Part shown: in pieces, positions 1 to 64,000 of the stretch
Layout: each line of letters begins with the position of its first letter
How positions within the stretch are numbered: position 1 is the first letter of the stretch
NCBI GenBank assembly: GCA_040398805.1
Contig: JBBATK010000010.1
Location: 18,113-82,112 of the forward strand
DNA length: 64,000 bases
Source of the DNA: Candidatus Kapaibacterium sp.
Lineage (GTDB): Bacteria; Bacteroidota; Ignavibacteria; Kapaibacteriales; NICIL-2
Reading direction: 5' to 3'
Program-made: the position numbers and the translations under genes
The notes under the pieces: model-generated
Seen by the model: the letters and a program-made list of their open reading frames with translations, nothing else
Told to the model about the DNA's origin: nothing
Databases searched by the model: none

Positions 1-411
1 ATTCGTATCGCCGTTCCATCTCGGCAGAAGATGCATATGCAGATGATCCGGAACACCGGCGCCGGCCACCCGTCCAAGGTTCGCTCCCATATTGAACCCA
101 TGCGGATGGAACATCTCCGTCAGGGCTTTATGACTCAGTTGCATCACCGTCATCATCTCCGCCGCTACATCGGCAGGCAACGTCCCGAAATCACCGCAAT
201 GGATATTCGGCACCACCATCAGATGACCCGCATTGTACGGATACCGGTTCATGATCACAAAGCAGCGCTCGGTTCGATGCACGACAAGGTTTTCGGCGTC
301 GTGCTTGGGAGCTGCAGAGACGGCATCGCACAGGAAGCAGGATTCCACCGCCGGCTTCTTCGAGAAGGACTGGATGTAGGAGGAGCGCCACGGTGACCAC
401 AGGTGTTCCAT
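1..411 (-). CDS. HIT (histidine triad) family protein. Partial: start codon at 409-411, 3' end lies beyond the window start
   Basis: Minus-strand translation from 411 reads MEHLWSPWRSSYIQSFS. The minus-strand translation of 31-45 gives HLHMH, the start of the histidine-triad motif HxHxHxx, expected near the C-terminus. Not in the ORF track because no stop lies inside the window. The overlapping tracked ORFs 31-396(+) and 191-448(-) look non-genuine. Confidence 0.65.
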   Translation of the reverse strand, partial: MEHLWSPWRSSYIQSFSKKPAVESCFLCDAVSAAPKHDAENLVVHRTERCFVIMNRYPYNAGHLMVVPNIHCGDFGTLPADVAAEMMTVMQLSHKALTEMFHPHGFNMGANLGRVAGAGVPDHLHMHLLPRWNGDTN

Positions 412-501
412 AGGAGTCGCAGGGTTCGTAATCGAAGGAATCAGACAAAAAAAATGCGCTCGCACCTCAAGGTACGAGCGCATGACTAGGTTCATGCCGG
501 G

Positions 502-1341
502 TTAGAGAGCAAAGCGTGCTTCGATTCCGGCCTGCAATGCGTTGATCTTCCACGAGTCTGTCGACGTCATGTCCGTGAGACCGACGTTATAATGCAACGA
601 GGGAATCAACGTGAGCTTACGGAGGATGATTTCGTACTGCATACCGAATTTCAACGCAAAGCGGAAAGCGCTGGCGTTCTTGATGTCTTCATCACGGATG
701 ATAGCGGTGCGTCCGAAGTCCTCATACCGAATGGGCTTCACGGCAGCGGTATCGGGCGGGGGCACAAGACGGGCGTTCAGCGGCTCGATGAGCATGAACT
801 TCTGCACGGCTTGTTGTGTCATCGCGAAACCGGGAGCGATACCCGCGGTAAGACCAAGCGGGGTGGCACCAAGGTTGAAGCGATACATGATGTCGAGGTC
901 GATGGTCGTGTACTTGATTTCCGCCACGTGTTGCGTGGTCGTGAAAATCACCGTATCACGGTTGTTGACGGCATCACGGACGAGCGACGGCAAACGGTCA
1001 CCGGATTGGGTGAAGCTCGAGGGAAGATTGTCGTAGATGACCCGTGCGATGATGGAGGACTTCGATGTCTTGGGATCACCGAGAAGGTATTCAAACGCCC
1101 ATCCGGCAAAGAAACCGCTTCCTGAACCATCGGTGAAGGTCGGACAGTTCACGTCGTTGCTGAACGACGGGAAACCACCGGAATTCATGACTCTGTTGTA
1201 GCCCACGATCGGTCCCATGTAGATACGCGGCGGTGCTTTTCCGGCCGCAATCGGGCTTACATCTTCCTCATCTTGGGCAAAGGCGTTTTGGCACGTCAAG
1301 CTCAAGGCGAGCAGAAATACACACAACAGACGAAACTTCAT
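502..1341 (-). CDS. Outer-membrane beta-barrel protein. Signal peptide, alternating amphipathic strands, C-terminal aromatic residue
   Basis: N-terminal MKFRLLCVFLLALSLTCQNAFAQ. Ends ...EARFAL. Gly/aromatic-rich amphipathic strands. Lies 9 nt downstream of the giant T9SS cargo gene on the same strand. Confidence 0.6.
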   Translation of the reverse strand: MKFRLLCVFLLALSLTCQNAFAQDEEDVSPIAAGKAPPRIYMGPIVGYNRVMNSGGFPSFSNDVNCPTFTDGSGSGFFAGWAFEYLLGDPKTSKSSIIARVIYDNLPSSFTQSGDRLPSLVRDAVNNRDTVIFTTTQHVAEIKYTTIDLDIMYRFNLGATPLGLTAGIAPGFAMTQQAVQKFMLIEPLNARLVPPPDTAAVKPIRYEDFGRTAIIRDEDIKNASAFRFALKFGMQYEIILRKLTLIPSLHYNVGLTDMTSTDSWKINALQAGIEARFAL

Positions 1342-1349
1342 AATGTCCC

Positions 1350-4300
1350 CTACTTAAAAAACATGATAGGAATTTGAAACTCGATGTCCCTCGATTGCAA
1401 CTCAATGCGGTATAGACCGTCGGTAAGTGAGTGCGTGTCGAAAATAAGAGAATTGAGTCCCTTCCGCAAAAACAATTTTTCCGCTATGGGAAATTTCCGT
1501 CCGAGTATGTCCACAGCATGAACAGCGAGTGAAATGCCGTCGATTTTCGACTCGATTTCCGCATGCAATTCGTCGCCTGCCGGCACCGGATACATCGCCC
1601 GCACGACCACGTCGGCGAAGGCGATATGACGCACGTCTTCGGCACACACGGGCGCTATGCTCAACTGTGTCGTATCGCGAGCACCTGCATAGCAATCGTC
1701 GTGCTCGATCGTTGTCACGACCGACGCTTTTTGCTGCTGTGAAAGCAAGGCAAGACAGGGAACTTCGACTGTCCAATCCTCCGCTTGACCGACAACGATC
1801 CGCTGTTGTGTCTCGATGCGTAAACCACCGGCTGTGCGCAGGACATTCACCGGTTCGAGCGCGCCCGTGGTTCGACGCTTCAAGACGGCCTTGTCACTGA
1901 ACGGGACGAGCATGGAGGGTGGGATGGAGGAGCTGACAGCGAACGTGACGGGCCGGGAGGGCGCGCTGCGTTCCCAGCGACCGGAGTACACCAAAAGGAC
2001 CGTATCGTCCGGCGTGCCTGCGACGGGCCCCAGAAGAGCCACGAGCGCGGATGCCGATCGAGTCGTCACGCTTATCGTCGTATCAATCGTCCACACACCG
2101 GCCCGAATGGTCGTCCGGAGCGTACCGGACCGAATGGGAGGCGTAAGAACGCCCCGGACCGAGTCCTGGGTCCCTGCCTGCACGATTCTCACCCCAGGGT
2201 ACTGGATGAGCGTATCGGAAGAGATGTTCGTCCGAACCTTGATATCCGTCACCGATATGGGCACGGTATCGATATTGACGATGGCGATGGAGTAGCGGAC
2301 GGTATCGCAGACGAAACCCGAGTTCTGCGAGATTCTAACGGTGGGACGCCGTGCCTTCGGTTTCGTCGTATCCGTCGTCGTCGTATCGTCCGTCGTCGTA
2401 TCCCTTGCCCACCCGCGTATGACGATGGTGCTCTCCTTCCGGAAATACGCCCGGTCCGCATCATGACGCACCACGAGAGTCATCGTATGGAACCCCGCAC
2501 GCTTCGGCACGAAATCGATGGCCGAAACGAGACTATCCCCGGATTGCATGACGCGATACCCGCGATCGCGATCAGCGATACGGAACGACGATGCGTCGGG
2601 TCCTTGGATGGTGATCGTATCCACGGTCAGCGGCTCGTTCCCGAAAGCGAGAACCAATCGGGATGATTTCCGCTGCACCGCCCCCACGGCGATCGTATCG
2701 AAATCCACATCAGCGACGGTGATTTGCGGCACCGTGCCACGTCCGCGCAGAGAGATATCTACGGACGGCTCCTTGGCCCGTTTCGATACGAAGCCGAGGA
2801 CCGAGCGATAGCTCCCTGTGGTCAAGGGATAGAATCGCACAGGGATGACGAACGAATCCCGCGGGACGATGATCACGTTTCGTCCTGCCGGCAACGAATG
2901 CAGGAACTCCTGCGTATCTCCGCGTTGCGACGCATACACAAGATTAGCCGTGGCATTTCCCTTGTTCCGGATCACCACGTTCGTGTCGATGAAGGTGGCT
3001 ATGCGGCGGGAACCGAAGTCGATGCTATCATACATGAGCAGCGAGCGTATTCCCTGACCTCGCACCTCACCTTGGACATCCAGGCCGAGCGAGTTCTCGA
3101 ACATCATGATGCGCTTGAGATCGAAGGTATCCGTCGGTGCGAAGCAGACACGTAGAGCCATGGAGTCTCCGGGCGCTAACGTCTTCGGCAACGAGGTCGC
3201 CGCATCGGTTGTGAAGACCGCCGTCGGAAAACTCAGATAGGCCTTCGTGATCGTCGCCGTCCGTGTTCCGCTGTTCGTCACTTTCATGGTCGTGCAGACC
3301 GTGTCGCCGATGTATACCTGACCGAAATCCACGTCTTCTACGCGCATCGCGGACGTCGGTGTGGTACCCTTGACGACCACCCGGATGCTGAGTCCGCACC
3401 CGATATCGAATATCACCGTATCTGTCACCTTCAATCCGCTTTGTCCCTTCGGCAGGAAGCACATGGCGAAATCGATACCTCCTTTGTTCGGAACACGAAG
3501 AGGGAACGGTAACAGACTATTGAGGACGAACTCCTTGGTATTCCCCGCCAGACGCACGGATCGCAGAATGAGCGAATCCGTTGCCGACGGGTTCTGGACG
3601 AACAATCGCTGACAGAGGGAGTCGTTCTCCGTCTTCGTCGTGAACAGGAGCGATGTCGTCTGCGTGAATCGCGGTGATTTGTAGTAGTATCGGAACACCC
3701 GTCCGTTCCCCGCCTTGTCGCGCGTCACGATGAAGATCTGCGCGTCCTTGTACGGATTCGTCGGTCGTGCCGTCCACGTCATCGTGTTCGGGTCGCCGGC
3801 CACGTTCACCGCCGAGAAGTCATAATTCTTCGTGCTATCCGCATCGATGGCAACGAAGGCTATGCCCGTACTTGTCGAGGTGACTACCTCGCGCACGGAC
3901 CCCGTGAGCACGCCGCACGACACAGCGTACGAGAACTGCGGCGCAAGCGTATCGCTCTTTCCGGCAATGGTTGCGAACCCTAGCGTATGCGCGTAGGAAT
4001 CCGTGTAGCCCATACCATATAAAGTTCCGGTGAAGAACCCCGTGTCGCAGGTGATCTCATGTTTGCCGGGAGAAATGGGGATGACCGCCCAGAAGAACGG
4101 CGATGAGCGGAACTTGGCGGTCAAAATCTCGGGGGCGATGCTCTTGCCGATGTTCACTCCGTCCAGCTTCAAGGAGGTGCGCGCAAGCGAATCACACATG
4201 AGATTGACGAAGTGTCTCTGATACTGCGTAGCGAAAGCCGGCTCTCCAAGGTTGAACGGAGCTTGGAAGACACTTCGCGTGATGTATTTGTCCGTGGGTG

Positions 4301-5405
4301 CGATGATCGTGAGCGAGGGGTCGTATCCCGACGAACCGCCCACCGAGCCCGTGAGCATGTATTGACCGATGGTCACGGGCTTGTCGGCCCGGATCCACGC
4401 GGGTGAATTCACGCCGCTCATTGTCTGTATGTCGCCGGCGTTGGTCAGCATATACGAGAAATCCTGCCTCTCCGTGTACACGCTGATCCTTGTATTCGGT
4501 TGCGTGGCGACGATGCGGATGATATCGCCGACGGGTATCCTGGCGTCCGTATAGAACGGCGTCGTGAAGTACTCGTTCGTCAGGGTCTGGTCCGGCATGA
4601 GCCACTCCGCAAGATGGTCCTTGCTGTCCGCCGTCGTGACAAGTCCTTGAGGGACCGACGTGCGCGCGTGACCCGAGATGACGGCAATGGGACGGTTAGC
4701 GCGGATAAAACTGCCGGTAAGATCGCCGAGTTTGGGGGCGATGGGAGCGGACTTCACCAGGTAACACTGGCCTCTTTGCAAGGTGATTCTGCGTAGTTGC
4801 CCCGCCGGTATGCCGCCTTCGCTCGGCGCGGTGAGCAGAAGATCCACTGAGGTGTTGTCTTCGGAGGCCATGACGAGGAACTCGCTTTGGCGGATCTCCG
4901 ACGGTGGTATGCCCGTCGTATCCGTACCGAAACCGTATGCATCGTTCGGCATGCTCAATACCGTGTATTGCGTACCCCAGTTCGATACCGGTATCACTGC
5001 GTAGGAATCCGAGGTGGTGAACTGCGAGTTCATGGCATAGACGGCGATGGGAACGTCCGACGTGACGCGCACAAGGTTCGGCTTGACCACCTCGCTTTCA
5101 CGCATCTCCAGGATCGACGGAACGACAAGCGCGAGGGTGGAATTCGCAGAGATCGCATACGGGGTGGCGGAGCCGCCGGGGAATTGCACGGACACTTTGG
5201 CGGGCAACGACGTGGCGATGACCAAGCGCAGACGCAGGCCGGACGATTGGATGAAGTTCTCGTTCTGCATGTAGCCGACAAGGAAATCATATCCTTCGAA
5301 CGAGGAACCGCGCCGCTGCGCAAGCGAGTCCGTGAACTGCGCCGACACATGGCCGGCACACAGCCATATCGCAAGGACCGCCACTATGATTCGGATTCGT
5401 ACCAT
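1350..5405 (-). CDS. Giant secreted T9SS cargo protein A (1351 aa): signal peptide, IgGFc-binding-like N-domain, ASH/DUF1573-like repeats, type-A T9SS C-terminal sorting domain
   Basis: Signal peptide MVRIRIIVAVLAIWLCAGHVSAQ. N-region alignable by eye to protein B (IRIVATQPNTRISVYT vs IRIVATEDNTIVYTKT; GQYMLTGSV vs VGQYGKAW). Repeats start VDFGQVYIG, IDFGSRRIA, VDFDTIAVG. C-terminus ...DGLYRIELQSRDIEFQIPIMFFK is CTD-like. Confidence 0.8.
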   Translation of the reverse strand: MVRIRIIVAVLAIWLCAGHVSAQFTDSLAQRRGSSFEGYDFLVGYMQNENFIQSSGLRLRLVIATSLPAKVSVQFPGGSATPYAISANSTLALVVPSILEMRESEVVKPNLVRVTSDVPIAVYAMNSQFTTSDSYAVIPVSNWGTQYTVLSMPNDAYGFGTDTTGIPPSEIRQSEFLVMASEDNTSVDLLLTAPSEGGIPAGQLRRITLQRGQCYLVKSAPIAPKLGDLTGSFIRANRPIAVISGHARTSVPQGLVTTADSKDHLAEWLMPDQTLTNEYFTTPFYTDARIPVGDIIRIVATQPNTRISVYTERQDFSYMLTNAGDIQTMSGVNSPAWIRADKPVTIGQYMLTGSVGGSSGYDPSLTIIAPTDKYITRSVFQAPFNLGEPAFATQYQRHFVNLMCDSLARTSLKLDGVNIGKSIAPEILTAKFRSSPFFWAVIPISPGKHEITCDTGFFTGTLYGMGYTDSYAHTLGFATIAGKSDTLAPQFSYAVSCGVLTGSVREVVTSTSTGIAFVAIDADSTKNYDFSAVNVAGDPNTMTWTARPTNPYKDAQIFIVTRDKAGNGRVFRYYYKSPRFTQTTSLLFTTKTENDSLCQRLFVQNPSATDSLILRSVRLAGNTKEFVLNSLLPFPLRVPNKGGIDFAMCFLPKGQSGLKVTDTVIFDIGCGLSIRVVVKGTTPTSAMRVEDVDFGQVYIGDTVCTTMKVTNSGTRTATITKAYLSFPTAVFTTDAATSLPKTLAPGDSMALRVCFAPTDTFDLKRIMMFENSLGLDVQGEVRGQGIRSLLMYDSIDFGSRRIATFIDTNVVIRNKGNATANLVYASQRGDTQEFLHSLPAGRNVIIVPRDSFVIPVRFYPLTTGSYRSVLGFVSKRAKEPSVDISLRGRGTVPQITVADVDFDTIAVGAVQRKSSRLVLAFGNEPLTVDTITIQGPDASSFRIADRDRGYRVMQSGDSLVSAIDFVPKRAGFHTMTLVVRHDADRAYFRKESTIVIRGWARDTTTDDTTTTDTTKPKARRPTVRISQNSGFVCDTVRYSIAIVNIDTVPISVTDIKVRTNISSDTLIQYPGVRIVQAGTQDSVRGVLTPPIRSGTLRTTIRAGVWTIDTTISVTTRSASALVALLGPVAGTPDDTVLLVYSGRWERSAPSRPVTFAVSSSIPPSMLVPFSDKAVLKRRTTGALEPVNVLRTAGGLRIETQQRIVVGQAEDWTVEVPCLALLSQQQKASVVTTIEHDDCYAGARDTTQLSIAPVCAEDVRHIAFADVVVRAMYPVPAGDELHAEIESKIDGISLAVHAVDILGRKFPIAEKLFLRKGLNSLIFDTHSLTDGLYRIELQSRDIEFQIPIMFFK

Positions 5406-5476
5406 GCTCGTGTTCGTCGCTCTTGACTGTGTTCAACGCCATCGCCGAAGGAAGCGCTCCGGCATATACCACACCA

Positions 5477-7069
5477 TCAGGGCTTTCTCGGAGGCAGCGG
5501 TACCATGGGAGATTCCGCGGCACCGGATGGGGACGTCCCACTTCCCGATTCGCATCGACGGCGTATCTCCGCCTCCTTCTGCAGGCTCGGTCCAAGGAGC
5601 GCTTTCGCGGGACGCGTACCGATGTCCTTGTAGGAAGGAAGATAATACCGTACCACCCCATCGCCAATGACATTCTCGGGGTAATACTCGCTCGATACCC
5701 CGCTCCGCCAGATGATGGAATCGACCGCGCCCGCGGAAAAAAGGATGACGAGCGAATCGCACGCCGTGCGTGAGGCTCCGGAGGGACCGTCATCGCCTTG
5801 CATGAAGTAGAGACTGGCGGCGTTCCTCACTCCCGATATGCCTCGGACGGTATCGTCCTTCACGGTGATATGGATGGACTCCGCTGCGATCTGCTGCGAC
5901 CTGCTTCCCGATGCCGAATCTTTCAACAAAAGGAATGCCGTCCCGGCGGCATGCACCGCCCGCAATTGTCTCGTCGTAAAATCCACATCGATGGAGTCCG
6001 CATGCAACGACAGCGAATCCGCCCACAATCGGGGCTCCCCTCGAAGCATGAACGTCTCCGCCGTGGCATCATACCGACTGGTGGAAGATCTTGTTGCCAA
6101 CCGTCCGCGAACGATTTCCACGTCGCCCTGCGCGTCGTACCGTTCATGCGATGGCCGACGAAAAGCTTCCATCCTTTGCGCGCGAATCGTCAGGGTGTCC
6201 ACCGCACGCTGCGCTCCCTCCCGTCTCGTATCCGAGCGGGACGTCGTGTCCGTCACCACAGGCACCGCGGGCTGCATCGTATTCGTCCGCTTCCTTCCTT
6301 TGCGCTGACGCTCCCTTGGTACCGCTCCCGTCGTCGAAACCGAGACCGTATCCCTCGTGGTCGTTCCGCCGGCAACCTGCCCTTGCGACGTCTGTGGTAG
6401 CGATGCCTGTTGTTGCGCTGCGGTATCCGTCTGCTCGAGCAGAGCGTGCCCGTCGATACGCGAGTAGGCATCGGCGGGACGATTGTAGGCGCTATCGCCG
6501 GCAAGGATGACGGCGGACTTCTTGTTCCGCACCACCACGTCGCCCCATGCCCAGCTCTCCTGGGAGGTGCGGGAATACCGACCTTGCTCGGCGGTGATGC
6601 GCAACGAATCGTCGTCGATGAACACACCGCTCATGAATTCGACGATGGCGGTGGTGGTATTGTACATGCCATCCGGGGCACGAAGGTTCATGGAGCGGTC
6701 CAGGATGCGGACGCCGCCCGAACCCGTGGCGATCCCCTTCATGCCGTCGTATTCACCCCGCGGCATCATCATGGTCATGGTCCCTTGGATGATCCTCACC
6801 GAGCCGCGAAGCAGCACCGTATTCGCCACGGGAAAATGCGTTGCGCGGTCGCAATACACCGTCACATCGCCATGAACAAGGTGCACCCTTCCCGTCAATT
6901 CGCGCACGCCGACGGAGTCCACCGTACTCACTCTGTACTCATCCGCATAAACCAGCACGATGGGGTCGCCATTGGTAGGCGTCATGGCGCATGCCGCATG
7001 CGCAAGGCATGCGGACGCCGCCACGATCGCGGCGATACGGCACAAGGACATGAGGAGACGGGGAAGCAT
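5477..7069 (-). CDS. OstA/LptA-like domain protein with two OstA-like beta-jellyroll regions and a low-complexity linker; signal peptide
   Basis: LVYADEYRVSTVDSVGVRELTGRVHLVHGDVTVYCDRATHFPVANTVLLRGSVRI is an LptA/OstA_N-like pattern. A second copy follows: ...VHAAGTAFLLLKDSASG...IHITVKDDTVRGI. Start set at MLPRLLMSLCRIAAIVAASACLAHAACA; the ORF-track start at 7129 is probably an N-terminal over-extension. Confidence 0.55.
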   Translation of the reverse strand: MLPRLLMSLCRIAAIVAASACLAHAACAMTPTNGDPIVLVYADEYRVSTVDSVGVRELTGRVHLVHGDVTVYCDRATHFPVANTVLLRGSVRIIQGTMTMMMPRGEYDGMKGIATGSGGVRILDRSMNLRAPDGMYNTTTAIVEFMSGVFIDDDSLRITAEQGRYSRTSQESWAWGDVVVRNKKSAVILAGDSAYNRPADAYSRIDGHALLEQTDTAAQQQASLPQTSQGQVAGGTTTRDTVSVSTTGAVPRERQRKGRKRTNTMQPAVPVVTDTTSRSDTRREGAQRAVDTLTIRAQRMEAFRRPSHERYDAQGDVEIVRGRLATRSSTSRYDATAETFMLRGEPRLWADSLSLHADSIDVDFTTRQLRAVHAAGTAFLLLKDSASGSRSQQIAAESIHITVKDDTVRGISGVRNAASLYFMQGDDGPSGASRTACDSLVILFSAGAVDSIIWRSGVSSEYYPENVIGDGVVRYYLPSYKDIGTRPAKALLGPSLQKEAEIRRRCESGSGTSPSGAAESPMVPLPPRKP

Positions 7070-7210
7070 TGCGCAAGTTACGACGGTCGAAATGGTGCAA
7101 TGGCGCAGGAACATTTTTTTTCGGCACACTCATCGTGCCCGTAGATTCGTCGTGTTCAGAGTGCGTCGGAACGCACGTGCCGGTGAACCGACATCTTTTC
7201 CCTCTCGTCC

Positions 7211-8527
7211 ATGTATACCGAATCGACAAAGCTTCAACAGGAAACCGCGATCGTCATCTCCGTGGGGCGAAAAGGTGAGGACCGAGCTCTCGTCCGCGAG
7301 CATCTCGAAGAACTCGTCTTTCTGGCGGAAACGGCACAGGTATTCGTTGCGGAGACGATGATCCAGGAACGCGTCTCGCCGGACGTGGCCACCTACATCG
7401 GCAAGGGGAAGGTCCAGGAACTCAAGGAACTCGTGGAACAGCACGATGCCCACGTCGTCCTTGCCGACGACGAACTATCGCCCGTACAGATACGGAATCT
7501 GGAACGCGAACTGAATGTGAAAGTGCTCGACCGCAGCGCTCTGATCCTCGACATCTTCGCCACGCGCGCACGGTCCCTGGAGGCCAAGACCCAGGTGGAG
7601 CTAGCGCAGTTGCAATATCTCATGCCGCGCCTTTCACGCATGTGGACACACCTTTCCAAGCAGTACGGGGGTGTCGGCACGAAGGGGCCGGGAGAAACCC
7701 AGATAGAAAGCGACCGCCGGATGATCCGCTATCGCATCCAGCGGCTGAAAGAGAAACTGCGTGACATCGACGTCCAACGGAAAGAACAACGGAAACAGCG
7801 GGGAGCGCTCACGCGCTTCGCCCTTATCGGTTATACGAATGCGGGTAAATCCACGCTCATGAACGTGATGACGGATGCCAAGGTGTACACGGAAGACCAG
7901 CTCTTCGCCACCTTGGACACGACAGTACGCCAACTTGAACTGCCTGCGGGCACCATCGCTTTGCTCTCCGACACCGTCGGGTTCATTCGTAAGCTTCCCG
8001 CACACCTCATCGCGTCGTTCCGTTCCACCCTGGCGGAGTCCATGGAAGCGGACATGCTCATCCATGTCGTGGATGTCAGCCACCCTGCCTTCGCGGAACA
8101 CATGGCGGTGGTCGATGAGACCCTGAAAGAACTTCATGCCGAGCAGAAACCGCTCGTGCTCGTGTTCAACAAGGTTGATGCGGTGGAGGATAAGGACCTG
8201 CTAGAAACGCTCGCGCATGAGTATCCCGATGCCATCCAGCTATCGGCGCAAAAAGGACTCAACGTCCGGTCGCTTCTTCGCCGCATGCAGGAATTCTGCG
8301 ACTCCTGCGCCGATGTCGTGGAACTCTTTCTTCCCTTCTCCGCCATGAACAAGGTGGCGGCGCTATATACGACGGCGGAAGTGATCGAGCGTCGGGATGA
8401 GGACGAAGGCGTGTACATGAAGGTGCGGGTACCGCCACCTCAACAGAAATTGATGGAATCGACGTATGGCGAGTATATTCGTGCACACGAGACGGCCGAG
8501 CCGGCTGTCGTCAACGTGGATGCCTGA
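7211..8527 (+). CDS. hflX: GTPase HflX
   Basis: G1 motif GYTNAGKST, DTVGF, NKVD. Length and N-terminal HflX domain are typical. Confidence 0.9.
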   Translation: MYTESTKLQQETAIVISVGRKGEDRALVREHLEELVFLAETAQVFVAETMIQERVSPDVATYIGKGKVQELKELVEQHDAHVVLADDELSPVQIRNLERELNVKVLDRSALILDIFATRARSLEAKTQVELAQLQYLMPRLSRMWTHLSKQYGGVGTKGPGETQIESDRRMIRYRIQRLKEKLRDIDVQRKEQRKQRGALTRFALIGYTNAGKSTLMNVMTDAKVYTEDQLFATLDTTVRQLELPAGTIALLSDTVGFIRKLPAHLIASFRSTLAESMEADMLIHVVDVSHPAFAEHMAVVDETLKELHAEQKPLVLVFNKVDAVEDKDLLETLAHEYPDAIQLSAQKGLNVRSLLRRMQEFCDSCADVVELFLPFSAMNKVAALYTTAEVIERRDEDEGVYMKVRVPPPQQKLMESTYGEYIRAHETAEPAVVNVDA

Positions 8528-8575
8528 CCCTCCGTCAGGTTATGGACGTCCTTCTTCTCTTCGTAAACAGCGCTC

Positions 8576-8740
8576 ATGAACTTCGTGTATCTGATCATCG
8601 TCACCGTGCTCGTGTTTTTCGTCACGGTCGCCCTCGTCGTCATCGGACAAGAAATCAGCGTGTTGCTGGCCATCGCGTTGTTCGCCGGACTCGTCTACGG
8701 CTCGCTCAAGCTCGTGTCGCGCCGACTGACGAAGCTCTGA
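8576..8740 (+). CDS. Small hydrophobic membrane protein (54 aa), not present in the ORF track
   Basis: ATG at 8576, TGA at 8738. Translation MNFVYLIIVTVLVFFVTVALVVIGQEISVLLAIALFAGLVYGSLKLVSRRLTKL has two predicted transmembrane helices and GC-rich third positions like neighbouring genes. Confidence 0.35.
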   Translation: MNFVYLIIVTVLVFFVTVALVVIGQEISVLLAIALFAGLVYGSLKLVSRRLTKL

Positions 8741-8742
8741 CG

Positions 8743-9228
8743 TCAGACCTTTTGACCGCATCGCACGACGAACACGGGACACACCGCTTTGCGCAAAACC
8801 TGTTCCGTGGTGCTTCCCAGCACAAGGTGGTTCAACCCTGAGCGCCCGTGGGTGGAGAGGCAAATCATCGAGATATCAAGAGCCGCCGCGTACTCCGCTA
8901 TGACGTCCGACGGACGTCCCTCCCGGATCGCCCACTCCACCGCCAACCCCTCCGCCTTGAGGTCGCTCACCAGATTTGCCATGCGCTCCGTGGCCTGACC
9001 GCGCAGGCTTTGCATGACATCGAAATACACCGACTGCTCTATTCCGTCCGAACCCGAGAACAGTTCGAGTGGCTCGACCACGTATAAGAGATGGAGCGTG
9101 GAGGAGTACCGCTTCGCCAAGTCTACCGCATACGCGCGCGCATGCATCGAACATTCGGAGAAGTCCACCGGAAAAAGGATGGACGGGTAGGTTTTCTGTT
9201 CAGATGGCATGTCGGTTCTTCCTTTCAA
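8743..9228 (-). CDS. Universal stress protein (UspA family)
   Basis: ILFPVDFSECS...LLYVVEP...GSTTEQVLRKAVCPVFVV is the UspA ATP-binding fold pattern. Confidence 0.8.
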   Translation of the reverse strand: MKGRTDMPSEQKTYPSILFPVDFSECSMHARAYAVDLAKRYSSTLHLLYVVEPLELFSGSDGIEQSVYFDVMQSLRGQATERMANLVSDLKAEGLAVEWAIREGRPSDVIAEYAAALDISMICLSTHGRSGLNHLVLGSTTEQVLRKAVCPVFVVRCGQKV

Positions 9229-9355
9229 TGATACAAATCCATGTCTCGCGTTTCATCGCCGTCATCACCGTCCTGCATTCTCGTTGAGGACCTCCCTCGA
9301 AGGTGTTCCTTGGAGGACTTCCCTTGTTCGTGACGTCCGTCAGGCGCGCGCCGGC

Positions 9356-10891
9356 TTAGCGAGTGACGATGCCGCGGAGCGAGCGGACCGTTCCATCGTT
9401 CAGGTGCAGGGTCACGAAGTACACACCATGCGGAAGATCGGGGAACACTATCCGTTGACCTCCGGTTTCGGAACCTCTCTCGCAGTTACCGACCACGTCA
9501 CCACGCACATCATACACCAGCACGTGGCGGACGGCGGATGTGTTGCCGGTGTGGACGACAAGGTCGCCGTTCGATTCGCACACGACCCGCTCCTCGTCGC
9601 GCACCCGCCCCTCGTCCACGCTCGTGGATTTCACCGGCGTGACGGTAAGGATGAAGCGCGTGTTCGCATCACTGCCCACGTACAGACGTCCTTTGGCGTC
9701 CACGGTCAATCCTACCGGACGAGCCCAGCCCCATCCCGAGCTCCGTGTGGAGTCCGTCATGAAGCCCGTCAAAAAGTCCGCCGTGTAATTCGCCGTCGTA
9801 TCGTTCTCGTTGTCGAAATCAAGATAAATAATCTTCCCGCCGGTTGCCGGTGTGCGGTTCCATGATCCCCGGAGTGCCACGAACATCCCGTTCCTGAACG
9901 TCTGCGGCATGCTCGGATGAGCAGACACCAGGGCCATCGGCGCGCTGTGCGCCTGAATGAGACCCGCGGGTTGTACCATACTTGCCACGTTCGCCGAATC
10001 CTTCGCCGTTAACGGCAGCAAGGCACGATAGTCACCCGGTGATGACGAGCTCAAGGGAAAGAAGATTCCGTGGGAATGCGCATACGGGTATCCGTAGAAA
10101 CCTCCGTCGCGGACCACGTCGATCCACTCAGGAGGCACGTCGTTACCTTGACTGTCGCTTCCGTTGTTCGATGCCCAGACCCTGCCTCCGCGCAGGAGCA
10201 GTCCCACCGCATTCCTCGCCCCCGTGGCATAGGTCTTCCGTCCCGTGCCATCCGCGTTCCACTCTTCGATCAACGCTCGCTGATAATCCGTATCCCCGGG
10301 CTTCTCGGACCTGCACACGTTGCACAGCGAACCGATGGACAGATACACTTTGCTCCGCACGGTGTCGAAAAGGATGGTACGGGTGGTGTGACCGCCACCG
10401 GGCTGCGTCGCTCCCTCGGCTATGGGCGCAATGAAATCGCTTCGCGTCTCATACCGTCCGTCGTTGTCAAGATCCTGAAGGCGCACCACCGACCGCTCTT
10501 GGGCAGCGTACAGATCGCCACGATAGAAGGCGATGGAATGGGCGGTAACGTTCGTCGCCACCGCGATGATCGTATCGGCGATGCCGTCGTCGTTGCGATC
10601 CGGAAGCGCATAGATGGAACGCGCATCCAGATCGGCGATATGCAAGACGCCATCCGGACTCCACTCCATGAATCGAGGTTTCCTCAGTGCCGCACCGGCA
10701 TAGAACACGGACACCGTGAAGCCCTCAGGGACGTTCACCCGCGCAGTCGCCGGCAACACACCACGATACTTGACGGGCTGGTCGATGAGAACCGATGTCA
10801 AAGGGATCTGCTTGTACGGGGTCATGACCGGGACGTCCTGCGCAACCATCGACGTATAGACAACCAAGAAGACGAAGACGTTCTTTATCAT
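9356..10891 (-). CDS. PQQ-dependent soluble sugar (glucose/sorbosone-type) dehydrogenase beta-propeller with type-A T9SS C-terminal sorting domain
   Basis: Signal peptide MIKNVFVFLVVYTSMVAQ. sGDH-like propeller motifs (GDLYAAQ, RYETRSDFIAPI, HTTRTILFD, YGYPYAHS). C-terminal ...LVYDVRGDVVGNCERG...LPHGVYFVTLHLNDGTVRSLRGIVTR is CTD-like. Confidence 0.75.
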   Translation of the reverse strand: MIKNVFVFLVVYTSMVAQDVPVMTPYKQIPLTSVLIDQPVKYRGVLPATARVNVPEGFTVSVFYAGAALRKPRFMEWSPDGVLHIADLDARSIYALPDRNDDGIADTIIAVATNVTAHSIAFYRGDLYAAQERSVVRLQDLDNDGRYETRSDFIAPIAEGATQPGGGHTTRTILFDTVRSKVYLSIGSLCNVCRSEKPGDTDYQRALIEEWNADGTGRKTYATGARNAVGLLLRGGRVWASNNGSDSQGNDVPPEWIDVVRDGGFYGYPYAHSHGIFFPLSSSSPGDYRALLPLTAKDSANVASMVQPAGLIQAHSAPMALVSAHPSMPQTFRNGMFVALRGSWNRTPATGGKIIYLDFDNENDTTANYTADFLTGFMTDSTRSSGWGWARPVGLTVDAKGRLYVGSDANTRFILTVTPVKSTSVDEGRVRDEERVVCESNGDLVVHTGNTSAVRHVLVYDVRGDVVGNCERGSETGGQRIVFPDLPHGVYFVTLHLNDGTVRSLRGIVTR

Positions 10892-11123
10892 TTGGACATT
10901 CCAAGTGGAGAAACATGCTGTTCGAACATGCCTATAATAACGATTTTTTCTCCGATCATGGTTCGAACACTAAAAGGTCGACCATTCTTGTCACGAAGGT
11001 GGGTCCCACGGGAAATGACAAGATGCCCCGCATACCCACGCGCAGGACAGCTGTCCATGCGCGGCACGGCGATATCCATGAGTGGCAACGATGATGGGCG
11101 CTCAACAAGCCCTTCGGGAGACC

Positions 11124-11555
11124 TTACTTTTTCGAGCCCGGAGCTTTGACTCTGTTTTTCTTCACATCGGCAAGCGTGACCTTCGTCCCGTTGTTGCCCC
11201 AACTACCGTACACATACGTCAGGATGTCGACGACATCCTGATCCGTGTACTTCGATGGCAAAGGTGCCATGATGCCGTTGTACTTCTTCCCGTTGACGAC
11301 GATCTCGCCCTTCAGGCCGCCCGTCACCGCTTTGATGATTTCCGCTTTGCTCTTGGTCTTGAGATAATCGGATCCCGCCAGCGGCGGGTATAAGGATCCC
11401 AGTCCCTTCCCTGTCTCCTGATGGCATGTCTTGCAATACTCGTTGTACAATTTCTGCCCTTTCGCTTTGTCTTGCGCCTTCGCACCGACACCGGCGATCA
11501 ATGCTGCGATGACCATGACTACCACTGCTTTCATATCCGTACCCTTGATGAACAT
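11124..11555 (-). CDS. Class I c-type cytochrome (mono-haem), secreted
   Basis: Signal peptide. Single CKTCH haem-binding site (CxxCH) with a downstream Met-containing region. Start may be at MKAVVVMV (11534). Confidence 0.75.
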   Translation of the reverse strand: MFIKGTDMKAVVVMVIAALIAGVGAKAQDKAKGQKLYNEYCKTCHQETGKGLGSLYPPLAGSDYLKTKSKAEIIKAVTGGLKGEIVVNGKKYNGIMAPLPSKYTDQDVVDILTYVYGSWGNNGTKVTLADVKKNRVKAPGSKK

Positions 11556-11687
11556 TGAAACAAATACTTTCCTTCAATCTCTTTATTCCCGTGCCCGATC
11601 TCCTTGTATAGGCGACGACCCGTTCCATCGATACCCGCGCATGGACGAGGCAGAAGGCCAATTCGTCTTTTTCTTCGGTCTTCATCA

Positions 11688-12143
11688 TCACAAAGCGATA
11701 CGCTTGAGCATCTCCGGATGCGCCAAGCGAAGATTGAGCATAGTAGCATCATGCGCCAGCGCCTCCAACGACGTCCCCATGAACACACGGACGATTTCCG
11801 TGCGGAGCATCACCCAACGGTCGTGCACCGGACACGCCTCCGCCACGCCGCATCCGGGCAGACCCAGCATGCATTGCTCGAACACATCCGTTCCGTCGAT
11901 GACGCTGATAAGATCGAGGAGAGATACATCTTCCGCCCTCTTGGCAAGCATCACCCCCCCATGCACGCCCCTCTGCGAGGTCATGATACCGGCGTTCGTC
12001 AGTTGCTGCAAGACTTTCGTGAGAAAGTGGAAGGAGATATTCAGGTTCGACGATATCTCGTTGATCGAGATCCAATCTTCGCACTTCCTGGCTGCGACGT
12101 AGATGGCCGCTTGCACGCCATACGTACATGTTTTGGAAAGCAT
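11688..12143 (-). CDS. Rrf2 family transcriptional regulator (IscR/NsrR-like; three-Cys cluster ligands present)
   Basis: N-terminal wHTH YGVQAAIYVAARK...ISINEIS...FHFLTKVLQQL. Cys-x-Cys spacing CMLGLPGCGVAEACP. Confidence 0.85.
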   Translation of the reverse strand: MLSKTCTYGVQAAIYVAARKCEDWISINEISSNLNISFHFLTKVLQQLTNAGIMTSQRGVHGGVMLAKRAEDVSLLDLISVIDGTDVFEQCMLGLPGCGVAEACPVHDRWVMLRTEIVRVFMGTSLEALAHDATMLNLRLAHPEMLKRIAL

Positions 12144-12426
12144 GGAATCACCTCGTTCGTGGTGGTGGTGGTGGGTGAGACGTACCTTATGAGAGATTAA
12201 GACTATTTTATCTGCAATCTACGCAACGAACCGAAAACGAGCAAGGATGATCGATGCTTTTTATCCACAGCACATGCTTTCCCGGCGGTCCGAGCCGGTG
12301 TGGGACCCACCATCCGGAGCGCTCTGGGGAGGAGGCACACGTTTCCCGATTGCCGGCATACCTGACGTGGCGAAATGCGTCTGTATCTTGCGTCTCTGCA
12401 TCCAATCGACCGACATCACGGAACTC

Positions 12427-15400
12427 ATGGCCGACACCGCACCACCGTTATTACCATTGGTACGAGCATTCGAGCGCACGTCCTTCCATCGACGACTGCG
12501 CAGCGCACTGGACACCGGTGAGCAGATCCGTACGCGTACCTTGCGGGGGTCCTTGAAGTCCTTGGCGGTGGCCTCCGTGCATGTCCATGCCCGACGTCGC
12601 CTGCTTGTCGTCTGCGCTCCGGAGGTCGTGTCGGCGTGGTACCACGACCTTGCCTCCATGGTGCCGCATACCTCCATCGCGGCTTTTCCCGAGGCGTCGA
12701 AGACGCGAACGGCCATCAGTCATCATCACGAAGACATGGCCCGCATCGTCGACGTGGTATCCACCATCGAGAAGAGTCCGCTCGCCATCATCATCGCAAC
12801 GCCCGCCTCGTTCAGCGTGCCGTTGCCGAAGCCGGAATCGGTGGTTCACAACTCGATGAAATTGAAGCGCGGCGACACGCAGGGTTTCGATGAACTCACG
12901 ACGCACCTGCTTCTCAATGGGTTCGAGCGACGTGATTTCGTGGCGCAACCGGGCGACATCGCCGTGCGCGGCGGCATCATCGACCTCTTCCCCGTTGGTT
13001 GGTCCACGCCGTTGCGCATAGAGTTCTGGGGGAACAGCATCGACTCCGTGCGGGAATTCGATCCCTTGTCGCAGCGGAGCATCCGTGAGCATGAGTCCGT
13101 GGAGTTCCTGGCCCGCTTCATCAGCGACGAGCACGACGAGTTCTCCTGCCGGCTCAGCGACTATGTCTATCCCGATACCCAGATCGTGCTCGACGAGCCG
13201 GATCATCTCGCCTCCTTGTTCGATGATCTTGACGCGACGACGTTGAGCGAGGACTTGAGCGCTCGGGCCACGCTCCTGATCAATCCCATCGGCAGCTGCA
13301 TCATCGAGACGCAATCCCACGCACAACTGTCCGCCGATGCCTCCATGGATGCCGTCTACGACGAACTCATCCGTCACCAGCAGAGCGGGACCGCCGTCTT
13401 CGTGTGTGCAGAAGGTACCATCCACACCAAGCGCATGCACGAGTTGCTGGAGAACGTCGCGGAACGTCGGGAGGCCGATGACGATGCGGAGACGCACCTG
13501 TCCACCGATCGCATTCACTGGTTGCACGGAACGCCGCACGCCGGCTTCACGTGGACCGAGGAACGCCTTTGCGTGATGACGGAGCACGAGGTGTTCAACC
13601 GGCAGCGCTTCCGCGATGCGCGACGCTACGCACCGTCCGCCGGCCTCACCCTGCGCGAGCTCCAGCAGCTGCGGCGGGGCGACCTCATCGTGCATATCGA
13701 TAAGGGGGTGGGTCAGTTCGACGGACTCGAGACGATAACCATTTCCGGGAGCAAGCAGGAAAGCGTCCGTCTCGTCTTCGCCGACAACGACGTGTTATAC
13801 GTCCATTTGAATTACCTCAACAAACTGCAACGCTACTCGGCGGCCGAAGGCACATCGCCGAAGCTCAGCAAACTCGGCAGCGGCGATTGGGAACGGAAGA
13901 AAGCGCGGACGAAGAAGAAGGTCAAGGACATCGCCCGGGACCTCATCAAGCTCTATGCCCAACGGAAATCCCTTCGCGGCTATGCCTTCCCCGCCGATAC
14001 GATCTGGCAGAAAGAGTTCGAAGCGTCGTTCATGTACGAGGATACGCCGGACCAGTCGCGCGCCACGGCCGAAGTGAAAGCGGACATGGAAGTGCCCATG
14101 CCCATGGACCGATTGGTGTGCGGCGATGTCGGCTTCGGCAAAACGGAAGTCGCCATCCGCGCCGCCTTCAAAGCCGCGCAAGCCGGCAAACAGGTGGCCG
14201 TGCTTGTTCCCACGACCATCCTTGCACAGCAGCATTACCTTACCTTTAGCGAACGATTGCGACGCTATCCCGTGACGGTGGACGTCATGTCGCGCTTCCG
14301 CACGCCCGAGGAGCAGAAATCCGTCGTGGAACGCCTGAAGAACGGCGACGTCGACATCCTCATCGGCACCCACCGGTTGCTGAGCAAGGACGTGGAGTTC
14401 CGGAATCTCGGATTGCTCATCATCGACGAGGAGCAACGCTTCGGTGTGGGCGCTAAAGAGAAACTGCGGACGCTGCGTGCGAACATCGATACGCTGACAC
14501 TCACGGCAACGCCGATCCCGCGGACATTGAACTTCTCCCTCATGGGTGCCCGCGACCTCAGTCTCATCGAGACCCCTCCGCGGAACCGCCTGCCCGTGCA
14601 GACGAGCATCATCGAATGGGATGCGGACATCCTTCGCGAAGCGATCAACAGGGAACTCGAACGAGGCGGCCAGCTGTACCTGGTGAACGATAGTATTCAT
14701 GAGCTGGACGAGATAGCGATGCGCCTTGTGGAGATCATTCCCGGTCTGCGCTTCGGCATCGCACACGGACAGATGGACACCAAGAAACTCGAGAACGTCA
14801 TGGAACGTTTTCTCGAACGGAAATTCGACGTGCTGCTCAGCACGAAGATCGTGGAGAGCGGTCTGGATATCCCGAATGTCAATACGATGATCATCAACCA
14901 CGCCGACCGCTTCGGACTTGCCGAACTGTATCAGCTGCGCGGACGCGTGGGACGTTCCAATGCGCAAGCATACTGCTATCTCTGCGTGCCGCCGGTGAAG
15001 ACCTTGAACCGCACCGCCATCCGGCGCCTGCAAGCCATCGAAGAGCACACCGACCTGGGAAGCGGATTCCACCTTGCCATGCGGGACCTGGAGATACGCG
15101 GCGCCGGAAATCTTCTCGGGGCGGAACAAAGCGGATTCATCGCCGAACTCGGACTGGAGACCTATCAGCGTATCGTCGATGAAGCCGTCCGCGAACTCCG
15201 TCATGAGGAATTCAGCGACATGTTCCCCGAAAGCGAACTCCTCAACGTATCGAACGAAGACCTGGCGGTGGAACTGGACGGCGATGCGCTTCTTCCCGAA
15301 TCGTATGTGCCGAAGGACACCGAGCGTTTCGAATTCTACAAACGACTCTTCAACGCCCGCACGGAAAGGTCGCTCGAGGATATCGCCGGCGAATTGCGCG

Positions 15401-15741
15401 ACCGGTACGGCGCACTGCCGGACGCTGCGGAGAACCTGCTCTTCGCCGTGCGCCTGCGCCTTGCCGCACTGCCCGCCGGTTTCGATCGTCTTCTCGTGGC
15501 GAACGACCGACTCACCATCGAAATCGCCGCGAATATTCCCGAACAGTACGTCCAGCATGCCTTCCCCCGCGTCGTGAGCCGCGTCTCGCAGCGGGAAGGA
15601 TCGCAGTTCAAACAGAATCAGAAACGGATCATCATCGACATCCCGCTCGCACGACGGGAGGAAGCTCTCACTCTTGTGCAGTCGCTTTCCCTTGATGTGC
15701 AAGAAGCACTGATGTCGGCCTCGAAAAACCATGCGGCATGA
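12427..15741 (+). CDS. mfd: Transcription-repair coupling factor Mfd
   Basis: DEAD/helicase motifs (GDVGFGKTEVA, DEEQRFGV, TATPIPRT), TRG motif region, about 1100 aa. Start chosen at MADTAPPLLPL; the ORF-track start at 12247 is likely an over-extension. Confidence 0.9.
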   Translation: MADTAPPLLPLVRAFERTSFHRRLRSALDTGEQIRTRTLRGSLKSLAVASVHVHARRRLLVVCAPEVVSAWYHDLASMVPHTSIAAFPEASKTRTAISHHHEDMARIVDVVSTIEKSPLAIIIATPASFSVPLPKPESVVHNSMKLKRGDTQGFDELTTHLLLNGFERRDFVAQPGDIAVRGGIIDLFPVGWSTPLRIEFWGNSIDSVREFDPLSQRSIREHESVEFLARFISDEHDEFSCRLSDYVYPDTQIVLDEPDHLASLFDDLDATTLSEDLSARATLLINPIGSCIIETQSHAQLSADASMDAVYDELIRHQQSGTAVFVCAEGTIHTKRMHELLENVAERREADDDAETHLSTDRIHWLHGTPHAGFTWTEERLCVMTEHEVFNRQRFRDARRYAPSAGLTLRELQQLRRGDLIVHIDKGVGQFDGLETITISGSKQESVRLVFADNDVLYVHLNYLNKLQRYSAAEGTSPKLSKLGSGDWERKKARTKKKVKDIARDLIKLYAQRKSLRGYAFPADTIWQKEFEASFMYEDTPDQSRATAEVKADMEVPMPMDRLVCGDVGFGKTEVAIRAAFKAAQAGKQVAVLVPTTILAQQHYLTFSERLRRYPVTVDVMSRFRTPEEQKSVVERLKNGDVDILIGTHRLLSKDVEFRNLGLLIIDEEQRFGVGAKEKLRTLRANIDTLTLTATPIPRTLNFSLMGARDLSLIETPPRNRLPVQTSIIEWDADILREAINRELERGGQLYLVNDSIHELDEIAMRLVEIIPGLRFGIAHGQMDTKKLENVMERFLERKFDVLLSTKIVESGLDIPNVNTMIINHADRFGLAELYQLRGRVGRSNAQAYCYLCVPPVKTLNRTAIRRLQAIEEHTDLGSGFHLAMRDLEIRGAGNLLGAEQSGFIAELGLETYQRIVDEAVRELRHEEFSDMFPESELLNVSNEDLAVELDGDALLPESYVPKDTERFEFYKRLFNARTERSLEDIAGELRDRYGALPDAAENLLFAVRLRLAALPAGFDRLLVANDRLTIEIAANIPEQYVQHAFPRVVSRVSQREGSQFKQNQKRIIIDIPLARREEALTLVQSLSLDVQEALMSASKNHAA

Positions 15742-17125
15742 CCTTGCACCATATCGTTACCTGCTTCGCGCCGTCGCACTTCTCGTACTCGTGTGCGCAT
15801 GCGGCGCGGCGTCAAGGTCGGCCGACACGCTTCAGACGAAACGGCGGCTTCCGGGAGCGGTGAACGAGTATGCGCCGGTCGTGTATCCCCTCTTGAGTTT
15901 CGATGGTCGCACCCTGTACTTCTCGCGGAAGTACCATCCGGAGAACGTAGGAAAGACGCGGGACGCGGACGATGTGTGGTCATGCTCACGGGACAGTGCC
16001 GGGACGTGGTCGGAAGCGACGGATGTCACCCGGTTCAACTCACCCGTCAGCGACGTGCTCTGCAGCATCTCGCCCGATGGAACCACCGCTCTGCTGGCAC
16101 GGACAACGTCGGAGAATGACGCGCCCAGCGTCCGACTGTTCGTCATGAACCACACCGATTCAGGCTGGAGCGGACCGAAGCCCGTAACGATCGACGGGTT
16201 CATCGGTCGCACGTCGCATATCTACGCCCATCTCTCCTTCGATAACGCTACGCTGTTCCTGGCCGTGGACGTACCCGACCGCGGAATGGACATCTTTTCG
16301 TGCTCGCGTGTGGACTCCGTGCCCGATGCCTGGGTATTCAACCGACCGGTATCGCTGGGCGAGATGATCAATACCAAGGGTATCGAAGGTTCGCCCTTCC
16401 TGGCGTTCGACGGACGTACCTTGTATTTCACCTCGGATGGCCATGGAGGCTATGGAAGTCAGGATGTATTCGTGACGCGTCGACTCGATAGCACGTTCAC
16501 GTCGTGGTCGGCACCGGAAAACCTTGGAGACGGCATAAACACAGGGCTCATCGACCATTGTTTCTCGCTCTTCGCCGATGGTACGACGGCACTGATCGTG
16601 TCGGCGGACTCCTCGCGGAGCACCGGTGTCTTCGAAGTCACTCTTCCACCGAACCTGCGCATGGGACCCTCGATCGTGGGATCGGGCTCCGCTCGGCCGA
16701 CCACGGACACGGTGGTCGTCACCGTGACGTTCCCGACAAACAAGACGCGGATACGGGAAACGAATATCGACTCTCTGGTTCTTGCAAAGGTCCGCCGACT
16801 GCGTGGCACCTCCGTGCGGGTCGTCATCAGCGGCCATACGGACATGACCGGTATCGAGGCGAGGAACTCGTCACTGTCCATGCGACGGGCGCTGGTGCTG
16901 CGCAAGACACTCCAAGCGGTGTTCCGGAAGCGTGCGCCCGGACTGCGCGTGACAGCCATGCAATGCGCGGGCAAAGGCATGTCGGAACCCATCGGCGACA
17001 ATGCGACGGAGGCAGGACGTCAAGCCAACCGTCGGGCGACGGCGCGCATCATCATCGGCACAACACCGTCAAAAACGAATGGCGACACTGACCGCGGCGG
17101 CAGACCCCGTCGTCGGCGACGCTGA
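15731..17125 (+). CDS. TolB-like beta-propeller / OmpA-family C-terminal domain protein (peptidoglycan-associated)
   Basis: Signal peptide. Repeated FSxDGxTLYF propeller blades. C-terminal OmpA-like RVVISGHTDMTGIEARNSSLSMRRALVLRKTL...ANRRATARII. Overlaps the mfd 3' end by 11 nt. Confidence 0.75.
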   Translation: MRHDLAPYRYLLRAVALLVLVCACGAASRSADTLQTKRRLPGAVNEYAPVVYPLLSFDGRTLYFSRKYHPENVGKTRDADDVWSCSRDSAGTWSEATDVTRFNSPVSDVLCSISPDGTTALLARTTSENDAPSVRLFVMNHTDSGWSGPKPVTIDGFIGRTSHIYAHLSFDNATLFLAVDVPDRGMDIFSCSRVDSVPDAWVFNRPVSLGEMINTKGIEGSPFLAFDGRTLYFTSDGHGGYGSQDVFVTRRLDSTFTSWSAPENLGDGINTGLIDHCFSLFADGTTALIVSADSSRSTGVFEVTLPPNLRMGPSIVGSGSARPTTDTVVVTVTFPTNKTRIRETNIDSLVLAKVRRLRGTSVRVVISGHTDMTGIEARNSSLSMRRALVLRKTLQAVFRKRAPGLRVTAMQCAGKGMSEPIGDNATEAGRQANRRATARIIIGTTPSKTNGDTDRGGRPRRRRR

Positions 17126-17617
17126 GGGCATCCAACTGACACCGGTGTCACTCACGTCGAAGTCGAACAGATGCGCTCCCACATACGCATCCACGGCGGC
17201 GAGCGCATACACGCCAAGCAACCAGAGTCCGGCGACATCGCGTTGATCGCGATAGAACTCCTTCTCACGAAAGGTCCTGTCCTTCAACGGATCGGTATCG
17301 GCAAGAGCGTCATATCGCGCCTGCGCGCTCGCGAATTTCACGTCGTTCCACACGATGATACTCGTCACCGACACCGCAGCGGCACCGAACACACCGGCTT
17401 TGACATACGACTCGTTATACAGCTGTCCCCAACCGGGAAAGACGATCGAGCGGAGAATGGCGCTGGACGGCGACTTGAGGGATTTCGCGCGCAGCACGCT
17501 GTCCTGACCTCGCGACTCGGTTCGCGCAGCATGCGCATTCACACCGCCGAGCATGGTCGCGACGACCAACCACACACACACAGCGGGATGCGAGACGATC
17601 TTCAGGTAGCGACTCAT
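17069..17617 (-). CDS. DUF5683-family membrane protein
   Basis: Translation from MSRYLKIV contains LRSIVFPGWGQLYN. The start ATG overlaps the ridA stop (ATGA). The upstream 136 codons of the tracked ORF are unlikely to be coding. Confidence 0.55.
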   Translation of the reverse strand: MSRYLKIVSHPAVCVWLVVATMLGGVNAHAARTESRGQDSVLRAKSLKSPSSAILRSIVFPGWGQLYNESYVKAGVFGAAAVSVTSIIVWNDVKFASAQARYDALADTDPLKDRTFREKEFYRDQRDVAGLWLLGVYALAAVDAYVGAHLFDFDVSDTGVSWMPSASPTTGSAAAVSVAIRF

Positions 17618-18084
17618 CGTACCGGTCCCATGGCGATGACTTCGATCTCCACGCTGACATCCTTCGGCAGACGGGCCACCTCCACCGTGGAACGCGCAGG
17701 CGACGAGTCCGATAGATATTCGGCATACACGTCGTTCATGGCACCGAACTCGTTCATGTCCTTGAGAAACACCGTTGTCTTCACCACGTTGTCCAAACTC
17801 AATCCTTCGGACGCCAGGAGGGCTTTGATGTTCGCGAACACCTGATGTGTCTGCACACGGACGTCGCCGTGGACCAGCTCTCCGCTCGCTGTCAGCGCTA
17901 TCTGACCCGAGAAGAAATACATGCGCCCCTGGGCGGCGATACCTTGTGAATACGGTCCGATCGGCGCCGGTGCGTCCGTCGTGTGAATGGTGTGTTTCAT
18001 GGATGAAGGATTGATGGATGAACAAGAGGTCGCGACACAGGCGCAGAGTATCGCGAGGATGTGAATCTGTCCGAGCCGACGCAT
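17614..18084 (-). CDS. ridA: RidA/YjgF/TdcF family reactive-intermediate deaminase
   Basis: APAPIGPYSQGI...FLKDMNEFGAMNDVYAEY...ARSTVEVARLP is the canonical RidA signature. N-terminal lipoprotein-like signal. Confidence 0.85.
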   Translation of the reverse strand: MRRLGQIHILAILCACVATSCSSINPSSMKHTIHTTDAPAPIGPYSQGIAAQGRMYFFSGQIALTASGELVHGDVRVQTHQVFANIKALLASEGLSLDNVVKTTVFLKDMNEFGAMNDVYAEYLSDSSPARSTVEVARLPKDVSVEIEVIAMGPVR

Positions 18085-18091
18085 GACGACC

Positions 18092-18451
18092 TCAGGGTTG
18101 TGAATTCTTGTGCAAGATAATCACCTGCTCACCGGGACGTGACAGACCGTACTTCTCTCTGGCCAAACGTTCTATCTCGAGAGTATCGAACCGGAGGCGG
18201 TTTGCAACCCGCGCAAGGGAATCGTGGCGCACACGTGCGGAACTCAGCGAGTCCAGTAACTCGCCCTTCCGATGCTCAAGCTGGAATCGTGTGATGAATC
18301 CGTATTGCGAGCACATCCCGAACATGATGGCCAGCATGCAAATGAGCAGCACCAGCAAACGACGGCGTCGTTTCACCACGGCCAGTGAATCCACAGCAGG
18401 AGTCTCTGCGGGTTTGGGCTCCGGTGCTATGGCGGGTTTCATGGACTTCAT
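18092..18451 (-). CDS. Septum formation initiator (FtsB/DivIC-like) protein
   Basis: Single transmembrane helix (LLVLLICMLAIMFGM), coiled-coil, C-terminal EIERLAREKYGLSRPGEQVI motif typical of FtsB. Confidence 0.65.
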   Translation of the reverse strand: MKSMKPAIAPEPKPAETPAVDSLAVVKRRRRLLVLLICMLAIMFGMCSQYGFITRFQLEHRKGELLDSLSSARVRHDSLARVANRLRFDTLEIERLAREKYGLSRPGEQVIILHKNSQP

Positions 18452-18481
18452 CGGCGAGACGTGTGCAGCGTCGAACGGTTT

Positions 18482-19222
18482 TCACTTCGAAAATACCTTT
18501 TTCAAAAGCTCCGTGGTGCGAGCCATCGGATTCGTGCGGATACGTAGTTCCTCCTCGACGATCATCACGAAGAGTCCGCCGAGCGCTTTCTCCGTGGTAT
18601 AGGCAGGAAGATCGGGATTGATCTTCTCGACAAAGGGGATCTTGTTATAGCTGTTCATGAGCGACGACCAGTATTGCGTGGCGTTGACGCTCTCGAGCGC
18701 CTTCGATATCACGGGAAGCATCGCGGCGTACAAGGCCGGCGATGTGGAACGACGCAGATACGACGTACCGGCGCTATCGCTACCCTTCACGATGGCGATG
18801 GCGTCGGTGATCGTCATCTTCTGGATGGCGGAAACGAAGATGGGCTTGGCTTCAACTGCCGCCTTCTCCGCGGCTCGGTTGATCGACAGGACGGCTTCAT
18901 CCACCTTCGAACCGAGTCCCACCTTCCGCAGCGTGCTTTCGATTTTCTGCGCATCCTGCGGGAACGGGATCTTCACTTTGGGATTACCGAAATACCCATC
19001 CACCGCGGATAGGGCCGCGCTGCCGTTCGACGTCCCTTGGACGAGCGCTTCCTTCAACGCCGCCGCTGCGTCGGCCTCCGAGAATCCGCCCACGGGAGCT
19101 TTCGTCACATCCTTGAGTGTCTTCTTGGCCTTGTCCAGCCAGCTCTGCGCATGCATGGTGGAGACATTGCTCGCCATGAGCAGCAGCGTCAGCACGGCAA
19201 CGATCGCTACGGTTCTTTTCAT
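18482..19222 (-). CDS. DUF4197-family secreted protein
   Basis: Start at MKRTVAIVAVLTLLLMAS (signal peptide). Motifs FGNPKVKIPFP, YTTEKALGGLF. Confidence 0.55.
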   Translation of the reverse strand: MKRTVAIVAVLTLLLMASNVSTMHAQSWLDKAKKTLKDVTKAPVGGFSEADAAAALKEALVQGTSNGSAALSAVDGYFGNPKVKIPFPQDAQKIESTLRKVGLGSKVDEAVLSINRAAEKAAVEAKPIFVSAIQKMTITDAIAIVKGSDSAGTSYLRRSTSPALYAAMLPVISKALESVNATQYWSSLMNSYNKIPFVEKINPDLPAYTTEKALGGLFVMIVEEELRIRTNPMARTTELLKKVFSK

Positions 19223-19424
19223 GGTAGGTACAGGTTGTGGTGAAACGGACTCATAGGTGATGACGAAGATAGACGGAAAAGATTCTTCCATTACCCTTCT
19301 ACCTGGCAGCCCGCCGAGCGACACGGTGCCGCAGGGGGAACGACGCGTAACTTGCGGCACGACAGGTGGCGCGAACTCGCGCCCGAATCAGGTCCGATCA
19401 CTAACACATATCTCACGCCACCAC

Positions 19425-20078
19425 ATGTCCTCACGGGTCTTCATTCTCTCCATCCTCTCCGTTTCCTTTGCGTGGTTCCTTCTGTTCTCCGGTGCCACAG
19501 ATCTCTCTGCGCAGCTGGTAGCAAACCACTTCTGGTCCGGGATGGCAGGTGTCTGCGTCCTCATGATGCTGTTTGTCGTTCGCACGCACGGTTCCGCCGT
19601 GAGGGCACTGCTCCGGATTCCGCGCGACGCGGCTGCACACGTCGTCGGTAGTAGCCTTGTCCACGGTGTGCTCTGGGCCGCATTGTCGGTGATCGGTCTT
19701 CTCCTTCTTCGCGCTCACGTACCGCTGCTTGGCTCGTATGCAGAGCGGATCTTTGCGGTGAGTTCACAAGTACACGTGTCCATTTCAGCTTTTTTACTCA
19801 TCCTGCTCATTGCGCCGGCGGAGGAGATTTACTGGCGTGGATACGTCATGGATGTCATGACCGATCGTGTGGGCTCGGCGCGCGCGCCCCTGGCCATGGC
19901 GGCCTTGGACGCCGCTGTCCATGCGGCCACGGGCAATATCCTGCTTGTGGGTGCGGCCGCGGCGCTTGGTCTGCAATGGGGATATCTTCGCCGGCGCACC
20001 GGATCCCTTGTTCCCTGCATCGTCTCTCATGCCGTGTGGGATCTCATCGTCTTCGTTCTCTATCCTGCGCTTTTCTGA
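19425..20078 (+). CDS. CPBP (CAAX) family intramembrane metalloprotease
   Basis: Motif 1 EEIYWRGY. Later conserved His-containing helices (SHAVWDL). Multi-pass hydrophobic. Start chosen at MSSRVFIL. Confidence 0.7.
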   Translation: MSSRVFILSILSVSFAWFLLFSGATDLSAQLVANHFWSGMAGVCVLMMLFVVRTHGSAVRALLRIPRDAAAHVVGSSLVHGVLWAALSVIGLLLLRAHVPLLGSYAERIFAVSSQVHVSISAFLLILLIAPAEEIYWRGYVMDVMTDRVGSARAPLAMAALDAAVHAATGNILLVGAAAALGLQWGYLRRRTGSLVPCIVSHAVWDLIVFVLYPALF

Positions 20079-20119
20079 AACTCGGAAAGGACCCGTGCGG
20101 GTGCTTCCGCAGGCAGCCC

Positions 20120-21679
20120 TCATCGTGCGGGTTTCTCGTCGGGCATGGCATCGGTTTTCCTGATGCGGGGTTGCAAGCGACGTTTGCCGATTCCCAGTGC
20201 TACGGAAATGCGCCGCGACCCTTGGTTCGGGGCATGGGTGACGAGTGCGTCGCCGACGAGCATCTGCGCCGAGCCGCCGCCATCAAGATTCATGGCCGTA
20301 TAGGCACCGAACCGCTTCATGAATTCGCCGAGCTCGGCAAGGGTGAACCCGACGGAGCGGGAATTGTTTTCGACGGTCGCCATGTAGAACGTATTCCGCG
20401 TGATGTCCGTCCCGATTGCCGTGCGTGCCAGTCGCTGAAGGAAGAACCGGTCTCTGCCGCTGTTCAGCGGACGCAGATCCTTGCTGATGGCGCCGTTGGA
20501 GACAAGGATAGGGGTGCCGCACACGGAATTCGTGAACACGATGCTGTCGCGCCGGCTGGTCTTGTAGCGCAGCACGAGCGTATCTCCGGCGCGCACGTTG
20601 CACTCACGCGCCAAGCCCTGTCCCATCGATATGACACACCCGCGAAGAGGCATGCTCACACTGCCGCTGTCGGCAACGTCGAGGACAAGGAGCGGGATAT
20701 CCTGATTCACCGCCGGAGAGCGCAGGTAGCGGGCGCGGATCTTGACGGTGGAATATTCAGCGGATGCTTCCTGGCGTTCTTTGACGAGGAGAGCGCGGAC
20801 CGAGTCTCGGGAGAGCTCGATATCGGACGAGTCGCGCACCATGGCGGTGGAGTCGGACGTCTGTTCGGCGACCAACTGCTCGATGAATTTCTCGGGAACC
20901 ACAGGAACCGTCTGACCCGCGAAGGAATTGAACACGACCACGGAGTCGGGCGCGACGCGCCGGTTGACCGAACGGACGGGAAGTCGTTGTCCGTTGCCGA
21001 ACCGTATGGTGGCAAACAAGGTGATGGAGTCGATGACAGGACGATTCCGCGCGTCGAAGAGACAGGTCACCCAATCCTTGTACGGGAGCAGCTCGCACAC
21101 TTCGCCATTGCATACGGTGGGTCCGATCGGCGTGGTGGTGACGGCGCGCCAGAAGTGGGCGTTCACGGCCGCGTACAGCGTCTTGTTCTCCACAGTGTCG
21201 AGACGGGAACGGAAGTCCCGTAAGCGTTCCAAAGCGGAGGCTTGATTCTCGGCCTTGATGGTCATGACGCTATACTCCGGATTTCGAAGAACGCACGTGA
21301 GGGCATGGACGACGGACACGGTGCCATCGGCGTGCGTGGCGCGGATCTGGCGGTAGATCACTCCTTCCGTGACAATGGAGTCGCGGACGATGGTGATGGA
21401 CGACAGTGCTTTGGGAACACGTGCCTCTGCGCGGGCGCGCGCAATCTCTCGACGCCGTGCCGCACGCGAACGAGCGGAGGTCTTCTTCCCTTTCTTCTTC
21501 GACGATGAGGTGACGGCGGAGCGTGCAGAGCGGGTCCCGGAAGACGTCGAGCGCTTCTTCGTCCGCGCCGAGAGGTCGGACGTGCTCGCAAGGAAACACA
21601 GGGAGATACCGACAAAGAGCGCGATGATCGCACCGCGGTCCGGATGAAAGAGACGACTTAGCCGAGAAGTGAATTCCAT
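20120..21679 (-). CDS. Phosphodiester glycosidase family protein (DUF2233, NAGPA-like) with N-terminal transmembrane anchor and K/R/S-rich linker
   Basis: C-terminal half FTLAELGEFMKRFGAYTAMNLDGGGSAQMLV is a DUF2233 signature. Start chosen at MEFTSRL, giving a 21-nt overlap with the upstream gene. Confidence 0.6.
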   Translation of the reverse strand: MEFTSRLSRLFHPDRGAIIALFVGISLCFLASTSDLSARTKKRSTSSGTRSARSAVTSSSKKKGKKTSARSRAARRREIARARAEARVPKALSSITIVRDSIVTEGVIYRQIRATHADGTVSVVHALTCVLRNPEYSVMTIKAENQASALERLRDFRSRLDTVENKTLYAAVNAHFWRAVTTTPIGPTVCNGEVCELLPYKDWVTCLFDARNRPVIDSITLFATIRFGNGQRLPVRSVNRRVAPDSVVVFNSFAGQTVPVVPEKFIEQLVAEQTSDSTAMVRDSSDIELSRDSVRALLVKERQEASAEYSTVKIRARYLRSPAVNQDIPLLVLDVADSGSVSMPLRGCVISMGQGLARECNVRAGDTLVLRYKTSRRDSIVFTNSVCGTPILVSNGAISKDLRPLNSGRDRFFLQRLARTAIGTDITRNTFYMATVENNSRSVGFTLAELGEFMKRFGAYTAMNLDGGGSAQMLVGDALVTHAPNQGSRRISVALGIGKRRLQPRIRKTDAMPDEKPAR

Positions 21680-22272
21680 TTCAAGATTCCGTTCACGCGC
21701 TGTCCTCGATCCACTCGAAGCATCGACGCATGAAAGTGCTGAAGAAAATTTAGTTGTTGGGCTTGCGAAAGCCCCGAAAAGAACCGTTGTATCCATATCT
21801 CCTCCGTGAAGAACGTACCGAAGACAAGGCACAGGGCACAGACAACCACCGAATACGTCAGATGACTCCTCTGCTCCGGCATGATGAGGACGGAGAGAAG
21901 GAACACGATGACGAGGACACACATGCCAAGCTTCTCTATGGAATCCATGAGCGCTCTCGTCGCACTGACCGAAGGCAGGGTCCGCCGCTGCAGCCGGTAC
22001 TGGGTCAACGTCCAGCTCACACCCAGACAGCTCAAAGCCAGACCGATCATGGTTTGAAGCCGGAAATCGGCACCATGATATCCGACGATGACGGAGAGGG
22101 CGGAGAGAACGATGAGATACTCGATCCGGCGACGTTGCTGCTTGCGCTGAAGTTCTTCAGCTATACCTGATCTCATATCCGGAGTGGAAGGAAGTGCACA
22201 TGAAACGAAAGCTCTTCGTGAAGCAACGCTGCATCCTGCATGTCCGCCTGTCAATTTAGTAATTTTGCGCAT
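21658..22272 (-). CDS. Hypothetical polytopic membrane protein
   Basis: Three or four hydrophobic helices and GC3-rich codon usage. I recognise no family. Confidence 0.4.
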   Translation of the reverse strand: MRKITKLTGGHAGCSVASRRAFVSCALPSTPDMRSGIAEELQRKQQRRRIEYLIVLSALSVIVGYHGADFRLQTMIGLALSCLGVSWTLTQYRLQRRTLPSVSATRALMDSIEKLGMCVLVIVFLLSVLIMPEQRSHLTYSVVVCALCLVFGTFFTEEIWIQRFFSGLSQAQQLNFLQHFHASMLRVDRGQRVNGILKWNSLLG

Positions 22273-22280
22273 CCTATTCG

Positions 22281-23081
22281 TTGAACAACTCTTCGCATGT
22301 CATGACCTTCAGCACCTTGCTTCTGGAAATACACGACTCCGTCGCCACCATCACCCTCAACCGTCCGGAAAAACTCAACGCCCTCAATGCCCGGCTGCTG
22401 TCTGACTTGGACGACGCGCTGACCTATCTGGCGGACCAATCCACCGTGCGTTGCGTGGTGGTGACAGGGAGCGGGCCCAAAGCGTTCGCCGCGGGCGCGG
22501 ACATCTCCGAACTCGCTGCGTGTACGAGCGAGCAGGGGCGGACGTTTTCCGATCGCGGTCAGAAGATCTTCCAACGTCTCGAGGACTTCCCTGTTCCCGT
22601 CATCGCTGCTGTCAACGGCTTCGCCCTTGGCGGGGGATGCGAGCTTGCCATGGCATGCCACATCCGGTATGCCGCAGACACCGCCAGATTCGGTCAGCCG
22701 GAGGTGAAACTCGGGACCATTCCCGGCTACGGCGGAACGCAACGTCTGCTGCGTCTTGCCGGAAGCGCCGTGGCCATCGAACTCATGACCAGCGCCGATA
22801 TGATGAGCGCGGAACGGGCCCTGCGGTGCGGTCTTGTCAACGAGATCTTCCCTGCGGCAGAGGTGCTCCCGGCCGCTCAGGCTCTGGCCTCGCGCATCGC
22901 CTCGATGGCACCGCTGGCCGTGCAGGCCGTCATGGACTGCGTGCGGACGACGTTCTCGATGCACGCCGCGGGTATGGCCACCGAGCGCGACCGGTTCGCC
23001 CATCTCTGCGACACCGTCGACTTCCGCGAAGGGACCTCGGCCTTCTTGGAAAAGCGAAGCGCCACGTTCACGGGATCGTGA
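22281..23081 (+). CDS. Enoyl-CoA hydratase/isomerase (crotonase family)
   Basis: ITLNRPEKLNAL, AAVNGFALGGGCELAMACHIRYA, oxyanion-hole residues. Confidence 0.85.
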   Translation: MNNSSHVMTFSTLLLEIHDSVATITLNRPEKLNALNARLLSDLDDALTYLADQSTVRCVVVTGSGPKAFAAGADISELAACTSEQGRTFSDRGQKIFQRLEDFPVPVIAAVNGFALGGGCELAMACHIRYAADTARFGQPEVKLGTIPGYGGTQRLLRLAGSAVAIELMTSADMMSAERALRCGLVNEIFPAAEVLPAAQALASRIASMAPLAVQAVMDCVRTTFSMHAAGMATERDRFAHLCDTVDFREGTSAFLEKRSATFTGS

Positions 23082-24346
23082 TGATGTGGATGATCCATCT
23101 CCTCTATAACCTCCTTGCGGTTCCCCTGCTCGCGTCCGCCTACGGGGTCCTCATCCTTGTGAACACGAAAGTCCGCGAACGTTTCCGCATGGTGCGACGC
23201 TCCCATGAAGCGCTTCCTGCATCGTCGTCCGCCGTACCCACCCTGTGGTTCCACGCCGCGAGCATGGGCGAGTTCGAGCAGGCCAAACCCGTTATCGAAC
23301 GGCTAAAGAACCTCCGCGAGAATGTTCGGATCATCGTCAGTTTCAGTTCGCCGTCCGGCTACCGTTCCCAACATTCCTATCCATACGCGGACGCGGTCAT
23401 CTACCTGCCTTTCGATGCCTCATGGAGCATGCGGAAGCTTGTTCGTCGTGTCTCCCCCGACGTGTTCGTCTGCCTGCGGTACGACCTGTGGTGGAATCTT
23501 GCGTGGCACCTACGGCGCAACGGTACACCCATCCTACTTCTCAATGCCACCTCCACGCGCTCCGGCGCTCTGCGCCGCTTTCCCGGTCGAAGCTTCATGA
23601 CGCACCTGCTTGGCATGTGTTCCACGATCGTCACCGCCAATGAGGTGGAGACGGAACGGTTCAGAGCATTCGGACTGACATCGGAAATCATCACGGGATC
23701 GGATACACGGTACGACAGGATACGTTCCGCCGTGGCCTCGGCCGCTCCGCACGAAGGGTGGTTCCATGGTGCGGATAACGATGAATCCTTGGTTCTCGTT
23801 GCGGGCAGTGTGTGGCACGAGGACGCCGTGCGATGCGGCATCGACGGGAGCATCGCCGACAGGCATCCGGATCTTCGGCTGATCATCGTTCCCCACGAAG
23901 TGGACGAACGGAGCTTGCGCGAATGGGAAGAGAGGATTCGCGGCATCATGCGCGTGTCGACAATGCGGACATCGACCGCGGACATCGCTCCGCGGCATAT
24001 CCTTGTCGATACGATGGGAGAATTGTTGTCCTTCTACCGATATGCTCACGTCGCCTATGTGGGTGGCGGCTTCGGAAGCGGCGTGCACAGTGTGGCGGAA
24101 CCCGCGGCCTATGGGATTCCCGTTGCCTGCGGTCCGCTGACGCGTAACAGTCCGGATGTGGAACGCCTGCGGTCGGTGAATGGTTGCGAGATCGTCGCCT
24201 CCATGCACGACTTTGATGCGTGGATACAAGCCATGACCGACGAGGAGAATCGACGGAGAGTGGGTGCGGCCAACGCAGCGGTCATCGCGGCCGCAGCGGG
24301 AGCGACGGAATCGGCCGTCGCGATGATCGAACGCTATCTACCGTGA
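23081..24346 (+). CDS. 3-deoxy-D-manno-octulosonic acid transferase-like glycosyltransferase (KdtA/WaaA family)
   Basis: N-terminal membrane anchor, WFHAASMGEF, C-terminal GT-B fold motifs (VGGGF). The start ATG overlaps the crotonase stop (TGATG). The tracked ORF from 22451 is the same frame extended upstream across the crotonase gene. Confidence 0.75.
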   Translation: MMWMIHLLYNLLAVPLLASAYGVLILVNTKVRERFRMVRRSHEALPASSSAVPTLWFHAASMGEFEQAKPVIERLKNLRENVRIIVSFSSPSGYRSQHSYPYADAVIYLPFDASWSMRKLVRRVSPDVFVCLRYDLWWNLAWHLRRNGTPILLLNATSTRSGALRRFPGRSFMTHLLGMCSTIVTANEVETERFRAFGLTSEIITGSDTRYDRIRSAVASAAPHEGWFHGADNDESLVLVAGSVWHEDAVRCGIDGSIADRHPDLRLIIVPHEVDERSLREWEERIRGIMRVSTMRTSTADIAPRHILVDTMGELLSFYRYAHVAYVGGGFGSGVHSVAEPAAYGIPVACGPLTRNSPDVERLRSVNGCEIVASMHDFDAWIQAMTDEENRRRVGAANAAVIAAAAGATESAVAMIERYLP

Positions 24347-24361
24347 GAGGTCGACCCGCGT

Positions 24362-25195
24362 TCACGCGGTTTTCGTGGAAGCGGATCGCGCCAAAAGAGC
24401 CATGCCGGCGAGGGCGAGTCCGACACCTATCCATTGCGCTTGGGAGAGACCGCCATACAGGGGATTGAGTCGAAGGAATTCTACGAGAAATCGCTCCAAC
24501 CCGGCACCCACCAGGTACCAAGCGAACACGCGACCTTCTTGCGTTTGGCCGATACGCTGTTGCAAACGATACAAGAAAAGAAAGATGACAAGACAGGCGA
24601 GCGTTTCATAGACGGGCGTGGGATGAACGGTGATGTCGACGGGCACGGGGAGTCCGGGATTCATCTCCATCCATTTCGATGCGAGTTCGGGATTAAGAGC
24701 GGACAGGGTGGGCACGGTGCCGTTCGGGTAGGACATGGACCACGGCAAGGTGGACGGGATGCCGTAGTCGCCGTCGCCCGCGAGCTGGCATCCTATGCGG
24801 CCGATGCCATAGGCAAGGATCAATCCGGGAGCGGCGACGTCCGCAAGGTACAAGAACGACATCCCTTTGCGTCGGACATACACGTAAATGCAGGCGATCG
24901 CCATCAACAAGCCGCCGAAGAAGGTCAAACCCGATCCGCTGAACACTTCGGCGAGTCCGTTGCGAAGGAGCAGGTCGGGATTTTCCAAAAGGTGGAAGAG
25001 TTTAGAGCCCGACACACCGGCCACGAGGGCGATAAGGGTGATCGTGGACGAGAACGCTGCGGCTTTCTCTTCGTTCTTCCAGCGGCGACGTAATTCATGG
25101 TTCAGCAAGGCGTTCGCCGTAAGGAAGGCGATGGCCATCATGAGACCGAAGCTGTACACGGGAATGGGGCCGATATGAAAGAGTTCTGGACGCAT
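24362..25195 (-). CDS. lgt: Prolipoprotein diacylglyceryl transferase
   Basis: Lgt signature (GPIPVYSFGLMMAIAF, GRIGCQLAGDGDYG) and seven transmembrane helices. Confidence 0.9.
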   Translation of the reverse strand: MRPELFHIGPIPVYSFGLMMAIAFLTANALLNHELRRRWKNEEKAAAFSSTITLIALVAGVSGSKLFHLLENPDLLLRNGLAEVFSGSGLTFFGGLLMAIACIYVYVRRKGMSFLYLADVAAPGLILAYGIGRIGCQLAGDGDYGIPSTLPWSMSYPNGTVPTLSALNPELASKWMEMNPGLPVPVDITVHPTPVYETLACLVIFLFLYRLQQRIGQTQEGRVFAWYLVGAGLERFLVEFLRLNPLYGGLSQAQWIGVGLALAGMALLARSASTKTA

Positions 25196-25709
25196 GGTAT
25201 CCTTCGAAAAAAAAAGTTTTCGTCGAGACGATGAGGGCTGTCGTCGCGACGGACCCGCGACAGGCGCACAAACGCCTGCCTACGGGTGTCGCCGGATGCG
25301 TAAACTAACATCCGCACAGGGTAGGCGGCAAAGGACTTTACCCGAACGACGCCGGGAAATGGACGGACGAAAGGATGCTGTCCGAACGTTGCCGTCCTCT
25401 CGCGAAAAAAGATTCGGTCATTGTACTATTCCGTGGTAGATTCACGCATGCACGCGACGCTGTTCGTGACCTCCCATGCGGATGTCAAGCCCAAGCGCGT
25501 GTGAGAGTGGCAGACGATCGTTACTGCACGCACGGGAAGAACACGGAGACATCGGAAGACGCAACGGGGACGGGGAGAAGATGGAGACTCTGGCGATGCA
25601 GTGAAACGTCGCAACGAACGGATGAGGTAGGGATACGCACCGCGTGCGGTTTCCGACGTCCGTACTGAACCTTGATGATACTTTTTCCAACATCTTACCT
25701 AGGAGTTCC

Positions 25710-28700
25710 ATGAACGCCTCGATTACCAACAACGTGCTTCGCGTGCTCGCCGTGTGCGCACTCATGCTCACGAATGCACTCTTCGCTCAAACCGGCAAGG
25801 AGATCCTTGAAGGCCGTGAGTTCTATTTCGGTGTTCCCCACTGCGACGTCCAGTCGGGTGAGGGAGCGCGCGGAAATCCCATTCAGCTGTGGATTTCCTG
25901 CAAGGTCCAGACCCGCGTCTCGGTGACCGTACCGAGAACGGGCATGAACATCGGCAACTACGTGATCCAGCCGAAGAAGGTGCAGATCCTTCCCGTACCG
26001 CAATCGCTGATGAACACGATCACGGGCGTGACCGATAACGGTATCTACATCAAATCGGACGATCCCATCACCGTGACGGTGTATGTGAGCTACAAATGGA
26101 CGGGCGAAGCGTATCGCGTTATTCCTGCGGAGGTTTTGGGCAAACGGTATTTCACCCTCAACATGTATCAGGACAAGACAGAGCGTGAACGTCCCGCACA
26201 GCTGTTGGTCGTGGCCACGAAGGATAACACGGTTGTGAGTGTTTCGCCCAAGACCCTGACGGAAGACGGCGTACCGGCAGGAGGATCGAAGAACTACAAG
26301 TTGATGAGAGGTCAGACACTGCTCGTCAAGGCGAAGATCCAGCCCGGTAAGGACCTCGATTGGTCGACGGACCTGACGGGAACGAAGATCATCGCAACGA
26401 GTCCGGTGGCTGTGTTCTCCGGTCACACCAAAGGGGCATTCCCCCGCTTCCAAGCGACGATGCTTGGCACACCCGCGAACTTCATGCGGAACATGATGAT
26501 GGATGCCATGTGGCCGGTGGAATTCCTCGGTAAGGAGTATTTCTCCGCGCCGATCATGTACACCGACAGACCACGCGCGAATTTCGACCTGGATTCGTGG
26601 GGCGACCTTATCCGCATCGTCGCCACGGAGGACAATACCATCGTGTACACGAAAACCTGTGGCGGACCCAATCCCGATGCCGATTACCAACCGCGATATC
26701 CCGCTTTGAAGGCCGGACAGGAGTATCGTATCGACAGCCAGGAATGGCCTGCACTGTATCGCGCCAGCAAGCCGGTCCTTGTGGGTCAATACGGTAAGGC
26801 ATGGCGATTGAACCAGGTGCAGGGAACAGGTAAGACGAATGATGGACAGAACCCTTCACGTAACGGTCAGGGAATGATGTACGTCCTTACTCCCGAGGAG
26901 CAATGGTCGACCTACACGACATTCTATTCGCCCGAGACGATTGACAACTTCGTCATGGTCACCTTCTACACGGCCGATCGCGGCAAGCTCATGTTCGACG
27001 GAGCTCCGATCAATGCAAAATTCGGCAGCTACATCAAGCAGGTCTCCGGTTCGAACAAGAGCTATATCGTTGCGCCGGTCTCCGCCGGTAGTCATACCAT
27101 CGAAGGTGCGAAATTCACGGCGTATGTGTACGGCAACTGGGACCGGACGAAGGACGGTTTCGCCTACGGTTATCCGACAGGTGTGAATTTCACGCAAACG
27201 TGTCCCGATACGATCCTCGTCAATGCAACGATCAACTGCGGCATTGTTACGGGATTGGCGCAGATCAAGCCTGACACGTCCTCCTGCAGTTCGATCTTTT
27301 CCGTGGAGCTCGACAATTCCGCGTCGACAAACTTCCGCCTGGATTTGGATCCGAACTTCGAAAGCGGTCAGATGAAAGCTGCCTTCACCGCCTCGGTCAT
27401 CGACCCGACGAAGGACGCACATGTTCGCATCATAGCGGTCTCGCGCTCCGGAAAGGAATCGACCGTCGAGTTCGACTATGTAGCGGAGGCGATCGCCGCC
27501 AAGCCGACCATTGTGGACTTCGGCACGTTGGCTATCAATACCGACTCATCGGCGAATATCAAATTGACGAATGTCTCGAAGACGGAGACGGTCGTGAAGA
27601 ACGTGTTCCTTCGAAACAAGGTACCGCAGTTCACCATCGTACCTCAGCAGTTTCCACGGTCGTTGGAGCCGGGTGAGTCCATGACGGTCACGGTCGTTGC
27701 GCGCACAGCGGAGAAACTCACGACCACCCTCAAGGACAGCGTCATTGCAGAACTTTCCTGCTACGAAAGCCCGGTTGCGCTGCTCTTGTTGAGCGGCGGC
27801 ACACCGTGCGTCCGTGTTTCCGACGTCGTATTCCCTCCGTCGCCGGTGAACGTCGAAGCCGGTCCTCGTCAGTGTGTCATTTCGAACACGAGCAAGGTCG
27901 ACGCGACCATCAGCAAGATCACGGTACCCGATGATGCCTCGGGCAAGAAGTTCCGTCATGATCTCAAACTGCCTTTCAAATTGGTCGCCGGACAATCGCA
28001 GAGCTTCAATGTGTGGTACACGCCGTCGGACCTGACGACAAAGGACAATATCAATGTCGTGTTGGAAACGAATGGTGAGCCCTCATGTACGGATAACGAA
28101 TCGGCGTGGTCCGGCAGCGGACTCGATGCGGGTCCGAAGATCACCGATTACGACTTCCGCGTCGTGCGTGTTCTTGACACGTACAATCGCACAGTCAATG
28201 GCGTCACGGAATACAAGGGTACCGTCACGATCGATGCTTTCGGTAACGATCCCTTACAGAACCCCCGCATCACCGTCGCGCAGATCACCGCGCCGACGGG
28301 TGCCGATGCGACCACGGCAATCGTCCTCACGACTGCAGGGATCCCCTCGCAGCTGTTCCCGAACAATCCGTTCAATATCCCCGTCTCATTCCGTCCGGAC
28401 GTCGTTGGTGATTACGGCCTGCGCGTAACGCTGACGGCGGATTTCAACGGCGAACCGCGCGTCGTGTCCAGTACGGTCATCGGCCGGGCTGTCGTTCCTA
28501 TCGAAGACTCCTTGGGTCACACCTTCCCTACGACGAACATCGGCGCCACCGCACCTGCGGGCAACGTAGTGATCTACAATTCGGGAACGATGGATCTGAC
28601 CATCAAGTACTTGAGCATCGACAAGACCCTCGACGCGAACAATTCGTTCAGTATCGATCCGGCCTGGCTGGCAACGAACCTTGGCGGTGGCAAGACCATC

Positions 28701-30002
28701 ACCGTACCGGCGATGAGCAACTCCGTACCGGGTAGCATCAACGTGCCTGTAACGTTCACCGCACGTGTAGCCGGCGTGCAGTCCACGCGCGTCGTCGTCG
28801 ACTGCGATCTCGACGCATCGGAAATCCGCCACCCGCAGATTTTCGGTAGAGGTCAACCCAACATCAAAGTCGTTCCGGATTCTTTGGACTTCGGCGACGT
28901 GGCCAAGTGTGCAAGCAGCACGAACACGACGACAGTGAAGCTGCGGAATGAAAGCGATGTCGCGCTGACCATCAAGGACATCGTTCAATCCGGTGACTTC
29001 GCCATGTTCGAAGTGGATCTTGCCTCCAAGAACGCCCTGATCGGTTCGGTCATCCAGCCGCGCAGTGTCTCGGGTGCCCTCACGGTCACCTTCCGCGCTC
29101 CCAACACGGCAGGCCAGGAGCGTGCACGCGAACCCCACACCTTCGCTGAAGGAAACGGTGTCACGTGGAGCTGCGTAGGAACGAACGGCGAAGAGAACCA
29201 GCAGTTCTCCGGTCTGGCCGGTACGGCGATTCCGACCACGGTACTCGTCACGACCTTGCCCTCGAACAATTCCGGCGGATACCGGATCGAATCCTCGCGC
29301 TACAATCAGCCCGTCACTATGGAGTTCAACCTTCGCAGTAATCCCGAACCCGTCGATATCGCCGGTGTCACGTCGTTCCACGCATACATCAAGTACGACG
29401 CCTCGGTCCTGGAGCCCGTCCTGGATGCTTCATCCATCGGGCTGCGCGGAACCCTCTGCGACGGCTGGCGCGTGGGCAGAGTCCTGGACGTCAACGATGT
29501 CCTTGATGTGGAACTCATCCAAGACGATGCGAGCAAGATCCTTCGTGGTGCGGGAACCTTGTTCACCTTCCAGATGAAGGGCTTCTTCTCATTATTGCCG
29601 CAGGAGTCGGCCATCCTGGGTGCGGACATGTACGCCAACAAGTACACTGGCTGCTTGAATGTCGATAATGCGCCTTCGGTTGTCACGTTCCTTGGCGGTT
29701 GCGTCGCCGATCTGCGTCACGCGAATGTCTCCATAGGCGGCTATGCCCTTCGCGCTCCTCAACCGAATCCGGTCAATTCCACGACGAAGCTGAACTTCAA
29801 CGTGGGCTTGGATGCTCCCACCACGATCACCATTTATAATAGCCTTGGCGAAGTCCAGGTGGTCGCGGTCAACGGCGAGATGAAGGCCGGTTCCTACGAA
29901 GTGACCTTGGACCTGTCGTCTCTTCCGACGGGCACGTATTTCTGCAGAATGGTATCGGGTCCGTGGGTGAGCCCGGCGGTATCCATCTCGGTTCAGAAAT
30001 AA
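25710..30002 (+). CDS. Giant secreted T9SS cargo protein B (1430 aa): signal peptide, IgGFc-binding-like N-domain, ASH/DUF1573-like repeats, cohesin-like module, type-A T9SS C-terminal sorting domain
   Basis: Start at MNASITNNVLRVLAVCALMLTNALFAQ, preceded by AGGAG. Paralogous to protein A in the N-terminal 450 aa. Repeats IVDFGTLAINTD..., and similar. CTD ...GSYEVTLDLSSLPTGTYFCRMVSG...ISVQK. Confidence 0.8.
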   Translation: MNASITNNVLRVLAVCALMLTNALFAQTGKEILEGREFYFGVPHCDVQSGEGARGNPIQLWISCKVQTRVSVTVPRTGMNIGNYVIQPKKVQILPVPQSLMNTITGVTDNGIYIKSDDPITVTVYVSYKWTGEAYRVIPAEVLGKRYFTLNMYQDKTERERPAQLLVVATKDNTVVSVSPKTLTEDGVPAGGSKNYKLMRGQTLLVKAKIQPGKDLDWSTDLTGTKIIATSPVAVFSGHTKGAFPRFQATMLGTPANFMRNMMMDAMWPVEFLGKEYFSAPIMYTDRPRANFDLDSWGDLIRIVATEDNTIVYTKTCGGPNPDADYQPRYPALKAGQEYRIDSQEWPALYRASKPVLVGQYGKAWRLNQVQGTGKTNDGQNPSRNGQGMMYVLTPEEQWSTYTTFYSPETIDNFVMVTFYTADRGKLMFDGAPINAKFGSYIKQVSGSNKSYIVAPVSAGSHTIEGAKFTAYVYGNWDRTKDGFAYGYPTGVNFTQTCPDTILVNATINCGIVTGLAQIKPDTSSCSSIFSVELDNSASTNFRLDLDPNFESGQMKAAFTASVIDPTKDAHVRIIAVSRSGKESTVEFDYVAEAIAAKPTIVDFGTLAINTDSSANIKLTNVSKTETVVKNVFLRNKVPQFTIVPQQFPRSLEPGESMTVTVVARTAEKLTTTLKDSVIAELSCYESPVALLLLSGGTPCVRVSDVVFPPSPVNVEAGPRQCVISNTSKVDATISKITVPDDASGKKFRHDLKLPFKLVAGQSQSFNVWYTPSDLTTKDNINVVLETNGEPSCTDNESAWSGSGLDAGPKITDYDFRVVRVLDTYNRTVNGVTEYKGTVTIDAFGNDPLQNPRITVAQITAPTGADATTAIVLTTAGIPSQLFPNNPFNIPVSFRPDVVGDYGLRVTLTADFNGEPRVVSSTVIGRAVVPIEDSLGHTFPTTNIGATAPAGNVVIYNSGTMDLTIKYLSIDKTLDANNSFSIDPAWLATNLGGGKTITVPAMSNSVPGSINVPVTFTARVAGVQSTRVVVDCDLDASEIRHPQIFGRGQPNIKVVPDSLDFGDVAKCASSTNTTTVKLRNESDVALTIKDIVQSGDFAMFEVDLASKNALIGSVIQPRSVSGALTVTFRAPNTAGQERAREPHTFAEGNGVTWSCVGTNGEENQQFSGLAGTAIPTTVLVTTLPSNNSGGYRIESSRYNQPVTMEFNLRSNPEPVDIAGVTSFHAYIKYDASVLEPVLDASSIGLRGTLCDGWRVGRVLDVNDVLDVELIQDDASKILRGAGTLFTFQMKGFFSLLPQESAILGADMYANKYTGCLNVDNAPSVVTFLGGCVADLRHANVSIGGYALRAPQPNPVNSTTKLNFNVGLDAPTTITIYNSLGEVQVVAVNGEMKAGSYEVTLDLSSLPTGTYFCRMVSGPWVSPAVSISVQK

Positions 30003-30026
30003 GGTCGGATTCCTCTCAAGTAAAAC

Positions 30027-30061
30027 TCCCGTGTCATGATTGACACGGGAGTTTTTTTTTG
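30027..30061 (+). terminator. Rho-independent terminator after cargo gene B
   Basis: Perfect 11-bp stem CTCCCGTGTCA / TGACACGGGAG with a TGAT loop, followed by nine T residues. Confidence 0.8.
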
Positions 30062-30510
30062 CCCCCCGGGGTCCCGTCCTCCCGGTGCTTTTATCTCTCC
30101 TCGTCGTGAAAAGCTCTGACCCGAAAAAAAAATCTCTGCCTCGTGTCCACTTCCGGGTCCCCCAATCGTTTTGTGTAGAGGGACGAGACAACGTTTCTTC
30201 AGAGTGTGGGTCGGTGTTTTATATACAAGAGCGGGTATGGCGATATCGAACCACACGAAGAGAGACCGAGTCGATGTTCTTCAGTTCAAACGTTTTCTCT
30301 GCAGTCAAGCATTTCTGCGTCTCGTCGGACGGGTTCTTCACGAATGACGGCATGCGGTCCGGACTTGACCTTTGAAGAAGCAGAGAAGACGGATGAACGG
30401 AGGACATGATCGTTTCCGAAAGTATCCCTTGAGTGAGACGGGGTCCATGATCACATAGTGGAGAGAGTGGATCCTGTCTCTTTTTATATCACCACATCAA
30501 CGAGGATATC

Positions 30511-31026
30511 ATGAAATCTACGATAACGACCATAGTACTGACGGTTGCATTTCTCGTCATTCCAAGCCGGACGACGGCGAACACCCTGCCGGTGGTTCAT
30601 GCCCCGACGACCACCGTTAGCGCGCAGGACAGGGTATGGGCGGACTTTTTCGGCTTAAGCATCGAACTCACTTTCGGCACGAACATACCGTCCTGCCGCT
30701 GCTGCTATGGCGGCATTTGCAGCGTAAAGGCGACCATTCCGTTCTTTCTGAAAAAGGGTCCTCTCAACGATGAATACATCGCTTCCCAGGTGCGCGGCTT
30801 CCAAGCAAACGATCAGGCGAGCATAGGACGTACCTCGACCGGAGAGGTGTATCTACTGTTCAACAGGGACATCACACGCCCCGAGTTCCTCGGATCCCAA
30901 CTCACTATCACCGCACCCGTGCACGTCGATCCCGTCCTCGTCAAACAATACAACATCCCGCAGATACCGGCCGGTACGTACGACATCACGGACAACGGTT
31001 TGTTCAAAATGATACGGATTCAATGA
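30511..31026 (+). CDS. Hypothetical small secreted protein with CRCCYGGIC cysteine cluster
   Basis: Signal peptide MKSTITTIVLTVAFLVIPSRTTA. No family recognised. First gene of a four-gene co-directional set. Confidence 0.45.
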   Translation: MKSTITTIVLTVAFLVIPSRTTANTLPVVHAPTTTVSAQDRVWADFFGLSIELTFGTNIPSCRCCYGGICSVKATIPFFLKKGPLNDEYIASQVRGFQANDQASIGRTSTGEVYLLFNRDITRPEFLGSQLTITAPVHVDPVLVKQYNIPQIPAGTYDITDNGLFKMIRIQ

Positions 31027-31027
31027 C

Positions 31028-31666
31028 ATGATGCAGTTGAGAACCATCGCGCGTCCACGAGTTTTCAGAATCGTCCTCGTCGCAATCATCTGCATCGTTG
31101 TGGCCATCATATGGATGATCGGACCATACGTGTGGAACATGGCGGTCGTCATGGGAATGAGACCGTGGAACATGCGAACGCATACCCGAGCGGAGATCAT
31201 CGCACTGGCTGATAGAGAGCCGCTTCGACAGCATGGACAGCTCTACGGAGAACATGCTGCCGTCGCAACGATCTTCTCGAAGGGCGGCGGCATCGACGAT
31301 GGCTCGGAACCGGCCTACCTCGTGTTCGACCGCGATGGTTTTCTCCTGCGTCAGCATGCGTGTTTCGAATCGATGCCGGGTTTTCTCGACAGCACCAGGA
31401 GAGTCCGCGGTTGGTACGAAAAGGACACCATGTTCACCCTTCATGACTGTACGCGTGTCCTTCGTTCGCTTGGTTCAATGAAGCCGTTCGAGCTTGATAC
31501 CGCATCCAAACCCGACTATACCGTCATCCTTGGCTGGAACGACTACTTCCGCCATGCTGAACGGAAGATCGATTCGTTCCTCGTCGCCATTCGAACCAAG
31601 CCGTATACGACTCGCGTCCTCATGGTCAACACGAATGCGAAAGACTCCTCGTTCATCAAAAAGTGA
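31028..31666 (+). CDS. Hypothetical membrane-anchored protein
   Basis: N-terminal transmembrane helix IVLVAIICIVVAIIWMIGPYVW. Starts 2 nt after the previous stop. Confidence 0.4.
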   Translation: MMQLRTIARPRVFRIVLVAIICIVVAIIWMIGPYVWNMAVVMGMRPWNMRTHTRAEIIALADREPLRQHGQLYGEHAAVATIFSKGGGIDDGSEPAYLVFDRDGFLLRQHACFESMPGFLDSTRRVRGWYEKDTMFTLHDCTRVLRSLGSMKPFELDTASKPDYTVILGWNDYFRHAERKIDSFLVAIRTKPYTTRVLMVNTNAKDSSFIKK

Positions 31667-31851
31667 TCACTGCCGGTACGGGTGACTGCGGGAATCGTGA
31701 TCCCGTAGGACCGGATCGAAAGGCCACACGAGGATATTCGTCTTCTACGGTATGCACATGACTTCTTCCTACCCTCGACAGCACCGGTAGCCGTTCTTCG
31801 GAGCATCCTTTATCATTCACCATTCTTGTTTGTATCACCACTCCCCCGTGT

Positions 31852-32427
31852 ATGAGTATCTCCCTTTCACGCCTCACCGGCACTCTTCTCTGCGGAACGG
31901 CTCTCGCATGCATTGCGATTCCTCTTTCACCCCACTTCGTCCGCGTCCTCTCACCGGAGCATCGAATGGTCGTGGAGACAGGACCGCACGAGAGGAACAG
32001 GAGGAAGCTCACCACGATCACCCCGGCGGAACTACGACGACTCGTCGAGAGAATCAAGAAAGACACCGTCATCATTCACTTCTGGAACACATGGCGAAGT
32101 GACGGCACACGATACGTGCGGGTGTTGAGGGAGTATTCCTCGCGCACGCATCCGAAGACGGCGGTGGTGCACGTATGCACCGACATGACAGGCATACAAC
32201 AACAGAAGGCCTCCCGATTGGTCGCCGAACGACTTGACATCCCTGGTCCGTTACTCGGCGTGCGGTCCAGCGCCAGCATCTTCGATCTTCACAACATCGA
32301 GGCTACGACGCATTTTCATCGAAGCTTGACCGGCAGAGTACCCGATACTGTCTCGCCATCCGTGCTTGCACTGAACAAGGATGGGATACCCATCGATCTT
32401 GATGCCGTAGCAGGTAGGTCACGATAG
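31852..32427 (+). CDS. Thioredoxin-fold-like protein with degenerate active site (WRSDG in place of WCxxC), secreted or lipoprotein
   Basis: N-terminal signal with LLCGTALAC. VIIHFWNTWRSDG resembles the TlpA/thioredoxin beta1-alpha1 motif but lacks both cysteines. Low-confidence fold call. Confidence 0.35.
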   Translation: MSISLSRLTGTLLCGTALACIAIPLSPHFVRVLSPEHRMVVETGPHERNRRKLTTITPAELRRLVERIKKDTVIIHFWNTWRSDGTRYVRVLREYSSRTHPKTAVVHVCTDMTGIQQQKASRLVAERLDIPGPLLGVRSSASIFDLHNIEATTHFHRSLTGRVPDTVSPSVLALNKDGIPIDLDAVAGRSR

Positions 32428-32705
32428 CCCGATAGCTTCAAGGCAGAGTACCGGTCGGACAGATACCATCTCCGATCCCCACCGGGCCTTGGGCTTCCCG
32501 ATGCCAAGGACTGCACAACGTGCGAAGAGAAGGAATGAGCCCCGCGTCCCCCATGCGTCATTGGAGTGAGTTCAATCTCCACGGAGGACGCACGATACGG
32601 TCGTGGAACATGTACGCGATACGTATCTCCCGGCCTCATCCTTCTCTTTCGTGCGTGTATCGCCGAACAGATTCGTCTCAGACTCATCCTCTTCATCACC
32701 ACGTC

Positions 32706-33614
32706 ATGAATCATGATTCCCACTGTCTATTATCTCTGGTATGTGCGTTCGCATTCAATACCTCGCTCCTTTGTGGAGGAAACAGCGATTCGAGCGGAAG
32801 ACGTCAGCAAACCGACTCCGCCTCGCGCACGGAAAGCATGTCCGTTGCCTTCAGTCTCTCTCACCAGCAAGCGTACGACTGGCAACTCGGCGAGGTCTTT
32901 CATGTCGATAGCCGCTGCACAGCTCGGTACCGCTCCGTGTGGACCCGAACTTCCATGCAAGTTTCCGCGGAAATACGAGGTCACTTTGCAACACTCTATA
33001 CATCCCATGTACCCGGCATCGTCGGACCCATCATCCGTTGTACGGACGGCGAAATCACGAGTCAGGTGAAATCCGTGTTCCATCAGGGGTGGATCATCGA
33101 TCCCTATATCCGCACGACCGTCACCACACCCGTCACGGAGATCTTTCCGGCACCGATGCAAAGCATGCAAAGGAGCGCTGCATGGTGGGATCCGGTTCAG
33201 AGCGACCAATCCTGTGGTTTTCACTATCGCCTCTTTCCCGCCTCCGTCCATTCGATGACCGTCCTGTTCGGAACCAACTACCGACAGATCCGCGCGCGAC
33301 ATCACACGCGCATCACGGACGATCCCTTGACCATCCATGCCATCGAATCCTACCGCACCTCCCTAGGCATCGAGTGCCTCATGCAGTCCGATTTCCTGCT
33401 CGACTCCTCGGTCCGGATCTCCAACCTGTGTCAAACGCGCGCCACCGGCCTTCGTGCGAGTTCCGTCCAGTGCTCGCTCGACAATGAGATACGCGTGAAG
33501 TTCTGGCGATACTTCGGACTCTCTCTTTGCACCAACCTTCGGTACGATAGGTCACTGAGCAGAAAACTCATCTACAAACATGTCGCGCAAATCGGCCTTG
33601 TCTGGGAACACTGA
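32706..33614 (+). CDS. Hypothetical lipoprotein (302 aa)
   Basis: Start at MNHDSHCLLSLVCAFAFNTSLLCGG (lipobox-like LLCGG). The tracked ORF 32520 start is probably an over-extension. Confidence 0.4.
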   Translation: MNHDSHCLLSLVCAFAFNTSLLCGGNSDSSGRRQQTDSASRTESMSVAFSLSHQQAYDWQLGEVFHVDSRCTARYRSVWTRTSMQVSAEIRGHFATLYTSHVPGIVGPIIRCTDGEITSQVKSVFHQGWIIDPYIRTTVTTPVTEIFPAPMQSMQRSAAWWDPVQSDQSCGFHYRLFPASVHSMTVLFGTNYRQIRARHHTRITDDPLTIHAIESYRTSLGIECLMQSDFLLDSSVRISNLCQTRATGLRASSVQCSLDNEIRVKFWRYFGLSLCTNLRYDRSLSRKLIYKHVAQIGLVWEH

Positions 33615-34215
33615 ACTCAGTGCACGGAGAAGATCTGCCATCCAACATCGCAATCCGTGCGCGCGATGTCTCGTCATGAATAGAGTTTTCCACATAGTTC
33701 CGACTCGGACGACCTTATTAATTGTAGAGTTTATTTTATTGACTATCAACGCTTTAACATTCCACCAGGTCAAGCGAGACAGTAGATCCTAGCTGTGTTT
33801 TCCACAACAGAGGTACCCATACGATCAACCATTCACCATGGACTCCTTGACGTCGTTGACAGGGATGTCACGTTCACTCAGCCGCACGGAAAACAACCGT
33901 GCACGACCGGAGCTCACGCTCCGTCCCACCACCATATCACCTCCGGAAACGGTCGCATCGAGAGACACATCCAAGGGATTGCAGCGGTCATGACACCCTC
34001 GACGATCGCCACGGAACACCCGTCGAACCTTTCCGCGAGTGTCCACGCGGGACATCATTCACTCCCACCCGGATTGTTACCAAATCCACACATGCGTGTT
34101 CATTGCCACCCATCCTCACTTCAGTAACTTTGTACACTCTCTTTCGGGTACCTACACCCGACTTTCGTTTGGACGTAACGAACACGTAGTATCATTCATA
34201 CATTCTCCATTCATT

Positions 34216-37200
34216 ATGAGAAAACTTCTTCTCTGTGTCGGTCTATTGTTGCTGCAGGTTGCTTCGGTAATCGCGCAAACCAATCCGACCCCTTTCGATC
34301 TGGGTACGGGCACGTATTCATTCACCCAGTGGGATGCGACAAATCCTGCGCGGACCTATCCGCCGAACATGCGTCTGCATACCTTCTCGACGACGAGTTC
34401 GTTGACGGCCGTGGAGCCGCTGCGTCTGGACTATGAAATGAATGCGGATTGGGACACCACATATAGCCTCATCAGTGGTGCCCGCTTCAACGGCTTGGGC
34501 GCCGACGGCATGTCGTTCCTGAACACCTCGAGTTCCGCATACTCGCCGTTCCGCTTCTTCGGTGCGATGGTTCTCGGCCTGAATACGACCAACAGGCAGA
34601 ACATCCGTGTCACCTGGACGGGCGGTACGGTTGTCTCGCAGACACGTCTTTATGCGATCGTCCTCCAATATCGCGTCGGTACATCAGGCGCATGGTCCAC
34701 AGCAATCAACAACGCGACCGATACGGTTCAATACAAGTCGAGCACAACGGGTAATGCCCAAGCGATGCCCTCGTTCACCTTGCCCGCCATCTGCGAGAAT
34801 CAACCGAACGTGCAAGTTCGTTGGAGAATGTACCAGTGGAGTTCTGCATCGTCGGGCAGCCGTCCGCAGCTTCGGGTCGACGAGATTTCCGTTCAAAGCG
34901 ATGCGAGCACCGGCACCCCCACGAAGCTGGCAGTGGTCGGCATCAACCCGGCCGTACCGTCAACATTGACTCCGTTCAGCGTAACCGTCCAGTCAAGAAA
35001 TGCGGACGACCAGGCAAGAAACGTCCTTACAAGTACGGACGTCGCGCTAAGCGTATTCACGGGTAGCGGAGTGCTCAGCGGCACAGTAACCGGAACCATT
35101 CCTGCCGGAAGCAACACGCTCGTTCTCAACAATGTCATGTATAATGTCGCAGAGCAAGGCGTGGTCCTGCAGGTCTCCCGCACAGCCGGAGACGCGCTTT
35201 CAAGCGCGCTCACATCTCCGTTCACCGTCGTTCCGCGAGCAACACAACTGACCATGACTTCGGTGCCCGCGAACGCGTTCGTCGGCATCGCCCTTCCAAC
35301 GGTTTCCATTACGGCGCGTCGCGCAGACAACTCTGTCGACCTCAACTATCCCGGTCCGATCACCATTTCCAAGGCAAGCGGTCCCGGTAATGTCACGGGT
35401 ACGCTGACCGTCACGCCCGTCAACGGTGTCGCCAATTTCACGGGTCTCGGCTTCGACGCTCCCGGCACCTACGTGCTCACGGCGAGCGGTGCGAACGTAA
35501 CGAGCGCCACCAGCACAGCCATCGTCGTCGTCGGACAACCTTCTCTTGCGGAGCTTGTCATGCCGCAGTTCATGGCGGCCCGCAGTATCACGTTGCCCAC
35601 GTTCGCCCTTATCCGCATAGACAACCTCCAACCGAATTCGGCGTACCGATATTATACGGCGGCGGCCGAAATCAACAACTTGGTGGGTTTCGCCGCTGGA
35701 ACGAATATTCACCTGAATACGAACGCATCGACGTTCTCGTACGTACCGAACAGCTTCAGCGACTTCGGCACGCCGGGTCGATACTCGGAATTCACGACGG
35801 GTGCCAACGAAACATCGAAGGTCCTGTGGGTGAACCTCGTTCCCTCCAGCAACTCGCGTTTCACCGCCGGTAACAATATGTTCTGGTACTTCTCGCTGCG
35901 CGATACGACACGGAGCATCGAAACGCGCTTCGTGACGCAAGGAACGACAAGAACCATCAACATCTCCACGGCAGCCACCGACGCATCGGGTATCGTCGAC
36001 ACCGCCAGCACCTGCGATCCCAAGACCGTCATCTGTCTGTACGATAACACGACGGGTACTACTCAACCGCTCGCCACTGCCCTCGTGCAAGACGAAGGCA
36101 CGGTCGTAACGAACGCACCGGCCTTTTACTCGGGTGTCGAGACGCGTCGCACCGCATGGGCCACGCTCATCCCGAACAATCTTCCGAACGGCATCCGCCG
36201 TGTCGAGCAGCGGTCCCTTACCACCGGACAGATCCTGAAGGTATGGGTGGACGGTGACGGCGTATGGCCGCCGTCGAACACCGTGAACCCGTCCGGCGGA
36301 AACAACGCCGTCATGTTCGCGACTCCTCAAGTGAACTTCCCTACAAGCCTCACGGGCAAGAGTTTCTGCAGTAATCAACCGGCGGTCATCACATGGAACG
36401 CGCGCGGAATCTCCACTGTGGATCTTCAGATCACGGCCGACGGAACCACGTACACGACCATTGCGAGCGGAATCAACGCGTTGCTTGGTACGTTCACATG
36501 GACCATCCCGAGTCAGTTCGCCGGCGGTAACAACCTTCGCCTGCGAATCGTCGACACCGATCGTCCGACGACTGTCTCGGACATCTCCGGCTTCATCAAT
36601 GTCAATACGCCTGCCGTGATTACTCTGCAGCCCGAGAACAAGGAGGCATGTCTGGGCGGTACGGTCACCCTGAGTGTTCGCGCCAGCGGAACGGCTCTCA
36701 CGTATCAGTGGGAAAAAGATGGCGTACTCATGGCTGGTAGAAACAGCGCAACACTCGAAATCCCTACGGTGACCAATGGCACAAGCGGACTCTACCGTTG
36801 CATCATCAACGGTGGTTCCGGTTGCCCCGGCGCTACGTCAGGATACGCGTTCATCTCCATCATCCCCGAACTCCAAGTGGTATCGCAACCGCAAAGCACC
36901 TCGGCCGCCGTCGGCGGTACCGCCGTCCTTCGCGTGGAAGCGAATCTGCAAAGCGGACTTCTCTACCAATGGTACCGTGGAACAACGTTGCTGAGCGATA
37001 ACGCCCGCATCACGGGTACCCGCTCCTCGTCTCTCACTCTGCGTAACATGATCGCCGCCGATTTCGGTAACGACTACCAATGCCGCATTGTCTCCAATTG
37101 CGGTTCGATCCTGTCGGAAAAGGCGAGTATCTCATCGGCCAGCATTACGATAACGACCCAGCCGGAGTCGGTCGATGCCTGCTCCGACAACGACGCATCC

Positions 37201-38217
37201 TTCACCGCAGCAGCCACGGCATCGGGACCGAATGTGACGGTTTCCTATCAATGGTTGAAGAACAACACACCCATCAGCAACGGAGCCAAGTATAGTGGCG
37301 CTACGACGGCCGTCCTCACCGTCAAGAGTCTCGTCGCTGCGGATGCAGGACAATACTCCTGTAAGGTGACGGCGTCCAACGGCGCCGTAGGATTCACCTC
37401 ACCCGCCGAATTGCGTGTCTCCACGGGTCCGAAGATCCTCGCACAAACGGGCACCATCAGTGCCTGCGACGGCGATACCACCCGCCTGTCGGTGACGACC
37501 ATGGACACCACGGGCGTCAGCTATCAGTGGTGGTACAAGGGCAGACCGATCAGCGGTGCCACGTCGTCCACTCTCACCCGCATCGCCTCCGTCACCACCG
37601 AAGGTTCGTACTGGTGTGTGGTGTCCACCGCATGCGGAACCGATACGGCCAAGCAAGGAAACATCGTGCGCGTGGCCGGTACGGTCATCACGACACAGAT
37701 GCGGAAGGAAACAAAGCTCCTCGAGGGCGGTACCATCGTCCTCACCGTCGAAGCCACCGGCAAGAACCTTCGCTACTTCTGGTACTTCAACGGCAAGTCC
37801 CTGCCGAACGATACGACGGCCACCCTTACCATCCGCAATGCGCAGCTCTCCAACGCCGGCACCTATGGCTGCCGTATCCTGGGCGACTGCGGTGGGGTGG
37901 ACGCGGATTCCGGTGTCGTGTCGATCACGAGCGACGTGAACGAACTGGCAGAATACGGATTCACCATGTTCGCTCCCACGCCGAATCCGGCAAACGATCG
38001 TGCGACCGTCTCGTTCGAACTCTCGTCAGCGAGATATGTCTCCCTGAGCATCGTCGACGTTCTCGGTCGTGAGGTCCTCGCACCCGTCAACGGTGTGTTG
38101 GAAAGCGGCAGTCACTCCGTCGGCATCGATTGTTCATCTCTTGTCGGCGGATCGTATGTGGTCCGTCTGCAAAGCGCGCAATCGGTCATCACGAGGCGTC
38201 TCGTCATCGTCAAGTAA
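34216..38217 (+). CDS. Giant secreted T9SS cargo protein C (1333 aa): signal peptide, N-terminal beta-rich region, five tandem immunoglobulin I-set-like domains, type-A T9SS C-terminal sorting domain
   Basis: Start at MRKLLLCVGLLLLQVASVIAQ. Five repeats share a (Y/F)(Q/F)WxxxGxxL...(S/T)LTIxxxxxxDxGxYxCxV pattern (YQWEKDGVLM, YQWYRGTTLL, YQWLKNNTPI, YQWWYKGRPI, YFWYFNGKSL). CTD ...GSYVVRLQSAQSVITRRLVIVK. Confidence 0.8.
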   Translation: MRKLLLCVGLLLLQVASVIAQTNPTPFDLGTGTYSFTQWDATNPARTYPPNMRLHTFSTTSSLTAVEPLRLDYEMNADWDTTYSLISGARFNGLGADGMSFLNTSSSAYSPFRFFGAMVLGLNTTNRQNIRVTWTGGTVVSQTRLYAIVLQYRVGTSGAWSTAINNATDTVQYKSSTTGNAQAMPSFTLPAICENQPNVQVRWRMYQWSSASSGSRPQLRVDEISVQSDASTGTPTKLAVVGINPAVPSTLTPFSVTVQSRNADDQARNVLTSTDVALSVFTGSGVLSGTVTGTIPAGSNTLVLNNVMYNVAEQGVVLQVSRTAGDALSSALTSPFTVVPRATQLTMTSVPANAFVGIALPTVSITARRADNSVDLNYPGPITISKASGPGNVTGTLTVTPVNGVANFTGLGFDAPGTYVLTASGANVTSATSTAIVVVGQPSLAELVMPQFMAARSITLPTFALIRIDNLQPNSAYRYYTAAAEINNLVGFAAGTNIHLNTNASTFSYVPNSFSDFGTPGRYSEFTTGANETSKVLWVNLVPSSNSRFTAGNNMFWYFSLRDTTRSIETRFVTQGTTRTINISTAATDASGIVDTASTCDPKTVICLYDNTTGTTQPLATALVQDEGTVVTNAPAFYSGVETRRTAWATLIPNNLPNGIRRVEQRSLTTGQILKVWVDGDGVWPPSNTVNPSGGNNAVMFATPQVNFPTSLTGKSFCSNQPAVITWNARGISTVDLQITADGTTYTTIASGINALLGTFTWTIPSQFAGGNNLRLRIVDTDRPTTVSDISGFINVNTPAVITLQPENKEACLGGTVTLSVRASGTALTYQWEKDGVLMAGRNSATLEIPTVTNGTSGLYRCIINGGSGCPGATSGYAFISIIPELQVVSQPQSTSAAVGGTAVLRVEANLQSGLLYQWYRGTTLLSDNARITGTRSSSLTLRNMIAADFGNDYQCRIVSNCGSILSEKASISSASITITTQPESVDACSDNDASFTAAATASGPNVTVSYQWLKNNTPISNGAKYSGATTAVLTVKSLVAADAGQYSCKVTASNGAVGFTSPAELRVSTGPKILAQTGTISACDGDTTRLSVTTMDTTGVSYQWWYKGRPISGATSSTLTRIASVTTEGSYWCVVSTACGTDTAKQGNIVRVAGTVITTQMRKETKLLEGGTIVLTVEATGKNLRYFWYFNGKSLPNDTTATLTIRNAQLSNAGTYGCRILGDCGGVDADSGVVSITSDVNELAEYGFTMFAPTPNPANDRATVSFELSSARYVSLSIVDVLGREVLAPVNGVLESGSHSVGIDCSSLVGGSYVVRLQSAQSVITRRLVIVK

Positions 38218-38263
38218 ACGATGCCCGACAGGTCGGTCGCCTTCACAGAGGTTTTTTCATTTC

Positions 38264-38303
38264 ATGGCAGAGCGGCCCTTCGGGCGCTCTGCCATGTTTG
38301 TCT
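38264..38303 (+). terminator. Putative intrinsic terminator / hairpin between cargo genes C and D
   Basis: Stem GGCAGAGCG ... CGCTCTGCC (9 bp, GC-rich inner extension) followed by ATGTTTGTCTT. The T-tract is imperfect. Confidence 0.35.
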
Positions 38304-38315
38304 TAAGTTGTCCGT

Positions 38316-41300
38316 ATGAAAACATCCCGCTCTTTTCGACGTGTTCCGTTCCTCTTCATCCTTGCTCTCGCATCCGTTCTGTCCTCGAAAACGGTGAGCG
38401 CGCAGGCGGTGCTTGTCAGCGAATACTATAACGTCAGCGATCCCACCGGCGAGTGGAACGAGATCATCGTCGTCCAGGACAACCTGGACATGCGCGGATG
38501 GTTCGTCACCGACAACAACACCAATCAGACGGCGCGCCAGGGCGGCGTCCGTTTCAAGAACATCGACTTCTGGAAGAACGTCCGAGCTGGCACCATCATC
38601 GGGATCTGGCACAGGAACTATCCCTCTAACGCCGTCGTCGACGTGGATACGTCCATCACGGACGGACGTGTGATGATCGCGCGGCAGGATACCAAGTACG
38701 TCGATGTCGTCGAATGGACGGGTCAGCCCACGGGGTTCAACCTTGCCCGTCAGGGCGATTTCATTCAGGTGTTCACCAAGGACACCGTCCACGTCCATGC
38801 CATGGGTCATCGGGACGACACAGCGCCGGGCAGCTATTGGGGCACCATGCCCGCACCGAAGACGAATCTTCTTCAGCTCTGCGAAGACCGCTCCAGCAAC
38901 CGCATGTATCCCGGCTCCTCCTTGGCCGAGTATACCGGCGCGAATCTGGAAGTGCGTTCGCAGGTGTGCCCAGGGAACATCACCCGCACCTTGCCGAATA
39001 AGGACTGCAACACGGGGGCGTCGAACTATCCGTTCTGGCATACGCTCCGGACACCCGTGTGGACCTCGCCGACCCTGACGGCTGCGGTCAATGCCACGAC
39101 CATCAACCTGTCGTGGAATGCCATGACCGATCCCAATCCCGGCGATGGCATCCAGGGATATCTCGTGGTCCGCGACAGCGGTTCCACCCCCTTCGTTCCC
39201 GTGGACGGCCGCGTGTATACGAATGGCGAACGCGTCGGCTCCGCCGTCATCCTTGCTCACGTGGCGGCGTCCGCACAGGCCTATGCCGACATCATCGACC
39301 TCCCCTGCGGCGTCATCTACACGTATCGTGTGTTCGCGTATCGCTTCGGCCTCGATGACGAGTTCGGTATCAACACGGCGGTCACGACCGCACGCGGACG
39401 TCAGTACAACACGACGTCGGCGGCCTTCTCGGAAGTCCTGAAGCCCTCGGGCACGGGTCCCACCCTGCAGTACACCAAAGGCGCGAACACCTTCTGCGAG
39501 GGCTCGTCCCTGGCCATCACCGCGCCGCCCCAGCCGGGCTTCACCGCGCAGTGGACGTTGAACGGAACCGATATTCCCAATGAGACCTCCCTCGGCATCA
39601 CCGCGCGGACGAGCGGACGGTACCGCCTGAAGCTCCGTAACGCCCAAGGCTGTCTGGTGCTCAGCGACTCGGTGGATGTGACGGTAAATCCGTTACCGAC
39701 GGTCGACGTCTTCCCCAAGAACATCACTCTCTGCAAAGATTCCGTCGCGCTCCTGCAAGCGACGGTGAATACCGACCTGAGCTATGCGTGGTCGCGGAAC
39801 GGCACGCCGATCACCGGCGCAACGTCCGCTCAATATCTTGCCAACGGCAGCGGCGACTATACCGTGCGCGTCGTCAATACCGCCACGGGGTGCGCATCCA
39901 CATCGGTCGGTGTCACGATCAAGACCCTTGATATCTGGTTCACGATGTCGACGTCCGTCGTGAACTTTCCGGACCTTCAGGACTGCGAGTCGTCCAAAGA
40001 CGACAACTCCGTGATCCTCACGAATACGAACAGCACCGATACCGTGCGCTTCACGGCGATAGAGTCGGCGAACTTCAGCATCGTCTCGCCCGCCTTCCCC
40101 TTGGTACTGGCTCCGGGCAAACAGGCCACGCTCGTCGTGCGCTTCACTCCCACGAGCTCTGCCGCCGCAAGTCAGACCATCAGTATCGTCGCTGCGCCCT
40201 GCGGCATCACGCAACGCATCTCGCTCAGCGGACGTAAGCCGGGCGCGGGAGCGGGAGTGACGACCAATGTCGCCAGCCGGGACTTCGGTATCACGGCATT
40301 CTGCGGAACGGATCCGACAGCGACGGACTCGATAACGATATCCGTTTCATCGGCCACCACCATCACCTCCATCGATGTCCCCTCGCCCTTTAGCGTCTCT
40401 GCCGCAGACAAAGCGGGCTTCACCATGAACGCGGGCGAAACGAGAGTGGTGCGCATCACGTTCAATAGCAGCGGCAATCCGTTTCAATCAGGCAAGAGCG
40501 ATTGCGTCATCCGATACAAGGCAGGCGCATGCAGCGATTCCTTGAAAGTGAATCTGCGCGGATCCTTCACCCTGCCGCAGCTGTTGGCGGACGTGGCCAA
40601 TCTCCGCTTCGCACCCGTCGATTCCTGCTCCGTCCTGTCGCGGGACACGGTGATACGCCTGACGAATCCGAGCGCGGTGGACGTGTACCTGGATCAACTC
40701 ACCGAACCCTCGCTCCGCTTTCTCGAAGTACCGACGAACGGACGTTTGCGCGTACCCGCCGGCGCTACGGTGAACGTCACGCTTCGCTTCTCACCGAACG
40801 GCTATCAGACCATCGCGAACAAACGTATCCTGCTCAGCGCTCAACCGTGTTTGGACGTTTCCGGTTTCGTGTTCAGCGGTGAGCGACGTGAATTCTCCAT
40901 CGGTAGCATCACTCCCGTGGTGAACTTCAATCAGGTTTCCGCATGTAACGGCTTCAGCACACGCACCTTGCCGGCATCGTTCGACGCCATCCTTACCAGT
41001 GGCGCCACCGCAACAATCTCCGACATTCGCGTCAGCTCCGCCCTTGTGCAAACGAGTCTGAAAGTAGGCCAGAGTTTCTCATCCGGTATGCAGTCCTTCA
41101 CGGTCTCGCTCGTACCCGGAGCGCCGGTTCCGCTCGGACCTTTCGCTGCGAAGGTGTATCTCACCTTCGATCCGTGCGGCATCCAACGTGTCATCGATGT
41201 CACCGCCGAATTCATCGGCTCGGAGATTCGCTTGTCGACCACAGGAAAAAAAGACACCACCATCGACTTCGGAACGGTGACCGTGGGTTCGAATGTCATC

Positions 41301-42266
41301 CGGTCGGTCGCCATCCGGAATACCTCATCCGTCCCCGTAACCTTAGGACCCATCGTCAGCATCAGCGCACCGTTCACATACACCCTGAATCCGCCGCCGC
41401 CGTCCGTACTTCAACCGAACGAAGAGGCGTTCATCGATATCATCTGCGCACCATCGGACACCTCGCGTGCTGATGTACTGCTCCCCCTCACGATCACGCT
41501 TCCGTGTTCGGATACCGTCCTCGTCCGTTTGAAGGTGAATGGCGGAAGCGCCGGCGTCAATCCCTCGCCCTTCCGTTTCGAGATCGATCATCACACGGCG
41601 GACGTCGGCACGCAATACACCATACCTGTGCGAATCACCGGGAGGGATATCGCCGCCAAAGCCCTCAGCGCGGTGGACGTGACCGTCAATTACAATTCCG
41701 CATTGTTCCTCGTGACGGGCGTGCGTATCGGACCGGCGTTGCGGGACTTCACCCCAAGCATCCTCTCCACCGTCAACGGCGTCCGCCTTGGCGCTCGGGG
41801 CGGTACGACGGTGCGTGGCGAGGACGTGGCATGGTTTATCGATGGAACGGTCCTGCTCGGCGATGCACTGACGACGCCGTTGGCAGTGGATACGGTGAGT
41901 CTTGCCATCACCAGTACCGAGCTCACGCCGCAGCCTCCGGTGAACGGGTCGCTGACCATCACCGGTTCCTGCAAACTGTCGGATCGCCTTCTGAATGTCG
42001 GCGGCACCTTCACTCTTCGCCGACTTCAGGTGGATCCCGACGGCCGGAGCGGCGTTCTCGACTACGAGGTGGTCGGTGATCAATTCACGCGCATCGAGAT
42101 CTATTCGATGACCGGAGAACGAGTGCTCGTGGTGACGGAGGGCACCGTGTGGGCGGGTCGACATGAAGCGGTGTTCTCCTGCGATGCGATGGCGCAAGGT
42201 TCATATATCCTCGTCGTTGAGAATGGCATGCATCGCCGCTCTCTGCCCTTCTCTCTTCTTCGCTAA
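38316..42266 (+). CDS. Giant secreted T9SS cargo protein D (1316 aa): signal peptide, lamin-tail-like domain, FN3-like and Ig-like modules, ASH/DUF1573-like repeats, cohesin-like module, type-A T9SS C-terminal sorting domain
   Basis: Signal peptide MKTSRSFRRVPFLFILALASVLSSKTVSAQ. VLVSEYYNVSDPTGEWNEIIVVQDNLDMRGWFVTDNN is the LTD pattern. LSWNAMTDPNPGDGIQGYLV is FN3-like. Repeats VNFPDLQDC..., RDFGITAFC..., IDFGTVTVGSN... CTD ...GSYILVVENGMHRRSLPFSLLR. Confidence 0.8.
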   Translation: MKTSRSFRRVPFLFILALASVLSSKTVSAQAVLVSEYYNVSDPTGEWNEIIVVQDNLDMRGWFVTDNNTNQTARQGGVRFKNIDFWKNVRAGTIIGIWHRNYPSNAVVDVDTSITDGRVMIARQDTKYVDVVEWTGQPTGFNLARQGDFIQVFTKDTVHVHAMGHRDDTAPGSYWGTMPAPKTNLLQLCEDRSSNRMYPGSSLAEYTGANLEVRSQVCPGNITRTLPNKDCNTGASNYPFWHTLRTPVWTSPTLTAAVNATTINLSWNAMTDPNPGDGIQGYLVVRDSGSTPFVPVDGRVYTNGERVGSAVILAHVAASAQAYADIIDLPCGVIYTYRVFAYRFGLDDEFGINTAVTTARGRQYNTTSAAFSEVLKPSGTGPTLQYTKGANTFCEGSSLAITAPPQPGFTAQWTLNGTDIPNETSLGITARTSGRYRLKLRNAQGCLVLSDSVDVTVNPLPTVDVFPKNITLCKDSVALLQATVNTDLSYAWSRNGTPITGATSAQYLANGSGDYTVRVVNTATGCASTSVGVTIKTLDIWFTMSTSVVNFPDLQDCESSKDDNSVILTNTNSTDTVRFTAIESANFSIVSPAFPLVLAPGKQATLVVRFTPTSSAAASQTISIVAAPCGITQRISLSGRKPGAGAGVTTNVASRDFGITAFCGTDPTATDSITISVSSATTITSIDVPSPFSVSAADKAGFTMNAGETRVVRITFNSSGNPFQSGKSDCVIRYKAGACSDSLKVNLRGSFTLPQLLADVANLRFAPVDSCSVLSRDTVIRLTNPSAVDVYLDQLTEPSLRFLEVPTNGRLRVPAGATVNVTLRFSPNGYQTIANKRILLSAQPCLDVSGFVFSGERREFSIGSITPVVNFNQVSACNGFSTRTLPASFDAILTSGATATISDIRVSSALVQTSLKVGQSFSSGMQSFTVSLVPGAPVPLGPFAAKVYLTFDPCGIQRVIDVTAEFIGSEIRLSTTGKKDTTIDFGTVTVGSNVIRSVAIRNTSSVPVTLGPIVSISAPFTYTLNPPPPSVLQPNEEAFIDIICAPSDTSRADVLLPLTITLPCSDTVLVRLKVNGGSAGVNPSPFRFEIDHHTADVGTQYTIPVRITGRDIAAKALSAVDVTVNYNSALFLVTGVRIGPALRDFTPSILSTVNGVRLGARGGTTVRGEDVAWFIDGTVLLGDALTTPLAVDTVSLAITSTELTPQPPVNGSLTITGSCKLSDRLLNVGGTFTLRRLQVDPDGRSGVLDYEVVGDQFTRIEIYSMTGERVLVVTEGTVWAGRHEAVFSCDAMAQGSYILVVENGMHRRSLPFSLLR

Positions 42267-42465
42267 ACGACATCGTTCAAGATCCATGATCACCTGCAGC
42301 CGCGTGACCTCCGTCGAGTCGACACGACGCGTTTATCCCTTGACGGTTCTCGCGTACAGGCGCGGGTGATAGGACGTTTGATACTCCGTCTGAACGACGT
42401 TCTCCCGCATGATATGCGTACTCTTGCGCAGGTTAAGATGGGTGGTGCCGACGCAGGTCGGGGCT

Positions 42466-43218
42466 CTATTCGCTGCCCGGTGTCTCGAGGATTTGAAGCT
42501 TGAAACCCAGGCCGTGGACGTTGACGATGGTGATGCGGGGATCGTCCTTGAGGTATTTCCGCAGGCGTGTCACGAACACGTCCATGCTGCGACCGTTGAA
42601 GTAATTATCGTCGCCCCACACCTCCTTCAACGCATCGCTGCGGCGCACCACCTCGCCTGCCGAGCGTGCAAGGATGCGCAGGAGTTCGGACTCCTTATGG
42701 GTGAGCGTTCTCGACTCTTCGTGACGAACGAGCAGGCGGCGCTCTGCATCGAAGGAATACTCGCCGATCGTGAATCGCTTACCATCGTTCGTGGTCCCGT
42801 GAACATGTGTGCGACGCAGGATGGCTTTGATCCGCATCATGAGCTCGTCGATACTGAACGGCTTCGTCACATAATCGTCGGCTCCCATTTCGAATCCTTG
42901 GAGTCGGTCTTCCGGAAGACTTTTCGCGGTGAGGAAGAGGATAGGAACCTTCGTGTCGCGGGAACGGATGTGCTGTGCCAACGTGAATCCGTCCTGTTTG
43001 GGAAGCATCACATCAAGGATGCAGAGATCGAAACGGGAGCTAACGAATGCACTCTCGCCCTGCTCTCCGTCGGTACAAAGCGTGACATCGTATCCTTTGA
43101 GCTGAAGGAATTCGGAGAGCACGGCTCCGAGGTTGGCGTCGTCCTCCACCAAGAGCAATCGCGCATGGTCGAGCGATCTTTCCGCTACGTCGGCGGTTCC
43201 TCCATATTGCGTCATCAT
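42466..43218 (-). CDS. OmpR-family response regulator (receiver + winged-helix DNA-binding)
   Basis: LLVEDDANL, D in ILDVMLP, KPF, C-terminal wHTH (LTHKESELLRILA...VHGLGFKL). Start chosen at the MMTQYGG ATG. Confidence 0.85.
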   Translation of the reverse strand: MMTQYGGTADVAERSLDHARLLLVEDDANLGAVLSEFLQLKGYDVTLCTDGEQGESAFVSSRFDLCILDVMLPKQDGFTLAQHIRSRDTKVPILFLTAKSLPEDRLQGFEMGADDYVTKPFSIDELMMRIKAILRRTHVHGTTNDGKRFTIGEYSFDAERRLLVRHEESRTLTHKESELLRILARSAGEVVRRSDALKEVWGDDNYFNGRSMDVFVTRLRKYLKDDPRITIVNVHGLGFKLQILETPGSE

Positions 43219-43377
43219 AATCTCTCCTTCGTTAGGTTTCGACGTCCGCTCGCCGAGGACGTCACCGCAGACACTCATAGGTACGGATTCCCGATGTTCC
43301 GCGACTCATCCGACGCCGACCACACCACCTCGCGCCGTCCGAAACGGCGGTTTCGGATCCGGCTCGAGCATAGTGAC

Positions 43378-45366
43378 TCACGCGCGGCTCAGGCACGGAA
43401 GGATGATGGTGAAGGTACTTCCCTTCCCCAATTCGCTTTCCACACTCACATGACCGCCGTGCGCTTCCACGATGGACTGCACGTACGATAATCCCAGACC
43501 GAATCCTTTCACATTATGCACGTTGCCGGTGGGCACGCGGAACAGTCGTTCGAACACCCGCTTCTGATTGTCGCGACTGATGCCGATGCCGGCATCGGTC
43601 ACATCGACGCGCAGATGCGAACCCGCATTCGTACTGCGCACGGTGATCCGAGGAGCATCGGTACTGTATTTGATGGCATTGTCGAGCAGGTTGAGAAGCA
43701 CGTTACGCATGTGCATCTCGTCCGCCGACACATCGGTGATCGATGCACGCACGTCCACATCCACACTGCCGCCACGCGATTCCAGCTGCAGACCGATGGC
43801 GTCGACCGCTTCCTCGATCACTTCGTGCATATCGATCCTGCTGACATTCAGGACCAATTCTCCGCGCTCCATCTTCGCCGCTTGCAGAACGCGCTCCACT
43901 TGTGAACGCAGCCGATGATTCTCCTCCCGGATGACGCCAAGGAAGCGCTGCACGCGATCGGTACTGGCCGACACGTCGGGATCGCGAAGGGCGTCGGCGG
44001 CAAGCTCGATGGTCGCTATCGGGGTCTTCAACTCGTGGGTCATGTTGCTGATGAAATCGGACTTCATCTCCGAGATCTTCTTGTGTCGGTTCAGATTCCG
44101 CATGGTCCATCCGAACGAACCGACGATGATGGCCATGAAGACGGCGGATGACCCCAAGATGCTTGCATTCTTGTTCATGAGGTACTCTCGCTTGGAGGGG
44201 AAACTCACAAAGAGCGTATGGTTCTTTTGCACGATATCGCCGGGAAAGAGTACCGTTCGATAATCGGAACCTTGAACATCCGCCGGCTTTCCGTCTCTTG
44301 TTATGACCATCCGCGAACTCTGTCCGTCCACGATACCGAAGACATACTCGGTCGGAAGATTTCGGTGAGCGAATTCACGTCGCAAGACAGAGTCCACGGC
44401 ATCGGCCGACACACGCTCGCCGAGCGTACGGGTGAATTCCCGTAAATCGCGCACCGTCTGTTGTATGTGCGAAATCTTCTTTCGGGCGCGTCTCGTCAAC
44501 TCGTCGTCGCTCTTGGACGTTCCGGACGGAGTCGTTCGTAATGACGTGCGTCCCGAGGATGAGGCATCGGAGATGCGAAGCAACGAATCCTTCACTCCGG
44601 CTGCCTGCCGGGAAAGCGCCAATTGCCGGGAACGCTCCCGCATCTGTTCAGGATTCCCGACGGCCACGGAAAATGCAGAGTGCGTCCCTGACGGCGACCC
44701 GCTATTGTCACCGAATCCTATGGTCACCTGCACCCCGGGCGGCTCGCTGGGTATGGCATCGACAAAAGGCCGGTCGAAGGCGAACCGCCTTGATGTCATC
44801 TCGCGTACTGTTTCCTCTAGCCCCTGCTCAACCTGCTCGAAGGCGGCATCGAATTCGCCGCTCATCTGGCGCAACACGGAATCCCAAGAACGGGAATGCC
44901 GTTGGGTGTTGGACCCGGAAGCGAGCGGGTCTGGAGAGCGCTCGACAATGACCTGCCGGGATGTCGGACGAGGGATCTGCCCCATAAAGGGTCGTGCGGA
45001 ACGTGCACCATGGTTCATCTCCGGCACGTCGGAGAGTCGTTCTTTCTCGTTTTCCTTGCCGCTCCGTATGGCTATGCGTTCAGGTATCACGTCAGCACGA
45101 GGAGGTTCGCTCGGTGCGGTATCTCGATTCTCGACATGGATGCCGGAGGTGATGGCAACGGCGTCGGCGACATGTTCCGCATCTTCCAACTTCTTGGCCA
45201 CGGAACTCAAGGATTCCTGCACCTGTTGACGGAACAATTGCTCGCTTAGCTCCAAGGAGTCACGAACGAGCAGCGCTTGCGCACCCACCAGTCCCAGCAT
45301 GGCGAAGGCCAGCGCACCGGTGATGAAGCGGGGAGAAAAGGACGAAGAACGTTTCATGGCCACGGA
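43378..45366 (-). CDS. Sensor histidine kinase with about 400-aa N-terminal region of unrecognised fold (HisKA + HATPase_c at C-terminus)
   Basis: H-box HELKTPIATIELAADAL, N-box LLNLLDNAIKYS, G-boxes DTGIGI and GFGLGL. One transmembrane helix near the N-terminus and one before HisKA. Start at MKRSSSF. Confidence 0.85.
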   Translation of the reverse strand, partial: SVAMKRSSSFSPRFITGALAFAMLGLVGAQALLVRDSLELSEQLFRQQVQESLSSVAKKLEDAEHVADAVAITSGIHVENRDTAPSEPPRADVIPERIAIRSGKENEKERLSDVPEMNHGARSARPFMGQIPRPTSRQVIVERSPDPLASGSNTQRHSRSWDSVLRQMSGEFDAAFEQVEQGLEETVREMTSRRFAFDRPFVDAIPSEPPGVQVTIGFGDNSGSPSGTHSAFSVAVGNPEQMRERSRQLALSRQAAGVKDSLLRISDASSSGRTSLRTTPSGTSKSDDELTRRARKKISHIQQTVRDLREFTRTLGERVSADAVDSVLRREFAHRNLPTEYVFGIVDGQSSRMVITRDGKPADVQGSDYRTVLFPGDIVQKNHTLFVSFPSKREYLMNKNASILGSSAVFMAIIVGSFGWTMRNLNRHKKISEMKSDFISNMTHELKTPIATIELAADALRDPDVSASTDRVQRFLGVIREENHRLRSQVERVLQAAKMERGELVLNVSRIDMHEVIEEAVDAIGLQLESRGGSVDVDVRASITDVSADEMHMRNVLLNLLDNAIKYSTDAPRITVRSTNAGSHLRVDVTDAGIGISRDNQKRVFERLFRVPTGNVHNVKGFGLGLSYVQSIVEAHGGHVSVESELGKGSTFTIILPCLSRA

Positions 45367-45634
45367 AGATGAGAAGCGTTGATTCGAAAATAGAGGGCAA
45401 AGCCCTGAACTCCCTGAGTGATTAACACACCTTAACAGGGACGAAAACCGACGAAAAACGGGTATTTCGCTGGTCTCAGTCGTATAGACGAGGGCGCGGG
45501 CATCTTGGTTTCCCGCATCGGCTCCCAACCCGTCGTCCTTCCCTCCTTGCCGGTTTGTACCGCCTTTTTCCTATATTTGCATTCGGTTATGACAATCCGA
45601 TGGGCGTCTCGCCCATTTTTTATTCGATCGAATC

Positions 45635-46108
45635 TTGATACGAACGATCCCGGACGAGTCTTTAGAGATCATTCATCGCGTGTGCGCCGACCATGGCTGT
45701 ACGCTCGTTGGCAGTGACCTCCGCGGTACCGAGCACCGCTTGATACTCGACCTCTTTATCGATAATCGACAAGGCGTGACCCTTGATAACTGCTCCGCAG
45801 TCCATCGCGTCCTCCTTGAAGAAGCCGAAACCGACAATTTTCTGAGTGATGTATACAGGCTCGACGTATCATCACCCGGTGTTGATCGCCCGTTGACATT
45901 CAATTGGCAATACGACAAACACGTAGGACGCATGCTGAACGTGCAGTGCCATGACGGGACCACCGTCAAGGGAACGCTCACGGAAGTATCGGAAGGCGAC
46001 ATACTCATCGCCCCGGTTGCACCGAAAAAGCAACGCACGCCCGTGGAACCCCGTCGTATCCCCTTTGACCATATCACGAGTTCAACCGTAGAGATTGATT
46101 TTCGGTAA
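45635..46108 (+). CDS. rimP: Ribosome maturation factor RimP
   Basis: RLDVSSPGVDRPL motif and its position immediately upstream of nusA. Confidence 0.85.
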   Translation: MIRTIPDESLEIIHRVCADHGCTLVGSDLRGTEHRLILDLFIDNRQGVTLDNCSAVHRVLLEEAETDNFLSDVYRLDVSSPGVDRPLTFNWQYDKHVGRMLNVQCHDGTTVKGTLTEVSEGDILIAPVAPKKQRTPVEPRRIPFDHITSSTVEIDFR

Positions 46109-46302
46109 CCCCGTTCGGTTCGTCCGAATCGGCATGGTCGCCGATGCCACGAGATTTTCTCCTCGAGCATCCGGCCGTTCCGATGTGCGTGCGTGCCGCA
46201 ACCGTGTCCTTCGACGCGCATGCCGGCGGAGGAGGAACGAAGGGTGGTCCGGAATTTGACACAGACATATTCACTCACTGATTTACTCGAGTAGGTAGTA
46301 CC

Positions 46303-47778
46303 ATGGCAAAACGTAAAGCAGCGCCGAAGTTCGACAAGAAAGTGATCATCGAAGCATTCGCCGAGATGGCCCGTCAAAAGGGCATCGATCGCGACCTTCT
46401 GCAGGGTCTTCTCGAGGAGACTCTCGGCATGATGGTGAAGAAGAAGTACGGCAATGACGCCAACTTCGACATCATCGTGAACATGGAGAAAGGCGACATC
46501 GAAATCTATCTCACCCGCGAGATCGTGAAGTTCGTGCTTAACGAAGCGCGGGAAGTCTCGCTTGCGGAGGTGACCTCCAAGTCGAAGGATCCCTACGATA
46601 TGGGCGATGAGTACATCGAGGAGATCTCCTTGGAGAACATCGGTGCCGAGTTCGGCCGCCGTATCATCACGCTTGCCCAGCAGGCGCTGGCGCAGCGCAT
46701 ACGCGACGTGGAGAAGGATAACATCTTCAACGAGTACGAGCAGAAAGTCGGAGAAGTCATCGTCGGCGAAGTCTATCAGATACGCCGCAACGACCTGCTC
46801 GTGATGCACGACAAGCACGAGATGCGCATGCCGCGCGAAGAGCAGATCCCGAACGAACGGTACAAGAAGAACAGTGCCATTAAGTCCATCATCAAGGAAG
46901 TACGCCGGAGCGGTACGAGCGGCATGCCGGACATCATCCTGTCCCGCGCCGATGATCAGTTCCTTGCCCGTCTGTTCGAAATCGAGATTCCGGAGATCTT
47001 CGACGGCATCATCGAGCTCAAAGCCATCGCACGCGACCCCGGCGAGCGCTCGAAGGTCGCCGTGATCAGCTTCGACGAACGCGTGGACCCCGTAGGTGCC
47101 TGCGTGGGTATGAAGGGAATCCGTATCCACTCCATCGTCCGTGAACTCGGCAACGAGAACATCGACGTCATCGAGTGGAGCGAGGATCCCGTCACCTTCA
47201 TCAAGCGGGCACTGTCGCCGGCGAAAGTGAAGGACCTGATTCTGGACAACGAAGCGCGGACGGCCACCGTGGTGGTACCGGACGACCAGGTGTCGCTGGC
47301 TATCGGGCGCAACGGACAGAACGTCCGTCTCGCCTCCCGCATCACCGGCTACACGCTCACGCTCATCAAAGAAGGCGGAGAAGACATCGAGCTTATCGAG
47401 TTCCGCGAGGAGATCGGCCGTGAACTGTACGACAACATCATCGAAGCGCATATCGACACGGCACGTGAATTCCTTGCCGCCGACCTTGTCACCCTGGTCC
47501 AGATACCGGGTATGACACCGGAGAAGCTCTTGGAGATCCGCGCGCTCATCCTTGAAGAGTTCGATGAACCCGAGGTATCCAACATCAGCGACAAGATCCT
47601 TGCGGCGGTGATGTCACTGGATCCCGACAACATTCCCGTGAAGTCCATCGAGGACGAGATCGGCGACCTGTTCGATGACATGGTGACGGATGCGGCCGGC
47701 GACGACGACGAAGACGGCGCAGGGTCCGCCGGTGGCGAGGAAGAAGCACCGAGCGACAACATCGAAAACAACGACTAG
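46303..47778 (+). CDS. nusA: Transcription termination/antitermination factor NusA
   Basis: S1 and KH domains (GACVGMKGIRI, AIGRNGQNVRLAS), acidic C-terminal tail. Confidence 0.95.
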   Translation: MAKRKAAPKFDKKVIIEAFAEMARQKGIDRDLLQGLLEETLGMMVKKKYGNDANFDIIVNMEKGDIEIYLTREIVKFVLNEAREVSLAEVTSKSKDPYDMGDEYIEEISLENIGAEFGRRIITLAQQALAQRIRDVEKDNIFNEYEQKVGEVIVGEVYQIRRNDLLVMHDKHEMRMPREEQIPNERYKKNSAIKSIIKEVRRSGTSGMPDIILSRADDQFLARLFEIEIPEIFDGIIELKAIARDPGERSKVAVISFDERVDPVGACVGMKGIRIHSIVRELGNENIDVIEWSEDPVTFIKRALSPAKVKDLILDNEARTATVVVPDDQVSLAIGRNGQNVRLASRITGYTLTLIKEGGEDIELIEFREEIGRELYDNIIEAHIDTAREFLAADLVTLVQIPGMTPEKLLEIRALILEEFDEPEVSNISDKILAAVMSLDPDNIPVKSIEDEIGDLFDDMVTDAAGDDDEDGAGSAGGEEEAPSDNIENND

Positions 47779-47849
47779 CATATTCGGCAGACCGGGAGGG
47801 CACACACTGTGCCCTCCTCCCTGCCCTCCATTATTTACGGCTTGTATCC

Positions 47850-50714
47850 ATGGCTGAAAAAAGAGAAAACAAACTTTTCAAAGTTGCCTCTCAACTGAAC
47901 ATCGGTAAGGATGAGATCGTCGACTTCCTGAAAACCAAAGGTTTCTCTGTTGAGAACAAACCTACCGTGCAGCTCAGCGATGAAATGCTGGATGCGGTGT
48001 ATGATAAGTTCAGCAAAGAGGCGAAGCTTGTCGAAAAGCAACGCGAGAAGATCGAGAAGCACAAGACCGTGGCGCGGAAGACCGACGCCGCCGTCTCTCT
48101 GCGCAGTCGCGAGCAGGAACGCATCATGGAGCAGGAAGCCCGTGAAGCATCTGAGCGCCAAGAGCGCGAACGCATAGAGCGGGAGCGTCAGGAACGCGAA
48201 CAGGTGGAACGCGAAGCCCGGTTGGCAGTGCAGCGCGAACGTCAGGAACGCGAACAGGCGAAACTTGATGCAGCACGTGCCGCGGAGCAAGCGGCTACCG
48301 TGGCGGATCCTGTGGCCGCTGCTCCTGTAGAAGCGGCAGCACCCGCCGTTGAAGAAGCGCCGCCCGTGGCCGTCGACACACCGGCACCGGCCGTGGCGGC
48401 AGAGCCCGCTGCGCCGGAAGGCGAAGCAGCCACCGATGAAGACGCCTCCGACGGCACCGAAGAGATCGGCGAAGACGGTGTCAAGAAGAAACGCAAACGC
48501 AGAAACAACATCGTCATCACTTCCGAGCCCGGCTCACGTCCGCAACTGCGCGGCTTGACGGTGCTTGGCAAGGTGGACCTGCAACCCCCGCGGACATTCA
48601 GGCCCGCGGACAGGTCGCGGGACAAGGGCGGTCGCAGCGGCGACTCCCCCATCACCACGCCGATATCGGAGATCCGCATCGGCGCATTCGCCGGCGGCGG
48701 TCCCAGAGGTCCCGGCGGTTTCAAACGTCCGGACGCCAAGAAGGCACCGTTGACGAAGAAGGAGCTGGAACGCGAGAAGAAGAAGAAGCGCTCCATCAAG
48801 GAGCAGGTGGCGGAGGTGGACATCGACCGCGCCATCCGCGAGACGCTCTCCGGAAACGAAGAGGCGTCGCAAGCCCGGATGCGGAGTAAGATCAAGCAGA
48901 AGAAAAAGGACATCCGCGACGAGCGCGAACAGAAGCGTCAGGAGGAACTGCAACGCGAAAGCGGCATCCTTCGCGTGACGGAGTTCCTCACAACGGCGGA
49001 GCTCGCGAACTTCATGGGCGTATCGCCTGCGGAGATCATTACGAAGTGTTTCTCGCTCGGCTTGATGGTGAGCATCAACCAGCGTCTGGACAAGGAGACC
49101 ATCCAGCTCATCGCGGACGATTACGGGTACACGGTGGAGTTCATCACCGAAAAGGAGATCGACGTCGAAGCGGAGATCGTGGACGAACCCGACACCCTGG
49201 AAGCACGCCCGCCCATCGTGACGATCATGGGTCACGTGGATCACGGTAAGACCTCGCTCCTGGACTACATCCGCAGTGCCAATGTCGTTGCGGGTGAAGC
49301 AGGCGGCATCACTCAGCACATCGGTGCGTACAAGGTGGAGTTGCCGAACGGACGTGCCATCGCCTTCCTCGATACGCCGGGTCACGAAGCCTTCACGGCC
49401 ATGCGTGCCCGCGGTGCGCAGGTCACGGATATCGTCATCCTCGTGGTGGCGGCGGACGACAACGTCATGCCCCAGACCCTCGAGGCCATCAGCCACGCAC
49501 AAGCGGCGAACGTGCCGATGATCGTGGCCATCAACAAGATCGACAAGGAGAACGCCAATCCCGATAACATCCGTCAGCAGCTCGCCAACAACAACGTGCT
49601 CTTGGAGGAATGGGGCGGCAAGTATCAATCGGCGGAAATCTCCGCACGCAAGGGTATCAACATCGAGAAGCTTCTCGAGAAGGTGGTCCTGGAAGCGGAC
49701 ATGCTGGACCTGAAGGCCAATCCTCATCGTCCTGCCCGCGGTACCGTCATCGAGGCGCATGTGGACAAGGGTCGCGGAAACGTGGCCACCATCATGGTGC
49801 AAAAAGGCACCCTGCATGTGGGCGATGCCTTCCTTACCGGACAGTTCTTCGGTCGGGTCCGCGCCATGTTCGACGAGCGCGGTCACCGCGTGGAAGAGGC
49901 CGGTCCGTCCACACCCGTGCAAGTGACCGGATTCGATGGTCTGCCGGAGTCGGGCGACGTGCTGATCTCATCGGAGAACGACACATCCCTTCGCGAAGTG
50001 GCGATCCAACGTCAGATCCTCCGCCGCGAGCAACAGCTCCGTCAGGTGCGCCATATCACGCTGGACGATATCTCTGCACGCATCCAACAAGGCGGCGTGA
50101 AGGAGCTTCGCCTCATCATCAAGACGGACGTCAGCGGCTCGCTCGAAGCGCTCACCGACTCGTTGCTCAAGCTCTCGCGCGACGAAGTGAAGGTGCAAGT
50201 GATCCACCGCGGCGTGGGCACCATCACGGAAAGCGATGTGATGCTGGCCGCCGCATCGGACGCCATCATCATCGGCTTCCAGGTCACCGTCCCCACCTCC
50301 GTTCGCAAGCTTATCGAGAACGAACAGGTGGATGTCCGCCTGTACTCGATCATCTACGACGCCATCAACGAGGTCAAGCTCGCGCTCGAAGGTATGCTCT
50401 CTCCGGATATCAAGGAAGAGATCACGGGACGCGTCGAAGTACGTCAGGTGTTCAAGATCTCGCACGTGGGTCAGGTGGCGGGTTCGTATGTCCTCAGCGG
50501 TTCCATTCTGCGCAACGACAAGATCCGCTTGCTGAGAAACGGCTTCGAAATCTTCAAGGGCACCATCCAATCGCTGAAACATGTGAAGGAGGATGTCAAG
50601 GAGATGCGCTCCGGCTTCGAGTGCGGTATCACCATCAACGGCTTCAATGATTACGAGCCGGGAGACATCGTGGAAGCGTACAAGATCCTTGAAATAAAAC
50701 GCAAACTGTCGTAA
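47850..50714 (+). CDS. infB: Translation initiation factor IF-2
   Basis: [25 protein letters not shown]. Long E/R/Q/A-rich N-terminal region. Confidence 0.95.
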
Positions 50715-50720
50715 CACCCT

Positions 50721-51116
50721 ATGTCCGTACGCACAGAGAAAGTCGCCGGCGAGGTGCACAAAGCCCTCTCCCCCGTCATGGACGCGTTCGCACGCGAGCA
50801 CGGCGGCGGTCTGCTCACCATCACGAAAGTGGTGATGTCGCCGGACCTCTCCATCGCGAAGGTGTATGTGAGCGTCTTCGCTTCGAAGCTCGCTCAACCG
50901 CTGCTGCTTAAGACCCTCGGGGCGGAGGCCTACAGGTTCAAGAGGGCGCTGGCCACGGGTCTGCGACTGCGCATCGTGCCGGAGTTGCGATTCTTCATCG
51001 ATGCGTCGCTGGACGAGGTGGAACGATTGACAGAGATACTCAAAGCGAATCCTCCACTGCATCCGGAGTCACCACGTGATGAATCAGCTGCCGATACTGT
51101 CGATTCGGACGAGTAG
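50721..51116 (+). CDS. rbfA: Ribosome-binding factor A
   Basis: Motifs LTITKVVMSPDLSIAKVYVS and LRIVPELRFFID. Confidence 0.9.
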   Translation: MSVRTEKVAGEVHKALSPVMDAFAREHGGGLLTITKVVMSPDLSIAKVYVSVFASKLAQPLLLKTLGAEAYRFKRALATGLRLRIVPELRFFIDASLDEVERLTEILKANPPLHPESPRDESAADTVDSDE

Positions 51117-51849
51117 CGATCCCCTTGCGGTGGACGCCTGGTACGAATCAGCCGTCGCAGCGGGCGGTGTCTTGCTCATTGATAAGGAGAGTTCGTGGAC
51201 GTCCTTCGATGTGGTCGCAAAACTGCGTTCCGCATGGAAGATCGCCAAGATCGGTCACGCGGGAACGCTCGATCCCTTGGCCACGGGACTGCTCATCGTG
51301 TGCTGCGGTAAAGCCACGAAGCGCATCACGGAGTTCCAGGACCGGGAGAAGGAATATCGCGCGGTCGTGAAACTCGGTGCGACGACGAAAACATACGATG
51401 CGGAAGGCGAGGAAGAGAACATCACCGATGTCTCTCATCTGAACCCGCAGGATATCATCGATGCGGCATCACGGTTCACGGGTGACATCGACCAGATACC
51501 GCCCATGTACAGCGCGCGCAAGGTGGACGGTAAACGCCTGTATCAGCTTGCCCGCAAAGGCGAGGACGTCGAACGTCCGGCAACCCGGGTGCATATCCAT
51601 GCGCTCGAGGTTACAGACATCCGGCTTCCCCGCTTCACGTTGACGGTACGATGCTCCAAAGGAACGTACATCCGTACCCTGGCGCACGACATCGGTCGGA
51701 TGCTCGGCACGGGTGCGTATCTGGAATCCTTACGCCGCACGGCTATCGGTGAATTCTCCGTGGACGATGCACTCACGGTGCCGGCGCTCGTGACCATCGC
51801 CCGCGAGGCCCGCGACCGCAGAGCGGCGGCGGCACAGGCAGAAGGATGA
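51076..51849 (+). CDS. truB: tRNA pseudouridine(55) synthase TruB
   Basis: GVLLIDKESSWTSFDVV...GHAGTLDPLATGLL catalytic-Asp motif. Overlaps rbfA by 41 nt as drawn; the true start may be a downstream alternative codon. Confidence 0.85.
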   Translation: MMNQLPILSIRTSSDPLAVDAWYESAVAAGGVLLIDKESSWTSFDVVAKLRSAWKIAKIGHAGTLDPLATGLLIVCCGKATKRITEFQDREKEYRAVVKLGATTKTYDAEGEEENITDVSHLNPQDIIDAASRFTGDIDQIPPMYSARKVDGKRLYQLARKGEDVERPATRVHIHALEVTDIRLPRFTLTVRCSKGTYIRTLAHDIGRMLGTGAYLESLRRTAIGEFSVDDALTVPALVTIAREARDRRAAAAQAEG

Positions 51850-51920
51850 GACGGCGACGAACGAAGAATTGACGATGCGCGAGCGCTGCGACGACGCATC
51901 GACATGAAACGGAAAGAATC

Positions 51921-52901
51921 ATGGTCATAGTACGCGACATATCACAATGCGAGCGTGATGCGAAAAGCGTGGTCACCGTGGGCACCTTCGATGGTGTGCA
52001 TCGCGGACACGTGCGCATCATCGAACGCATGAAGGAGATAGCGGCGCAGACGGGCGGACGGACGGTGGTGGTCACCTTCGATCCGCATCCGCAGATCGTC
52101 TTGAACAAGGCCGGACGTGAACCCATCAAGCTGCTGAGTTCCATGAACGAACGCTTGAAACTGCTTGCCGACGCCGGTGTGCATACGGTGGTGGTGATAC
52201 CGTTCACCTTCGAATTCGCGAACACGAGCGCCAAGGATTTCATCCTCGAGCTCTTGCTCAAACACGTAGGCATAGGTTCGTTCCTTGTGGGATACGACCA
52301 CACCTTCGGTCGGAACCGCGAGGGCGACGAGCAGATGCTGCGGAGACTGGGCGCTGAGCATGGCTTCACGGTGGAGCGCATCGAACCGCTCATGCTGGGC
52401 CAGGTGAAGGTGAGCAGTACGCAGATTCGCTCGGCACTCAAGGAGCATCGTCTTGCCGATGCCAACGACATGCTCGGTGCGCCGTATACGGTGGAGGGCG
52501 TCGTGGTGGAGGGCGACGGACGCGGACGCCGGCTGGGATATCCCACGGCGAACGTGGAATGCATGGAGCAGCACAAACTGCTTCCCGCCAACGGCGTGTA
52601 TTGCGTGTCGGCCGTCATCGACAACGTTCGCCGCTTCGGTATGGCGAACATCGGTACGCGACCGACGTTCACGGATGATATCCATCCGCGGCTCGAGGCG
52701 CATTTCTTCGATTACAACGGCGTGCTGTACAACCGGCGCATCGCGGTACGGTTCCATGCCTTCATCCGGCACGAGATGAAGTTCGACAGTATCGACATTT
52801 TCTGGTCGCAACTGCGGGAGGACCGCGAAACCTGCGAGGCGTTCATCGCGCAGCATCTGCAGGGCTCGGGTTCACCGGCAACGGCGACATCGACGACATA
52901 G
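51921..52901 (+). CDS. ribF: Bifunctional riboflavin kinase / FMN adenylyltransferase
   Basis: VVTVGTFDGVHRGH in the N-terminal FAD-synthetase domain. C-terminal riboflavin kinase with GYPTAN and PTFTDD. Confidence 0.9.
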   Translation: MVIVRDISQCERDAKSVVTVGTFDGVHRGHVRIIERMKEIAAQTGGRTVVVTFDPHPQIVLNKAGREPIKLLSSMNERLKLLADAGVHTVVVIPFTFEFANTSAKDFILELLLKHVGIGSFLVGYDHTFGRNREGDEQMLRRLGAEHGFTVERIEPLMLGQVKVSSTQIRSALKEHRLADANDMLGAPYTVEGVVVEGDGRGRRLGYPTANVECMEQHKLLPANGVYCVSAVIDNVRRFGMANIGTRPTFTDDIHPRLEAHFFDYNGVLYNRRIAVRFHAFIRHEMKFDSIDIFWSQLREDRETCEAFIAQHLQGSGSPATATSTT

Positions 52902-52952
52902 GACACTCTAACATTCATTTTTTTTCTTCATCATTTATACTCAGGGTTTGTT

Positions 52953-53219
52953 ATGGTTTCGAAAGAACGAAAAGCAGAACTCATCGCTCAATACGGTGGA
53001 TCCACCTCGAACACGGGATCGCCGGAGGCTCAGGTGGCAATACTCACCGAGCACATCAACCTTTTGCAGTCGCACCTCGACACGCACAAGAAGGACCACT
53101 CCAGCCGCCGTGGTCTGATCCGTCTTGTCAACAAGCGCCGCACGCTTCTGAACTTCCTTCAGAGCCGCGACATCAAGCGCTACCGCGCCATCATCGCTTC
53201 GCTCAGTCTGCGTAAGTAA
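52953..53219 (+). CDS. rpsO: 30S ribosomal protein S15
   Basis: GSTSNTGSPEAQVAILTEHINLLQSHL...HSSRRGLIRLVNKRRTLLNFL. Confidence 0.95.
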   Translation: MVSKERKAELIAQYGGSTSNTGSPEAQVAILTEHINLLQSHLDTHKKDHSSRRGLIRLVNKRRTLLNFLQSRDIKRYRAIIASLSLRK

Positions 53220-53332
53220 TTCCGCGGACGGTGGACGCACGGCAGCGGTGTGCTGCGAATGGCGGGAGAACGCCATGAGAAACGCGCGGGGTCGTACCCT
53301 GCGGTTCATTCATTTACAACGAGATTAATATT

Positions 53333-55549
53333 ATGTCTGTCAAAAGAGTTTCAACACTCATCAATGGCAAAGAGTACTCGATCGAAACGGGACGCTTTGC
53401 GAAGCTGGCGGACGGTGCGGTGATGGTGCGCTACGGCGATACCATGATGCTTGTCACTGTCTGTGCGGCACAAGAACCGAAGCCCGATATCGACTTCATG
53501 CCCCTGACCGTGGAGTACCGCGAGAAGTCGGCAGCGGCGGGCAAGATCCCCGGCGGATTCTTCCGCCGCGAGGGACGTCCTTCGGAAAAAGAGATCCTCT
53601 CGGCGCGTCTCATCGACCGCCCCATCCGCCCCATGTTCCCCGAGGGTTGGCGCTGCGACACGCAGATCATCGCCACGGTGTTCAGTGCGGATGACGAGAA
53701 CGAACCGAACTCACTCGGCATGACGGGCGCATCCTGCGCTCTCATGATCAGCAACGTGCCCTTCAACGGACCGGTCTCCGAGGTGCATGTGGGCCGCGTG
53801 GATGGCGAACTCGTCATCAACCCCACCTACAAGCAATTGGAAGTCTCCGACCTGGAGATCACCGTTGCCGGTACCGACGAATCCATCATGATGGTGGAAG
53901 GTGTGAGCAAGGAGATCAGCGAGGACGAGTTCCTCGAAGCTCTGGAGTTCGCCCACAAGAACATCCGCAAGCTCAATGCCTTGCAGCACGAGCTGGCAGC
54001 GATGATCAATGCCGTGAAGCGCGACGCCCCCGCACCCACGCGTCCCGAAGCCATCGAGACCGCGGTACGCGAGCACATCACCGGTAAGGTGCGTGCACAG
54101 CTCGCGAACCCCAGCACGAAGGACCAGCGCATCCTGTTCCGTCGTGCCTTGAAGGAAGAGACCATCGCGATGGTGAACGAGAAGTTCGGCACGCAGGAGG
54201 AATTCGCGGGCAAGGACTTCAAGAAACTCTGCGACGGTATCATCACCGACGTCGAGTACGAGGAAATGCGCGCGATGATCATCAAGGACGGTCGTCGCTT
54301 GGACGGTCGCGACACCACGACGATCCGTCCCATCACGTGCGACGTGGGCCTGCTGCCGCGCACGCACGGATCGGCCCTGTTCACACGTGGCGAAACGCAA
54401 TCGCTGACGACGGTGACCCTCGGCACGGCTCGCGACGAGCAGATCGTGGACGGCTTGCTGCCCACGTACGACCGTCACTACATGTTGCACTACAACTTCC
54501 CTCCTTTCAGCACGGGCGAAACGGGTCGTACCGGTGGCACAAGCCGCCGCGAGATCGGTCACGGCAACCTGGCCGAACGCGCGCTGCAACCCATGATGCC
54601 CGCGAAGGAGGACTTCCCTTATACCATCCGTATCGTTTCGGACATCCTTGAGTCCAACGGCTCGTCATCCATGGCCACCGTGTGCGCCGGTTCGCTTGCG
54701 TGCATGGACGCCGGACTTCCCCTGAAGAAGCAAGTGGCGGGTATCGCCATGGGCTTGATCAAGGAAGACAGCGCCATCGCTGTCCTCAGCGATATCCTTG
54801 GCGACGAGGATTATCTTGGTGATATGGACTTCAAAGTGGCGGGTACCACCGACGGTATAACCGCTTGCCAGATGGATATCAAGATCCAGGGCTTGTCCAT
54901 CGACATCATGCACAAGGCGCTGGAACAGGCCCGTGCAGGACGCATGCACATCCTTGGTGTGATGAACGGTACCATCGACGCACCGCGTGGCGACCTCTCG
55001 CCCTTCGCACCACGCCTCACCACCATCAAGATCCCCGTGGAGTTCATCGGTGCGGTCATCGGACCGGGCGGCGAGATGATCCGTTCCATCACGAAGGAGA
55101 CGAACACCGAGATCAACATCGAGGATGACGGTACCATCGTCATCGCAGCGGTGAAAGGTGAACACGCTCAAGCCGCCGTCGAGTGGATCATGGGCTTGAT
55201 CCGCATGCCCGAAGTGGGCACGGTGTATCAGGCGCGCGTGAAGGAAGTGCGCGAAGGTCTTGGCGCCATCATGGAGTTCCTGCCGAAGAAGCAGGGCTTG
55301 CTGCACATCTCGCAGATCGCGCACGAGCGCATCGAGAATGTCAGCGACGTCCTCAAGGCGGGCGACATCGTGGATGTGAAGCTCATCGAAGTGCAGCACG
55401 ACGGAAAGTTCCGCCTGAGCCGCAAGGCATTGATCCCCAGGCCCGAAGGCATGCCCGAGGAAGAGGAACGTCCGCGTCGCGAGCGCCCGCATGGCGACCG
55501 TCCGCGTGGCGGCGGTTACGACCGCGATCGTCGCGGTCCGCGTCGCTAA
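53333..55549 (+). CDS. pnp: Polyribonucleotide nucleotidyltransferase (PNPase)
   Basis: Two RNase PH domains, KH and S1. GDMDFKVAGT motif. Basic RG-rich C-terminal tail. Confidence 0.95.
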   Translation: MSVKRVSTLINGKEYSIETGRFAKLADGAVMVRYGDTMMLVTVCAAQEPKPDIDFMPLTVEYREKSAAAGKIPGGFFRREGRPSEKEILSARLIDRPIRPMFPEGWRCDTQIIATVFSADDENEPNSLGMTGASCALMISNVPFNGPVSEVHVGRVDGELVINPTYKQLEVSDLEITVAGTDESIMMVEGVSKEISEDEFLEALEFAHKNIRKLNALQHELAAMINAVKRDAPAPTRPEAIETAVREHITGKVRAQLANPSTKDQRILFRRALKEETIAMVNEKFGTQEEFAGKDFKKLCDGIITDVEYEEMRAMIIKDGRRLDGRDTTTIRPITCDVGLLPRTHGSALFTRGETQSLTTVTLGTARDEQIVDGLLPTYDRHYMLHYNFPPFSTGETGRTGGTSRREIGHGNLAERALQPMMPAKEDFPYTIRIVSDILESNGSSSMATVCAGSLACMDAGLPLKKQVAGIAMGLIKEDSAIAVLSDILGDEDYLGDMDFKVAGTTDGITACQMDIKIQGLSIDIMHKALEQARAGRMHILGVMNGTIDAPRGDLSPFAPRLTTIKIPVEFIGAVIGPGGEMIRSITKETNTEINIEDDGTIVIAAVKGEHAQAAVEWIMGLIRMPEVGTVYQARVKEVREGLGAIMEFLPKKQGLLHISQIAHERIENVSDVLKAGDIVDVKLIEVQHDGKFRLSRKALIPRPEGMPEEEERPRRERPHGDRPRGGGYDRDRRGPRR

Positions 55550-55591
55550 ACGCACTGCACGTCAACGCGAACAACCTTTCGCAAAAAACAC

Positions 55592-55628
55592 CACCCTCGC
55601 ATGGAATCCATGCGAGGGTGTTTTGTTT
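55592..55628 (+). terminator. Rho-independent terminator after pnp
   Basis: Perfect 13-bp stem CACCCTCGCATGG / CCATGCGAGGGTG with an AAT loop, followed by TTTTGTTT. Confidence 0.8.
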
Positions 55629-56211
55629 ATCAAGGCTTTTTCACGAGTACCACGCCGTACGAGCTGAACGAGAACTACTGCGGATTCGCCTGCATGAACG
55701 TCCTATACTGAATCGCATCAAGGTGCCGTCATAGGCGCTTACGCTCAAGGAACTGGTTCCAAGGTAATCCGCATTCTGGGTACGGATTTCTCGTCTCTCA
55801 CCCGGCAATCAGCCATGTCAAAACAAGACAATTTTCGTTCAGTTCGATGTTGTCCTTGTCCCACAGATTATCCCCGTTTCATCAAATCCCGAGGCACCCT
55901 CGTTGATACATTCCCCGACATACTCATCATCTCTCTATCCAGCCGTCTCATACGATACGATCTGCTATATTTTCATCCCGCGATATTTTCTCATTTTTTT
56001 GTGTAAGTTGCTTTACGGCTAGTCAGGGTTCTTTTTTTCGAAGCACTAGATATTCCCTTAACAACTTTCGCGAATCTGCGCTTTACCTCTTGCCCGTCAT
56101 CTATCGGTCATCGTTGGCATATTATTCGTCTCTTCCGCTTTTTAAACTTCTGTTATTTCTGCGAGACAATTTCTGACGAACAACGTTTTTAAACATTTTT
56201 TGGGTGGTTTT

Positions 56212-56814
56212 ATGAAAACATTGGCCCTTAGCCTCCTGACATTACTTTGCTTTTTCACGACCCCCTCCGCGCGAGCCCAATGTCCACCGGGATGGACGAC
56301 AGCAACTCCCACCTTCGTCATAAACCCTTCCTGCTCGATTACCGTTACCATTTGTTATATCTGCTCTCCAAGCGGCGGGTCCCCGACTACCATTCTTATC
56401 GCTGGTTGGTACCAATCCAGTCCTTGCTCGGGAGTGGATTTCGGGAATGATTTTATTGTCTCACTTTTCATCCAACACTACGACAGTTTTTGCACTATTA
56501 CCGATTGTCGTTCTGGATGTACGGATTTCATAGTGGACATCCCCGCTTGTCGTCAATGGTATTACAACTATAATCCCCCTTTGCCTCTTTTTTATTGGTG
56601 GGAACCATGTTCATCCAGTTCAAAACATTGCACTGTCACAACGAGTATCTGCCGTGATTCACAGACCGGGTCCATAATTGAATGCGGTTCTCGCAGTTAT
56701 GGTAGTTATGGCATTTCATGTGCCACGGCCATCCCGCCACCATCCGGAACGCCCTCGCCTTCAGGAAACCATATACCCTACGGTGTTTGTAATGCTGGAG
56801 ATTCGTGTCCTTGA
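56212..56814 (+). CDS. Cysteine-rich (24 Cys) small secreted protein, no recognised family
   Basis: Signal peptide MKTLALSLLTLLCFFTTPSARA. Mature protein about 180 aa with paired Cys spacings and a PPPSGTPSPSG linker. Local GC is about 10-15% below the flanks. Confidence 0.5.
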   Translation: MKTLALSLLTLLCFFTTPSARAQCPPGWTTATPTFVINPSCSITVTICYICSPSGGSPTTILIAGWYQSSPCSGVDFGNDFIVSLFIQHYDSFCTITDCRSGCTDFIVDIPACRQWYYNYNPPLPLFYWWEPCSSSSKHCTVTTSICRDSQTGSIIECGSRSYGSYGISCATAIPPPSGTPSPSGNHIPYGVCNAGDSCP

Positions 56815-56953
56815 TAAGGTTTTGTGAACGTGAGTGTGAGGATATTGCGTCGTAGATCGGAGCAATTGTCGACTGCCTCTCATTATTCAACGACTCGGCC
56901 GGCGCAAAGACATAGTAGCTGTCTATCACTTTCCAGGTTTTCATATTTCTTTA

Positions 56954-59509
56954 TTGCTCACTTCCATGTTTTTCTTCTACTTATTCATTTTTGAGCTTGT
57001 ATGCAGCTCTCAATTATGGTCCAGTCCTGTTTCTGGAGACATGACATATTTGACCACAGACTATAAAGGTGTCGCGTCGAACGGCTCCACAGTCTTGAGT
57101 TATGGTACTCATGGTATCATACTAAGGTCAACCGATAAGGGAGCGTCGTGGTTCAGAACGTCAATCGGAAATGACAATGATGTCATTCGCATTGATACGA
57201 TCAACTCTTCGTATGTAGCACTCACGAGGTCCGGTTTGCTGAGATCCGACGACAATGCCTCGACGTGGACTCGCACGGCCATTGAGAATGGAGTGGATAT
57301 GTGTCGTGACAAAGACACCATCTATGTCCTCACGAAATACGCTATCGTTCGTACGACATTCTCGCGTATGGCTGACATCAGCACGCTCGTGAGCATGGAT
57401 TCCACGGTGAGTGCTCGATCCATCGTTGCCTCGGCGCGAGGAAGTCTTCACTGGATAGAGGACAACAGATATGTACGCCACTATTCCTTATCGTCCAAGA
57501 CATCCACAGCGACCGACGTACTTTCGCTCAACCAGTGTCCTACCTGCTACAGAATCGATGGATTGCAGCAAAACATGGGCAAACTGTACGTCGCTATCGT
57601 CAACACGAGAAACAATCCCGTTGGTGCCCTGCCTTTCGAATTCTATCAGGTATATATGTCTCCCAACCTAGGATCGTCATGGCAGCGATACTCGGCGGTT
57701 GACTCATTCGATGAAAACACTCTGGGAACAGCGAACTTCAAAGTCGTCAGCGATAGTCAGATTATCGCGTTACGAACAAAGGTACTGCCGCAAAGCGTGT
57801 ACATCCCGGCACCTGATACGCTGAACAGGAAGTTACATCAGTGGTTTGTCGGTATCGAGTATCTTTCGTTCAATAACTCCGGCACTTCCAGTATCATCAA
57901 TCCCGACGATACCATCCCGGAGCGCTATGCCTTATCGTCGGACCTACGCCTGAACTCTCTTCTGGATTTGGGTAATGGTATCATCGTTGCCAATGGCAAC
58001 AATCATTGCATTGTCCGAAGCACCGACAATGGTCGGTCATGGCAACTTCAGTCGTACTTTCCTAACGACGCAGTTTATTCCACGCCATTTTTCCGCGGCG
58101 TGGATTCAAACCATCTCTATATGCCGTGCGCACAAGGGGCGTTTTATCGGACCGACAACGCAGGGTTAACGATTCTCCCCCAACGCTTCCAATTCTATCC
58201 GCAGTATCTAGCCAAGGGTGCGGGCGTCGTGTTTTCGCACTACGACAGTAGCGGACATGGGTGCGTGATAATTCAAGCCGGACTGGAGCTTGATTCGAAC
58301 GTATTTATCACGAACGACTTCGGTGAAACGTATTCGCCAGTAGGCGTACTACCTTTATTTAATGTTTTTGCGTCAGACTCTGTTCAAAGGACGAAGTACC
58401 GGCTAACGAACATCATGATTCGCAATGAGGTGGAAACCGATACGGTCTTCCTGCTAGCCGGCACACCGACATATGTTGATGCCAATAACACGTTACAGCG
58501 CTATCCGTACAGTGTCGTGATACGCCTCAACAAACAGTATGGGCTTATTGACACGGTGGCTTTGCCGGTATCGAAAGTGGCGATGTTGATCCGAGCGGGA
58601 CGATTGGTGTATTTGTTCGGCACGAACGGGGAGGACCTATCATACAAGCGAAATGTAGCGGACCTCGTGTTCCCGACGTATGCGATATATCGGAGTATTG
58701 ATGATGGACGGACGTGGGAATCTGTCTCGACCTCCTTACCCATACCTAACGAATATGTCAAGGTAGGACAGCAGTACGCTGCAGTCGTACCGGATTTCAG
58801 ACCGGCCATTGTCTTCGACAGTACTCTCGTCGTCAGTACGGGTCAACGTCGCCTCCTCATCTATTCAAAGGATAAAATGAGACCGGATTCGTTGCATCTG
58901 CCTTTCGATCAGAATCTGCTGTATCTCGGAGAAACCATGATAAGCTCCGATAATGCACTCGCTATAGCGTCAATCGACGGCAAACTATTCAGCACTGCGC
59001 TTATTGAGGATGACAAAACCGTCTGGGATTCCAGCCCTCTACAGTCAGGATTGTCGTGGGACGGCCCACGTCTTCGTTTGCAAAGATTCATTCCCGTTTC
59101 AGATAATACCGGCTTTACGGTTACCGGTGAGTACAAAGACACGGACCGTAAATACAAGACGCATCTGTTACGTTATTCATTGAACATCCCGATTTCGGAT
59201 GTCAAGGAAGACGTTCGCACTCTTCGTTTGTGGGAATCCTTGCCGTACCCGCAGCCCGCTCGACACACCGTGATGACCAGGATCTACTGGGACAAGCCGT
59301 GTTCACTTCAAGATCTGGAGATTTCTCTTTTCGATTTCGTCGGTATCCTCGTTGACGGTGATACCCATTCCAGTAGGATTGCAATAACCGCGGTTGATGA
59401 GATCAGTGCATCTCTCGCCGTTGATTGTAACGGGTTGACACCGGGCGTCTATTTCATCCGAGTCCGGTTGAGGAATTCCGATAGAACGATTCCGTTCGTC
59501 GTGCAATAA
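56954..59509 (+). CDS. BNR/Asp-box repeat beta-propeller protein (sialidase-/Ycf48-like fold) with type-A T9SS C-terminal sorting domain
   Basis: Asp-box repeats STDKGASW, SDDNASTW, STDNGRSW, SIDDGRTW. CTD ...GLTPGVYFIRVRLRNSDRTIPFVVQ. Low GC. Likely true start a few codons in (MFFFYLFIF... signal). Confidence 0.7.
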   Translation: MLTSMFFFYLFIFELVCSSQLWSSPVSGDMTYLTTDYKGVASNGSTVLSYGTHGIILRSTDKGASWFRTSIGNDNDVIRIDTINSSYVALTRSGLLRSDDNASTWTRTAIENGVDMCRDKDTIYVLTKYAIVRTTFSRMADISTLVSMDSTVSARSIVASARGSLHWIEDNRYVRHYSLSSKTSTATDVLSLNQCPTCYRIDGLQQNMGKLYVAIVNTRNNPVGALPFEFYQVYMSPNLGSSWQRYSAVDSFDENTLGTANFKVVSDSQIIALRTKVLPQSVYIPAPDTLNRKLHQWFVGIEYLSFNNSGTSSIINPDDTIPERYALSSDLRLNSLLDLGNGIIVANGNNHCIVRSTDNGRSWQLQSYFPNDAVYSTPFFRGVDSNHLYMPCAQGAFYRTDNAGLTILPQRFQFYPQYLAKGAGVVFSHYDSSGHGCVIIQAGLELDSNVFITNDFGETYSPVGVLPLFNVFASDSVQRTKYRLTNIMIRNEVETDTVFLLAGTPTYVDANNTLQRYPYSVVIRLNKQYGLIDTVALPVSKVAMLIRAGRLVYLFGTNGEDLSYKRNVADLVFPTYAIYRSIDDGRTWESVSTSLPIPNEYVKVGQQYAAVVPDFRPAIVFDSTLVVSTGQRRLLIYSKDKMRPDSLHLPFDQNLLYLGETMISSDNALAIASIDGKLFSTALIEDDKTVWDSSPLQSGLSWDGPRLRLQRFIPVSDNTGFTVTGEYKDTDRKYKTHLLRYSLNIPISDVKEDVRTLRLWESLPYPQPARHTVMTRIYWDKPCSLQDLEISLFDFVGILVDGDTHSSRIAITAVDEISASLAVDCNGLTPGVYFIRVRLRNSDRTIPFVVQ

Positions 59510-59939
59510 AGGATGTGCGGCGCACGCTGCTGTTTTTCTGTGATCGGCTCTTCGATGTGCACGACATTCACGTTTGTCACTGCCCGCATACTCCGTGCCA
59601 TGAGATCTGCCATTCGTCGCCAGCCGATGTAAAGGTTACCGACGCACCTCCTCCACACGATGGCGCTTGACAATCAATCGGACTCTCTCCCCTCTCTCAC
59701 AGCTTGTAACAACGAGGCTGCCTCCGATTCGTCGTATGGCTCGTCATCGATTCGGGTTGCACATGTTGACCTCACGGAGAAGGATAGTGATCGTCGTCGC
59801 CTCCATCGAAGTAGACAACATGTGTGAATCGGCGGCGGTCTCGGAAGGCGCGCACGCATGATTCCAAACGCCGGACCCTGCTGTTCATGCTTTGGTCGGT
59901 GGCATTTGAATGATGATGGAGACGTTCAGTACCAGCTCC

Positions 59940-61337
59940 CTACTTCCCATCCCCGAGCAACACGACGTTCGCGCGCTTCTTCACCGTCTTGCATGCATTG
60001 CGGGTATCCACGACGACCTTGCTGTTCTTGACGATGAGTTCCATGTCGAACACAGAGTGATCGGTGGTGATGCACACGACGTCGTAGGACTTCAGCTGTG
60101 CAGGTGTGAGGGATTTGATGGAGCGTATCACACGCTGATTCTTCTTGCCGTGATGCAAGGCAACGGCAGTAATGTAGGGATCGTAATACGAGATGTTCGT
60201 GATGCCGTCCGCATCGAGCAGTTCCGCCACTTTCAAGGCGGGAGAGTGACGCAGGTCGTCGACGTCTTTCTTGAAGGCCATGCCGAGCAGCAGCACCTTC
60301 GCCTTCTTCAGGGTGACGGGTTGTTTGGCGATTTCGCGCTCGATCATGGAGCGCACGTAGAAGGGCATCGACTCGTTCACTTCGGCGGCAAGCTCGATGA
60401 AGTTCGTCACGAAGTCGTATTCACGCGCCATCCACGACAGGTAGTACGGGTCGATCAAGATGCAATGTCCGCCGATGCCGGGTCCGGGAAAGAACGGCAT
60501 GAACCCGAAGGGCTTTGTCGCCGCGGCCTCCACCACTTCCCAGATGTTCACCCCTATGCGGTCGCACAGCTGTGCCAGCTCGTTCACCAGCGCGATGTTC
60601 ACACTGCGGAAGATGTTCTCGAGAAGCTTCTCCATCTCCGCCACTTCGGGGGTGGAGACGGGAATCACTTTCGAAATGATGAGCTCGTTCACCGCCACCG
60701 CAAGCTTCGTGCAAACAGGCGTGATACCGCCTACCACGATGGGTGTGTTGCCCGTGTGCCAGGTGGTGTTGCCGGGATCGATGCGTTCGGGCGAGAAGGA
60801 CAGGAAGTAGTCGCGACCGCACACGAGTTTCGTTTCATCGAGAATGGGTTGCACGTATTTGCGCGTGGTTCCGGGAAAGGTGGTGCTCTTCAGGATGACG
60901 AGCGTGCCGTTCTTCATGGAGGCGGCGACGGCGCGGGTGGACTCCACGATGTGCGAGATATCGGGATCTTTATTGTCGGTGAACGGCGTCGGCACGCAGA
61001 TGTAAATCACATCGCATTCGGCGCAGCGACCGAAGTCCGTCGTCGCACTGAAGGTCTTGTCCTTCCAAATCGAGTGGATGCGCTCGTCGGCGATGTCTTG
61101 GATATAATTCTTTCCCTTCTGCAACAGCGCCACCTTCTCCGTGCTCACATCGATACCGATGGTCCGGATACCCAGAGAGGCGAACTCCACGGCCAGGGGT
61201 AAGCCCACGTAGCCCAAGCCCACCACACCGACGGTGCAGGACTTGGAGGCGATGGCCTGCATGAGCCGGTCGGCAGGAGACGCGGTCTTGGCACCTGATG
61301 CCGATTTCGTTGTGCGTTTCTTCACTGTGTCAGCCAT
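59940..61337 (-). CDS. Nucleotide-sugar dehydrogenase (UDP-N-acetyl-D-glucosamine / mannosamine 6-dehydrogenase family)
   Basis: Rossmann VGVVGLGYVGLPLA. Catalytic Cys region GGHCIL. UDP-binding C-terminal domain. Start at MADTVKK. Confidence 0.85.
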   Translation of the reverse strand: MADTVKKRTTKSASGAKTASPADRLMQAIASKSCTVGVVGLGYVGLPLAVEFASLGIRTIGIDVSTEKVALLQKGKNYIQDIADERIHSIWKDKTFSATTDFGRCAECDVIYICVPTPFTDNKDPDISHIVESTRAVAASMKNGTLVILKSTTFPGTTRKYVQPILDETKLVCGRDYFLSFSPERIDPGNTTWHTGNTPIVVGGITPVCTKLAVAVNELIISKVIPVSTPEVAEMEKLLENIFRSVNIALVNELAQLCDRIGVNIWEVVEAAATKPFGFMPFFPGPGIGGHCILIDPYYLSWMAREYDFVTNFIELAAEVNESMPFYVRSMIEREIAKQPVTLKKAKVLLLGMAFKKDVDDLRHSPALKVAELLDADGITNISYYDPYITAVALHHGKKNQRVIRSIKSLTPAQLKSYDVVCITTDHSVFDMELIVKNSKVVVDTRNACKTVKKRANVVLLGDGK

Positions 61338-61430
61338 GATGATCTCCGCTCGAAAGTTCTCTCGTTGATGGAAGTGATCGATATCGTTCTTGTGAACGCC
61401 GTTGTTTGCGCGCAAACTACCAACGCAAAC

Positions 61431-62444
61431 TCAACGTCCGCCGTAGTTCTTTTCGTAATACGACCTGTACTCGCCGCTGCGGACCTTGTCCACCCATGCG
61501 CTGTTGTCACGGTACCATTGCACCGTGCTGCTAAGACCTTCCTCGAAGCGCACCAGGGGCGTCCATCCCAGCTCCTGTTCGGCTTTCGTGCAATCGATGG
61601 CATAGCGTCGGTCGTGACCCGGCCGGTCCGCCACGGTGCGCATGAGCGACTCGGGCTTCTCCACCCTCTTCAGAATGCCTTTCACCACCTCGATGTTCGC
61701 CCGCTCGCTGCGACCGCCGAAATTATACACCTCGCCGGAGCGACCTTTCGTGAAGGCGGCCCAGATGCCGCGGCAGTGGTCATCCACATGGATCCAATCG
61801 CGCACCTGAAGGCCGTCGCCATACACGGGCAACGGTTCGTTGCGCATGGCGTTGGATATCATGAGCGGAATGAGCTTCTCGGGGAACTGATAGGGTCCGT
61901 AGTTGTTACTGCATCGCGTCACGACGGCGTCGAGACCGTGCGTATGGACGAACGCCCGCACGAACAGGTCCGCTCCCGCCTTCGAAGCGCTGTACGGGGA
62001 ATTCGGCGCTAGCGGCGTCTCTTCCGTGAACGCACCCGTGGGTCCGAGCGATCCGTACACTTCGTCGGTGGACACCTGAAGATAGCGCTTGATGCCGCGG
62101 GCTCGCGCTGCTTCGAGTAGGACAAGGGTGCCGCCGATGTTCGTCTTCAGAAAGGGCTCGGCCGAGAGGATGGAACGGTCCACATGACTTTCCGCGGCGC
62201 AATGGATGATGCCCGTGATGCCGTGTTCTGCTATGAGCGACTCCACGCAGGCGGCATCGGTGATGTCGCCATGGACGAAGGTGTACCGCTCATGATGCTC
62301 GACGTCACGAAGGTTGCTGAGGTTTCCCGCGTAGGTAAGGGCGTCGAGATTTACGATATGCGCCTCGGTATGATGCAAGAGGAAGCGAACAAGGTTCGAT
62401 CCGATGAAACCGGCTCCGCCGGTAAGCAATATCCTCTGGTCCAT
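61431..62444 (-). CDS. rfbB: dTDP-glucose 4,6-dehydratase
   Basis: ILLTGGAGFIGSN, YSASKAGADLFVRAF (YxxxK), extended SDR. Start at MDQRILL. Confidence 0.9.
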   Translation of the reverse strand: MDQRILLTGGAGFIGSNLVRFLLHHTEAHIVNLDALTYAGNLSNLRDVEHHERYTFVHGDITDAACVESLIAEHGITGIIHCAAESHVDRSILSAEPFLKTNIGGTLVLLEAARARGIKRYLQVSTDEVYGSLGPTGAFTEETPLAPNSPYSASKAGADLFVRAFVHTHGLDAVVTRCSNNYGPYQFPEKLIPLMISNAMRNEPLPVYGDGLQVRDWIHVDDHCRGIWAAFTKGRSGEVYNFGGRSERANIEVVKGILKRVEKPESLMRTVADRPGHDRRYAIDCTKAEQELGWTPLVRFEEGLSSTVQWYRDNSAWVDKVRSGEYRSYYEKNYGGR

Positions 62445-62509
62445 GAGTAAGCTCTGAGATTGACTGTGGAAATCCTGACTACCAAACGATTCCGCTTCGA
62501 CCTGCGCCG

Positions 62510-63745
62510 TCAATGGACGTGACCTTCCGTGTCCGCAGGTTCTTTTTCCGCCTTCACACTATCAAACGGCGTTCCAATTATCTCCGCCAAGCGCGACTGC
62601 ACCTGCCATTCATGGCGAAGGGCCCGGTACTGTTCCAGCGCCTGTTCGCGATGACGCACAGGAACATCGCTCTTCTCGGCTTTGATCATGATGTTCTTCA
62701 TCGTGTGCTCCTGCGCCACGAACTCGATGAGCTCCGCCGAGTAGCCGTTGCTGCGCAGAATCTCGCGACGCATGGTATCGGTGATCATGTCGGCGATGCG
62801 CTCCCGCACGATTCCGTCCCGAAGCAGCGGCGCATTCGTCTCGCGCACCTTGGCAGACGTCAGCTGGGCATTGACGAAGTGGTGACAGCAGGGTGCGGCG
62901 AAAATGGCTCGCGCGTTCCGCCGGATTGCCAGGGCCAAGGCATCATCGGTGGCGGTGTCGCAGGCGTGCAGAGCGAGGAGCACGTCGATGTCCTCCGGTG
63001 CCTGGTACTCCGCTATGGGCGAGCAGACGAAGGTGCAGTAGGGCATGTCCAGGGCCGCGGCCGTGGCGGTGCACCACGCGATCAACTGCTCGTTGGCATC
63101 GATGCCGACAAGCCGGACGTCGCATCCGCGCTCGGTTTTCAGGTAATACGCCAATGCCAAACTCAGATAGGCCTTGCCGCATCCGGCATCGACGATGCGC
63201 AAGGATGGCGCATCGAACACGGACGAGGAGAGCATGAGGTTCATGGCATGATTCACCTGACGGAACTTGGCGCTCATCGTGGGGATGGTCTCACCCGTCT
63301 CCGTCACGAATCCCAAGGCACGAAGCAGCGCAAAGGCATTGTCGTTGCGCAGGTACGCTCGCTTCTTGCCCGGTTGCTCAGGAGTGGTGTCCCACGAGGA
63401 TTTCGACGGACGTGTCGTCCGACGCAAGACGCTTTTCTTCGTCGCCTTGACATACACATCCTTCTGCGGCGTCTGCACGTGCGCTTGGGAGAAACCCTGC
63501 CCGACCATCACGCCGATCGTTTCGGCCACCACCGCCGCATCGTAGGCAAAGGTCCGGGTGGTATGCTGCTTCTGCGTGAAGGTCTCCACGCCGACAACGG
63601 CATCGTCGCCCGCTCCCGTGCATCGCAGCACCACGCGCAGGGGCGATCCCGTCTCCGCATCACGCTGACGCATGCCGCTGAAGGTACACACCCATGGTGA
63701 ACCGCTAAGGTGTGAAAGAAGGTCTTCTGCGGGTAGATGTGTCAT
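62510..63745 (-). CDS. Class I SAM-dependent methyltransferase
   Basis: Motif I IVDAGCGKAYLSLALA and motif II region VGIDANEQLI. Start at MTHLPAEDLL. Confidence 0.6.
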   Translation of the reverse strand: MTHLPAEDLLSHLSGSPWVCTFSGMRQRDAETGSPLRVVLRCTGAGDDAVVGVETFTQKQHTTRTFAYDAAVVAETIGVMVGQGFSQAHVQTPQKDVYVKATKKSVLRRTTRPSKSSWDTTPEQPGKKRAYLRNDNAFALLRALGFVTETGETIPTMSAKFRQVNHAMNLMLSSSVFDAPSLRIVDAGCGKAYLSLALAYYLKTERGCDVRLVGIDANEQLIAWCTATAAALDMPYCTFVCSPIAEYQAPEDIDVLLALHACDTATDDALALAIRRNARAIFAAPCCHHFVNAQLTSAKVRETNAPLLRDGIVRERIADMITDTMRREILRSNGYSAELIEFVAQEHTMKNIMIKAEKSDVPVRHREQALEQYRALRHEWQVQSRLAEIIGTPFDSVKAEKEPADTEGHVH

Positions 63746-64000
63746 GAGGGAGGCGGAGAAAAAGGTTGAAAGATGGAAAGGTTGAACGGTCGGTATGGCG
63801 GATGGACGTGATGTACGGATGTGATGGATTGAGGTGGTGATGATCCTGACGGACGGACGTGTCACCGGCCGAGCGAAGGCGCATGGCTCCGGGTGAGAGG
63901 TTGATGCGCGACGGACGATTCACGATCAGGATTCCATGCCCAGAACGGCTTTGGCGATGTACCCTGCCACTTGAGGATTCTCCTTCAGGCGACGGGTGGA

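Follow-up and report, generated by a model that had tools for sequence, protein, structure and literature searches.

A conserved envelope gene cluster of Kapabacteria encoding an LptA-like protein, a giant predicted type IX secretion cargo and a small outer-membrane β-barrel

Organization and conservation of the gene cluster

The minus strand of the window (the whole 64,000-nt stretch of DNA that was analysed) carries three co-directional genes which encode, from upstream to downstream, an OstA-like protein, a giant secreted protein and a small outer-membrane β-barrel (Table 1). The ORF coordinates bear out the one-directional trio of the original prediction, with gaps of 71 and 8 nt; in orthologous loci, the gap between the OstA-like and giant genes has a median of about 35 nt. 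The only terminator-like hairpin in the trio, a strong one, begins 19 nt past the stop codon of the barrel gene and is likely the end of the transcription unit. The genes for the giant protein and the barrel probably share a transcript and are expressed in step.

Table 1. Features of the three-gene locus (positions are those of the window).
Feature	Position	Strand	Remarks
Intrinsic-terminator-like hairpin	444..483	-	13-bp stem with 8 G-C pairs, 4-nt loop, T7 run
Small outer-membrane β-barrel, 279 aa	502..1341	-	Signal peptide MKFRLLCVFLLALSLTCQNAFAQ; Kapabacteria-lineage-specific family
Giant secreted protein, 1351 aa	1350..5405	-	Signal peptide MVRIRIIVAVLAIWLCAGHVSAQ; orthologues of 1326-1392 aa
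Diverged T9SS type A CTD (aa ~1262-1351)	1353..1622	-	Placed by orthologue alignment; 'MYPVPAGDEL...GLYRIELQS...IPIMFFK'
Ig-like repeats of the ASH / HYDIN / choice-of-anchor D type (aa ~677-890)	2736..3377	-	PF15780, PF22544, PF22073; NF012200 72 bits
IgGFc_binding-type N-terminal domain (aa 133-464)	4014..5009	-	PF17517, E 1e-48
Spacer between OstA-like and giant genes	5406..5476	-	71 nt, without terminator-like hairpin
OstA-like gene, read as a long two-jellyroll LptA orthologue	5477..7069	-	530 aa from ATG 7069
Second β-jellyroll of the OstA-like protein (aa 290-465)	5675..6202	-	pLDDT ~90; LptD_N match
Disordered S/T/Q/R-rich linker (aa 218-288)	6206..6418	-	pLDDT <50; D-T-A, D-T-V and D-T-T motifs
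First β-jellyroll of the OstA-like protein (aa 38-216)	6422..6958	-	AF2 pLDDT >90; OstA_2 match

The full trio was found in identical order and orientation in 49 of the 63 species-level genomes with sufficient flanking DNA and is thus not a chance feature of the window's genome, while the giant and barrel genes occurred without the OstA-like gene in 14 of the 63. With regard to the two downstream genes, adjacency was observed in 64 of 68 genomes, always with the giant gene upstream and usually with a gap of 8-14 nt, so that the link between cargo and barrel raised in the original prediction proved to be tight and evolutionarily conserved. Further, the pair is kept despite quite different flanking genes in L081 and in the loci that lack hflX. 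The invariant core of the cluster is the giant and the barrel, independent of the neighbouring genes, and many genomes also retain the synteny of part of the wider neighbourhood (hflX, usp and a PQQ-like gene).

All cluster loci belong to one lineage, Kapabacteria. In two genomes (L044 and L056), the giant gene is inverted and lies about 3 kb from the barrel gene; the gene that precedes the barrel gene there (584 aa) was considered as a candidate OstA-like gene and rejected, as it encodes an MsbA-like ABC exporter. No matches to the PADLOC anti-phage defence models were obtained, and literature searches that combined T9SS with OstA or with Kapabacteria, or that covered PF17517 and IgGFc-binding, retrieved nothing on the trio cluster.

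The giant secreted protein and the small barrel

The giant protein begins with a Sec signal peptide, as read from its sequence, and the IgGFc_binding-type domain is its best conserved part according to the conservation profile. Searches for sequence relatives in the PDB with the single sequence and with a profile of the N-terminal family gave none. At the other end of the protein, where two invariant cysteines (C1238 and C1254) precede the CTD, the window copy did not match any T9SS CTD model at E-values up to 10, neither as the full protein nor as its last 95 residues. However, TIGR04183 matched 26 of the 40 aligned orthologue C-termini (best E 7.9e-11) and the L081 orthologue carries PF18962, CTDs that are shared with the type A pathway (PorV shuttle, PorU sortase and A-LPS attachment); a type B CTD model was not among the families reported for the orthologue C-termini. 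The proposed status of the giant protein as T9SS cargo, namely of type A, is hence supported by orthology, and the call rests on the orthologues because the window copy has no CTD match of its own. Other proteins within the window carry Por_Secre_tail, as products of type A cargo genes, and a paralogue of the giant protein with a good CTD (window positions 25644-30002) has no adjoining barrel gene.

The barrel was described in the original prediction as a 279-aa protein with a signal peptide and a terminal aromatic residue. Its length and signal peptide were upheld, but the sequence ends in ...RFAL, which places the aromatic residue at -3 and not at the terminus. Within the family, 51 positions are conserved at ≥90%, and GPxVGxN, C66-P-x-F, SKSSIIAR, QYE and RFAL are invariant motifs, whereas overall identity falls as low as about 37% in the loci where all flanking genes differ (L081, L047-L079 and the exception loci). 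The AF2 model (pLDDT 84.9, mature protein of about 255 aa) matches the fold of the small 8-stranded OmpA/NspA/OmpW class and not that of the 14-stranded FadL class, the model itself having about 12 β segments. The OmpA N-domain, OmpX/Ail, NspA, OmpW and PagL are smaller than the trio barrel and have no significant sequence similarity to it, the latter being set apart by its family-specific motifs and a single invariant cysteine. A search of the PDB with the barrel family profile retrieved no sequence relatives. Foldseek matches to the β-domains of the autotransporters EstA, EspP and Hbp were weak (TM 0.19-0.29), and a pore helix is missing from the model; an autotransporter-like barrel is not supported.

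In the scan for generic barrel models (PF13505 and PF13568), 15 of 26 family members gave weak OMP_b-brl matches (best E 8e-6), while the window protein itself reached only 17.6 bits with OMP_b-brl_2, below the gathering score of 27. None of the same 26 members matched PorP_SprF or T9SS_PorP_fam at E-values up to 1 (Pfam and NCBIfam), and neither did the window barrel, which agrees with the earlier remark that the barrel lacks PorP features. A PorP/SprF-type identity, to which the original prediction had likened the barrel, was rejected (PF11751 and TIGR03519) on the grounds that no T9SS barrel model matches, that the fold is not of the FadL class and that the partner has a type A CTD.

What the trio does have in common with the SprB-SprF and PG1035-PorP systems is the conserved pairing of a gene for a large secreted surface protein with a following gene for an outer-membrane barrel. 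PorP-like barrels have 14 strands, belong to the FadL family and are partners of cargo with type B CTDs (PMC9143113), in contrast with the small OmpA/NspA-class barrel and the type A CTD of the trio. A functional analogy to PorP/SprF, in which the barrel would serve a single cargo as its dedicated partner in the outer membrane, is nevertheless plausible. Type A cargo uses PorV and covalent LPS attachment, with no known need of a private barrel (PMC9143113, PMC12618676); unlike known type A cargo genes, which have no private barrel gene, the giant gene has one immediately downstream and an LPS-transport gene upstream.

With regard to cysteines, the barrel has one that is invariant (C66) and the giant protein has five. 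An intermolecular disulfide deduced from this parity was rejected, since conserved cysteines are odd in number in the barrel-less paralogue too, which makes the argument weak.

The barrel family recurs as the C-terminal domain of six Kapabacteria VIT-VWA proteins. Four of these six fusion genes are preceded, at a distance of 10-17 nt, by a gene for a single-TM anti-sigma-like protein with a type A CTD-like C-terminus, and the order ECF sigma, single-TM anti-sigma-like protein, outer-membrane barrel protein was observed at L109, L110, L115 and L116. These four loci are a second, independent pairing of the barrel family with a CTD-bearing protein. Outside the barrel, the fusion proteins show no homology to the giant or the OstA-like protein, and the CTD is the sole part that the small CTD proteins and the giant protein have in common. 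Since VIT-VWA and the giant protein are not related, the fusions point to the barrel as an anchor module and not to binding of the giant protein. The fused paralogues, and only they, resemble FecI-FecR-FecA-type signalling sets in the order of sigma factor, anti-sigma factor and outer-membrane protein. However, FecA-type proteins are 22-stranded TonB-dependent transducers, whereas the fused paralogue combines VIT-VWA with a small barrel, and its anti-sigma-like neighbour, unlike those of the FecI-FecR-FecA sets, has a C-terminal domain that resembles the T9SS type A CTD.

The OstA-like protein and its relation to LptA

The OstA-like gene has alternative starts at ATG 7114 (545 aa) and GTG 7129 (the 550-aa maximal ORF), and a protein with 98% identity to that of the window (P0076) begins at the equivalent of ATG 7114. 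Its assignment as OstA/LptA-like in the original prediction was confirmed by profile search, with scores of 58.4 bits for Pfam OstA_2 (cut-off 21.2) and 31.8 bits for LptD_N (cut-off 20.4), and by an AF2 model with two β-jellyrolls that can be superposed on LptA, on LptC or on the N-terminal part of LptD, i.e. the clan of Lpt β-jellyroll proteins (PF03968, PF13100 and PF06835). In line with this, the family profile matched LptA, LptH and LptD only when compared with the PDB. The match to the LptA equivalog TIGR03002 was partial (24.3 bits, aa 311-396) and below the cut-off of 71.7; this model derives from short single-domain LptA proteins. LptA (E. coli YhbN) and LptH comprise about 185 aa and one jellyroll, whereas proteins of the window's family have two in tandem and span about 430-530 aa, and the window copy differs further from LptA/LptH by a 70-aa disordered insertion and its low TIGR03002 score.

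The first jellyroll holds a conserved 'G-N-V-x-V-x-C-D-R-A' stretch, the cysteine of which (C73) is kept in 47 of 50 sequences. The long low-complexity linker noted between the jellyrolls is present in the window protein; nevertheless, its columns are gaps in most orthologues, which are of 420-470 aa and devoid of it, so that this feature is an insertion restricted to the subclade of the window copy and not a trait of the family. All orthologues have a cleavable hydrophobic signal peptide, judged by eye, ahead of the conserved 'P-I-x-L-x-x-A-D-S' of the mature protein and, unlike LptC, no TM anchor.

The window contains no lptC, lptB or kdsD, and none of these genes was found up to 10 kb from any trio locus; the Kapabacteria gene differs from those of LptA/LptH in not lying beside lptC/lptB and in heading a cluster with T9SS cargo. 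In Kryptoniota and other Bacteroidota, full-length relatives fill the lptA slot of kdsC-kdsD-lptC-X-lptB operons. Specifically, relatives that align with window residues ~10-490 lie between LptC and LptB at L090, L095 and L112-L114, with KdsC and KdsD upstream, and the one from the Kryptoniota locus (L090) was named LptA by JGI; at L096, too, a relative lies between lptC and lptB. In an NJ tree, the trio-linked sequences have these operon-linked ones as their sister clade. Further, the OstA-like gene lies apart from the giant gene in some Kapabacteria (L083), and an LPT-type pattern scan of Kapabacteria contigs of 2.17, 0.92 and 0.55 Mb detected the trio-linked copy only, which is suggestive, and no more than that, of a sole lptA copy on the 2.17-Mb contig.

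The trio-linked OstA-like gene is thus probably the lptA of the lineage, which would have moved out of the lpt operon in most Kapabacteria. If a second canonical lptA were present elsewhere in the genome, the trio-linked copy may instead be a specialised paralogue. A role of the OstA-like protein as a shuttle dedicated to the giant protein was not supported, in view of the relatives in the lptA slot, the separation of the two genes at L083 and the giant-barrel pairs without an OstA-like gene.

A two-layer model of the cluster

The explanation that we favour, and regard as reasonably probable, is a two-layer conserved envelope cluster of Kapabacteria, consisting of a core of cargo and partner barrel to which a relocated LptA has been added. 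After Sec-dependent export, the protein of about 1350 aa would be secreted via the type IX system by means of its type A CTD. The barrel would be its dedicated outer-membrane partner, a plausible anchor or receptor by analogy, possibly binding the CTD or the CTD-proximal region. The upstream LptA, predicted to be soluble and secreted with two Lpt jellyrolls, would form the periplasmic part of the LPS bridge; having left the ancestral lptC-lptA-lptB operon in most Kapabacteria, it would now head the trio. In Porphyromonas, type A cargo is LPS-anchored, and the placement of LptA may therefore couple LPS export to surface-protein production, or it may be operon hitch-hiking. The diverged CTD of the window copy, the paralogue without a barrel, the inversion in L044 and L056, the lack of a known need for a private barrel among type A cargo, the absence of kinship between VIT-VWA and the giant protein and the 24-bit score with TIGR03002 were counted against this explanation.

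Operon inertia, by which an LptA, a T9SS adhesin-like protein and a generic OmpA/OmpX-like protein would have been kept together in one class without forming a functional module, is unlikely, although several observations are in line with it: every locus comes from a single lineage, the synteny extends to hflX, usp and the PQQ-like gene in many genomes, the closest folds of the barrel are generic small outer-membrane proteins and the paralogous cargo needs no barrel. It accounts poorly for the adjacency of giant and barrel, which outlasts a full change of flanks and a drop in barrel identity to the lowest level observed, at constant spacing. The barrel family is, moreover, lineage-specific and highly conserved, and it has been reused as a covalent anchor domain beside CTD-bearing proteins.

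A private transport module, with the OstA-like protein as periplasmic shuttle for hydrophobic or lipidated cargo and the barrel as a PorP/SprF-type T9SS shuttle or anchor, would be compatible with the conserved order and short gaps in the 49 genomes, with the clade that the trio-linked OstA-like genes form apart from the lpt-operon-linked ones and with the fact that PorP/SprF genes typically adjoin their cargo genes (PMC9143113, PMC12618676). Given what is described above on the identity of both proteins, we consider it very improbable. There is similarly little to recommend a lipid- or LPS-handling barrel, be it an enzyme like PagL or a conduit for hydrophobic molecules like OmpW/AlkL, that together with LptA would ready or present LPS for the covalent attachment of type A cargo: sequence similarity to PagL or OmpW was not found, the structural matches are generic among small barrels and a small barrel's polar core would account just as well for the charged residues that are conserved.

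The two-layer model can be extended, speculatively and with a rather low chance of being correct, to the barrel family as a third class of receptor for T9SS CTDs beside PorV and PorP/SprF. Such a receptor would bind a type A-like CTD and hold the 1350-aa protein at the surface; its VIT-VWA form would be coupled to an anti-sigma protein with the same kind of domain, and LptA would head the operon as display needs newly exported LPS.

If the cluster is conserved synteny only, the finding is an ordinary one. To our knowledge, private outer-membrane partners have so far been known for type B T9SS cargo only (PorP/SprF), with type A cargo regarded as dependent on the common PorV/PorU route. If the favoured model is true, the known modes of T9SS substrate retention would be broadened by a conserved type A cargo that has a structurally different barrel to itself, to which the reuse of the barrel beside CTD-bearing anti-sigma-like proteins would add, and the giant and the barrel would provide a defined two-gene system for a poorly studied lineage. 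For annotation, two-jellyroll 'OstA-like' proteins in this part of the FCB group can be read as the product of the lptA-slot gene, the Kapabacteria copy of which lies outside the lpt operon.

Synteny of the giant and barrel genes

The original prediction described an OstA-like gene, a gene for a giant secreted protein and a gene for a small outer-membrane barrel as one minus-strand arrangement. The ORFs confirmed this layout, with three co-directional genes separated by gaps of 71 nt (OstA-like/giant) and 8 nt (giant/barrel). A terminator-like hairpin lies 19 nt past the barrel stop codon, and none comparable was found between the trio genes; over the trio region, the total count of terminator-like sites was not above that of shuffled sequence.

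Features of the window and, where a locus (L number) is named, of fetched loci from other genomes
Feature	Coordinates	Strand	Remarks
HIT-family gene	1-413	minus	motif DHLHMHLLPRW; past barrel terminator, continues beyond window edge
Terminator-like hairpin	483-454		13-bp stem and T7 tail
Barrel ORF	502-1341	minus	279 aa
Giant ORF	1350-5405	minus	1351 aa
OstA-like ORF	5477-7069	minus	530 aa from ATG 7069; maximal ORF to GTG 7129
Disordered linker of OstA-like protein	6206-6418	minus	contains D-T-A, D-T-V and D-T-T motifs
HflX gene	7211-8527		upstream of trio, divergent orientation
PQQ-dehydrogenase-like β-propeller protein	9356-10891	minus	511 aa; borderline type A CTD (TIGR04183 22.7 bits, cut-off 23)
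Mfd	12247-15741		
PD40 (TolB-like β-propeller) repeat and C-terminal OmpA domain protein	15731-17125	+	464 aa; adjoins Mfd
Giant paralogue	25644-30002	+	1452 aa; IgGFc_binding, Ig repeats, Por_Secre_tail above cut-off
Large secreted protein	34039-38217	+	Ig_3/I-set repeats, Por_Secre_tail above cut-off
Large secreted protein	38316-42266	+	ASH/Cep192-type Ig repeats; no CTD detected
ECF sigma/anti-sigma-like/fusion sets	L109:5885-11843; L110:300-6775; L115:2684-8555; L116:2880-8513		
MsbA-like ABC exporter	L044:7885-9639; L056:7631-9391; L110:7014-8729		ABC_membrane and ABC_tran, ~570-586 aa

Co-occurrence of the genes was analyzed in 80 loci fetched with the barrel as anchor, one per species-level genome. 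Of 68 informative loci, 64 have the giant gene directly upstream of the barrel and in the same orientation, which substantiated the proposed tight cargo-barrel link; in the remaining four, the giant ORF is either fragmented at the same site (two loci) or inverted approximately 3 kb away (two loci). The intervening gap is usually 8-14 nt and 180-300 nt in a few clades. Complete OstA-giant-barrel order was observed at 49/63 loci, while the other 14 have unrelated housekeeping genes upstream. The trio is also kept where all flanks differ, as in L081, where RuvA and HisF adjoin one end and HIT, KsgA and PAP2 the other, the HIT gene again being the neighbour beyond the barrel. Given these frequencies and the changing flanks, the invariant core consists of giant and barrel, with the OstA-like gene (probably lptA, see below) as a frequent yet dispensable third member.

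The giant protein and its paralogue

Pfam and NCBIfam searches of the giant revealed IgGFc_binding at the N-terminus (E 1e-48), along with Ig-like repeats of the ASH/HYDIN/choice-of-anchor D type; no sequence relative was found among solved structures. Its orthologues are of near-constant length (1326-1392 aa), with conservation highest in the N-terminal half and lowest at residues 1000-1250. Neither the window protein nor its last 95 aa scanned separately matched a T9SS C-terminal sorting domain (CTD) in these databases. However, when C-termini were aligned across orthologues of 40 genomes, 26 matched the type A model TIGR04183 (best E 7.9e-11), and PF18962 was present in the L081 orthologue. 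On the strength of these aligned matches, the segment 'MYPVPAGDEL...GLYRIELQS...IMFFK' of the window copy is a diverged type A CTD, and the predicted status of the giant as T9SS cargo holds by orthology.

A paralogue in the window shares 28% identity with the giant over the N-terminal 500 aa. It adjoins neither a barrel nor an OstA-like gene; its upstream neighbours are Lgt and a Kdo-transferase-like ORF. Five cysteines are invariant in the giant (C497, C670, C1033, C1238 and C1254), of which C1033 and C1238 are missing from the paralogue without barrel. In many other Kapabacteria, the paralogue is located ~3 kb downstream of the barrel and is followed by a PQQ-like T9SS protein; the PQQ-dehydrogenase-like gene of the window is likewise syntenic with the trio cluster in many genomes. 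T9SS cargo is abundant in the window, where two further large secreted proteins (34039-38217 and 38316-42266) are encoded side by side.

The barrel family and its fusions

Single-sequence and profile searches yielded 75 and 193 clusters of barrel-family proteins, respectively, with source names that were all Kapabacteria-lineage or generic Bacteroidota labels. Some locus-bearing public MAG records are labelled Hyphomicrobiales, Patescibacteria, Chitinophaga pinensis, Bradyrhizobiaceae or Didemnitutus (L009, L015, L016, L024, L031, L046 and others); such implausible labels probably reflect mislabelled bins or contaminant contigs. Conservation reaches at least 90% at 51 positions of the family, and the only invariant cysteine, C66 (77/77), is part of a C-P-x-F loop motif.

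The cargo-barrel arrangement had been likened to that of PorP/SprF-type partners. While the linkage of the barrel to cargo stood, membership in that family did not: no family member matched PorP_SprF, TIGR03519 or other T9SS barrel models, and generic OMP_b-brl models gave weak matches alone. PorV and PorP-like proteins are described as 14-stranded FadL-family barrels, the latter pairing with type B CTDs (PMC9143113; PMC12618676). The AF2 model of our barrel (pLDDT 84.9, about 12 β segments) instead best resembled small barrels, with target-normalised Foldseek TM values of 0.52-0.60 for OmpA, Ail, NspA and OmpX vs. 0.16-0.22 for FadL, which places it outside the PorP-like family.

An exhaustive profile search retrieved 1398 relatives, among them proteins of 890-1394 aa, again from Kapabacteria, with N-terminal VIT and VWA domains and the barrel as C-terminal domain. 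In these fusions, the barrel match begins right past the position where the signal peptide of the stand-alone barrel ends. Both forms coexist in one genome (L025 and L117; assembly prefix CAZSHX01). Of six fusion loci, four (L109, L110, L115 and L116) encode an ECF sigma factor, then a 500-570-aa anti-sigma-like protein and, 10-17 nt later, the fusion. All four anti-sigma-like proteins end in a Por_Secre_tail domain, which shows up to 35% identity (E 2e-8) to CTDs of giant orthologues; the two sequences read, those of L109 and L110, also have a single TM helix. This set resembles a system for cell-surface signalling assembled from T9SS-type parts.

In two independent settings, the barrel family therefore comes after a protein with a type A CTD-like domain at its C-terminus, which favours a putative role as partner or receptor. 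Within the fusions, the binding partner could instead be the VIT-VWA part. An MsbA-like exporter adjoins the stand-alone barrel in L044 and L056 and directly follows the fusion in L110, which may be coincidental or may point to lipid export.

The OstA-like gene as a probable lptA and a proposed model for the trio

The predicted OstA/LptA-like nature of the first protein was upheld by Pfam matches above cut-off (OstA_2, 58 bits; LptD_N, 32 bits) and by a profile of 14 orthologues, for which LptA, LptH and LptD were the only matches in a search of all PDB sequences. All orthologues have a cleavable signal peptide and a conserved mature N-terminus, which argues for a soluble, periplasmic protein; C73 is its single conserved cysteine (47/50 sequences). 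Orthologues are mostly 420-470 aa long, the long linker being restricted to the subclade of the window. The Bacteroidota O-glycosylation motif is D-(S/T)-(A/I/L/V/M/T), which the D-T-A, D-T-V and D-T-T motifs of the linker would fit. A Prevotella OstA-like_N protein is reported to be the most heavily O-glycosylated protein of that organism (PMC10897501), by analogy only a lead for the linker.

Metagenome contigs scanned from an OstA-like alignment placed the relatives in two gene contexts. The first has giant and barrel downstream and, in most cases, hflX on the upstream side. In the second (L086, L087, L090, L095, L096, L100 and L102-L106), the OstA-like gene is flanked by LptC and an LptB-type ABC ATPase, with KdsC and KdsD upstream, matching the E. 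coli order kdsD-kdsC-lptC-lptA-lptB; L112-L114 hold the complete set KdsA-KdsC-x-KdsD-LptC-OstA_2-LptB. For L090, from a Kryptoniota bacterium, the JGI annotation gives LptA for the OstA-like protein and LptB for its neighbour. In an NJ tree, operon-linked sequences formed the sister clade of trio-linked ones, and a trio-clade gene stands on its own next to nadC in a Kapaibacteriota locus (L083). Neither the window nor ±10 kb of any trio locus contains lptC, lptB or kdsD. The simplest reading is that the OstA-like gene encodes, in Kapabacteria, the orthologue of a long two-jellyroll LptA and has departed from the lpt operon. The scan covered contigs, and a second lptA may exist elsewhere in these genomes; on three Kapabacteria contigs (2.17, 0.92 and 0.55 Mb), patterns that detect LPT-type genes found the trio-linked copy alone. 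With relatives between LptC and LptB and a giant-barrel pair that can dispense with it, the protein is LptA-like and not, as had been suggested, dedicated to the cargo.

We propose that the trio is transcribed as one unit ending at the hairpin. The giant would be exported by Sec, fold in the periplasm and be secreted by the T9SS via its type A CTD, and the barrel, as the next cistron, would be made in step and hold or receive the giant at the outer membrane. The leading position of LptA in the cluster may couple LPS export to the display of an LPS-anchored type A cargo, or may reflect operon history. Compared with the known arrangement of a T9SS cargo with a private outer-membrane barrel, the trio combines a type A cargo with a small, lineage-specific barrel as its putative partner.

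Follow-up and report, generated by a model that had tools for sequence, protein, structure and literature searches.

The four co-directional genes at this locus probably belong to two units of different age: a conserved Rrf2/cytochrome c/Usp (universal stress protein) cassette and a stand-alone gene for a secreted dehydrogenase inserted into it. The first unit would be a cassette conserved in Kapaibacteria-like bacteria, in which Usp accompanies an Rrf2 regulator of the Fe-S type and a soluble mono-haem cytochrome c of the periplasm, with a putative role in the redox or stress response; it is probably driven and/or auto-regulated from a single conserved 22-nt element that precedes Rrf2. The second would be the free-standing dehydrogenase gene, encoding an AA12-like enzyme that depends on PQQ and Ca and acts on sugars (pyranose/aldose); it would have entered between the cytochrome c and Usp genes in the ancestor of this sub-lineage. 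Its product would leave the cytoplasm by Sec, fold in the periplasm and then cross the outer membrane by type IX secretion (T9SS) via a C-terminal sorting domain (CTD). Once displayed on the cell or released into the medium, the enzyme would take up scavenged PQQ and oxidize free sugars. The cytochrome would not be its dedicated electron acceptor nor Rrf2 its dedicated regulator, and the gene would at most hitch-hike on the cassette transcript. A preliminary description of the locus had the gene identities right (Rrf2 of the Fe-S type, cytochrome c with a single haem, and a propeller of the PQQ sugar dehydrogenase type that ends in a T9SS type-A CTD), and we find these three minus-strand ORFs at the positions it gave; it overlooked Usp, the fourth gene. 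The features are as follows, numbered within the window, by which we mean the whole 64,000-nt stretch analyzed.

8743..9210 (alternative start 9228), minus strand: Usp, universal stress protein (PF00582, E 7e-34).
9356..10891, minus strand: AA12-like (GSDH superfamily) PQQ/Ca-dependent sugar dehydrogenase precursor, 511 aa, predicted from homologues, profile, Foldseek and conserved residues.
9359..9595, minus strand: divergent T9SS type-A C-terminal sorting domain of the dehydrogenase, residues about 433–511 (PF18962, TIGR04183, hhalign, AF2).
10892..11123, minus strand: spacer of 232 nt between the cytochrome c and dehydrogenase genes (fold z-score -0.93; no significant structure, only a marginal terminator-like hairpin).
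11124..11534 (alternative start 11555), minus strand: mono-haem class I cytochrome c (PF00034, E 9e-13, 49.8 bits; PF13442, E 4e-10).
11554..11578, no strand assigned: imperfect palindrome ATTGAA-N13-TTCAAT, an inverted-repeat pair with 11-nt arms, 82% complementary.
11688..12143, minus strand: Rrf2-family transcriptional regulator, 151 aa (PF02082, E 1.4e-27, 96.9 bits; TIGR00738, 97.5 bits).
12196..12217, minus strand: conserved 22-nt element TTGCAGATAAAATAGTCTTAAT, 74 nt upstream of the Rrf2 ATG.

The distribution of gene order carries the two-unit reading. We surveyed 80 species-representative genomes with the enzyme, counting as neighbors any genes within 5 kb, and found an Rrf2 or cytochrome c gene beside the dehydrogenase in only two (L008 and L009), both of which have the window's entire synteny, from Mfd to HflX; the linkage is missing in the other 78. 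The Rrf2–cytochrome c–Usp trio occurs without a dehydrogenase in four other lineages (L088/L089, L177, L175/L176 and L090/L091), in three flanking contexts. L088 and L177 place it between Mfd and HflX, exactly the window's flanks, the missing dehydrogenase being the sole difference; in L175 it lies between PhyH and a TPR gene with operon-like gaps of 62 and 37 nt, and L090 has the order Rrf2–Usp–cytochrome c in another context. Usp adjoins Rrf2 and cytochrome c in all eight related lineages examined, with the dehydrogenase present or not. Since linkage to the dehydrogenase is rare and the trio occurs independently of it, the conserved unit is Rrf2/cytochrome c/Usp, and the dehydrogenase is most simply read as a lineage-specific insertion between cytochrome c and Usp. 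Clustering of the dehydrogenase neighbors at 82 loci yielded no recurring cytochrome, sugar transporter or pqq gene; the commonest neighbor (15 loci) was an uncharacterized protein of ~325 aa, and a Sortilin/BNR protein was nearby in nine. The one representative of the ~325-aa protein that was scanned carries a T9SS CTD.

Against the two-unit reading stands the stability of the four-gene adjacency, which persists across no fewer than four diverged sub-lineage members: L002 (dehydrogenase 98% identical to that of the window), L004/L008 and L009 (both 69%) and L173. Further, the window genes are separated by no convincing terminator or recognizable promoter. A dehydrogenase gene that landed within an earlier operon might well share its transcript and hence come under Rrf2 control. 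The counts of intrinsic terminators and sigma-70 promoters between the genes were at shuffle expectation, the RNA folds of all four spacers were no better than those of shuffles, and there was no Rfam match in the whole window or in 8500–12500. Of the terminator candidates, the only one in the cytochrome c–dehydrogenase spacer has a poor U-tract. On the side of the two-unit reading, L088 has a 16-bp hairpin with a trailing U-run behind cytochrome c.

The regulator contains the motif C91-x6-C98-x5-C104-x2-H107, whose four residues are invariant in five orthologues with identities down to 50% and are probable Fe-S cluster ligands. It shares the winged-helix Rrf2 fold with IscR/NsrR-type Fe-S regulators (its relatives in the PDB are CymR and IscR), and its ligand spacing is nearly that of IscR (C92/C98/C104/H107), with one extra residue in C91-x6-C98. 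It falls below every equivalog cut-off, that of CymR as well as those of IscR (65 bits vs. 208), NsrR (45 vs. 182), RirA (60 vs. 193) and SufR (73 vs. 111). Its partner genes also differ, being cytochrome c and Usp and not isc/suf or hmp.

A search for Rrf2-binding palindromes, proposed for two intergenic regions, had different outcomes in each. Upstream of Rrf2 (12144–12426) lies the 22-nt element, which includes the imperfect palindrome AGAy-AAAATA-GTCy; the 64-kb window has a single copy of the element, where none is expected. The element recurs at the same relative position upstream of Rrf2 in L004, L009, L173, L088 and L177 and, inverted, in L090. Allowing up to six mismatches, no second copy lies upstream of cytochrome c, the dehydrogenase or Usp, the one exception being a copy in L090, downstream of Rrf2. 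The element is a candidate promoter or Rrf2 auto-operator, and the window Rrf2 may, like the IscR/NsrR types, regulate itself through such a palindromic site. Its core, AGAy-N6-GTCy, presumably matches none of the published IscR/NsrR consensus sites. The second region (11556–11687) overlaps a palindrome, the imperfect one at 11554..11578 just upstream of the probable cytochrome c start, but this shows no clear conservation across L004, L009 and L088. Separately, the paired GTTCGAAC palindromes upstream of the dehydrogenase at 10920–10927 and 10961–10968 (41 nt start to start) were considered as an operator and rejected as chance: The 8-mer is not significantly enriched (five found vs. 2.4 expected), L002, at 98% identity, already has a change in one copy, and both are missing in L173.

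The cytochrome has 136 aa if translated from 11534 (MKAVVV...), the likely true start, or 143 aa from 11555. As expected of a class I mono-haem cytochrome c, it combines a single CxxCH and a distal Met with a signal peptide and a mature size of ~100 aa; the haem site C34-x-x-C37-H38 (CKTCH) and the distal axial Met89 are invariant in 29 homologues. The tail is Lys-rich. The Sec signal ends in AKAQ before an Asp and there is no CTD, which argues that the protein remains periplasmic.

The dehydrogenase, in comparison, begins with a Sec-signal-like sequence, by inspection (MIKNVFVFLVVYTSMVAQ before an Asp), and ends in a domain whose homology to T9SS type-A CTDs is borne out, although it scores below the curated HMM cut-offs. 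Against PF18962 (Por_Secre_tail), it reaches 18.4 bits in the whole protein and 23.1 as an isolated domain (cut-off 27), and against TIGR04183, 22.7 (cut-off 23); all nine CTDs of the window's clade match PF18962 at such sub-threshold scores. An hhalign comparison of the clade's CTDs with canonical CTDs gave a probability of 97.5% (E 8e-12, 77 columns). The D-x-x-G and P-x-G-x-Y-x-V (PHGVYFV) motifs are kept, the usual N-terminal PNP is missing, and AF2 predicts seven beta-strands across residues 435–509. Elsewhere, the window encodes two other cargo proteins that pass PF18962 (34.7 and 38.8 bits); no T9SS machinery genes were seen within it. The CTD is predicted to carry the enzyme out of the cell, across the outer membrane, which disfavors an electron path to a periplasmic cytochrome. 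A sub-threshold domain without PNP is also a point against the two-unit reading: If it were non-functional, the enzyme would be periplasmic alongside the cytochrome. Such a sorting domain is not unusual in this family; about half of its members have one (64 of 120 when counted by protein cluster, 40 of 79 by genome), and it is already annotated though uncharacterized.

The preliminary description had proposed that the Rrf2, cytochrome c and dehydrogenase genes, if co-transcribed, form one module that couples T9SS to respiration: A PQQ enzyme on or outside the cell would hand sugar-derived electrons to the neighboring cytochrome, with Rrf2 providing redox- or NO-responsive control. Co-direction, the lack of clear terminators in the window and the order kept in L002, L004, L009 and L173 agree with this model. 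So do some distant likenesses: TIGR02604/DUF7133 propellers are named haem-binding CxxCH proteins, to which the window propeller (TIGR02604, E 3e-5, 23 vs. cut-off 122) and cytochrome (TIGR02603, E 6e-4, 20 vs. cut-off 68) weakly match, and a fused cytochrome serves the fungal AA12 enzymes (PMC6881789). In the PVC-type haem-binding dehydrogenases (TIGR02604 N-terminal propeller plus TIGR02603 CxxCH domain; DUF7133), however, propeller and haem domain are fused, whereas here they are separate genes, and no CxxCH motif is fused to any of the 120 closest dehydrogenase homologues. Linkage in two of 80 genomes, both syntenic, and a trio that exists without the enzyme in four lineages also speak against a functional module, as does the absence of the dehydrogenase from all 80 metagenomic loci of more distant cytochrome c homologues. 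With the outer membrane predicted to lie between the exported enzyme and the cytochrome, the latter is a poor candidate for its electron acceptor. Within the locus, the Rrf2–cytochrome c gap is 132–153 nt and the gap upstream of the enzyme gene, which has no second copy of the Rrf2-associated element, is 232 nt in the window, 291 nt in L173 and 71 nt as called (or about 137 nt from a guessed true start) in L004. We consider the one-module model unlikely.

What the inserted gene encodes is clearer from fold and active site than from family models. The protein comprises a Sec signal (residues 1–18), a six-bladed propeller (about residues 25–420) and the CTD, with no in-frame start upstream of 10891. 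No record matches it exactly; its 1161 homologues bear the source names "PQQ-dependent sugar dehydrogenase" or "glucose/arabinose dehydrogenase." Pfam and NCBIfam matches are weak, the sole Pfam family passed being DUF7133 (32 bits vs. cut-off 27). An sGDH HMM scan, suggested earlier as a check, did not recover the window protein, which has no GSDH (PF07995) match in the local scan and scores 15.2 bits against TIGR03606 (cut-off 434); PF22807 (TrAA12) likewise gave no match locally, even at E ≤ 10. Relatives do pass: P0023, at 52% identity, scores 39.9 against GSDH (cut-off 25) and 36.7 against PF22807 (cut-off 30.9), and P0001, a 98%-identical protein, has a precomputed PF22807 match. The top PDB matches of the family profile are CcPDH AA12 (6jt5) and TrAA12 (6i1t, 6h7t). 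Foldseek with the AF2 model (pLDDT 81) ranked 6jt5, 6h7t, 6i1t and 6i1q first to fourth (E 2e-20, for 6jt5, to 3e-18; target-normalized TM 0.66–0.71), followed by sGDH and Asd (E 1e-11 to 1e-13). Profile search and Foldseek thus agree that its closest solved relatives are the fungal AA12 enzymes.

The cofactor site was compared with holo-CcPDH, whose PQQ-binding residues are R273, H363, R430, N431, H539, H560, W563, N564 and R621 and whose active-site Ca is bound by the Ser449 carbonyl and the Asp451 carboxylate (PMC6881789); conservation was judged in 38 family members. Eight of the nine PQQ contacts are kept: R73 (for R273, placed through the TrAA12 alignment and not directly on CcPDH), H168 (H363), R226/N227 (R430/N431), H315 (H539), W344/N345 (W563/N564) and R391 (R621), all invariant or at least 90% conserved; the exception is Arg341 for His560. 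N448-S449-L450-D451 of CcPDH aligns with N243-G244-S245-D246, of which N243, G244 and D246 are invariant. Absence of the PQQ and Ca residues had been named as grounds for discarding the assignment; aligned to AA12, all but one of the PQQ contacts and the Ca site are present, and the window propeller is predicted to use PQQ.

The same residues bear on the alternative that the protein is a secreted or surface GSDH/NHL beta-propeller of another kind, which hydrolyzes sugar lactones, binds a ligand or uses a different cofactor. The window protein's scores below the GSDH, TrAA12 and TIGR03606 cut-offs would fit this, as would the Arg in place of CcPDH His560, described as unique to AA12, and a precedent exists in a bacterial extracellular domain annotated as a PQQ glucose/sorbosone dehydrogenase that neither bound PQQ nor oxidized glucose (PMC10916295). 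Pfam scans of 29 window ORFs, all but about 10 of those predicted, turned up no gene for PQQ biosynthesis (pqq), but PQQ-scavenging organisms normally lack pqq genes (PMC6881789). The family-invariant catalytic His and Ca-site Asp and the kept PQQ contacts, best fold matches that are all PQQ enzymes, and the gathering scores exceeded by relatives at 52% identity make a non-PQQ propeller quite improbable.

The fungal AA12 enzymes of Coprinopsis cinerea (CcPDH; 6jt5/6jwf) and Trichoderma reesei (TrAA12; 6h7t/6i1t), the best profile and fold matches, share with the window protein the six-bladed propeller, catalytic His, Arg-Asn pair, HxAP His, GSWN loop, C-terminal Arg and N-x-x-D Ca site. Both are extracellular (by prediction for the window protein), and their hosts need not make PQQ. 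Identity is about 20%. The window protein differs in its bacterial origin and predicted T9SS/CTD route (the fungal enzymes use the eukaryotic secretory pathway), in the lack of the fused AA8 cytochrome b and CBM1, in the residue at His560 and in a conserved C190-x-x-C193 pair. The soluble bacterial PQQ dehydrogenases (Acinetobacter calcoaceticus sGDH, 1cq1; Escherichia coli Asd/YliI, 2g8s; PF07995) have the superfamily, fold, catalytic His and Arg-Asn motif in common with it, but they are periplasmic, without a sorting domain, and only 13%–15% identical; the contacts to Ca and to the PQQ C-7 carboxylate follow the AA12 and not the sGDH pattern (PMC6881789). Among bacteria, Pseudomonas aureofaciens has a homologue of CcPDH, a 2-keto-D-glucose dehydrogenase, that is described as an active PQQ enzyme (Umezawa et al. 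2015, as cited in PMC6881789), so bacterial AA12-like quinoproteins include active PQQ enzymes. Its substrate preference is not transferable to the window protein. The P. aureofaciens enzyme is not known to carry a T9SS CTD.

The weakest alternative, in which the ancestor already had all four genes in this order and the trio-only lineages lost an enzyme originally part of the cassette, is compatible with a deletion between the Mfd/HflX flanks of L088 and L177, but it calls for at least two to three independent losses or rearrangements (L088/L177, L175, L090) against one gain, and other Kapaibacteria orthologues of the dehydrogenase (L001, L006) lie in unrelated neighborhoods with no trio nearby; we regard it as highly improbable.

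The evidence points to a chance juxtaposition of the regulator and cytochrome with the dehydrogenase. A true T9SS-to-respiration module would be remarkable, and the present result chiefly guards against over-interpretation. It also provides a lead in the large uncharacterized group of bacterial AA12-like PQQ dehydrogenases with type IX secretion signals, for which we found no paper linking T9SS to a PQQ enzyme in the literature searched and which has a cultured carrier in Rurimicrobium arvi JCM 31921 (L070). We tentatively raise the possibility, as a speculation, that the T9SS-exported enzymes of Kapaibacteria, Ignavibacteria and Bacteroidota, about half of this family, are a bacterial counterpart of secreted fungal AA12. 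Displayed on the cell or set free, these sugar oxidoreductases would acquire PQQ from the environment outside the cell and pass electrons to extracellular acceptors (LPMO-like redox enzymes, quinones, metals, or O2 to give H2O2), and in the window's lineage, insertion into the Rrf2–cytochrome c–Usp operon would have brought one under Fe-S/redox-stress control. A second lead is the conserved Rrf2(Fe-S)–cytochrome c–Usp cassette itself, which with its upstream element may provide a small redox-stress regulon that is amenable to study in Kapaibacteria, a group that has received little attention.

Four co-directional ORFs on the minus strand of the window are flanked by the Mfd and HflX genes:

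Genes around the PQQ-type dehydrogenase
7211–8527, plus strand, HflX (flank)
8743–9210, minus strand, universal stress protein (Usp)
9356–10891, minus strand, PQQ-type dehydrogenase (propeller), 511 aa
11124–11555, minus strand, cytochrome c (start more probably 11534)
11688–12143, minus strand, Rrf2 regulator
12247/12427–15741, plus strand, Mfd gene (divergent flank)

The preliminary description had named three of these (Rrf2, cytochrome c, and the propeller); each is borne out by an ORF at its site, but Usp had been overlooked. The spacers, in gene order, are 132–153, 232, and ∼145 nt. The four genes resemble neighbouring genes in GC3, and so show no sign of a recent foreign origin. Between Usp and HflX lies a 54-aa ORF (8576–8740, plus strand), without a Pfam match and predicted to encode a hydrophobic, membrane-like peptide (MNFVYLIIVTVLVFFVTVALVVIG...). 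A gene is also called at this position in the related loci L002 and L004/L005, and a 78-aa gene in locus L088; the ORF seems to encode a small, conserved membrane protein.

PQQ- and Ca-binding residues, whose loss would speak against the proposed PQQ-type identity, are retained in the propeller. Contacts were taken from the holo-CcPDH list (PMC6881789) and transferred through HMMER alignments, with R273 placed via the alignment of TrAA12, a second fungal AA12 dehydrogenase, rather than directly. The PQQ residues R273, R430/N431, H539, W563/N564, and R621 of CcPDH correspond to R73, R226/N227, H315, W344/N345, and R391; the catalytic H363 corresponds to H168, and the Ca site N448/S449/D451 to N243/G244/D246. 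H560, which becomes R341, was the sole substitution recorded among the mapped PQQ/Ca contacts, and conservation in the dehydrogenase family is complete or no lower than 90% at each mapped position. DUF7133 was the only curated cut-off passed in HMM scans, with no reported match to GSDH or TrAA12 and a TIGR03606 score far under threshold. The 1161 homologues matched are named "PQQ-dependent sugar dehydrogenase" or "glucose/arabinose dehydrogenase" in their sources, the nearest coming from Candidatus Kapaibacterium, then from Ignavibacteria and Bacteroidota. A profile of 38 members placed fungal AA12 nearest among solved proteins (CcPDH, 6jt5/6jwf; TrAA12, 6h7t/6i1t/6i1q). Foldseek with the AlphaFold model (pLDDT 81) agreed, ranking AA12 first (E 2e-20 to 3e-18), followed by A. 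calcoaceticus sGDH, E. coli Asd, and Streptomyces Adh. The propeller is very probably a PQQ/Ca enzyme, and very probably AA12-like rather than a classical sGDH. A Teredinibacter extracellular domain with similar annotation failed to bind PQQ (PMC10916295), which calls for caution here.

The family also has a C-x-x-C pair, C190/C193 (SLCNVCR, window about 10313–10324), that is at least 90% conserved and lies outside the AA12 set of PQQ/Ca ligands. The two cysteines could form a structural disulfide, as would suit an enzyme outside the cell, or be redox-active.

The T9SS type-A C-terminal sorting domain (CTD) attributed to the propeller held up as well. Residues about 433–511 score slightly under curated cut-offs (PF18962, 18.4–23.1 against 27; TIGR04183, 22.7 against 23) and lack the usual PNP motif. 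A profile of nine CTDs from the window's clade, all nine with sub-threshold PF18962 matches, aligned with canonical CTDs over its whole length (hhalign probability 97.5%, E 8e-12); the domain has seven strands in the AlphaFold model and carries DxxG and PxGxYxV motifs. These comparisons make a good case for homology to canonical T9SS CTDs. Two large window proteins have clear PF18962 domains, suggesting that the organism uses T9SS cargo. A CTD-bearing homologue occurs in Rurimicrobium arvi JCM 31921 (locus L070). Of the 120 nearest protein clusters, 64 matched a CTD HMM, as did 40 of 79 species-representative genomes, and NCBI already names one CTD-bearing family member "T9SS type A sorting domain-containing protein"; the CTD is common in the family and no oddity of this gene.

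We then have individual genes of already known kinds, with their identities supported; their reading as a single functional module is not. Dehydrogenase loci were taken from 80 species-representative genomes and searched for homologues of Rrf2, cytochrome c, and Usp of the window (within ±5 kb) and for any CxxCH ORF (within ±2.5 kb). Partners stood beside the dehydrogenase in two loci only, L008 and L009, whose dehydrogenases are 69% identical to the window's and which share the entire Mfd...HflX synteny. Orthologues at 62%–66% identity in other Kapaibacteria occupy different places, often adjoining a Sortilin/BNR protein, and in no member of the family is a haem motif fused to the propeller. 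The reverse search, started from cytochrome c homologues, found dehydrogenase-free Rrf2–cytochrome c–Usp trios between Mfd and HflX (L088/L089, L177) and between a PhyH and a TPR gene (L175/L176; gaps of 62 and 37 nt), and the order Rrf2–Usp–cytochrome c, again without it, in L090/L091; 80 metagenomic loci of more distant cytochrome homologues had no partner genes. The four-gene form is confined to the window, L002, L004/L005/L008, L009, and L173/L174. Since the trio occurs without the dehydrogenase, and the dehydrogenase mostly without the trio, the conserved unit is Rrf2/cytochrome c/Usp. The most parsimonious history is a single insertion of the dehydrogenase between cytochrome c and Usp; its loss from the trio-only lineages is less likely.

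The commonest neighbour of the family is an uncharacterised ∼325-aa protein, found in 15 of 82 dehydrogenase loci (upstream and co-directional in 14). It makes a stronger candidate partner than the cytochrome does. Its representative in L062 (3057–4214) has a T9SS CTD, no other Pfam domain, and a 30-nt gap to the dehydrogenase.

The small cytochrome of the window belongs to class I, and its single CxxCH and invariant distal Met agree with the mono-haem identity first assigned; it also has a Lys-rich tail. With a Sec signal (conserved ...AQ|DKA) and no CTD, it is predicted from sequence to be periplasmic. The dehydrogenase would most likely be exported via Sec and T9SS to the surface or beyond, there to oxidise sugars in a PQQ/Ca-dependent manner, loading scavenged PQQ. 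No pqq genes were seen among the window ORFs scanned; many PQQ-using organisms lack them (PMC6881789). The outer membrane would thus lie between enzyme and cytochrome, the main mechanistic objection to the cytochrome as electron acceptor. The dehydrogenase's place within a redox-stress cassette, periplasmic or cytoplasmic, would be a historical accident. The closest known systems include secreted fungal AA12, whose fused cytochrome b feeds LPMOs; sGDH and Asd, which are periplasmic; 2-keto-D-glucose dehydrogenase, a bacterial CcPDH homologue; and propeller–cytochrome c fusions of PVC type.

The Rrf2 protein passes no equivalog model and has CymR and IscR as PDB relatives. Its Fe-S-type assignment is supported by C91-x6-C98-x5-C104-x2-H107, invariant in homologues down to 50% identity and matching the sites of IscR ligands. 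A search for Rrf2-binding palindromes yielded a conserved element before Rrf2 but no clearly conserved one before cytochrome c, where a weaker palindrome lies at 11554–11578. The 22-nt element (TTGCAGATAAAATAGTCTTAAT, 12196–12217), 74 nt upstream of Rrf2 and single-copy in the window, has an imperfect palindromic core, AGAy-N6-GTCy. Five further lineages with the cassette keep it at the equivalent position, and one more has it in inverted orientation; there is no further copy before the dehydrogenase or the other two cassette genes. The GTTCGAAC pair preceding the dehydrogenase was rejected as an operator, as it is not conserved. Upstream of Rrf2 in L088 (4281–4400), the ATTGCAG half of the 22-nt element recurs three or four times in ∼120 nt (AAATTGCAG, GAATTGCAG, GAAATGCAG, AAATTGCAT), so ATTGCAG, and not the AGAC/GTCT core, may be what is recognised. 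The Rrf2 leader also holds a (CCA)5 run (CCACCACCACCACCAC, 12159–12175, minus strand) 16–32 nt upstream of the start. Orthologous leaders in L004 and L009 have just CACCAC, so the window's lineage has an expanded run; slippage could change leader length.

Terminator scans, promoter scans, and RNA folds of the window were at background level, and in trio-only L088 a strong hairpin and U-run follow cytochrome c. Should the old cassette still be transcribed as a unit, the inserted dehydrogenase gene would be carried along on that transcript.

Elsewhere in the window, G+C falls to 0.47–0.51 at 56000–60000, against about 0.58–0.60 in the rest, in a segment that may be horizontally acquired. Sortilin/BNR proteins recur as dehydrogenase neighbours at nine loci of other Kapaibacteria. 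Four very large predicted surface proteins (1316–1452 aa) are built of IgGFc-binding, ASH/HYDIN-like, and Ig domains, two with clear T9SS CTDs (PF18962, 34.7 and 38.8 bits). Two giant T9SS cargo genes flank the ORFs of 30511–33614, which have no Pfam match at E ≤ 1e-4.

Other features of the window
1350–5405, minus strand, very large predicted surface protein
25644–30002, plus strand, very large predicted surface protein
30511–33614, plus strand, four consecutive co-directional ORFs (171/212/191/364 aa), signal-peptide-like N-termini
34039–38217, plus strand, very large predicted surface protein
38316–42266, plus strand, very large predicted surface protein
42466–45528, response regulator and histidine kinase pair
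56200–56814, 204-aa ORF, GC3 0.45
56954–59509, 851-aa Sortilin/BNR-repeat protein, GC3 0.57

The literature searched showed no link between T9SS and AA12-like quinoproteins. The original observation is confirmed, and its remaining interest is twofold: an uncharacterised T9SS-exported branch of AA12-like quinoproteins, and a conserved Rrf2–cytochrome c–Usp cassette.

Follow-up and report, generated by a model that had tools for sequence, protein, structure and literature searches.

Gene organization and conservation of the block

Inspection of the window—the whole stretch of 64,000 nucleotides analyzed here—revealed four co-directional open reading frames (ORFs; g1, g2, g3 and g4) that lie in series on the + strand between genes B and C, with coordinates and lengths (171, 212, 191 and 302 aa, respectively) agreeing with a previous sequence-only reading of this DNA. 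The g1–g2 gap amounts to 1 nt, not the 2 nt claimed there, and is kept across the close clade. What had been described as a tightly spaced four-gene operon is tight at this junction only: g2–g3 and g3–g4 are separated by 185 and 278 nt, respectively, and neither gap aligns with any other species, the closest included. Separate promoters could reside in both gaps. Terminator-like sites predicted in 31027–33614 comprised two weak 5-bp candidates, inside g2 and g3.

For 4/4 ORFs the annotated frame had the best codon score, and pN (0.11–0.33) was far below pS (0.53–0.93, saturated) in every species pair, placing the ORFs beyond chance; g1–g4 are genuine genes under purifying selection, and fast-evolving ones. 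Their order and intactness are preserved in the window, in L046, L018, L015, L011, L020 and L045, and in the distant L052, apart from short contigs that break off and a single in-frame stop in g2 of L018. Conservation in relatives, a check that the earlier reading had suggested, was thus found: in each of the eight lineages, L052 included, the C and D orthologues follow directly downstream of the block. The flanking LGT, C and D genes are syntenic as well, and B is absent from the L052 locus. Between L052 and the window, LGT is 72% and C 59% identical; g1–g4 share only 27–48% protein identity, with gene order still kept, and the rate at which the block evolves far exceeds that of C and D.

The block occurs only in one small lineage of freshwater bacteria, Candidatus Kapaibacterium and its relatives, and is, as had been supposed, without earlier description as a system. 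None of g1, g2, g3 or g4 has a direct Pfam or NCBIfam match; the earlier statement that no protein matches a family is nonetheless wrong for g4, most of whose homologues match DUF3078 or DUF481.

A structured leader RNA precedes g1

The most conserved element of the locus, above the genes themselves, is the stretch 30144–30485 upstream of g1. It follows the intrinsic terminator of the T9SS cargo gene B (30022..30055, +), whose 15-bp stem and T9 run bear out the strong terminator noted earlier at this position, and whose stem carries compensatory changes across species. A candidate block promoter (30144..30177, +) consists of TGTCCA (30144–30149) and CGTTTTGTGTA (30167–30177), both invariant, separated by a 17-nt spacer of fixed length and variable sequence; the alignment is gap-free across eight lineages, the distant L052 included. 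It is this two-block, fixed-spacer layout that suggests a promoter.

Conservation, covariation and folding together delineate a structured leader RNA of about 300 nt (30179..30485, +), composed of a long 5′ hairpin (30187–30272), a middle domain (30275–30406) holding an invariant 12-bp helix (30291–30302 paired with 30380–30391), and a 3′ terminator. In the most distant close-clade species, nucleotide identity was 75% for the leader vs. 66–72% for the genes, and 1-nt indels exclude coding. Covariation was observed for 21/95 pairs, compared with 12.8 ± 2.0 in shuffles (0/500) and with 3–8 pairs in a control in which the partners were slid; with L052 included, 11/30 pairs of the 5′ hairpin covary vs. 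4.1 ± 1.5. The minimum free energy was −140.9 kcal/mol, with z = −4.27 on the + strand as opposed to z = −1.34 on the − strand. A search of 4227 Rfam families returned no match to the leader. Every locus of the eight lineages has one copy, always upstream of g1, and its presence in L052, where B is absent, assigns it to g1 rather than to B. The sequence-only reading had missed this conserved structured leader.

The terminator, or attenuator, hairpin (30435..30485, +) comprises a 14-bp stem (30435–30480) and a U-run (30481–30485), and ends 25 nt before the g1 start codon, which is preceded by a Shine–Dalgarno (SD)-like GAGGA. In 7/7 close species the hairpin (ΔG −18 to −27 kcal/mol) is followed by 5–10 U, and its stem covaries (GAGAC/GTCTC vs. 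CGAGC/GCTCG). L052 has a hairpin at the same position without the U-run, leaving terminators in 7/8 lineages. Folding of truncated leaders yielded no consistent antiterminator partner; a 5-bp UAUCCC:GGGAU pairing option exists in 4/7 species. The terminator could also be the end of an independent small RNA.

Predicted products of the four genes

The hydrophobic N-termini on which the predicted topologies are based keep their character across orthologues. g1 (30511..31026, +; 171 aa) encodes a predicted Sec-secreted protein of an orphan family, represented by only four 90%-identity clusters in a set of 5.8 billion protein clusters. Its N-terminus is signal-peptide-like, with A-x-A-type sites in orthologues, and residues 62–70 read CRCCYGGIC, within which the CxCCYGGxC cluster (C62, C64, C65, C70) is invariant; both features had been recognized before. 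The AlphaFold2 (AF2) model (pLDDT 48) gave no fold match. The former label of a ‘cysteine knot-like’ cluster does not fit, as a cystine knot needs six cysteines in three interlocked disulfides and g1 has four in total, all within nine residues.

The product of g2 (31028..31666, +; 212 aa) is a predicted bitopic protein with one strongly hydrophobic N-terminal segment at about residues 13–31 (KD19 3.03), in agreement with the single transmembrane helix proposed earlier. Its predicted outward-facing, periplasmic domain is an orphan by sequence, with no family and no PDB match; in this domain RQ(H/Y)xCFESxPGFxDS is almost invariant and C112 invariant.

g3 (31852..32427, +; 191 aa) encodes a predicted N-terminally anchored, TlpA/ResA-like protein, and conservation of the anchor marks the 153-aa gene calls as truncated. 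Where thioredoxins carry FWxxWCxxC, g3 has FWNTWRSDG; the CxxC site reads RSDG here, RCDG or RNDG in orthologues and SQPEG in L052, and Cys occurs at neither CxxC position in any orthologue. All the Foldseek PDB matches listed have a thioredoxin fold, with ResA and TlpA at the top (best E = 5e-4, TM 0.33–0.42, for an AF2 model with pLDDT 44), and the predicted secondary-structure order of this model agrees with the thioredoxin fold. PDB profile matches to TRXz/CITRX (E = 0.3–1.1) placed FWNTWRSDG on FYATWCGPC, and alignment with TrxA and neighbor thioredoxins put FW..W in register with the active-site helix. Among Pfam thioredoxin models none was significant for g3, the best orthologue match being Thioredoxin_8 at E = 0.26. 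P169 (V-S-P-S-V-L), invariant in all lineages including L052, would be the thioredoxin cis-Pro judging from the model and the TlpA-like topology; likewise invariant is H107-x-C109, located elsewhere in the fold than the CxxC site. The earlier assignment of g3 as thioredoxin-fold-like with a lost CxxC is thus supported, i.e. a predicted thioredoxin-fold protein for which the canonical CxxC mechanism is unavailable. Single Cys and His residues that never vary in g2 and g3 may leave room for CxxC-independent chemistry.

g4 (32706..33614, +) encodes 302 aa from its ATG, including a predicted signal peptide, and the region upstream of this ATG (32520–32705) has a negative codon score. The protein itself lies below every Pfam threshold and has no Pfam match at E ≤ 1. 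A phmmer search retrieved 88 representatives, 51 at E ≤ 1e-10 and full-length matches down to 1e-43; of 50 aligned homologues, 31 match PF11276 (DUF3078; best E = 3.3e-10) and 12 match PF04338 (DUF481). By this transitive search, g4 is predicted to be distantly related to the outer-membrane barrels of the DUF3078/DUF481 families. Motifs common to the homologues are WDPxxSxQ and QxRA...TDD; the C-terminal residue is aromatic in the L052 protein—to which g4 is only 27% identical—and in several homologues. Within this clade C170 and C224 do not vary; the g4 family at large does not share the pair. The previous lipoprotein assignment was rejected: the supposed lipobox Cys gives way to Tyr in L018 and to Arg in L020, L052 has none, and position −1 holds Leu or Val where Gly, Ala or Ser would be expected.

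On three distant contigs with a g4 relative, an intact-CxxC thioredoxin-like gene lies upstream in two and is missing in one. In L047 it encodes a thioredoxin-like protein with CAPC (AhpC-TSA, E = 1e-6), and in L049 a TPR–thioredoxin fusion with CGLC. Because of this recurrent pairing, the g3–g4 pair looks ancestral.

The spacer and promoter-like site upstream of gene C

Between g4 and C lies a 601-nt spacer with a GC content of 0.504, matching the AT-richer stretch of ~600 nt noted before; most of it does not align. It contains a promoter-like site (34103..34182, +), conserved in five lineages, with TTG at 34103–34105, a 19-nt spacer and TAACTTTG at 34125–34132, downstream of which follows a palindrome, TTCGTT..AACGAA (34164–34182). 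The site presumably matches the Bacteroidota −33/−7 consensus, and it marks C as a putative transcription unit of its own.

A possible lineage-specific envelope module and its alternatives

Our preferred reading, offered tentatively and at somewhat less than even chances, is that leader attenuator and g1–g4 form a cell-envelope module peculiar to the lineage of Candidatus Kapaibacterium and its relatives. Transcription into g1–g2, and probably on into g3–g4, would require read-through of the leader terminator, which would make the leader a conditional attenuator, answering a ligand, a protein or an envelope signal. g3 and g4 would derive from an older gene pair, still seen in distant relatives, in which an active TlpA-like thioredoxin accompanies a DUF3078-like barrel. 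With CxxC disulfide exchange lost in this lineage, g3 would most likely be a binding or holdase adaptor, by analogy with redox-inactive thioredoxin-fold domains. Together with g2 it would bridge the inner membrane and the g4 barrel, and the cysteine-cluster protein g1 would be the likeliest client or partner.

Proximity to T9SS cargo suggests another role, cargo handling, as the sequence-only reading had proposed; g1–g4 would assist in folding, tethering or exporting the neighboring giant CTD adhesins, and g4 would be their dedicated partner in the outer membrane. The position of the C and D orthologues directly downstream of the block in eight lineages is consistent with this, as is the shortlisting of P. 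gingivalis PF11276 (DUF3078) and PF04338 (DUF481) proteins as T9SS-associated by differential genomics in 2016 (Table 1 in PMC5053529), repeated in PMC9722745; this link is, however, a comparative-genomics prediction only (PMC5053529). We regard a T9SS accessory role as unlikely: searches of Pfam and NCBIfam revealed no Por/Gld/Spr family match and no CTD or Por_Secre_tail domain in g1–g4, the PorP/SprF model matched neither g4 nor any of its homologues (0/50), the L052 locus is without B, C has its own conserved promoter-like site within a mostly unconserved spacer, and C and D evolve far more slowly than the block. A reading in which there is no single system—the RNA being an independent small RNA or a promoter/operator, and g1–g2 and g3–g4 unrelated units held by synteny—strikes us as similarly unlikely. 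A full terminator ends the RNA, the conserved stretch opens with 35 promoter-like nt, the unconserved g2–g3 and g3–g4 gaps permit separate promoters, and synteny extends to the LGT, C and D flanks; against this, the RNA occurs once per locus, only before g1, in eight lineages, the 25 nt from terminator to g1 ATG are too short for a promoter, and the order g1–g2–g3–g4 persists despite the low protein identity to L052.

Quite doubtful, too, is a thiol or metal relay independent of CxxC, in which invariant cysteines and histidines would bind a metal, e.g. copper, or hand on a thiol-linked group between the inner membrane and the barrel, in the direction of the latter. The positions in question (CxCCxGGxC in g1, C112 in g2, H76, H100, H107 and C109 in g3, C170 and C224 in g4) are invariant in six lineages including L052, despite 27–48% identity; four Cys in nine residues would be an unlikely pattern for purely structural disulfides, and metallochaperones with a thioredoxin fold exist, e.g. 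Sco, providing a precedent. Yet g1–g4 have no recognizable metal-binding motif or family match, genes for metal transporters or oxidases are not among the conserved neighbors of the block, and the g4 Cys pair fades in the wider family. Least probable by far is a recently acquired foreign island. Such an origin could be read from lower GC (block 0.553 vs. window 0.577, as the sequence-only reading had noted; B 0.570, C 0.585) and from weaker codon bias (scores 0.006–0.137 vs. 0.12–0.31 in neighboring genes). A recent origin of the inserted island which that reading had considered is contradicted by the synteny of the block, whose place in the chromosome is the same in all relatives found, even in L052; furthermore, the window holds no mobility genes, flanking repeats or block paralogues, and the block is confined to this lineage.

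An extension of the preferred envelope-module reading, which we consider a long shot, is that the leader is an attenuator RNA of a new class, sensing a ligand or a protein and switching on a trans-envelope module that serves the neighboring T9SS adhesins. A thioredoxin pseudo-enzyme devoid of its cysteines, two orphan proteins and a DUF3078-type barrel would make up this module. If so, it would provide a first function for DUF3078/DUF481 barrels and confirm the 2016 T9SS prediction. Should the leader be a genuine attenuator, it would add a class of structured regulatory RNAs from Kapabacteria—a group of phylum rank for which metagenomes are almost the sole source—and connect envelope proteins of unassigned function with a regulatory signal. 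The narrow, uncultured lineage of the module makes experimental follow-up hard. The recurring pairing of a TlpA-like thioredoxin with a DUF3078-like barrel offers a testable handle on two widespread Bacteroidota outer-membrane families, for which the predicted T9SS link is so far the sole functional clue, and g3, having lost its redox cysteines under purifying selection, appears to be a natural example of an enzyme fold taking on a non-catalytic role.

Comparison with known systems

Like TlpA/ResA thioredoxins, g3 has an N-terminal membrane anchor, a predicted beta-alpha-beta ... beta-beta-alpha order, FW..W in register with the active-site helix and a conserved cis-Pro loop, and ResA, TlpA and Bacteroides TlpA-like proteins lead among the Foldseek matches listed. 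Unlike them, it lacks both catalytic cysteines (WRSDG; SQPEG in L052), making canonical disulfide exchange impossible, has no significant Pfam model (E = 0.26) and carries H107-x-C109 elsewhere. Redox-inactive thioredoxin-fold binding domains exist, e.g. b and b′ of protein disulfide isomerase. With these, g3 would share the CxxC-less fold, and by analogy purifying selection suggests a ligand- or client-binding role, yet there is no sequence relationship, and g3 is a membrane-anchored protein of the bacterial periplasm. g4 resembles DUF3078/DUF481 (YdiY-like) proteins in length, signal peptide and the WDPxxSxQ and QxRA...TDD motifs, and differs in falling below Pfam thresholds, in its clade-specific invariant Cys pair and in its fast evolution. 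As a gene for a predicted outer-membrane barrel of ~300 aa beside giant CTD adhesins, it is also reminiscent of the PorP/SprF partners of T9SS type-B cargo, but it sits upstream of C behind a separate promoter-like site instead of directly downstream of cargo. Finally, although its folded part (about 250 nt) is larger than most aptamers, and although it is without an Rfam match and confined to a single narrow lineage with one locus per genome, the leader has the layout of terminator-based riboswitches and attenuators: a covarying 5′ structure, a terminator, an SD-like GAGGA and the start codon.

A four-gene block with conserved order and uneven spacing

Four co-directional ORFs on the plus strand, here termed g1 to g4, lie between the giant cargo genes B and C, as the sequence-only reading had described: g1 (30511–31026, 171 aa), g2 (31028–31666, 212 aa), g3 (31852–32427, 191 aa), and g4 (32520/32706–33614; 364 aa from a GTG or 302 aa from an ATG start codon). 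The strong terminator that it placed after B (end of B, 30002) was recovered as a 15-bp stem with a T-run at 30022–30055, as were a modestly lower GC content (0.553 for the block vs. 0.577 for the window) and an AT-richer spacer of 601 nt (0.504) ahead of C, whose true start is at 34216. The claimed spacing required revision: g1 and g2 are separated by 1 nt rather than 2 nt, and gaps of 185 nt (g2–g3) and 278 nt (g3–g4) are at odds with tight packing of all four genes. The GTG start of g4 at 32520 was rejected on account of its negative codon score and because sequence upstream of ~32679 is unconserved even in the closest species. No paralogues of g1–g4 were found elsewhere in the window.

A codon log-odds model trained on the window's long ORFs ranked the annotated frame first for each of the four genes, with scores (0.006–0.137) below those of neighboring genes (0.12–0.31) and a likewise lower GC3. 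Exact copies of g1, g2, and g3 reside in small 90%-identity clusters of a public collection, and the same gene order recurs in seven species-level variants (the window and the close-clade loci L046, L018, L015, L011, L020, and L045); homologues carry the name Candidatus Kapaibacterium and derive from freshwater MAGs. The ORFs are open throughout, except for one in-frame TAA in the g2 orthologue of L018 (1811–1813; MAG GCA_046091485.1), where CAA (Gln) stands in a near relative; the stop reflects either an error in sequencing or a nonsense mutation of very recent origin. Per-site differences amounted to 0.11–0.33 at non-synonymous and 0.53–0.93 at synonymous sites, the latter being saturated, and the closest pair yielded dN/dS ratios of 0.07–0.22. 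At the level of sequence comparison, these data argue decisively that g1–g4 are genes.

Conservation of the block extends beyond this strain, not only to the other close variants but also to a far more distant genome (L052; GCA_039810585.1), which retains the order g1–g2–g3–g4–C–D and lacks B at this locus. Identities between the window and L052 are 48% for g1, 30% for g2, 32% for g3, and 27% for g4, as compared to 72% for the flanking LGT, 59% for C, and 53% for D; the block proteins thus diverge much faster than their neighbors (27–48% vs. 53–72%), and the RNA ahead of them is unusually conserved. The sequence-only reading had considered the block as a possible unrelated island, an option contradicted by this synteny at such block identities alongside an LGT at 72%. 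Retention of gene order in L052 despite low protein identities indicates an ancient block that evolves quickly rather than one inserted recently. Between its g3 and g4, L052 harbors an additional 284-aa low-complexity ORF (6487–7341), which has neither a Pfam match nor a counterpart in the window and thus is perhaps not a real gene.

A structured leader RNA upstream of g1

When 29900–34400 was compared with other species by blastn, the intergenic stretch 30122–30516 retained 75% identity to the most distant close-clade species, exceeding the genes themselves (66–72%), and the g2–g3 gap, the g3–g4 gap, and most of the g4–C spacer gave no alignment at all. The best-conserved part of the locus, at 30144–30485, went unmentioned in the sequence-only reading; it comprises an invariant pair of promoter-like blocks and a structured RNA of ~300 nt. 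The first 35 nt of this conserved stretch, consisting of TGTCCA, a 17-nt spacer of fixed length and variable sequence, and CGTTTTGTGTA, resemble a promoter, not RNA; no ECF sigma/anti-sigma pair able to use such a site was found in the window.

Indels of 1 nt between species rule out a coding function for the leader. A leader peptide or concealed ORF was considered and rejected, since the invariant ATG at 30236 opens frames that differ among species owing to these indels, and a 62-aa minus-strand ORF reported by some gene callers suffers from the same problem. RNAalifold predicted 95 base pairs across seven species, 21 of which were changed on both sides (vs. 12.8 ± 2.0 in column shuffles, with 0 of 500 reaching this count, and 3–8 with slid partners). 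Folding is strand-specific: the plus strand reached –140.9 kcal/mol (z = –4.27), compared to z = –1.34 for the minus strand. In L052, too, the long 5′ hairpin precedes g1 (nhmmer, E = 1.6e-12; covariance model, 94 bits, E = 8e-23) and bears several G–C to C–G swaps; with L052 included, 11 of its 30 pairs covary, against an expectation of 4.1 ± 1.5.

The leader ends in a 14-bp hairpin with a covarying stem (30435–30480; ΔG –18 to –27 kcal/mol), directly followed in all seven species by 5–10 U residues, with an SD-like GAGGA and an ATG 25 nt on. This layout is suggestive of an attenuator; as our search for a consistent antiterminator in the leader returned none, the layout is what this reading is drawn from. 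The leader occurs as a single copy per locus, invariably ahead of g1. Two scans of Rfam returned nothing relevant to it, and an exact search of a metagenome collection for its invariant 18-mer hit 23 contigs, which are to be regarded as chance matches because none matched the remaining RNA by nhmmer or covariance model.

Envelope proteins encoded by the block

None of the four block proteins matched Pfam or NCBIfam at E ≤ 1; the earlier verdict of no recognized family nevertheless fails for g4, many of whose homologues match DUF3078 or DUF481. g1 combines a signal peptide-like N-terminus with A-x-A-type sites, a variable linker, and a conserved domain. Cysteines C62, C64, C65, and C70 (CxCCYGGxC) are invariant, L052 included. 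With its four cysteines confined to a stretch of nine residues, g1 has no cystine knot, contrary to the knot-like cluster suggested earlier. The protein forms just four 90%-identity clusters among 5.8 billion protein clusters and is present in two GTDB species only; its AF2 model was poor (pLDDT 48) and Foldseek found no PDB match below E = 0.35.

g2 carries a single strongly hydrophobic N-terminal segment, the second half of which bears a deletion in L052, favoring a single helix. Its outward-facing domain contains the nearly invariant motif RQ(H/Y)xCFESxPGFxDS and matched nothing among protein families or in the PDB. Thioredoxin-like strings (EPAYLVFDRDG ahead of ILGWNDYFRH) prompted the idea of a circularly permuted thioredoxin fold, which found no support: when native and permuted g2 were each compared with g3, profile against profile, no more than 22 columns matched (E = 0.1), and the permuted profile retrieved no thioredoxin from the PDB.

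For g3, a thioredoxin fold devoid of the CxxC motif had been suggested, and our data support this with moderate confidence. Matches of the g3 profile to PDB sequences were weak (E = 0.3–1.1); three of five were thioredoxins (TRXz, CITRX), in which FWNTWRSDG of g3 aligned onto FYATWCGPC, and one orthologue matched Thioredoxin_8 (E = 0.26). The AF2 model is of low confidence (pLDDT 44), its order of secondary-structure elements being compatible with the fold, and all 50 PDB matches listed by Foldseek were thioredoxin-fold proteins, with ResA and TlpA at the top (best E = 5e-4). Cysteine is absent from both CxxC positions in every orthologue; H76, H100, H107, C109, and P169, the last taken to be the cis-Pro, do not vary. 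As the N-terminal hydrophobic anchor and the subsequent APHF motif are kept in all lineages, public g3 gene calls of 153 aa are truncated.

A phmmer search of 1.84 billion representatives returned 88 relatives of g4 (51 at E ≤ 1e-10), mostly 270–300 aa long. Among 50 aligned homologues, 31 matched DUF3078 and 12 DUF481, both uncharacterized outer-membrane protein families; long N-terminal extensions of two homologues (P0042, P0070) appear to be over-extended ORF calls rather than fusions. The supposed lipobox cysteine is replaced by Tyr in L018 and Arg in L020 and is missing in L052, and Gly, Ala, or Ser never occur at position –1, so g4 is best described as a signal-peptide barrel protein and not as the lipoprotein previously assumed. 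Three distant g4-homologue neighborhoods could be recovered and were informative. Upstream of the barrel gene, contig L047 encodes a TlpA-like protein whose CAPC motif is intact (AhpC-TSA, E = 1e-6) and L049 a TPR–thioredoxin fusion with CGLC; the corresponding gene in L050/L051 is unrelated. The former two suggest an ancestral pair of active thioredoxin and barrel, whose thioredoxin may have turned cysteine-less in Kapabacteria. A literature search for DUF3078 and DUF481 yielded no function, only proteomic sightings and one differential-genomics shortlist, in which P. gingivalis PG1786 (PF11276) and PG1685 (PF04338) score as T9SS-associated by prediction (PMC5053529; PMC9722745).

A proposed lineage-specific module beside cargo genes

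B, C, D, and the gene at 1350–5405 encode Ig-rich proteins; among them, B and C were found to carry Por_Secre_tail sorting domains. C has a conserved promoter-like site of its own at 34103–34182 (TTG, a 19-nt spacer, TAACTTTG, then the palindrome TTCGTT..AACGAA), which resembles the –33/–7 promoter pattern of Bacteroidota; the remainder of the 601-nt spacer is unconserved. A possible cargo-accessory role for the block stays under consideration, given its conserved adjacency to C and D and the 2016 shortlist of DUF3078/DUF481 proteins as T9SS-associated. We favor the view that the block is an envelope module specific to this lineage and preceded by a new structured leader, with a function that we infer, and with a TlpA-like/DUF3078-barrel pair at its core in which the thioredoxin partner has lost its redox site. 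The sequence-only reading was thus largely right in what it observed, spacing, lipoprotein, and family membership aside, and partly supported in its interpretation. The module is limited to one narrow lineage that is uncultured; among its elements is an unclassified structured RNA, and for DUF3078/DUF481 it provides a lead that can be tested.

Further observations concern the remainder of the window. The segment at 56000–59500, where GC content falls to 0.45–0.50, may be foreign DNA; it encodes a BNR/Sortilin-like protein of 851 aa that matches Por_Secre_tail weakly and whose codon score is very low (0.04). Directly downstream of the second IgGFc_binding giant gene (1350–5405, minus strand), an ORF of 279 aa (502–1341, minus strand) has a favorable codon score and encodes a signal peptide and an outer-membrane-barrel-like C-terminus (...GIEARFAL), with no Pfam match and no similarity to g4. 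Lastly, a 464-aa protein (15731–17125) combines PD40 beta-propeller repeats with an OmpA domain, an architecture resembling that of the T9SS component PorE/PG1058 or of a Tol-Pal type protein.

Follow-up and report, generated by a model that had tools for sequence, protein, structure and literature searches.

Flank-mediated exchange of cassettes between core genes underlies capsule and O-antigen locus switching, "flexible genomic islands" and gene-specific sweeps. The Sortilin/VPS10 domain combines a 10-bladed Asp-box beta-propeller with Cys-rich 10CC modules. Here, a locus that invites comparison with both is described in a 64,000-nucleotide stretch of a Candidatus Kapaibacterium sp. contig, hereafter the window. 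It encodes a predicted secreted Cys-rich protein and an Asp-box propeller protein with a putative C-terminal sorting domain (CTD) for the type IX secretion system (T9SS). The gene pair is conserved but undescribed and is absent from every curated family library searched (Pfam, NCBIfam, PHROGs and PADLOC). We consider it likely that the cassette is a foreign, conserved two-gene module for secreted proteins that has spread between species by recombination in its core flanks and whose products act together.

A low-GC cassette between pnp and ugd

The drop in GC content reported by a previous sequence-only reading of the window was reproduced in sliding 1-kb windows. Those inside 55.6-59.6 kb have a GC content of 0.453-0.505, which is 3.3 to 5.4 sd below the mean of the remaining 233 (mean 0.583, sd 0.024, minimum 0.515). 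Codon composition agrees, with GC3 of 0.45-0.57 in the island genes versus 0.71-0.80 in the flanking genes. At a GC content of 49%, the module is compositionally foreign to the 58% GC genome. The drop starts just 3' of the pnp terminator, which sits 43 nt past the pnp stop codon, has a perfect stem, as had been stated, and is bidirectional in form. GC content rises again starting at about 59.6 kb, in the direction of the convergent genes for ugd, an epimerase/dehydratase and a methyltransferase. The Cys-rich gene and the propeller gene are the only genes of the 4.4-kb low-GC insert that follows pnp (Table 1).

Table 1. Features of the cassette and its flanks, in window positions.
Feature	Position	Strand	Basis
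pnp (polynucleotide phosphorylase), left core flank	53333..55549	+	Pfam RNase_PH x2, KH, S1
Left recombination junction zone, Arg/Gly-rich tail of pnp	55394..55505	.	Last flank-type mismatches; GC3
Recently exchanged tract	55505..60169	.	99.68% identical to species B, flanks 79.2%
pnp intrinsic terminator, 13-bp perfect stem, 3-nt loop, T-run	55592..55620	+	Hairpin search; inverted repeat
CT-rich non-coding spacer, GC 44%	55621..56211	+	ORF and Rfam scans
Secreted Cys-rich protein gene, 200-aa precursor	56212..56814	+	ORF, signal peptide, family alignment
BNR/Asp-box beta-propeller gene, 847 aa, putative T9SS C-terminal sorting domain	56966..59509	+	Pfam/NCBIfam, homologues
Intergenic region from propeller gene to ugd stop, GC 55%, within exchanged tract	59510..59939	.	
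Terminator-like hairpin with T-run, directly 3' of propeller gene	59517..59533	+	Hairpin search
ugd (UDP-glucose/GDP-mannose dehydrogenase family), right core flank	59940..61337	-	Pfam

The non-coding leader of 650 nt proposed earlier corresponds to a 591-nt spacer that contains no ORF above 63 aa and no Rfam match; it is at most a putative leader, and conservation within the exchanged tract is lowest here, with 5-6 of the 14-15 differences from the sister species discussed below. Extending the Rfam search to the whole cassette yielded two matches only, both at chance level. The spacer presumably carries the promoter of the module. The Bacteroidetes -7 motif TAnnTTTG is absent upstream of both island genes, and the number of sites in a sigma-70 scan did not exceed chance expectation. 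One weak tblastx match (L059, E 0.003) was all that the spacer, together with the second intergenic region, gave against the fetched loci and the rest of the window.

Deviant composition and patchy presence in relatives are shared with classical integrative genomic islands; the integrase, tRNA and repeats of such islands are missing. As the earlier reading had noted for the first two, none of the genes recognised within the island or next to it encodes an integrase, and no tRNA was found over 48-64 kb; a search for att-like, terminal or flanking direct or inverted repeats likewise revealed none of note. These elements are missing because the cassette spread via homologous recombination in the flanking genes, as described in the next section.

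The sequence between the pnp stop (55549) and the ugd stop (59940) forms an accessory cassette; the slot that it fills, flanked by two convergent core genes of a Kapaibacterium (Kapabacteria, FCB group), is variable in content. In four congeners (L004, L005, L007 and L035) the slot is occupied by a PD40 gene and other genes, and homology to the window ends at the pnp stop and restarts at the ugd stop; no trace of the PD40 gene was detected when the window was searched for one. The four next-closest genomes lack both the Cys-rich and the propeller genes. The pair occurs at the pnp-ugd position in the window species and in one sister species (species B), and no homologues of between 46% and 99% identity were found. 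The original donor of the module is unsampled. Horizontal acquisition, as initially proposed, is thus strongly upheld by the foreign GC3, by the different gene in the slot of the four congeners and by a 99.7%-identical tract in the sister species. Presence of the same two genes here across the genus, which had been named as evidence to the contrary, holds for this one sister species only, where the near-identity is itself a signature of transfer.

Exchange with a sister species

Over 4666 nt the tract is 99.68% identical to species B, and the flanks are 79.2% identical over 9.2 kb on the left and 1.06 kb on the right. The identity steps abruptly inside coding sequences: DNA of pnp, ribF and the S15 gene is about 79% identical between the species, and the pnp protein, 95% identical overall at the amino acid level, is identical at its 3'-encoded end. 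On the left, the junction is polymorphic, the last flank-type mismatch falling at 55393, 55465, 55477 or 55504 depending on the species-B assembly, so that the exchanged tract takes in the last 45-155 nt of pnp. On the right, the first flank-type mismatch lies at 60170 in all nine of the species-B contigs that reach this point (eleven species-B loci were aligned), and the last 230 nt of ugd (59940-60169) belong to the tract. L002 and L094, two variants found in species B, depart from the window sequence at 59531. Since the junctions lie inside pnp and ugd, the spread occurred by homologous recombination; judged from these alignments, the cassette is shown to have moved recently between the window lineage and the sister species by a double crossover in the two genes. 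Between homologous sequences that differ by 21%, such recombination should be a very rare event.

From the GC3 of the co-transferred gene ends we infer that the last transfer proceeded from a window-type lineage to the sister species. The last 76 codons of ugd have a GC3 of 0.776 in both species, versus 0.575 for the remainder of ugd in species B; likewise, GC3 of the pnp stretch 55394-55504 is 0.757 in the window and in L002 versus 0.568 in L003, which carries the native species-B allele. Such a 3' rise in pnp or ugd is absent from the outgroups, and no jump occurs in the window. Moreover, a second strain of the window species shares 4 of the 14 "B-specific" states, and the B allele therefore nests within the diversity of the window species. 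In that species, diversity is 0.39% in the cassette versus 1.08% in the flanks (Fisher p = 1e-5), which suggests a recent gene-specific spread.

These observations bear on the opposite direction, in which the cassette would be native to species B and its import into the GC-rich window lineage would by itself explain the GC break. Species B and the congeners have the same GC content (49%) as the cassette, whose GC3 of 0.45-0.57 resembles that of species-B core genes (GC 0.49-0.54, GC3 0.49-0.62); the window-type GC3 of the travelling pnp and ugd ends, the outgroups without a 3' rise and the nesting of the B allele all speak against it, and we regard this direction as doubtful. An older import of the module from a B-like source into the window lineage may have preceded the recorded transfer to species B.

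Joining of one organism's cassette to another's flanks by metagenome assemblers or during binning is very improbable. All the sequences are metagenome-derived and the left junction varies among assemblies, but the species-B arrangement is present on at least 24 contigs from many different samples and several assembly sources (JGI, NCBI, ENA and Logan), and the eleven aligned species-B loci agree with one another in their 12-14 differences from the window and, in the nine that reach it, in the right junction. The window-type arrangement, in turn, is found in a second strain (L103, 99.1% identity) and in L001, and where L002/L094 have their junction, just 11 bases (55394-55404) are common to the window-type and native-B alleles, an overlap below what a k-mer join requires. 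Scarcely credible at all is vertical inheritance of genes ancestral to both species, with gene-specific low GC and identity maintained by purifying selection: both species do have the genes at the same position, but the non-coding spacer, the intergenic regions and synonymous positions show about 99-100% identity as well, beside essential genes at about 79%, the next-closest genomes lack the genes, and the abrupt step from 79% to 99.7% and back to 79% inside coding sequences refutes it.

The two predicted secreted proteins

The Cys-rich protein is synthesized as a precursor of 200 aa with 17 cysteines, and its signal peptide ends ...SARA|QCPPGW (predicted SPI cleavage at ARA|Q). The mature protein of 177 aa, close to the 180 aa estimated from the sequence alone, contains 16 cysteines, not the 24 originally reported, and a conserved CxxC motif. 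Bacteroidetes SPI substrates follow a Q-rule, with Gln at position +1 after the cleavage site (PMC5837995). By its sequence the protein fits these substrates, with Gln at +1 after an AxA-type site, and A-Q-C stands at the predicted cleavage site in most members of its family. This family, obtained by an exhaustive search of 1.84 billion proteins, comprises 36 representatives with 11 near-invariant cysteines; a word-indexed protein search with the protein alone or with the family alignment retrieved its own cluster only, and a narrower family alignment identified two loci in a metagenome scan. Scans of the protein and the 36-member family against Pfam, NCBIfam, PHROGs and PADLOC gave nothing consistent, and no relative was found in the PDB. 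Its AlphaFold (AF2) model is confident (pLDDT 90), and a fold search with this model detected no neighbour among solved structures. By these comparisons it is a real, conserved and rare family absent from curated libraries; the earlier statement that it belongs to no recognisable family is accurate for those libraries, and a conserved family nevertheless exists. Two further assignments were considered and rejected: a lipoprotein is contradicted by the residue at -1 to Cys in the family, which is Q, E, D, N or A and makes no lipobox, and the CxxC motif ends a beta-strand with no helix after it in the AF2 model, unlike in a thioredoxin-like protein.

The propeller ORF encodes 847 aa, or the previously reported 851 aa if an alternative TTG at 56954 is used, and carries three exact SxDxGxxW Asp-boxes and three degenerate ones. 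The Pfam scan yielded BNR matches and a Sortilin-Vps10 match (41.4 bits versus a cut-off of 33) that covers only positions 3-111 of the 446 in the profile. The ORF and the Asp-boxes of the original description are sound; its type-A T9SS CTD is below threshold in this protein (Por_Secre_tail 20.0 bits versus a cut-off of 27, TIGR04183 17.5 versus 23) and clearer in the homologues, where 6 of 9 family members match (best E 6e-6). The C-terminal 90 residues are conserved across the homologues, five of which are full-length at 38-43% identity. The N-terminus, MFFFYLFIFELVCSS|Q, is hydrophobic and has no basic n-region; homologues begin with canonical MKK... signal peptides. PorZ and further CTD proteins are encoded on related contigs. 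On one of them (L083), a separate PorZ homologue adjoins the propeller homologue. The AF2 model, built from 6 sequences, is all-beta and of poor quality (pLDDT 57); tandem propellers are the folds that it matches best, which speaks to architecture only, and the protein is probably a tandem propeller.

Asp-box repeats are the sole basis of the sialidase-, glycosidase- or Ycf48-like character initially suggested. PSII_BNR scores 23.7 bits against a cut-off of 27 and NF010237 24 bits against 326; BNR_2, the Pfam family of the GH33 catalytic propeller with its Arg triad and Tyr/Glu nucleophile pair, is absent at E <= 0.1 from the window protein and is not listed for nine aligned homologues. The propeller matched no catalytic domain. 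PDB sialidases match over approximately 20 residues around one Asp-box (E 0.06-0.6), and the GH74 xyloglucanase 2cn2 over about 70 residues (E 0.002). Membership in the sialidase or Ycf48 families is not supported by these profiles, and the label "Photosynthesis system assembly factor" attached to the propeller in public MAGs is a repeat-driven misnomer.

Pairing, function and comparison with known systems

The Cys-rich gene is located directly upstream of a propeller homologue in all six informative loci (the window, L082, L086, L088, L090 and L091/L092), and this pairing is kept across 24-43% sequence divergence. Since the gene is always immediately upstream, the two products most likely act together, as far as gene order can indicate. 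Pairing is not obligatory for the propeller, as two of its homologues (L083 and L084) have no Cys-family gene in the neighbouring DNA examined. The Cys-rich protein would be exported as a Sec and signal-peptidase-I substrate and adopt, once in the periplasm, a compact alpha/beta fold with up to 8 disulfides. The propeller would also follow the Sec route and then cross the outer membrane by the T9SS via its CTD, to be displayed on the surface or released as a putative glycan-binding or glycan-cleaving protein. In this scheme the Cys-rich protein could serve as a partner subunit or periplasmic escort of the propeller.

An extended version of this proposal, which we consider unlikely though worth stating, is that the Cys-rich protein has a disulfide-stabilised fold of a new kind and is obligately paired with a tandem propeller exported by the T9SS; it might, for instance, leave the cell bound to the CTD-bearing propeller. 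The two would form a previously unrecognised two-component surface or secreted system, selectively valuable enough to be driven across a species boundary of approximately 21% divergence by homologous recombination. Also unlikely is the view that follows the earlier suggestions most closely, namely a secreted sialidase or GH74-type glycosidase next to an unrelated lectin, toxin or defensin-like effector, with no functional coupling. The Asp-boxes and the weak matches to GH74 (2cn2) and to sialidases (E about 0.1) favour it, but these matches span single Asp-box blades, BNR_2/GH33 is missing, no lectin, toxin or defensin family matches the Cys-rich family by sequence or by fold, and adjacency in six of six contexts argues for coupling.

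The locus offers a clean natural case of a cassette crossing between species of 79% identity by core-flank homologous recombination alone, with junctions, direction of transfer and population polymorphism all readable from public metagenomes. The Cys-rich protein, with its confident predicted structure and no solved neighbour, gives structural and T9SS research on the little-studied Kapabacteria a concrete target, and the pair could address whether proteins lacking a CTD exit the cell bound to T9SS cargo. Public annotations that call the propeller a photosystem assembly factor are misleading.

The module shares with capsule and O-antigen switching a variable but fixed slot, crossovers in conserved flanking genes without integrase, tRNA or repeats, cassette diversity below that of the flanks and a position beside nucleotide-sugar genes. 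Unlike in those systems, the cargo is a two-gene secreted-protein module instead of a polysaccharide locus, and the exchange took place across 21% DNA divergence in uncultured Kapabacteria. Tandem-propeller T9SS cargo of type A, such as PorZ, and the periplasmic sensor domains of the HTCS proteins BT3049 and BT4673 are comparable to the window propeller, which has an all-beta body of about 750 aa between a putative signal peptide and a putative Ig-like sorting domain at the C-terminus; the tandem propellers of BT3049 and BT4673 are the best fold matches of its low-confidence model, at a TM of about 0.2 only. Unlike in these proteins, the repeats are of the BNR/Asp-box type, and PorZ_N_b_propeller and Reg_prop are absent from the Pfam tables of the propeller and its homologues. 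With Ycf48/HCF136, GH33 sialidases and GH74 xyloglucanases the protein shares SxDxGxxW Asp-boxes on propeller blades, but its scores are below the family thresholds and cover one or two blades only, and it is 2.5 times as long as Ycf48, which consists of one propeller with 7 blades (about 330 aa). The likeness to Sortilin/VPS10, an Asp-box propeller associated with a disulfide-rich module, is an analogy only.

Composition and content of the pnp-ugd slot

The stretch between the stop codons of pnp and ugd is a compositional island. Its GC content is 0.453-0.505 per 1-kb window (55.6-59.6 kb), i.e. 3.3 to 5.4 sd under the mean of the remaining 233 windows (0.583, sd 0.024, minimum 0.515), and the quantitative profile thus bears out the break that the sequence-only reading had placed after the pnp terminator. 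The fall begins directly after a hairpin with a perfect stem of 13 bp and a T-run, 43 nt beyond the pnp stop, and the island ends toward the convergent ugd, epimerase/dehydratase and methyltransferase genes. The contrast with the flanks is sharper in third-position than in overall GC: GC3 is 0.45 in the gene of the Cys-rich protein and 0.57 in that of the BNR/Asp-box propeller protein vs 0.71-0.80 in six flanking genes. As reported before, no integrase or tRNA was found at the boundary; no recombinase gene or flanking repeats were found at the island either.

Features of the pnp-ugd region and of other segments mentioned in the text (window positions)
Feature	Position	Strand
ORF of 1360 aa	1353-5432	-
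Segment of high AT skew	48000-49000	
pnp segment compared for GC3	55394-55504	
PNPase tail-coding stretch	55445-55549	
Near-identical tract (4666 nt)	55505-60169	
pnp stop	55549	
Variable region of the genus	55550-59939	
Terminator hairpin and T-run	55592-55620	
Cys-rich gene	56212-56814	+
Spurious antisense ORF (102 aa)	56636-56944	-
Propeller gene	56966-59509	+
Departure of some species-B strains	59531	
ugd stop	59940	
First mismatch beyond the right junction	60170	
Genes right of ugd	61431-63745	-

The closest relatives of the pnp protein come from MAGs labelled Candidatus Kapaibacterium, Chlorobiota or Bacteroidota. The nearest genomes have in common the gene order ribF-rpsO-pnp, gap, convergent ugd-epimerase-methyltransferase, and since this order is kept while the content of the gap is not, the gap is a variable region of the genus. 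In four congeners (L004, L005, L007 and L035), in which pnp is ~87% identical to that of the window, the slot encodes a secreted PD40 (TolB-like) protein of ~300 aa followed by variable extras, namely a glyoxalase-like protein, a TrmA-like methyltransferase, a DUF4919 protein, and REP-like repeats together with a Y1 transposase of IS200-like type. Homology with the congeners ends at the pnp stop and returns at the ugd stop, and no remnant of their PD40 gene was found in the window. The repeats, which are tandem and whose ORFs read MGLLFNAWVCCSTHGFVVQR..., and the transposase (L007 16081-17907; L005 13508-14469) look together like a RAYT/REP system.

A conserved pair of secreted proteins

In a word-indexed protein search, the Cys-rich protein appeared an orphan; an exhaustive search of 1.84 billion proteins yielded a family of 36 representatives, characterized by a signal peptide, a CxxC motif, eleven near-invariant cysteines and a mature N-terminus that is usually A↓QCPPGW. 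The cysteine count of 24 given previously is wrong, as the 200-aa precursor contains 17 and the 177-aa mature form 16. The Gln at +1 agrees with the Q-rule for signal-peptidase-I substrates of Bacteroidetes (PMC5837995), and the protein has neither a T9SS C-terminal domain nor a lipobox. No sequence relative was found in PDB, Pfam, NCBIfam, PHROGs or PADLOC. The AlphaFold2 model is confident (pLDDT 90, pTM 0.81; 36-sequence alignment) and shows a compact alpha/beta domain with a single long helix (residues 79-92). In L103, a second strain of the window species, the gene starts with GTG, not ATG (window position 56212), and the public gene call omits it, reporting a spurious antisense ORF.

The propeller protein contains three exact and three degenerate Asp-boxes. 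Its Sortilin-Vps10 match is partial and above threshold; those to BNR, PSII_BNR and Por_Secre_tail are all sub-threshold, and the T9SS C-terminal domain is more evident in the homologues than in the window protein. The model is poor (pLDDT 57) and all-beta, with tandem-propeller proteins as the best fold matches. Similarity to GH74, sialidases and Ycf48 is limited to single Asp-box blades, so that the sialidase-, glycosidase- or Ycf48-like assignment proposed earlier is not supported as family membership. In public MAG annotations the protein goes by two names, 'WD40/YVTN/BNR-like repeat-containing protein' and 'Photosynthesis system assembly factor' (MFM2134137.1), the latter being an artefact caused by its Ycf48/BNR repeats. 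Elsewhere in the window, the 1360-aa ORF product, with IgGFc_binding and ASH/HYDIN-type Ig-like domains, weakly matches the HMM of the propeller family's C-terminal domain (E 0.017) and could likewise be a surface or T9SS protein.

Every Cys-family member with downstream DNA (window, L082, L086, L088, L090, L091/L092) is followed, after 42-216 nt, by a propeller homologue of 826-850 aa. The paired proteins have diverged to a similar extent (28-41% identity among the Cys-rich proteins, 24-43% among the propellers) and the genomic neighbourhoods vary. The reverse pairing is not strict: no ORF of the Cys family accompanies two of the propeller homologues (L083, L084) in the contig DNA examined. 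The two genes make up a conserved, previously undescribed secreted module; they are kept together, and both products carry predicted export signals.

Exchange with a sister species

A sister species, here species B, has both module genes at the equivalent position; its representatives are L002, L003, L093-L102 and L104. Identity between window and species B is 79.2% in the left flank (9.2 kb) and 79.2% in the right flank (1.06 kb), and rises to 99.68%, non-coding parts included, in a tract that starts within the 3' part of pnp and reaches 230 nt into that of ugd. A step of this form is what two homologous crossovers, one in each flanking core gene, produce, and such an event accounts for the lack of mobile-element hallmarks. 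Within the tract, conservation is lowest in the 591-nt stretch previously labelled a leader (5-6 of 14-15 differences from species B), which has no RNA-family match; we interpret this stretch as a spacer holding a putative promoter rather than a structured leader.

Movement of the cassette from species B into the window lineage would be suggested by its GC content, which agrees with that of species-B core genes (GC 0.49-0.54, GC3 0.49-0.62). However, GC3 in the last 76 ugd codons is 0.776 in both species, in line with the rest of the window gene (0.80) and not with the rest of the species-B gene (0.575), and four outgroups lack a 3' rise; in the compared pnp segment it is 0.757 for both the window and L002 vs 0.568 for L003, a species-B locus that kept the B-type allele. 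Moreover, the second window-species strain has 4 of 14 'B-specific' states in common with species B, so the B allele nests inside window-species diversity. Given this nesting and the window-type GC3 of the co-transferred core-gene ends, we infer that the last transfer probably ran from a window-type high-GC lineage into species B; the lower-GC module would have entered the window lineage by an earlier import from an unsampled source. Other hosts of the module have a GC content of 28-39%; the protein collections searched contain no homologue between 46% and 99% identity. Within the window species, diversity is 0.39% in the cassette vs 1.08% in the flanks (Fisher p = 1e-5), consistent with a recent gene-specific spread.

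An assembly artefact is rejected. At least 24 contigs, drawn from independent JGI, NCBI, ENA and Logan assemblies, contain the Cys-protein allele of species B; eleven aligned species-B loci repeat one set of 12-14 differences from the window, and the right junction is constant in 9/9 loci reaching that far. The left junction is polymorphic (55393, 55465, 55477 or 55504), and that of L002/L094 has only 11 identical bases common to both parental alleles, too short for a k-mer assembly join. L001 (99.98% identity) and the second strain L103 (99.1%) have the same arrangement as the window. Vertical descent of the module is ruled out by the identity step itself. Horizontal acquisition, as originally proposed, is supported, with its last step traced to junctions at base level.

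Three of the four left-junction positions (55465, 55477, 55504) lie within the stretch coding for the Arg/Gly/Asp-rich PNPase C-terminus (…RPRRERPHGDRPRGGGYDRDRRGPRR), which is encoded with a 15-nt tandem repeat and differs in length between relatives. Some species-B strains (L094 6451-9735; L002 contig end) part from the window 21 nt past the propeller stop and encode, on the opposite strand, a further protein of 782 aa, the Por_Secre_tail match of which is sub-threshold, which suggests that the slot continues to gain T9SS cargo genes. The genes right of ugd are ~70% identical in nucleotides to L003 12909-15162 (epimerase/dehydratase 75% aa, methyltransferase 62% aa), in contrast to 79% nt on the pnp side (pnp 95% aa); the nucleotide-sugar genes may form a second fast-evolving or exchanged region. 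The segment of unusually high AT skew (0.41, GC 0.635), where species-B identity drops to 0.65, lies by synteny with L103 and L104 within the IF-2 gene, probably in its variable N-terminal region.

Possible function and mode of spread

The Cys-rich protein would fold oxidatively in the periplasm and the propeller would cross the outer membrane via T9SS. The two probably work jointly, with the Cys-rich protein as partner subunit, escort or possibly co-exported passenger of a surface protein that would bind or cleave glycans. The cassette spreads by recombination in its flanks, a mode of transfer already known in kind; what is new is the module, the fold, which is probably novel, and a transfer across 21% divergence.
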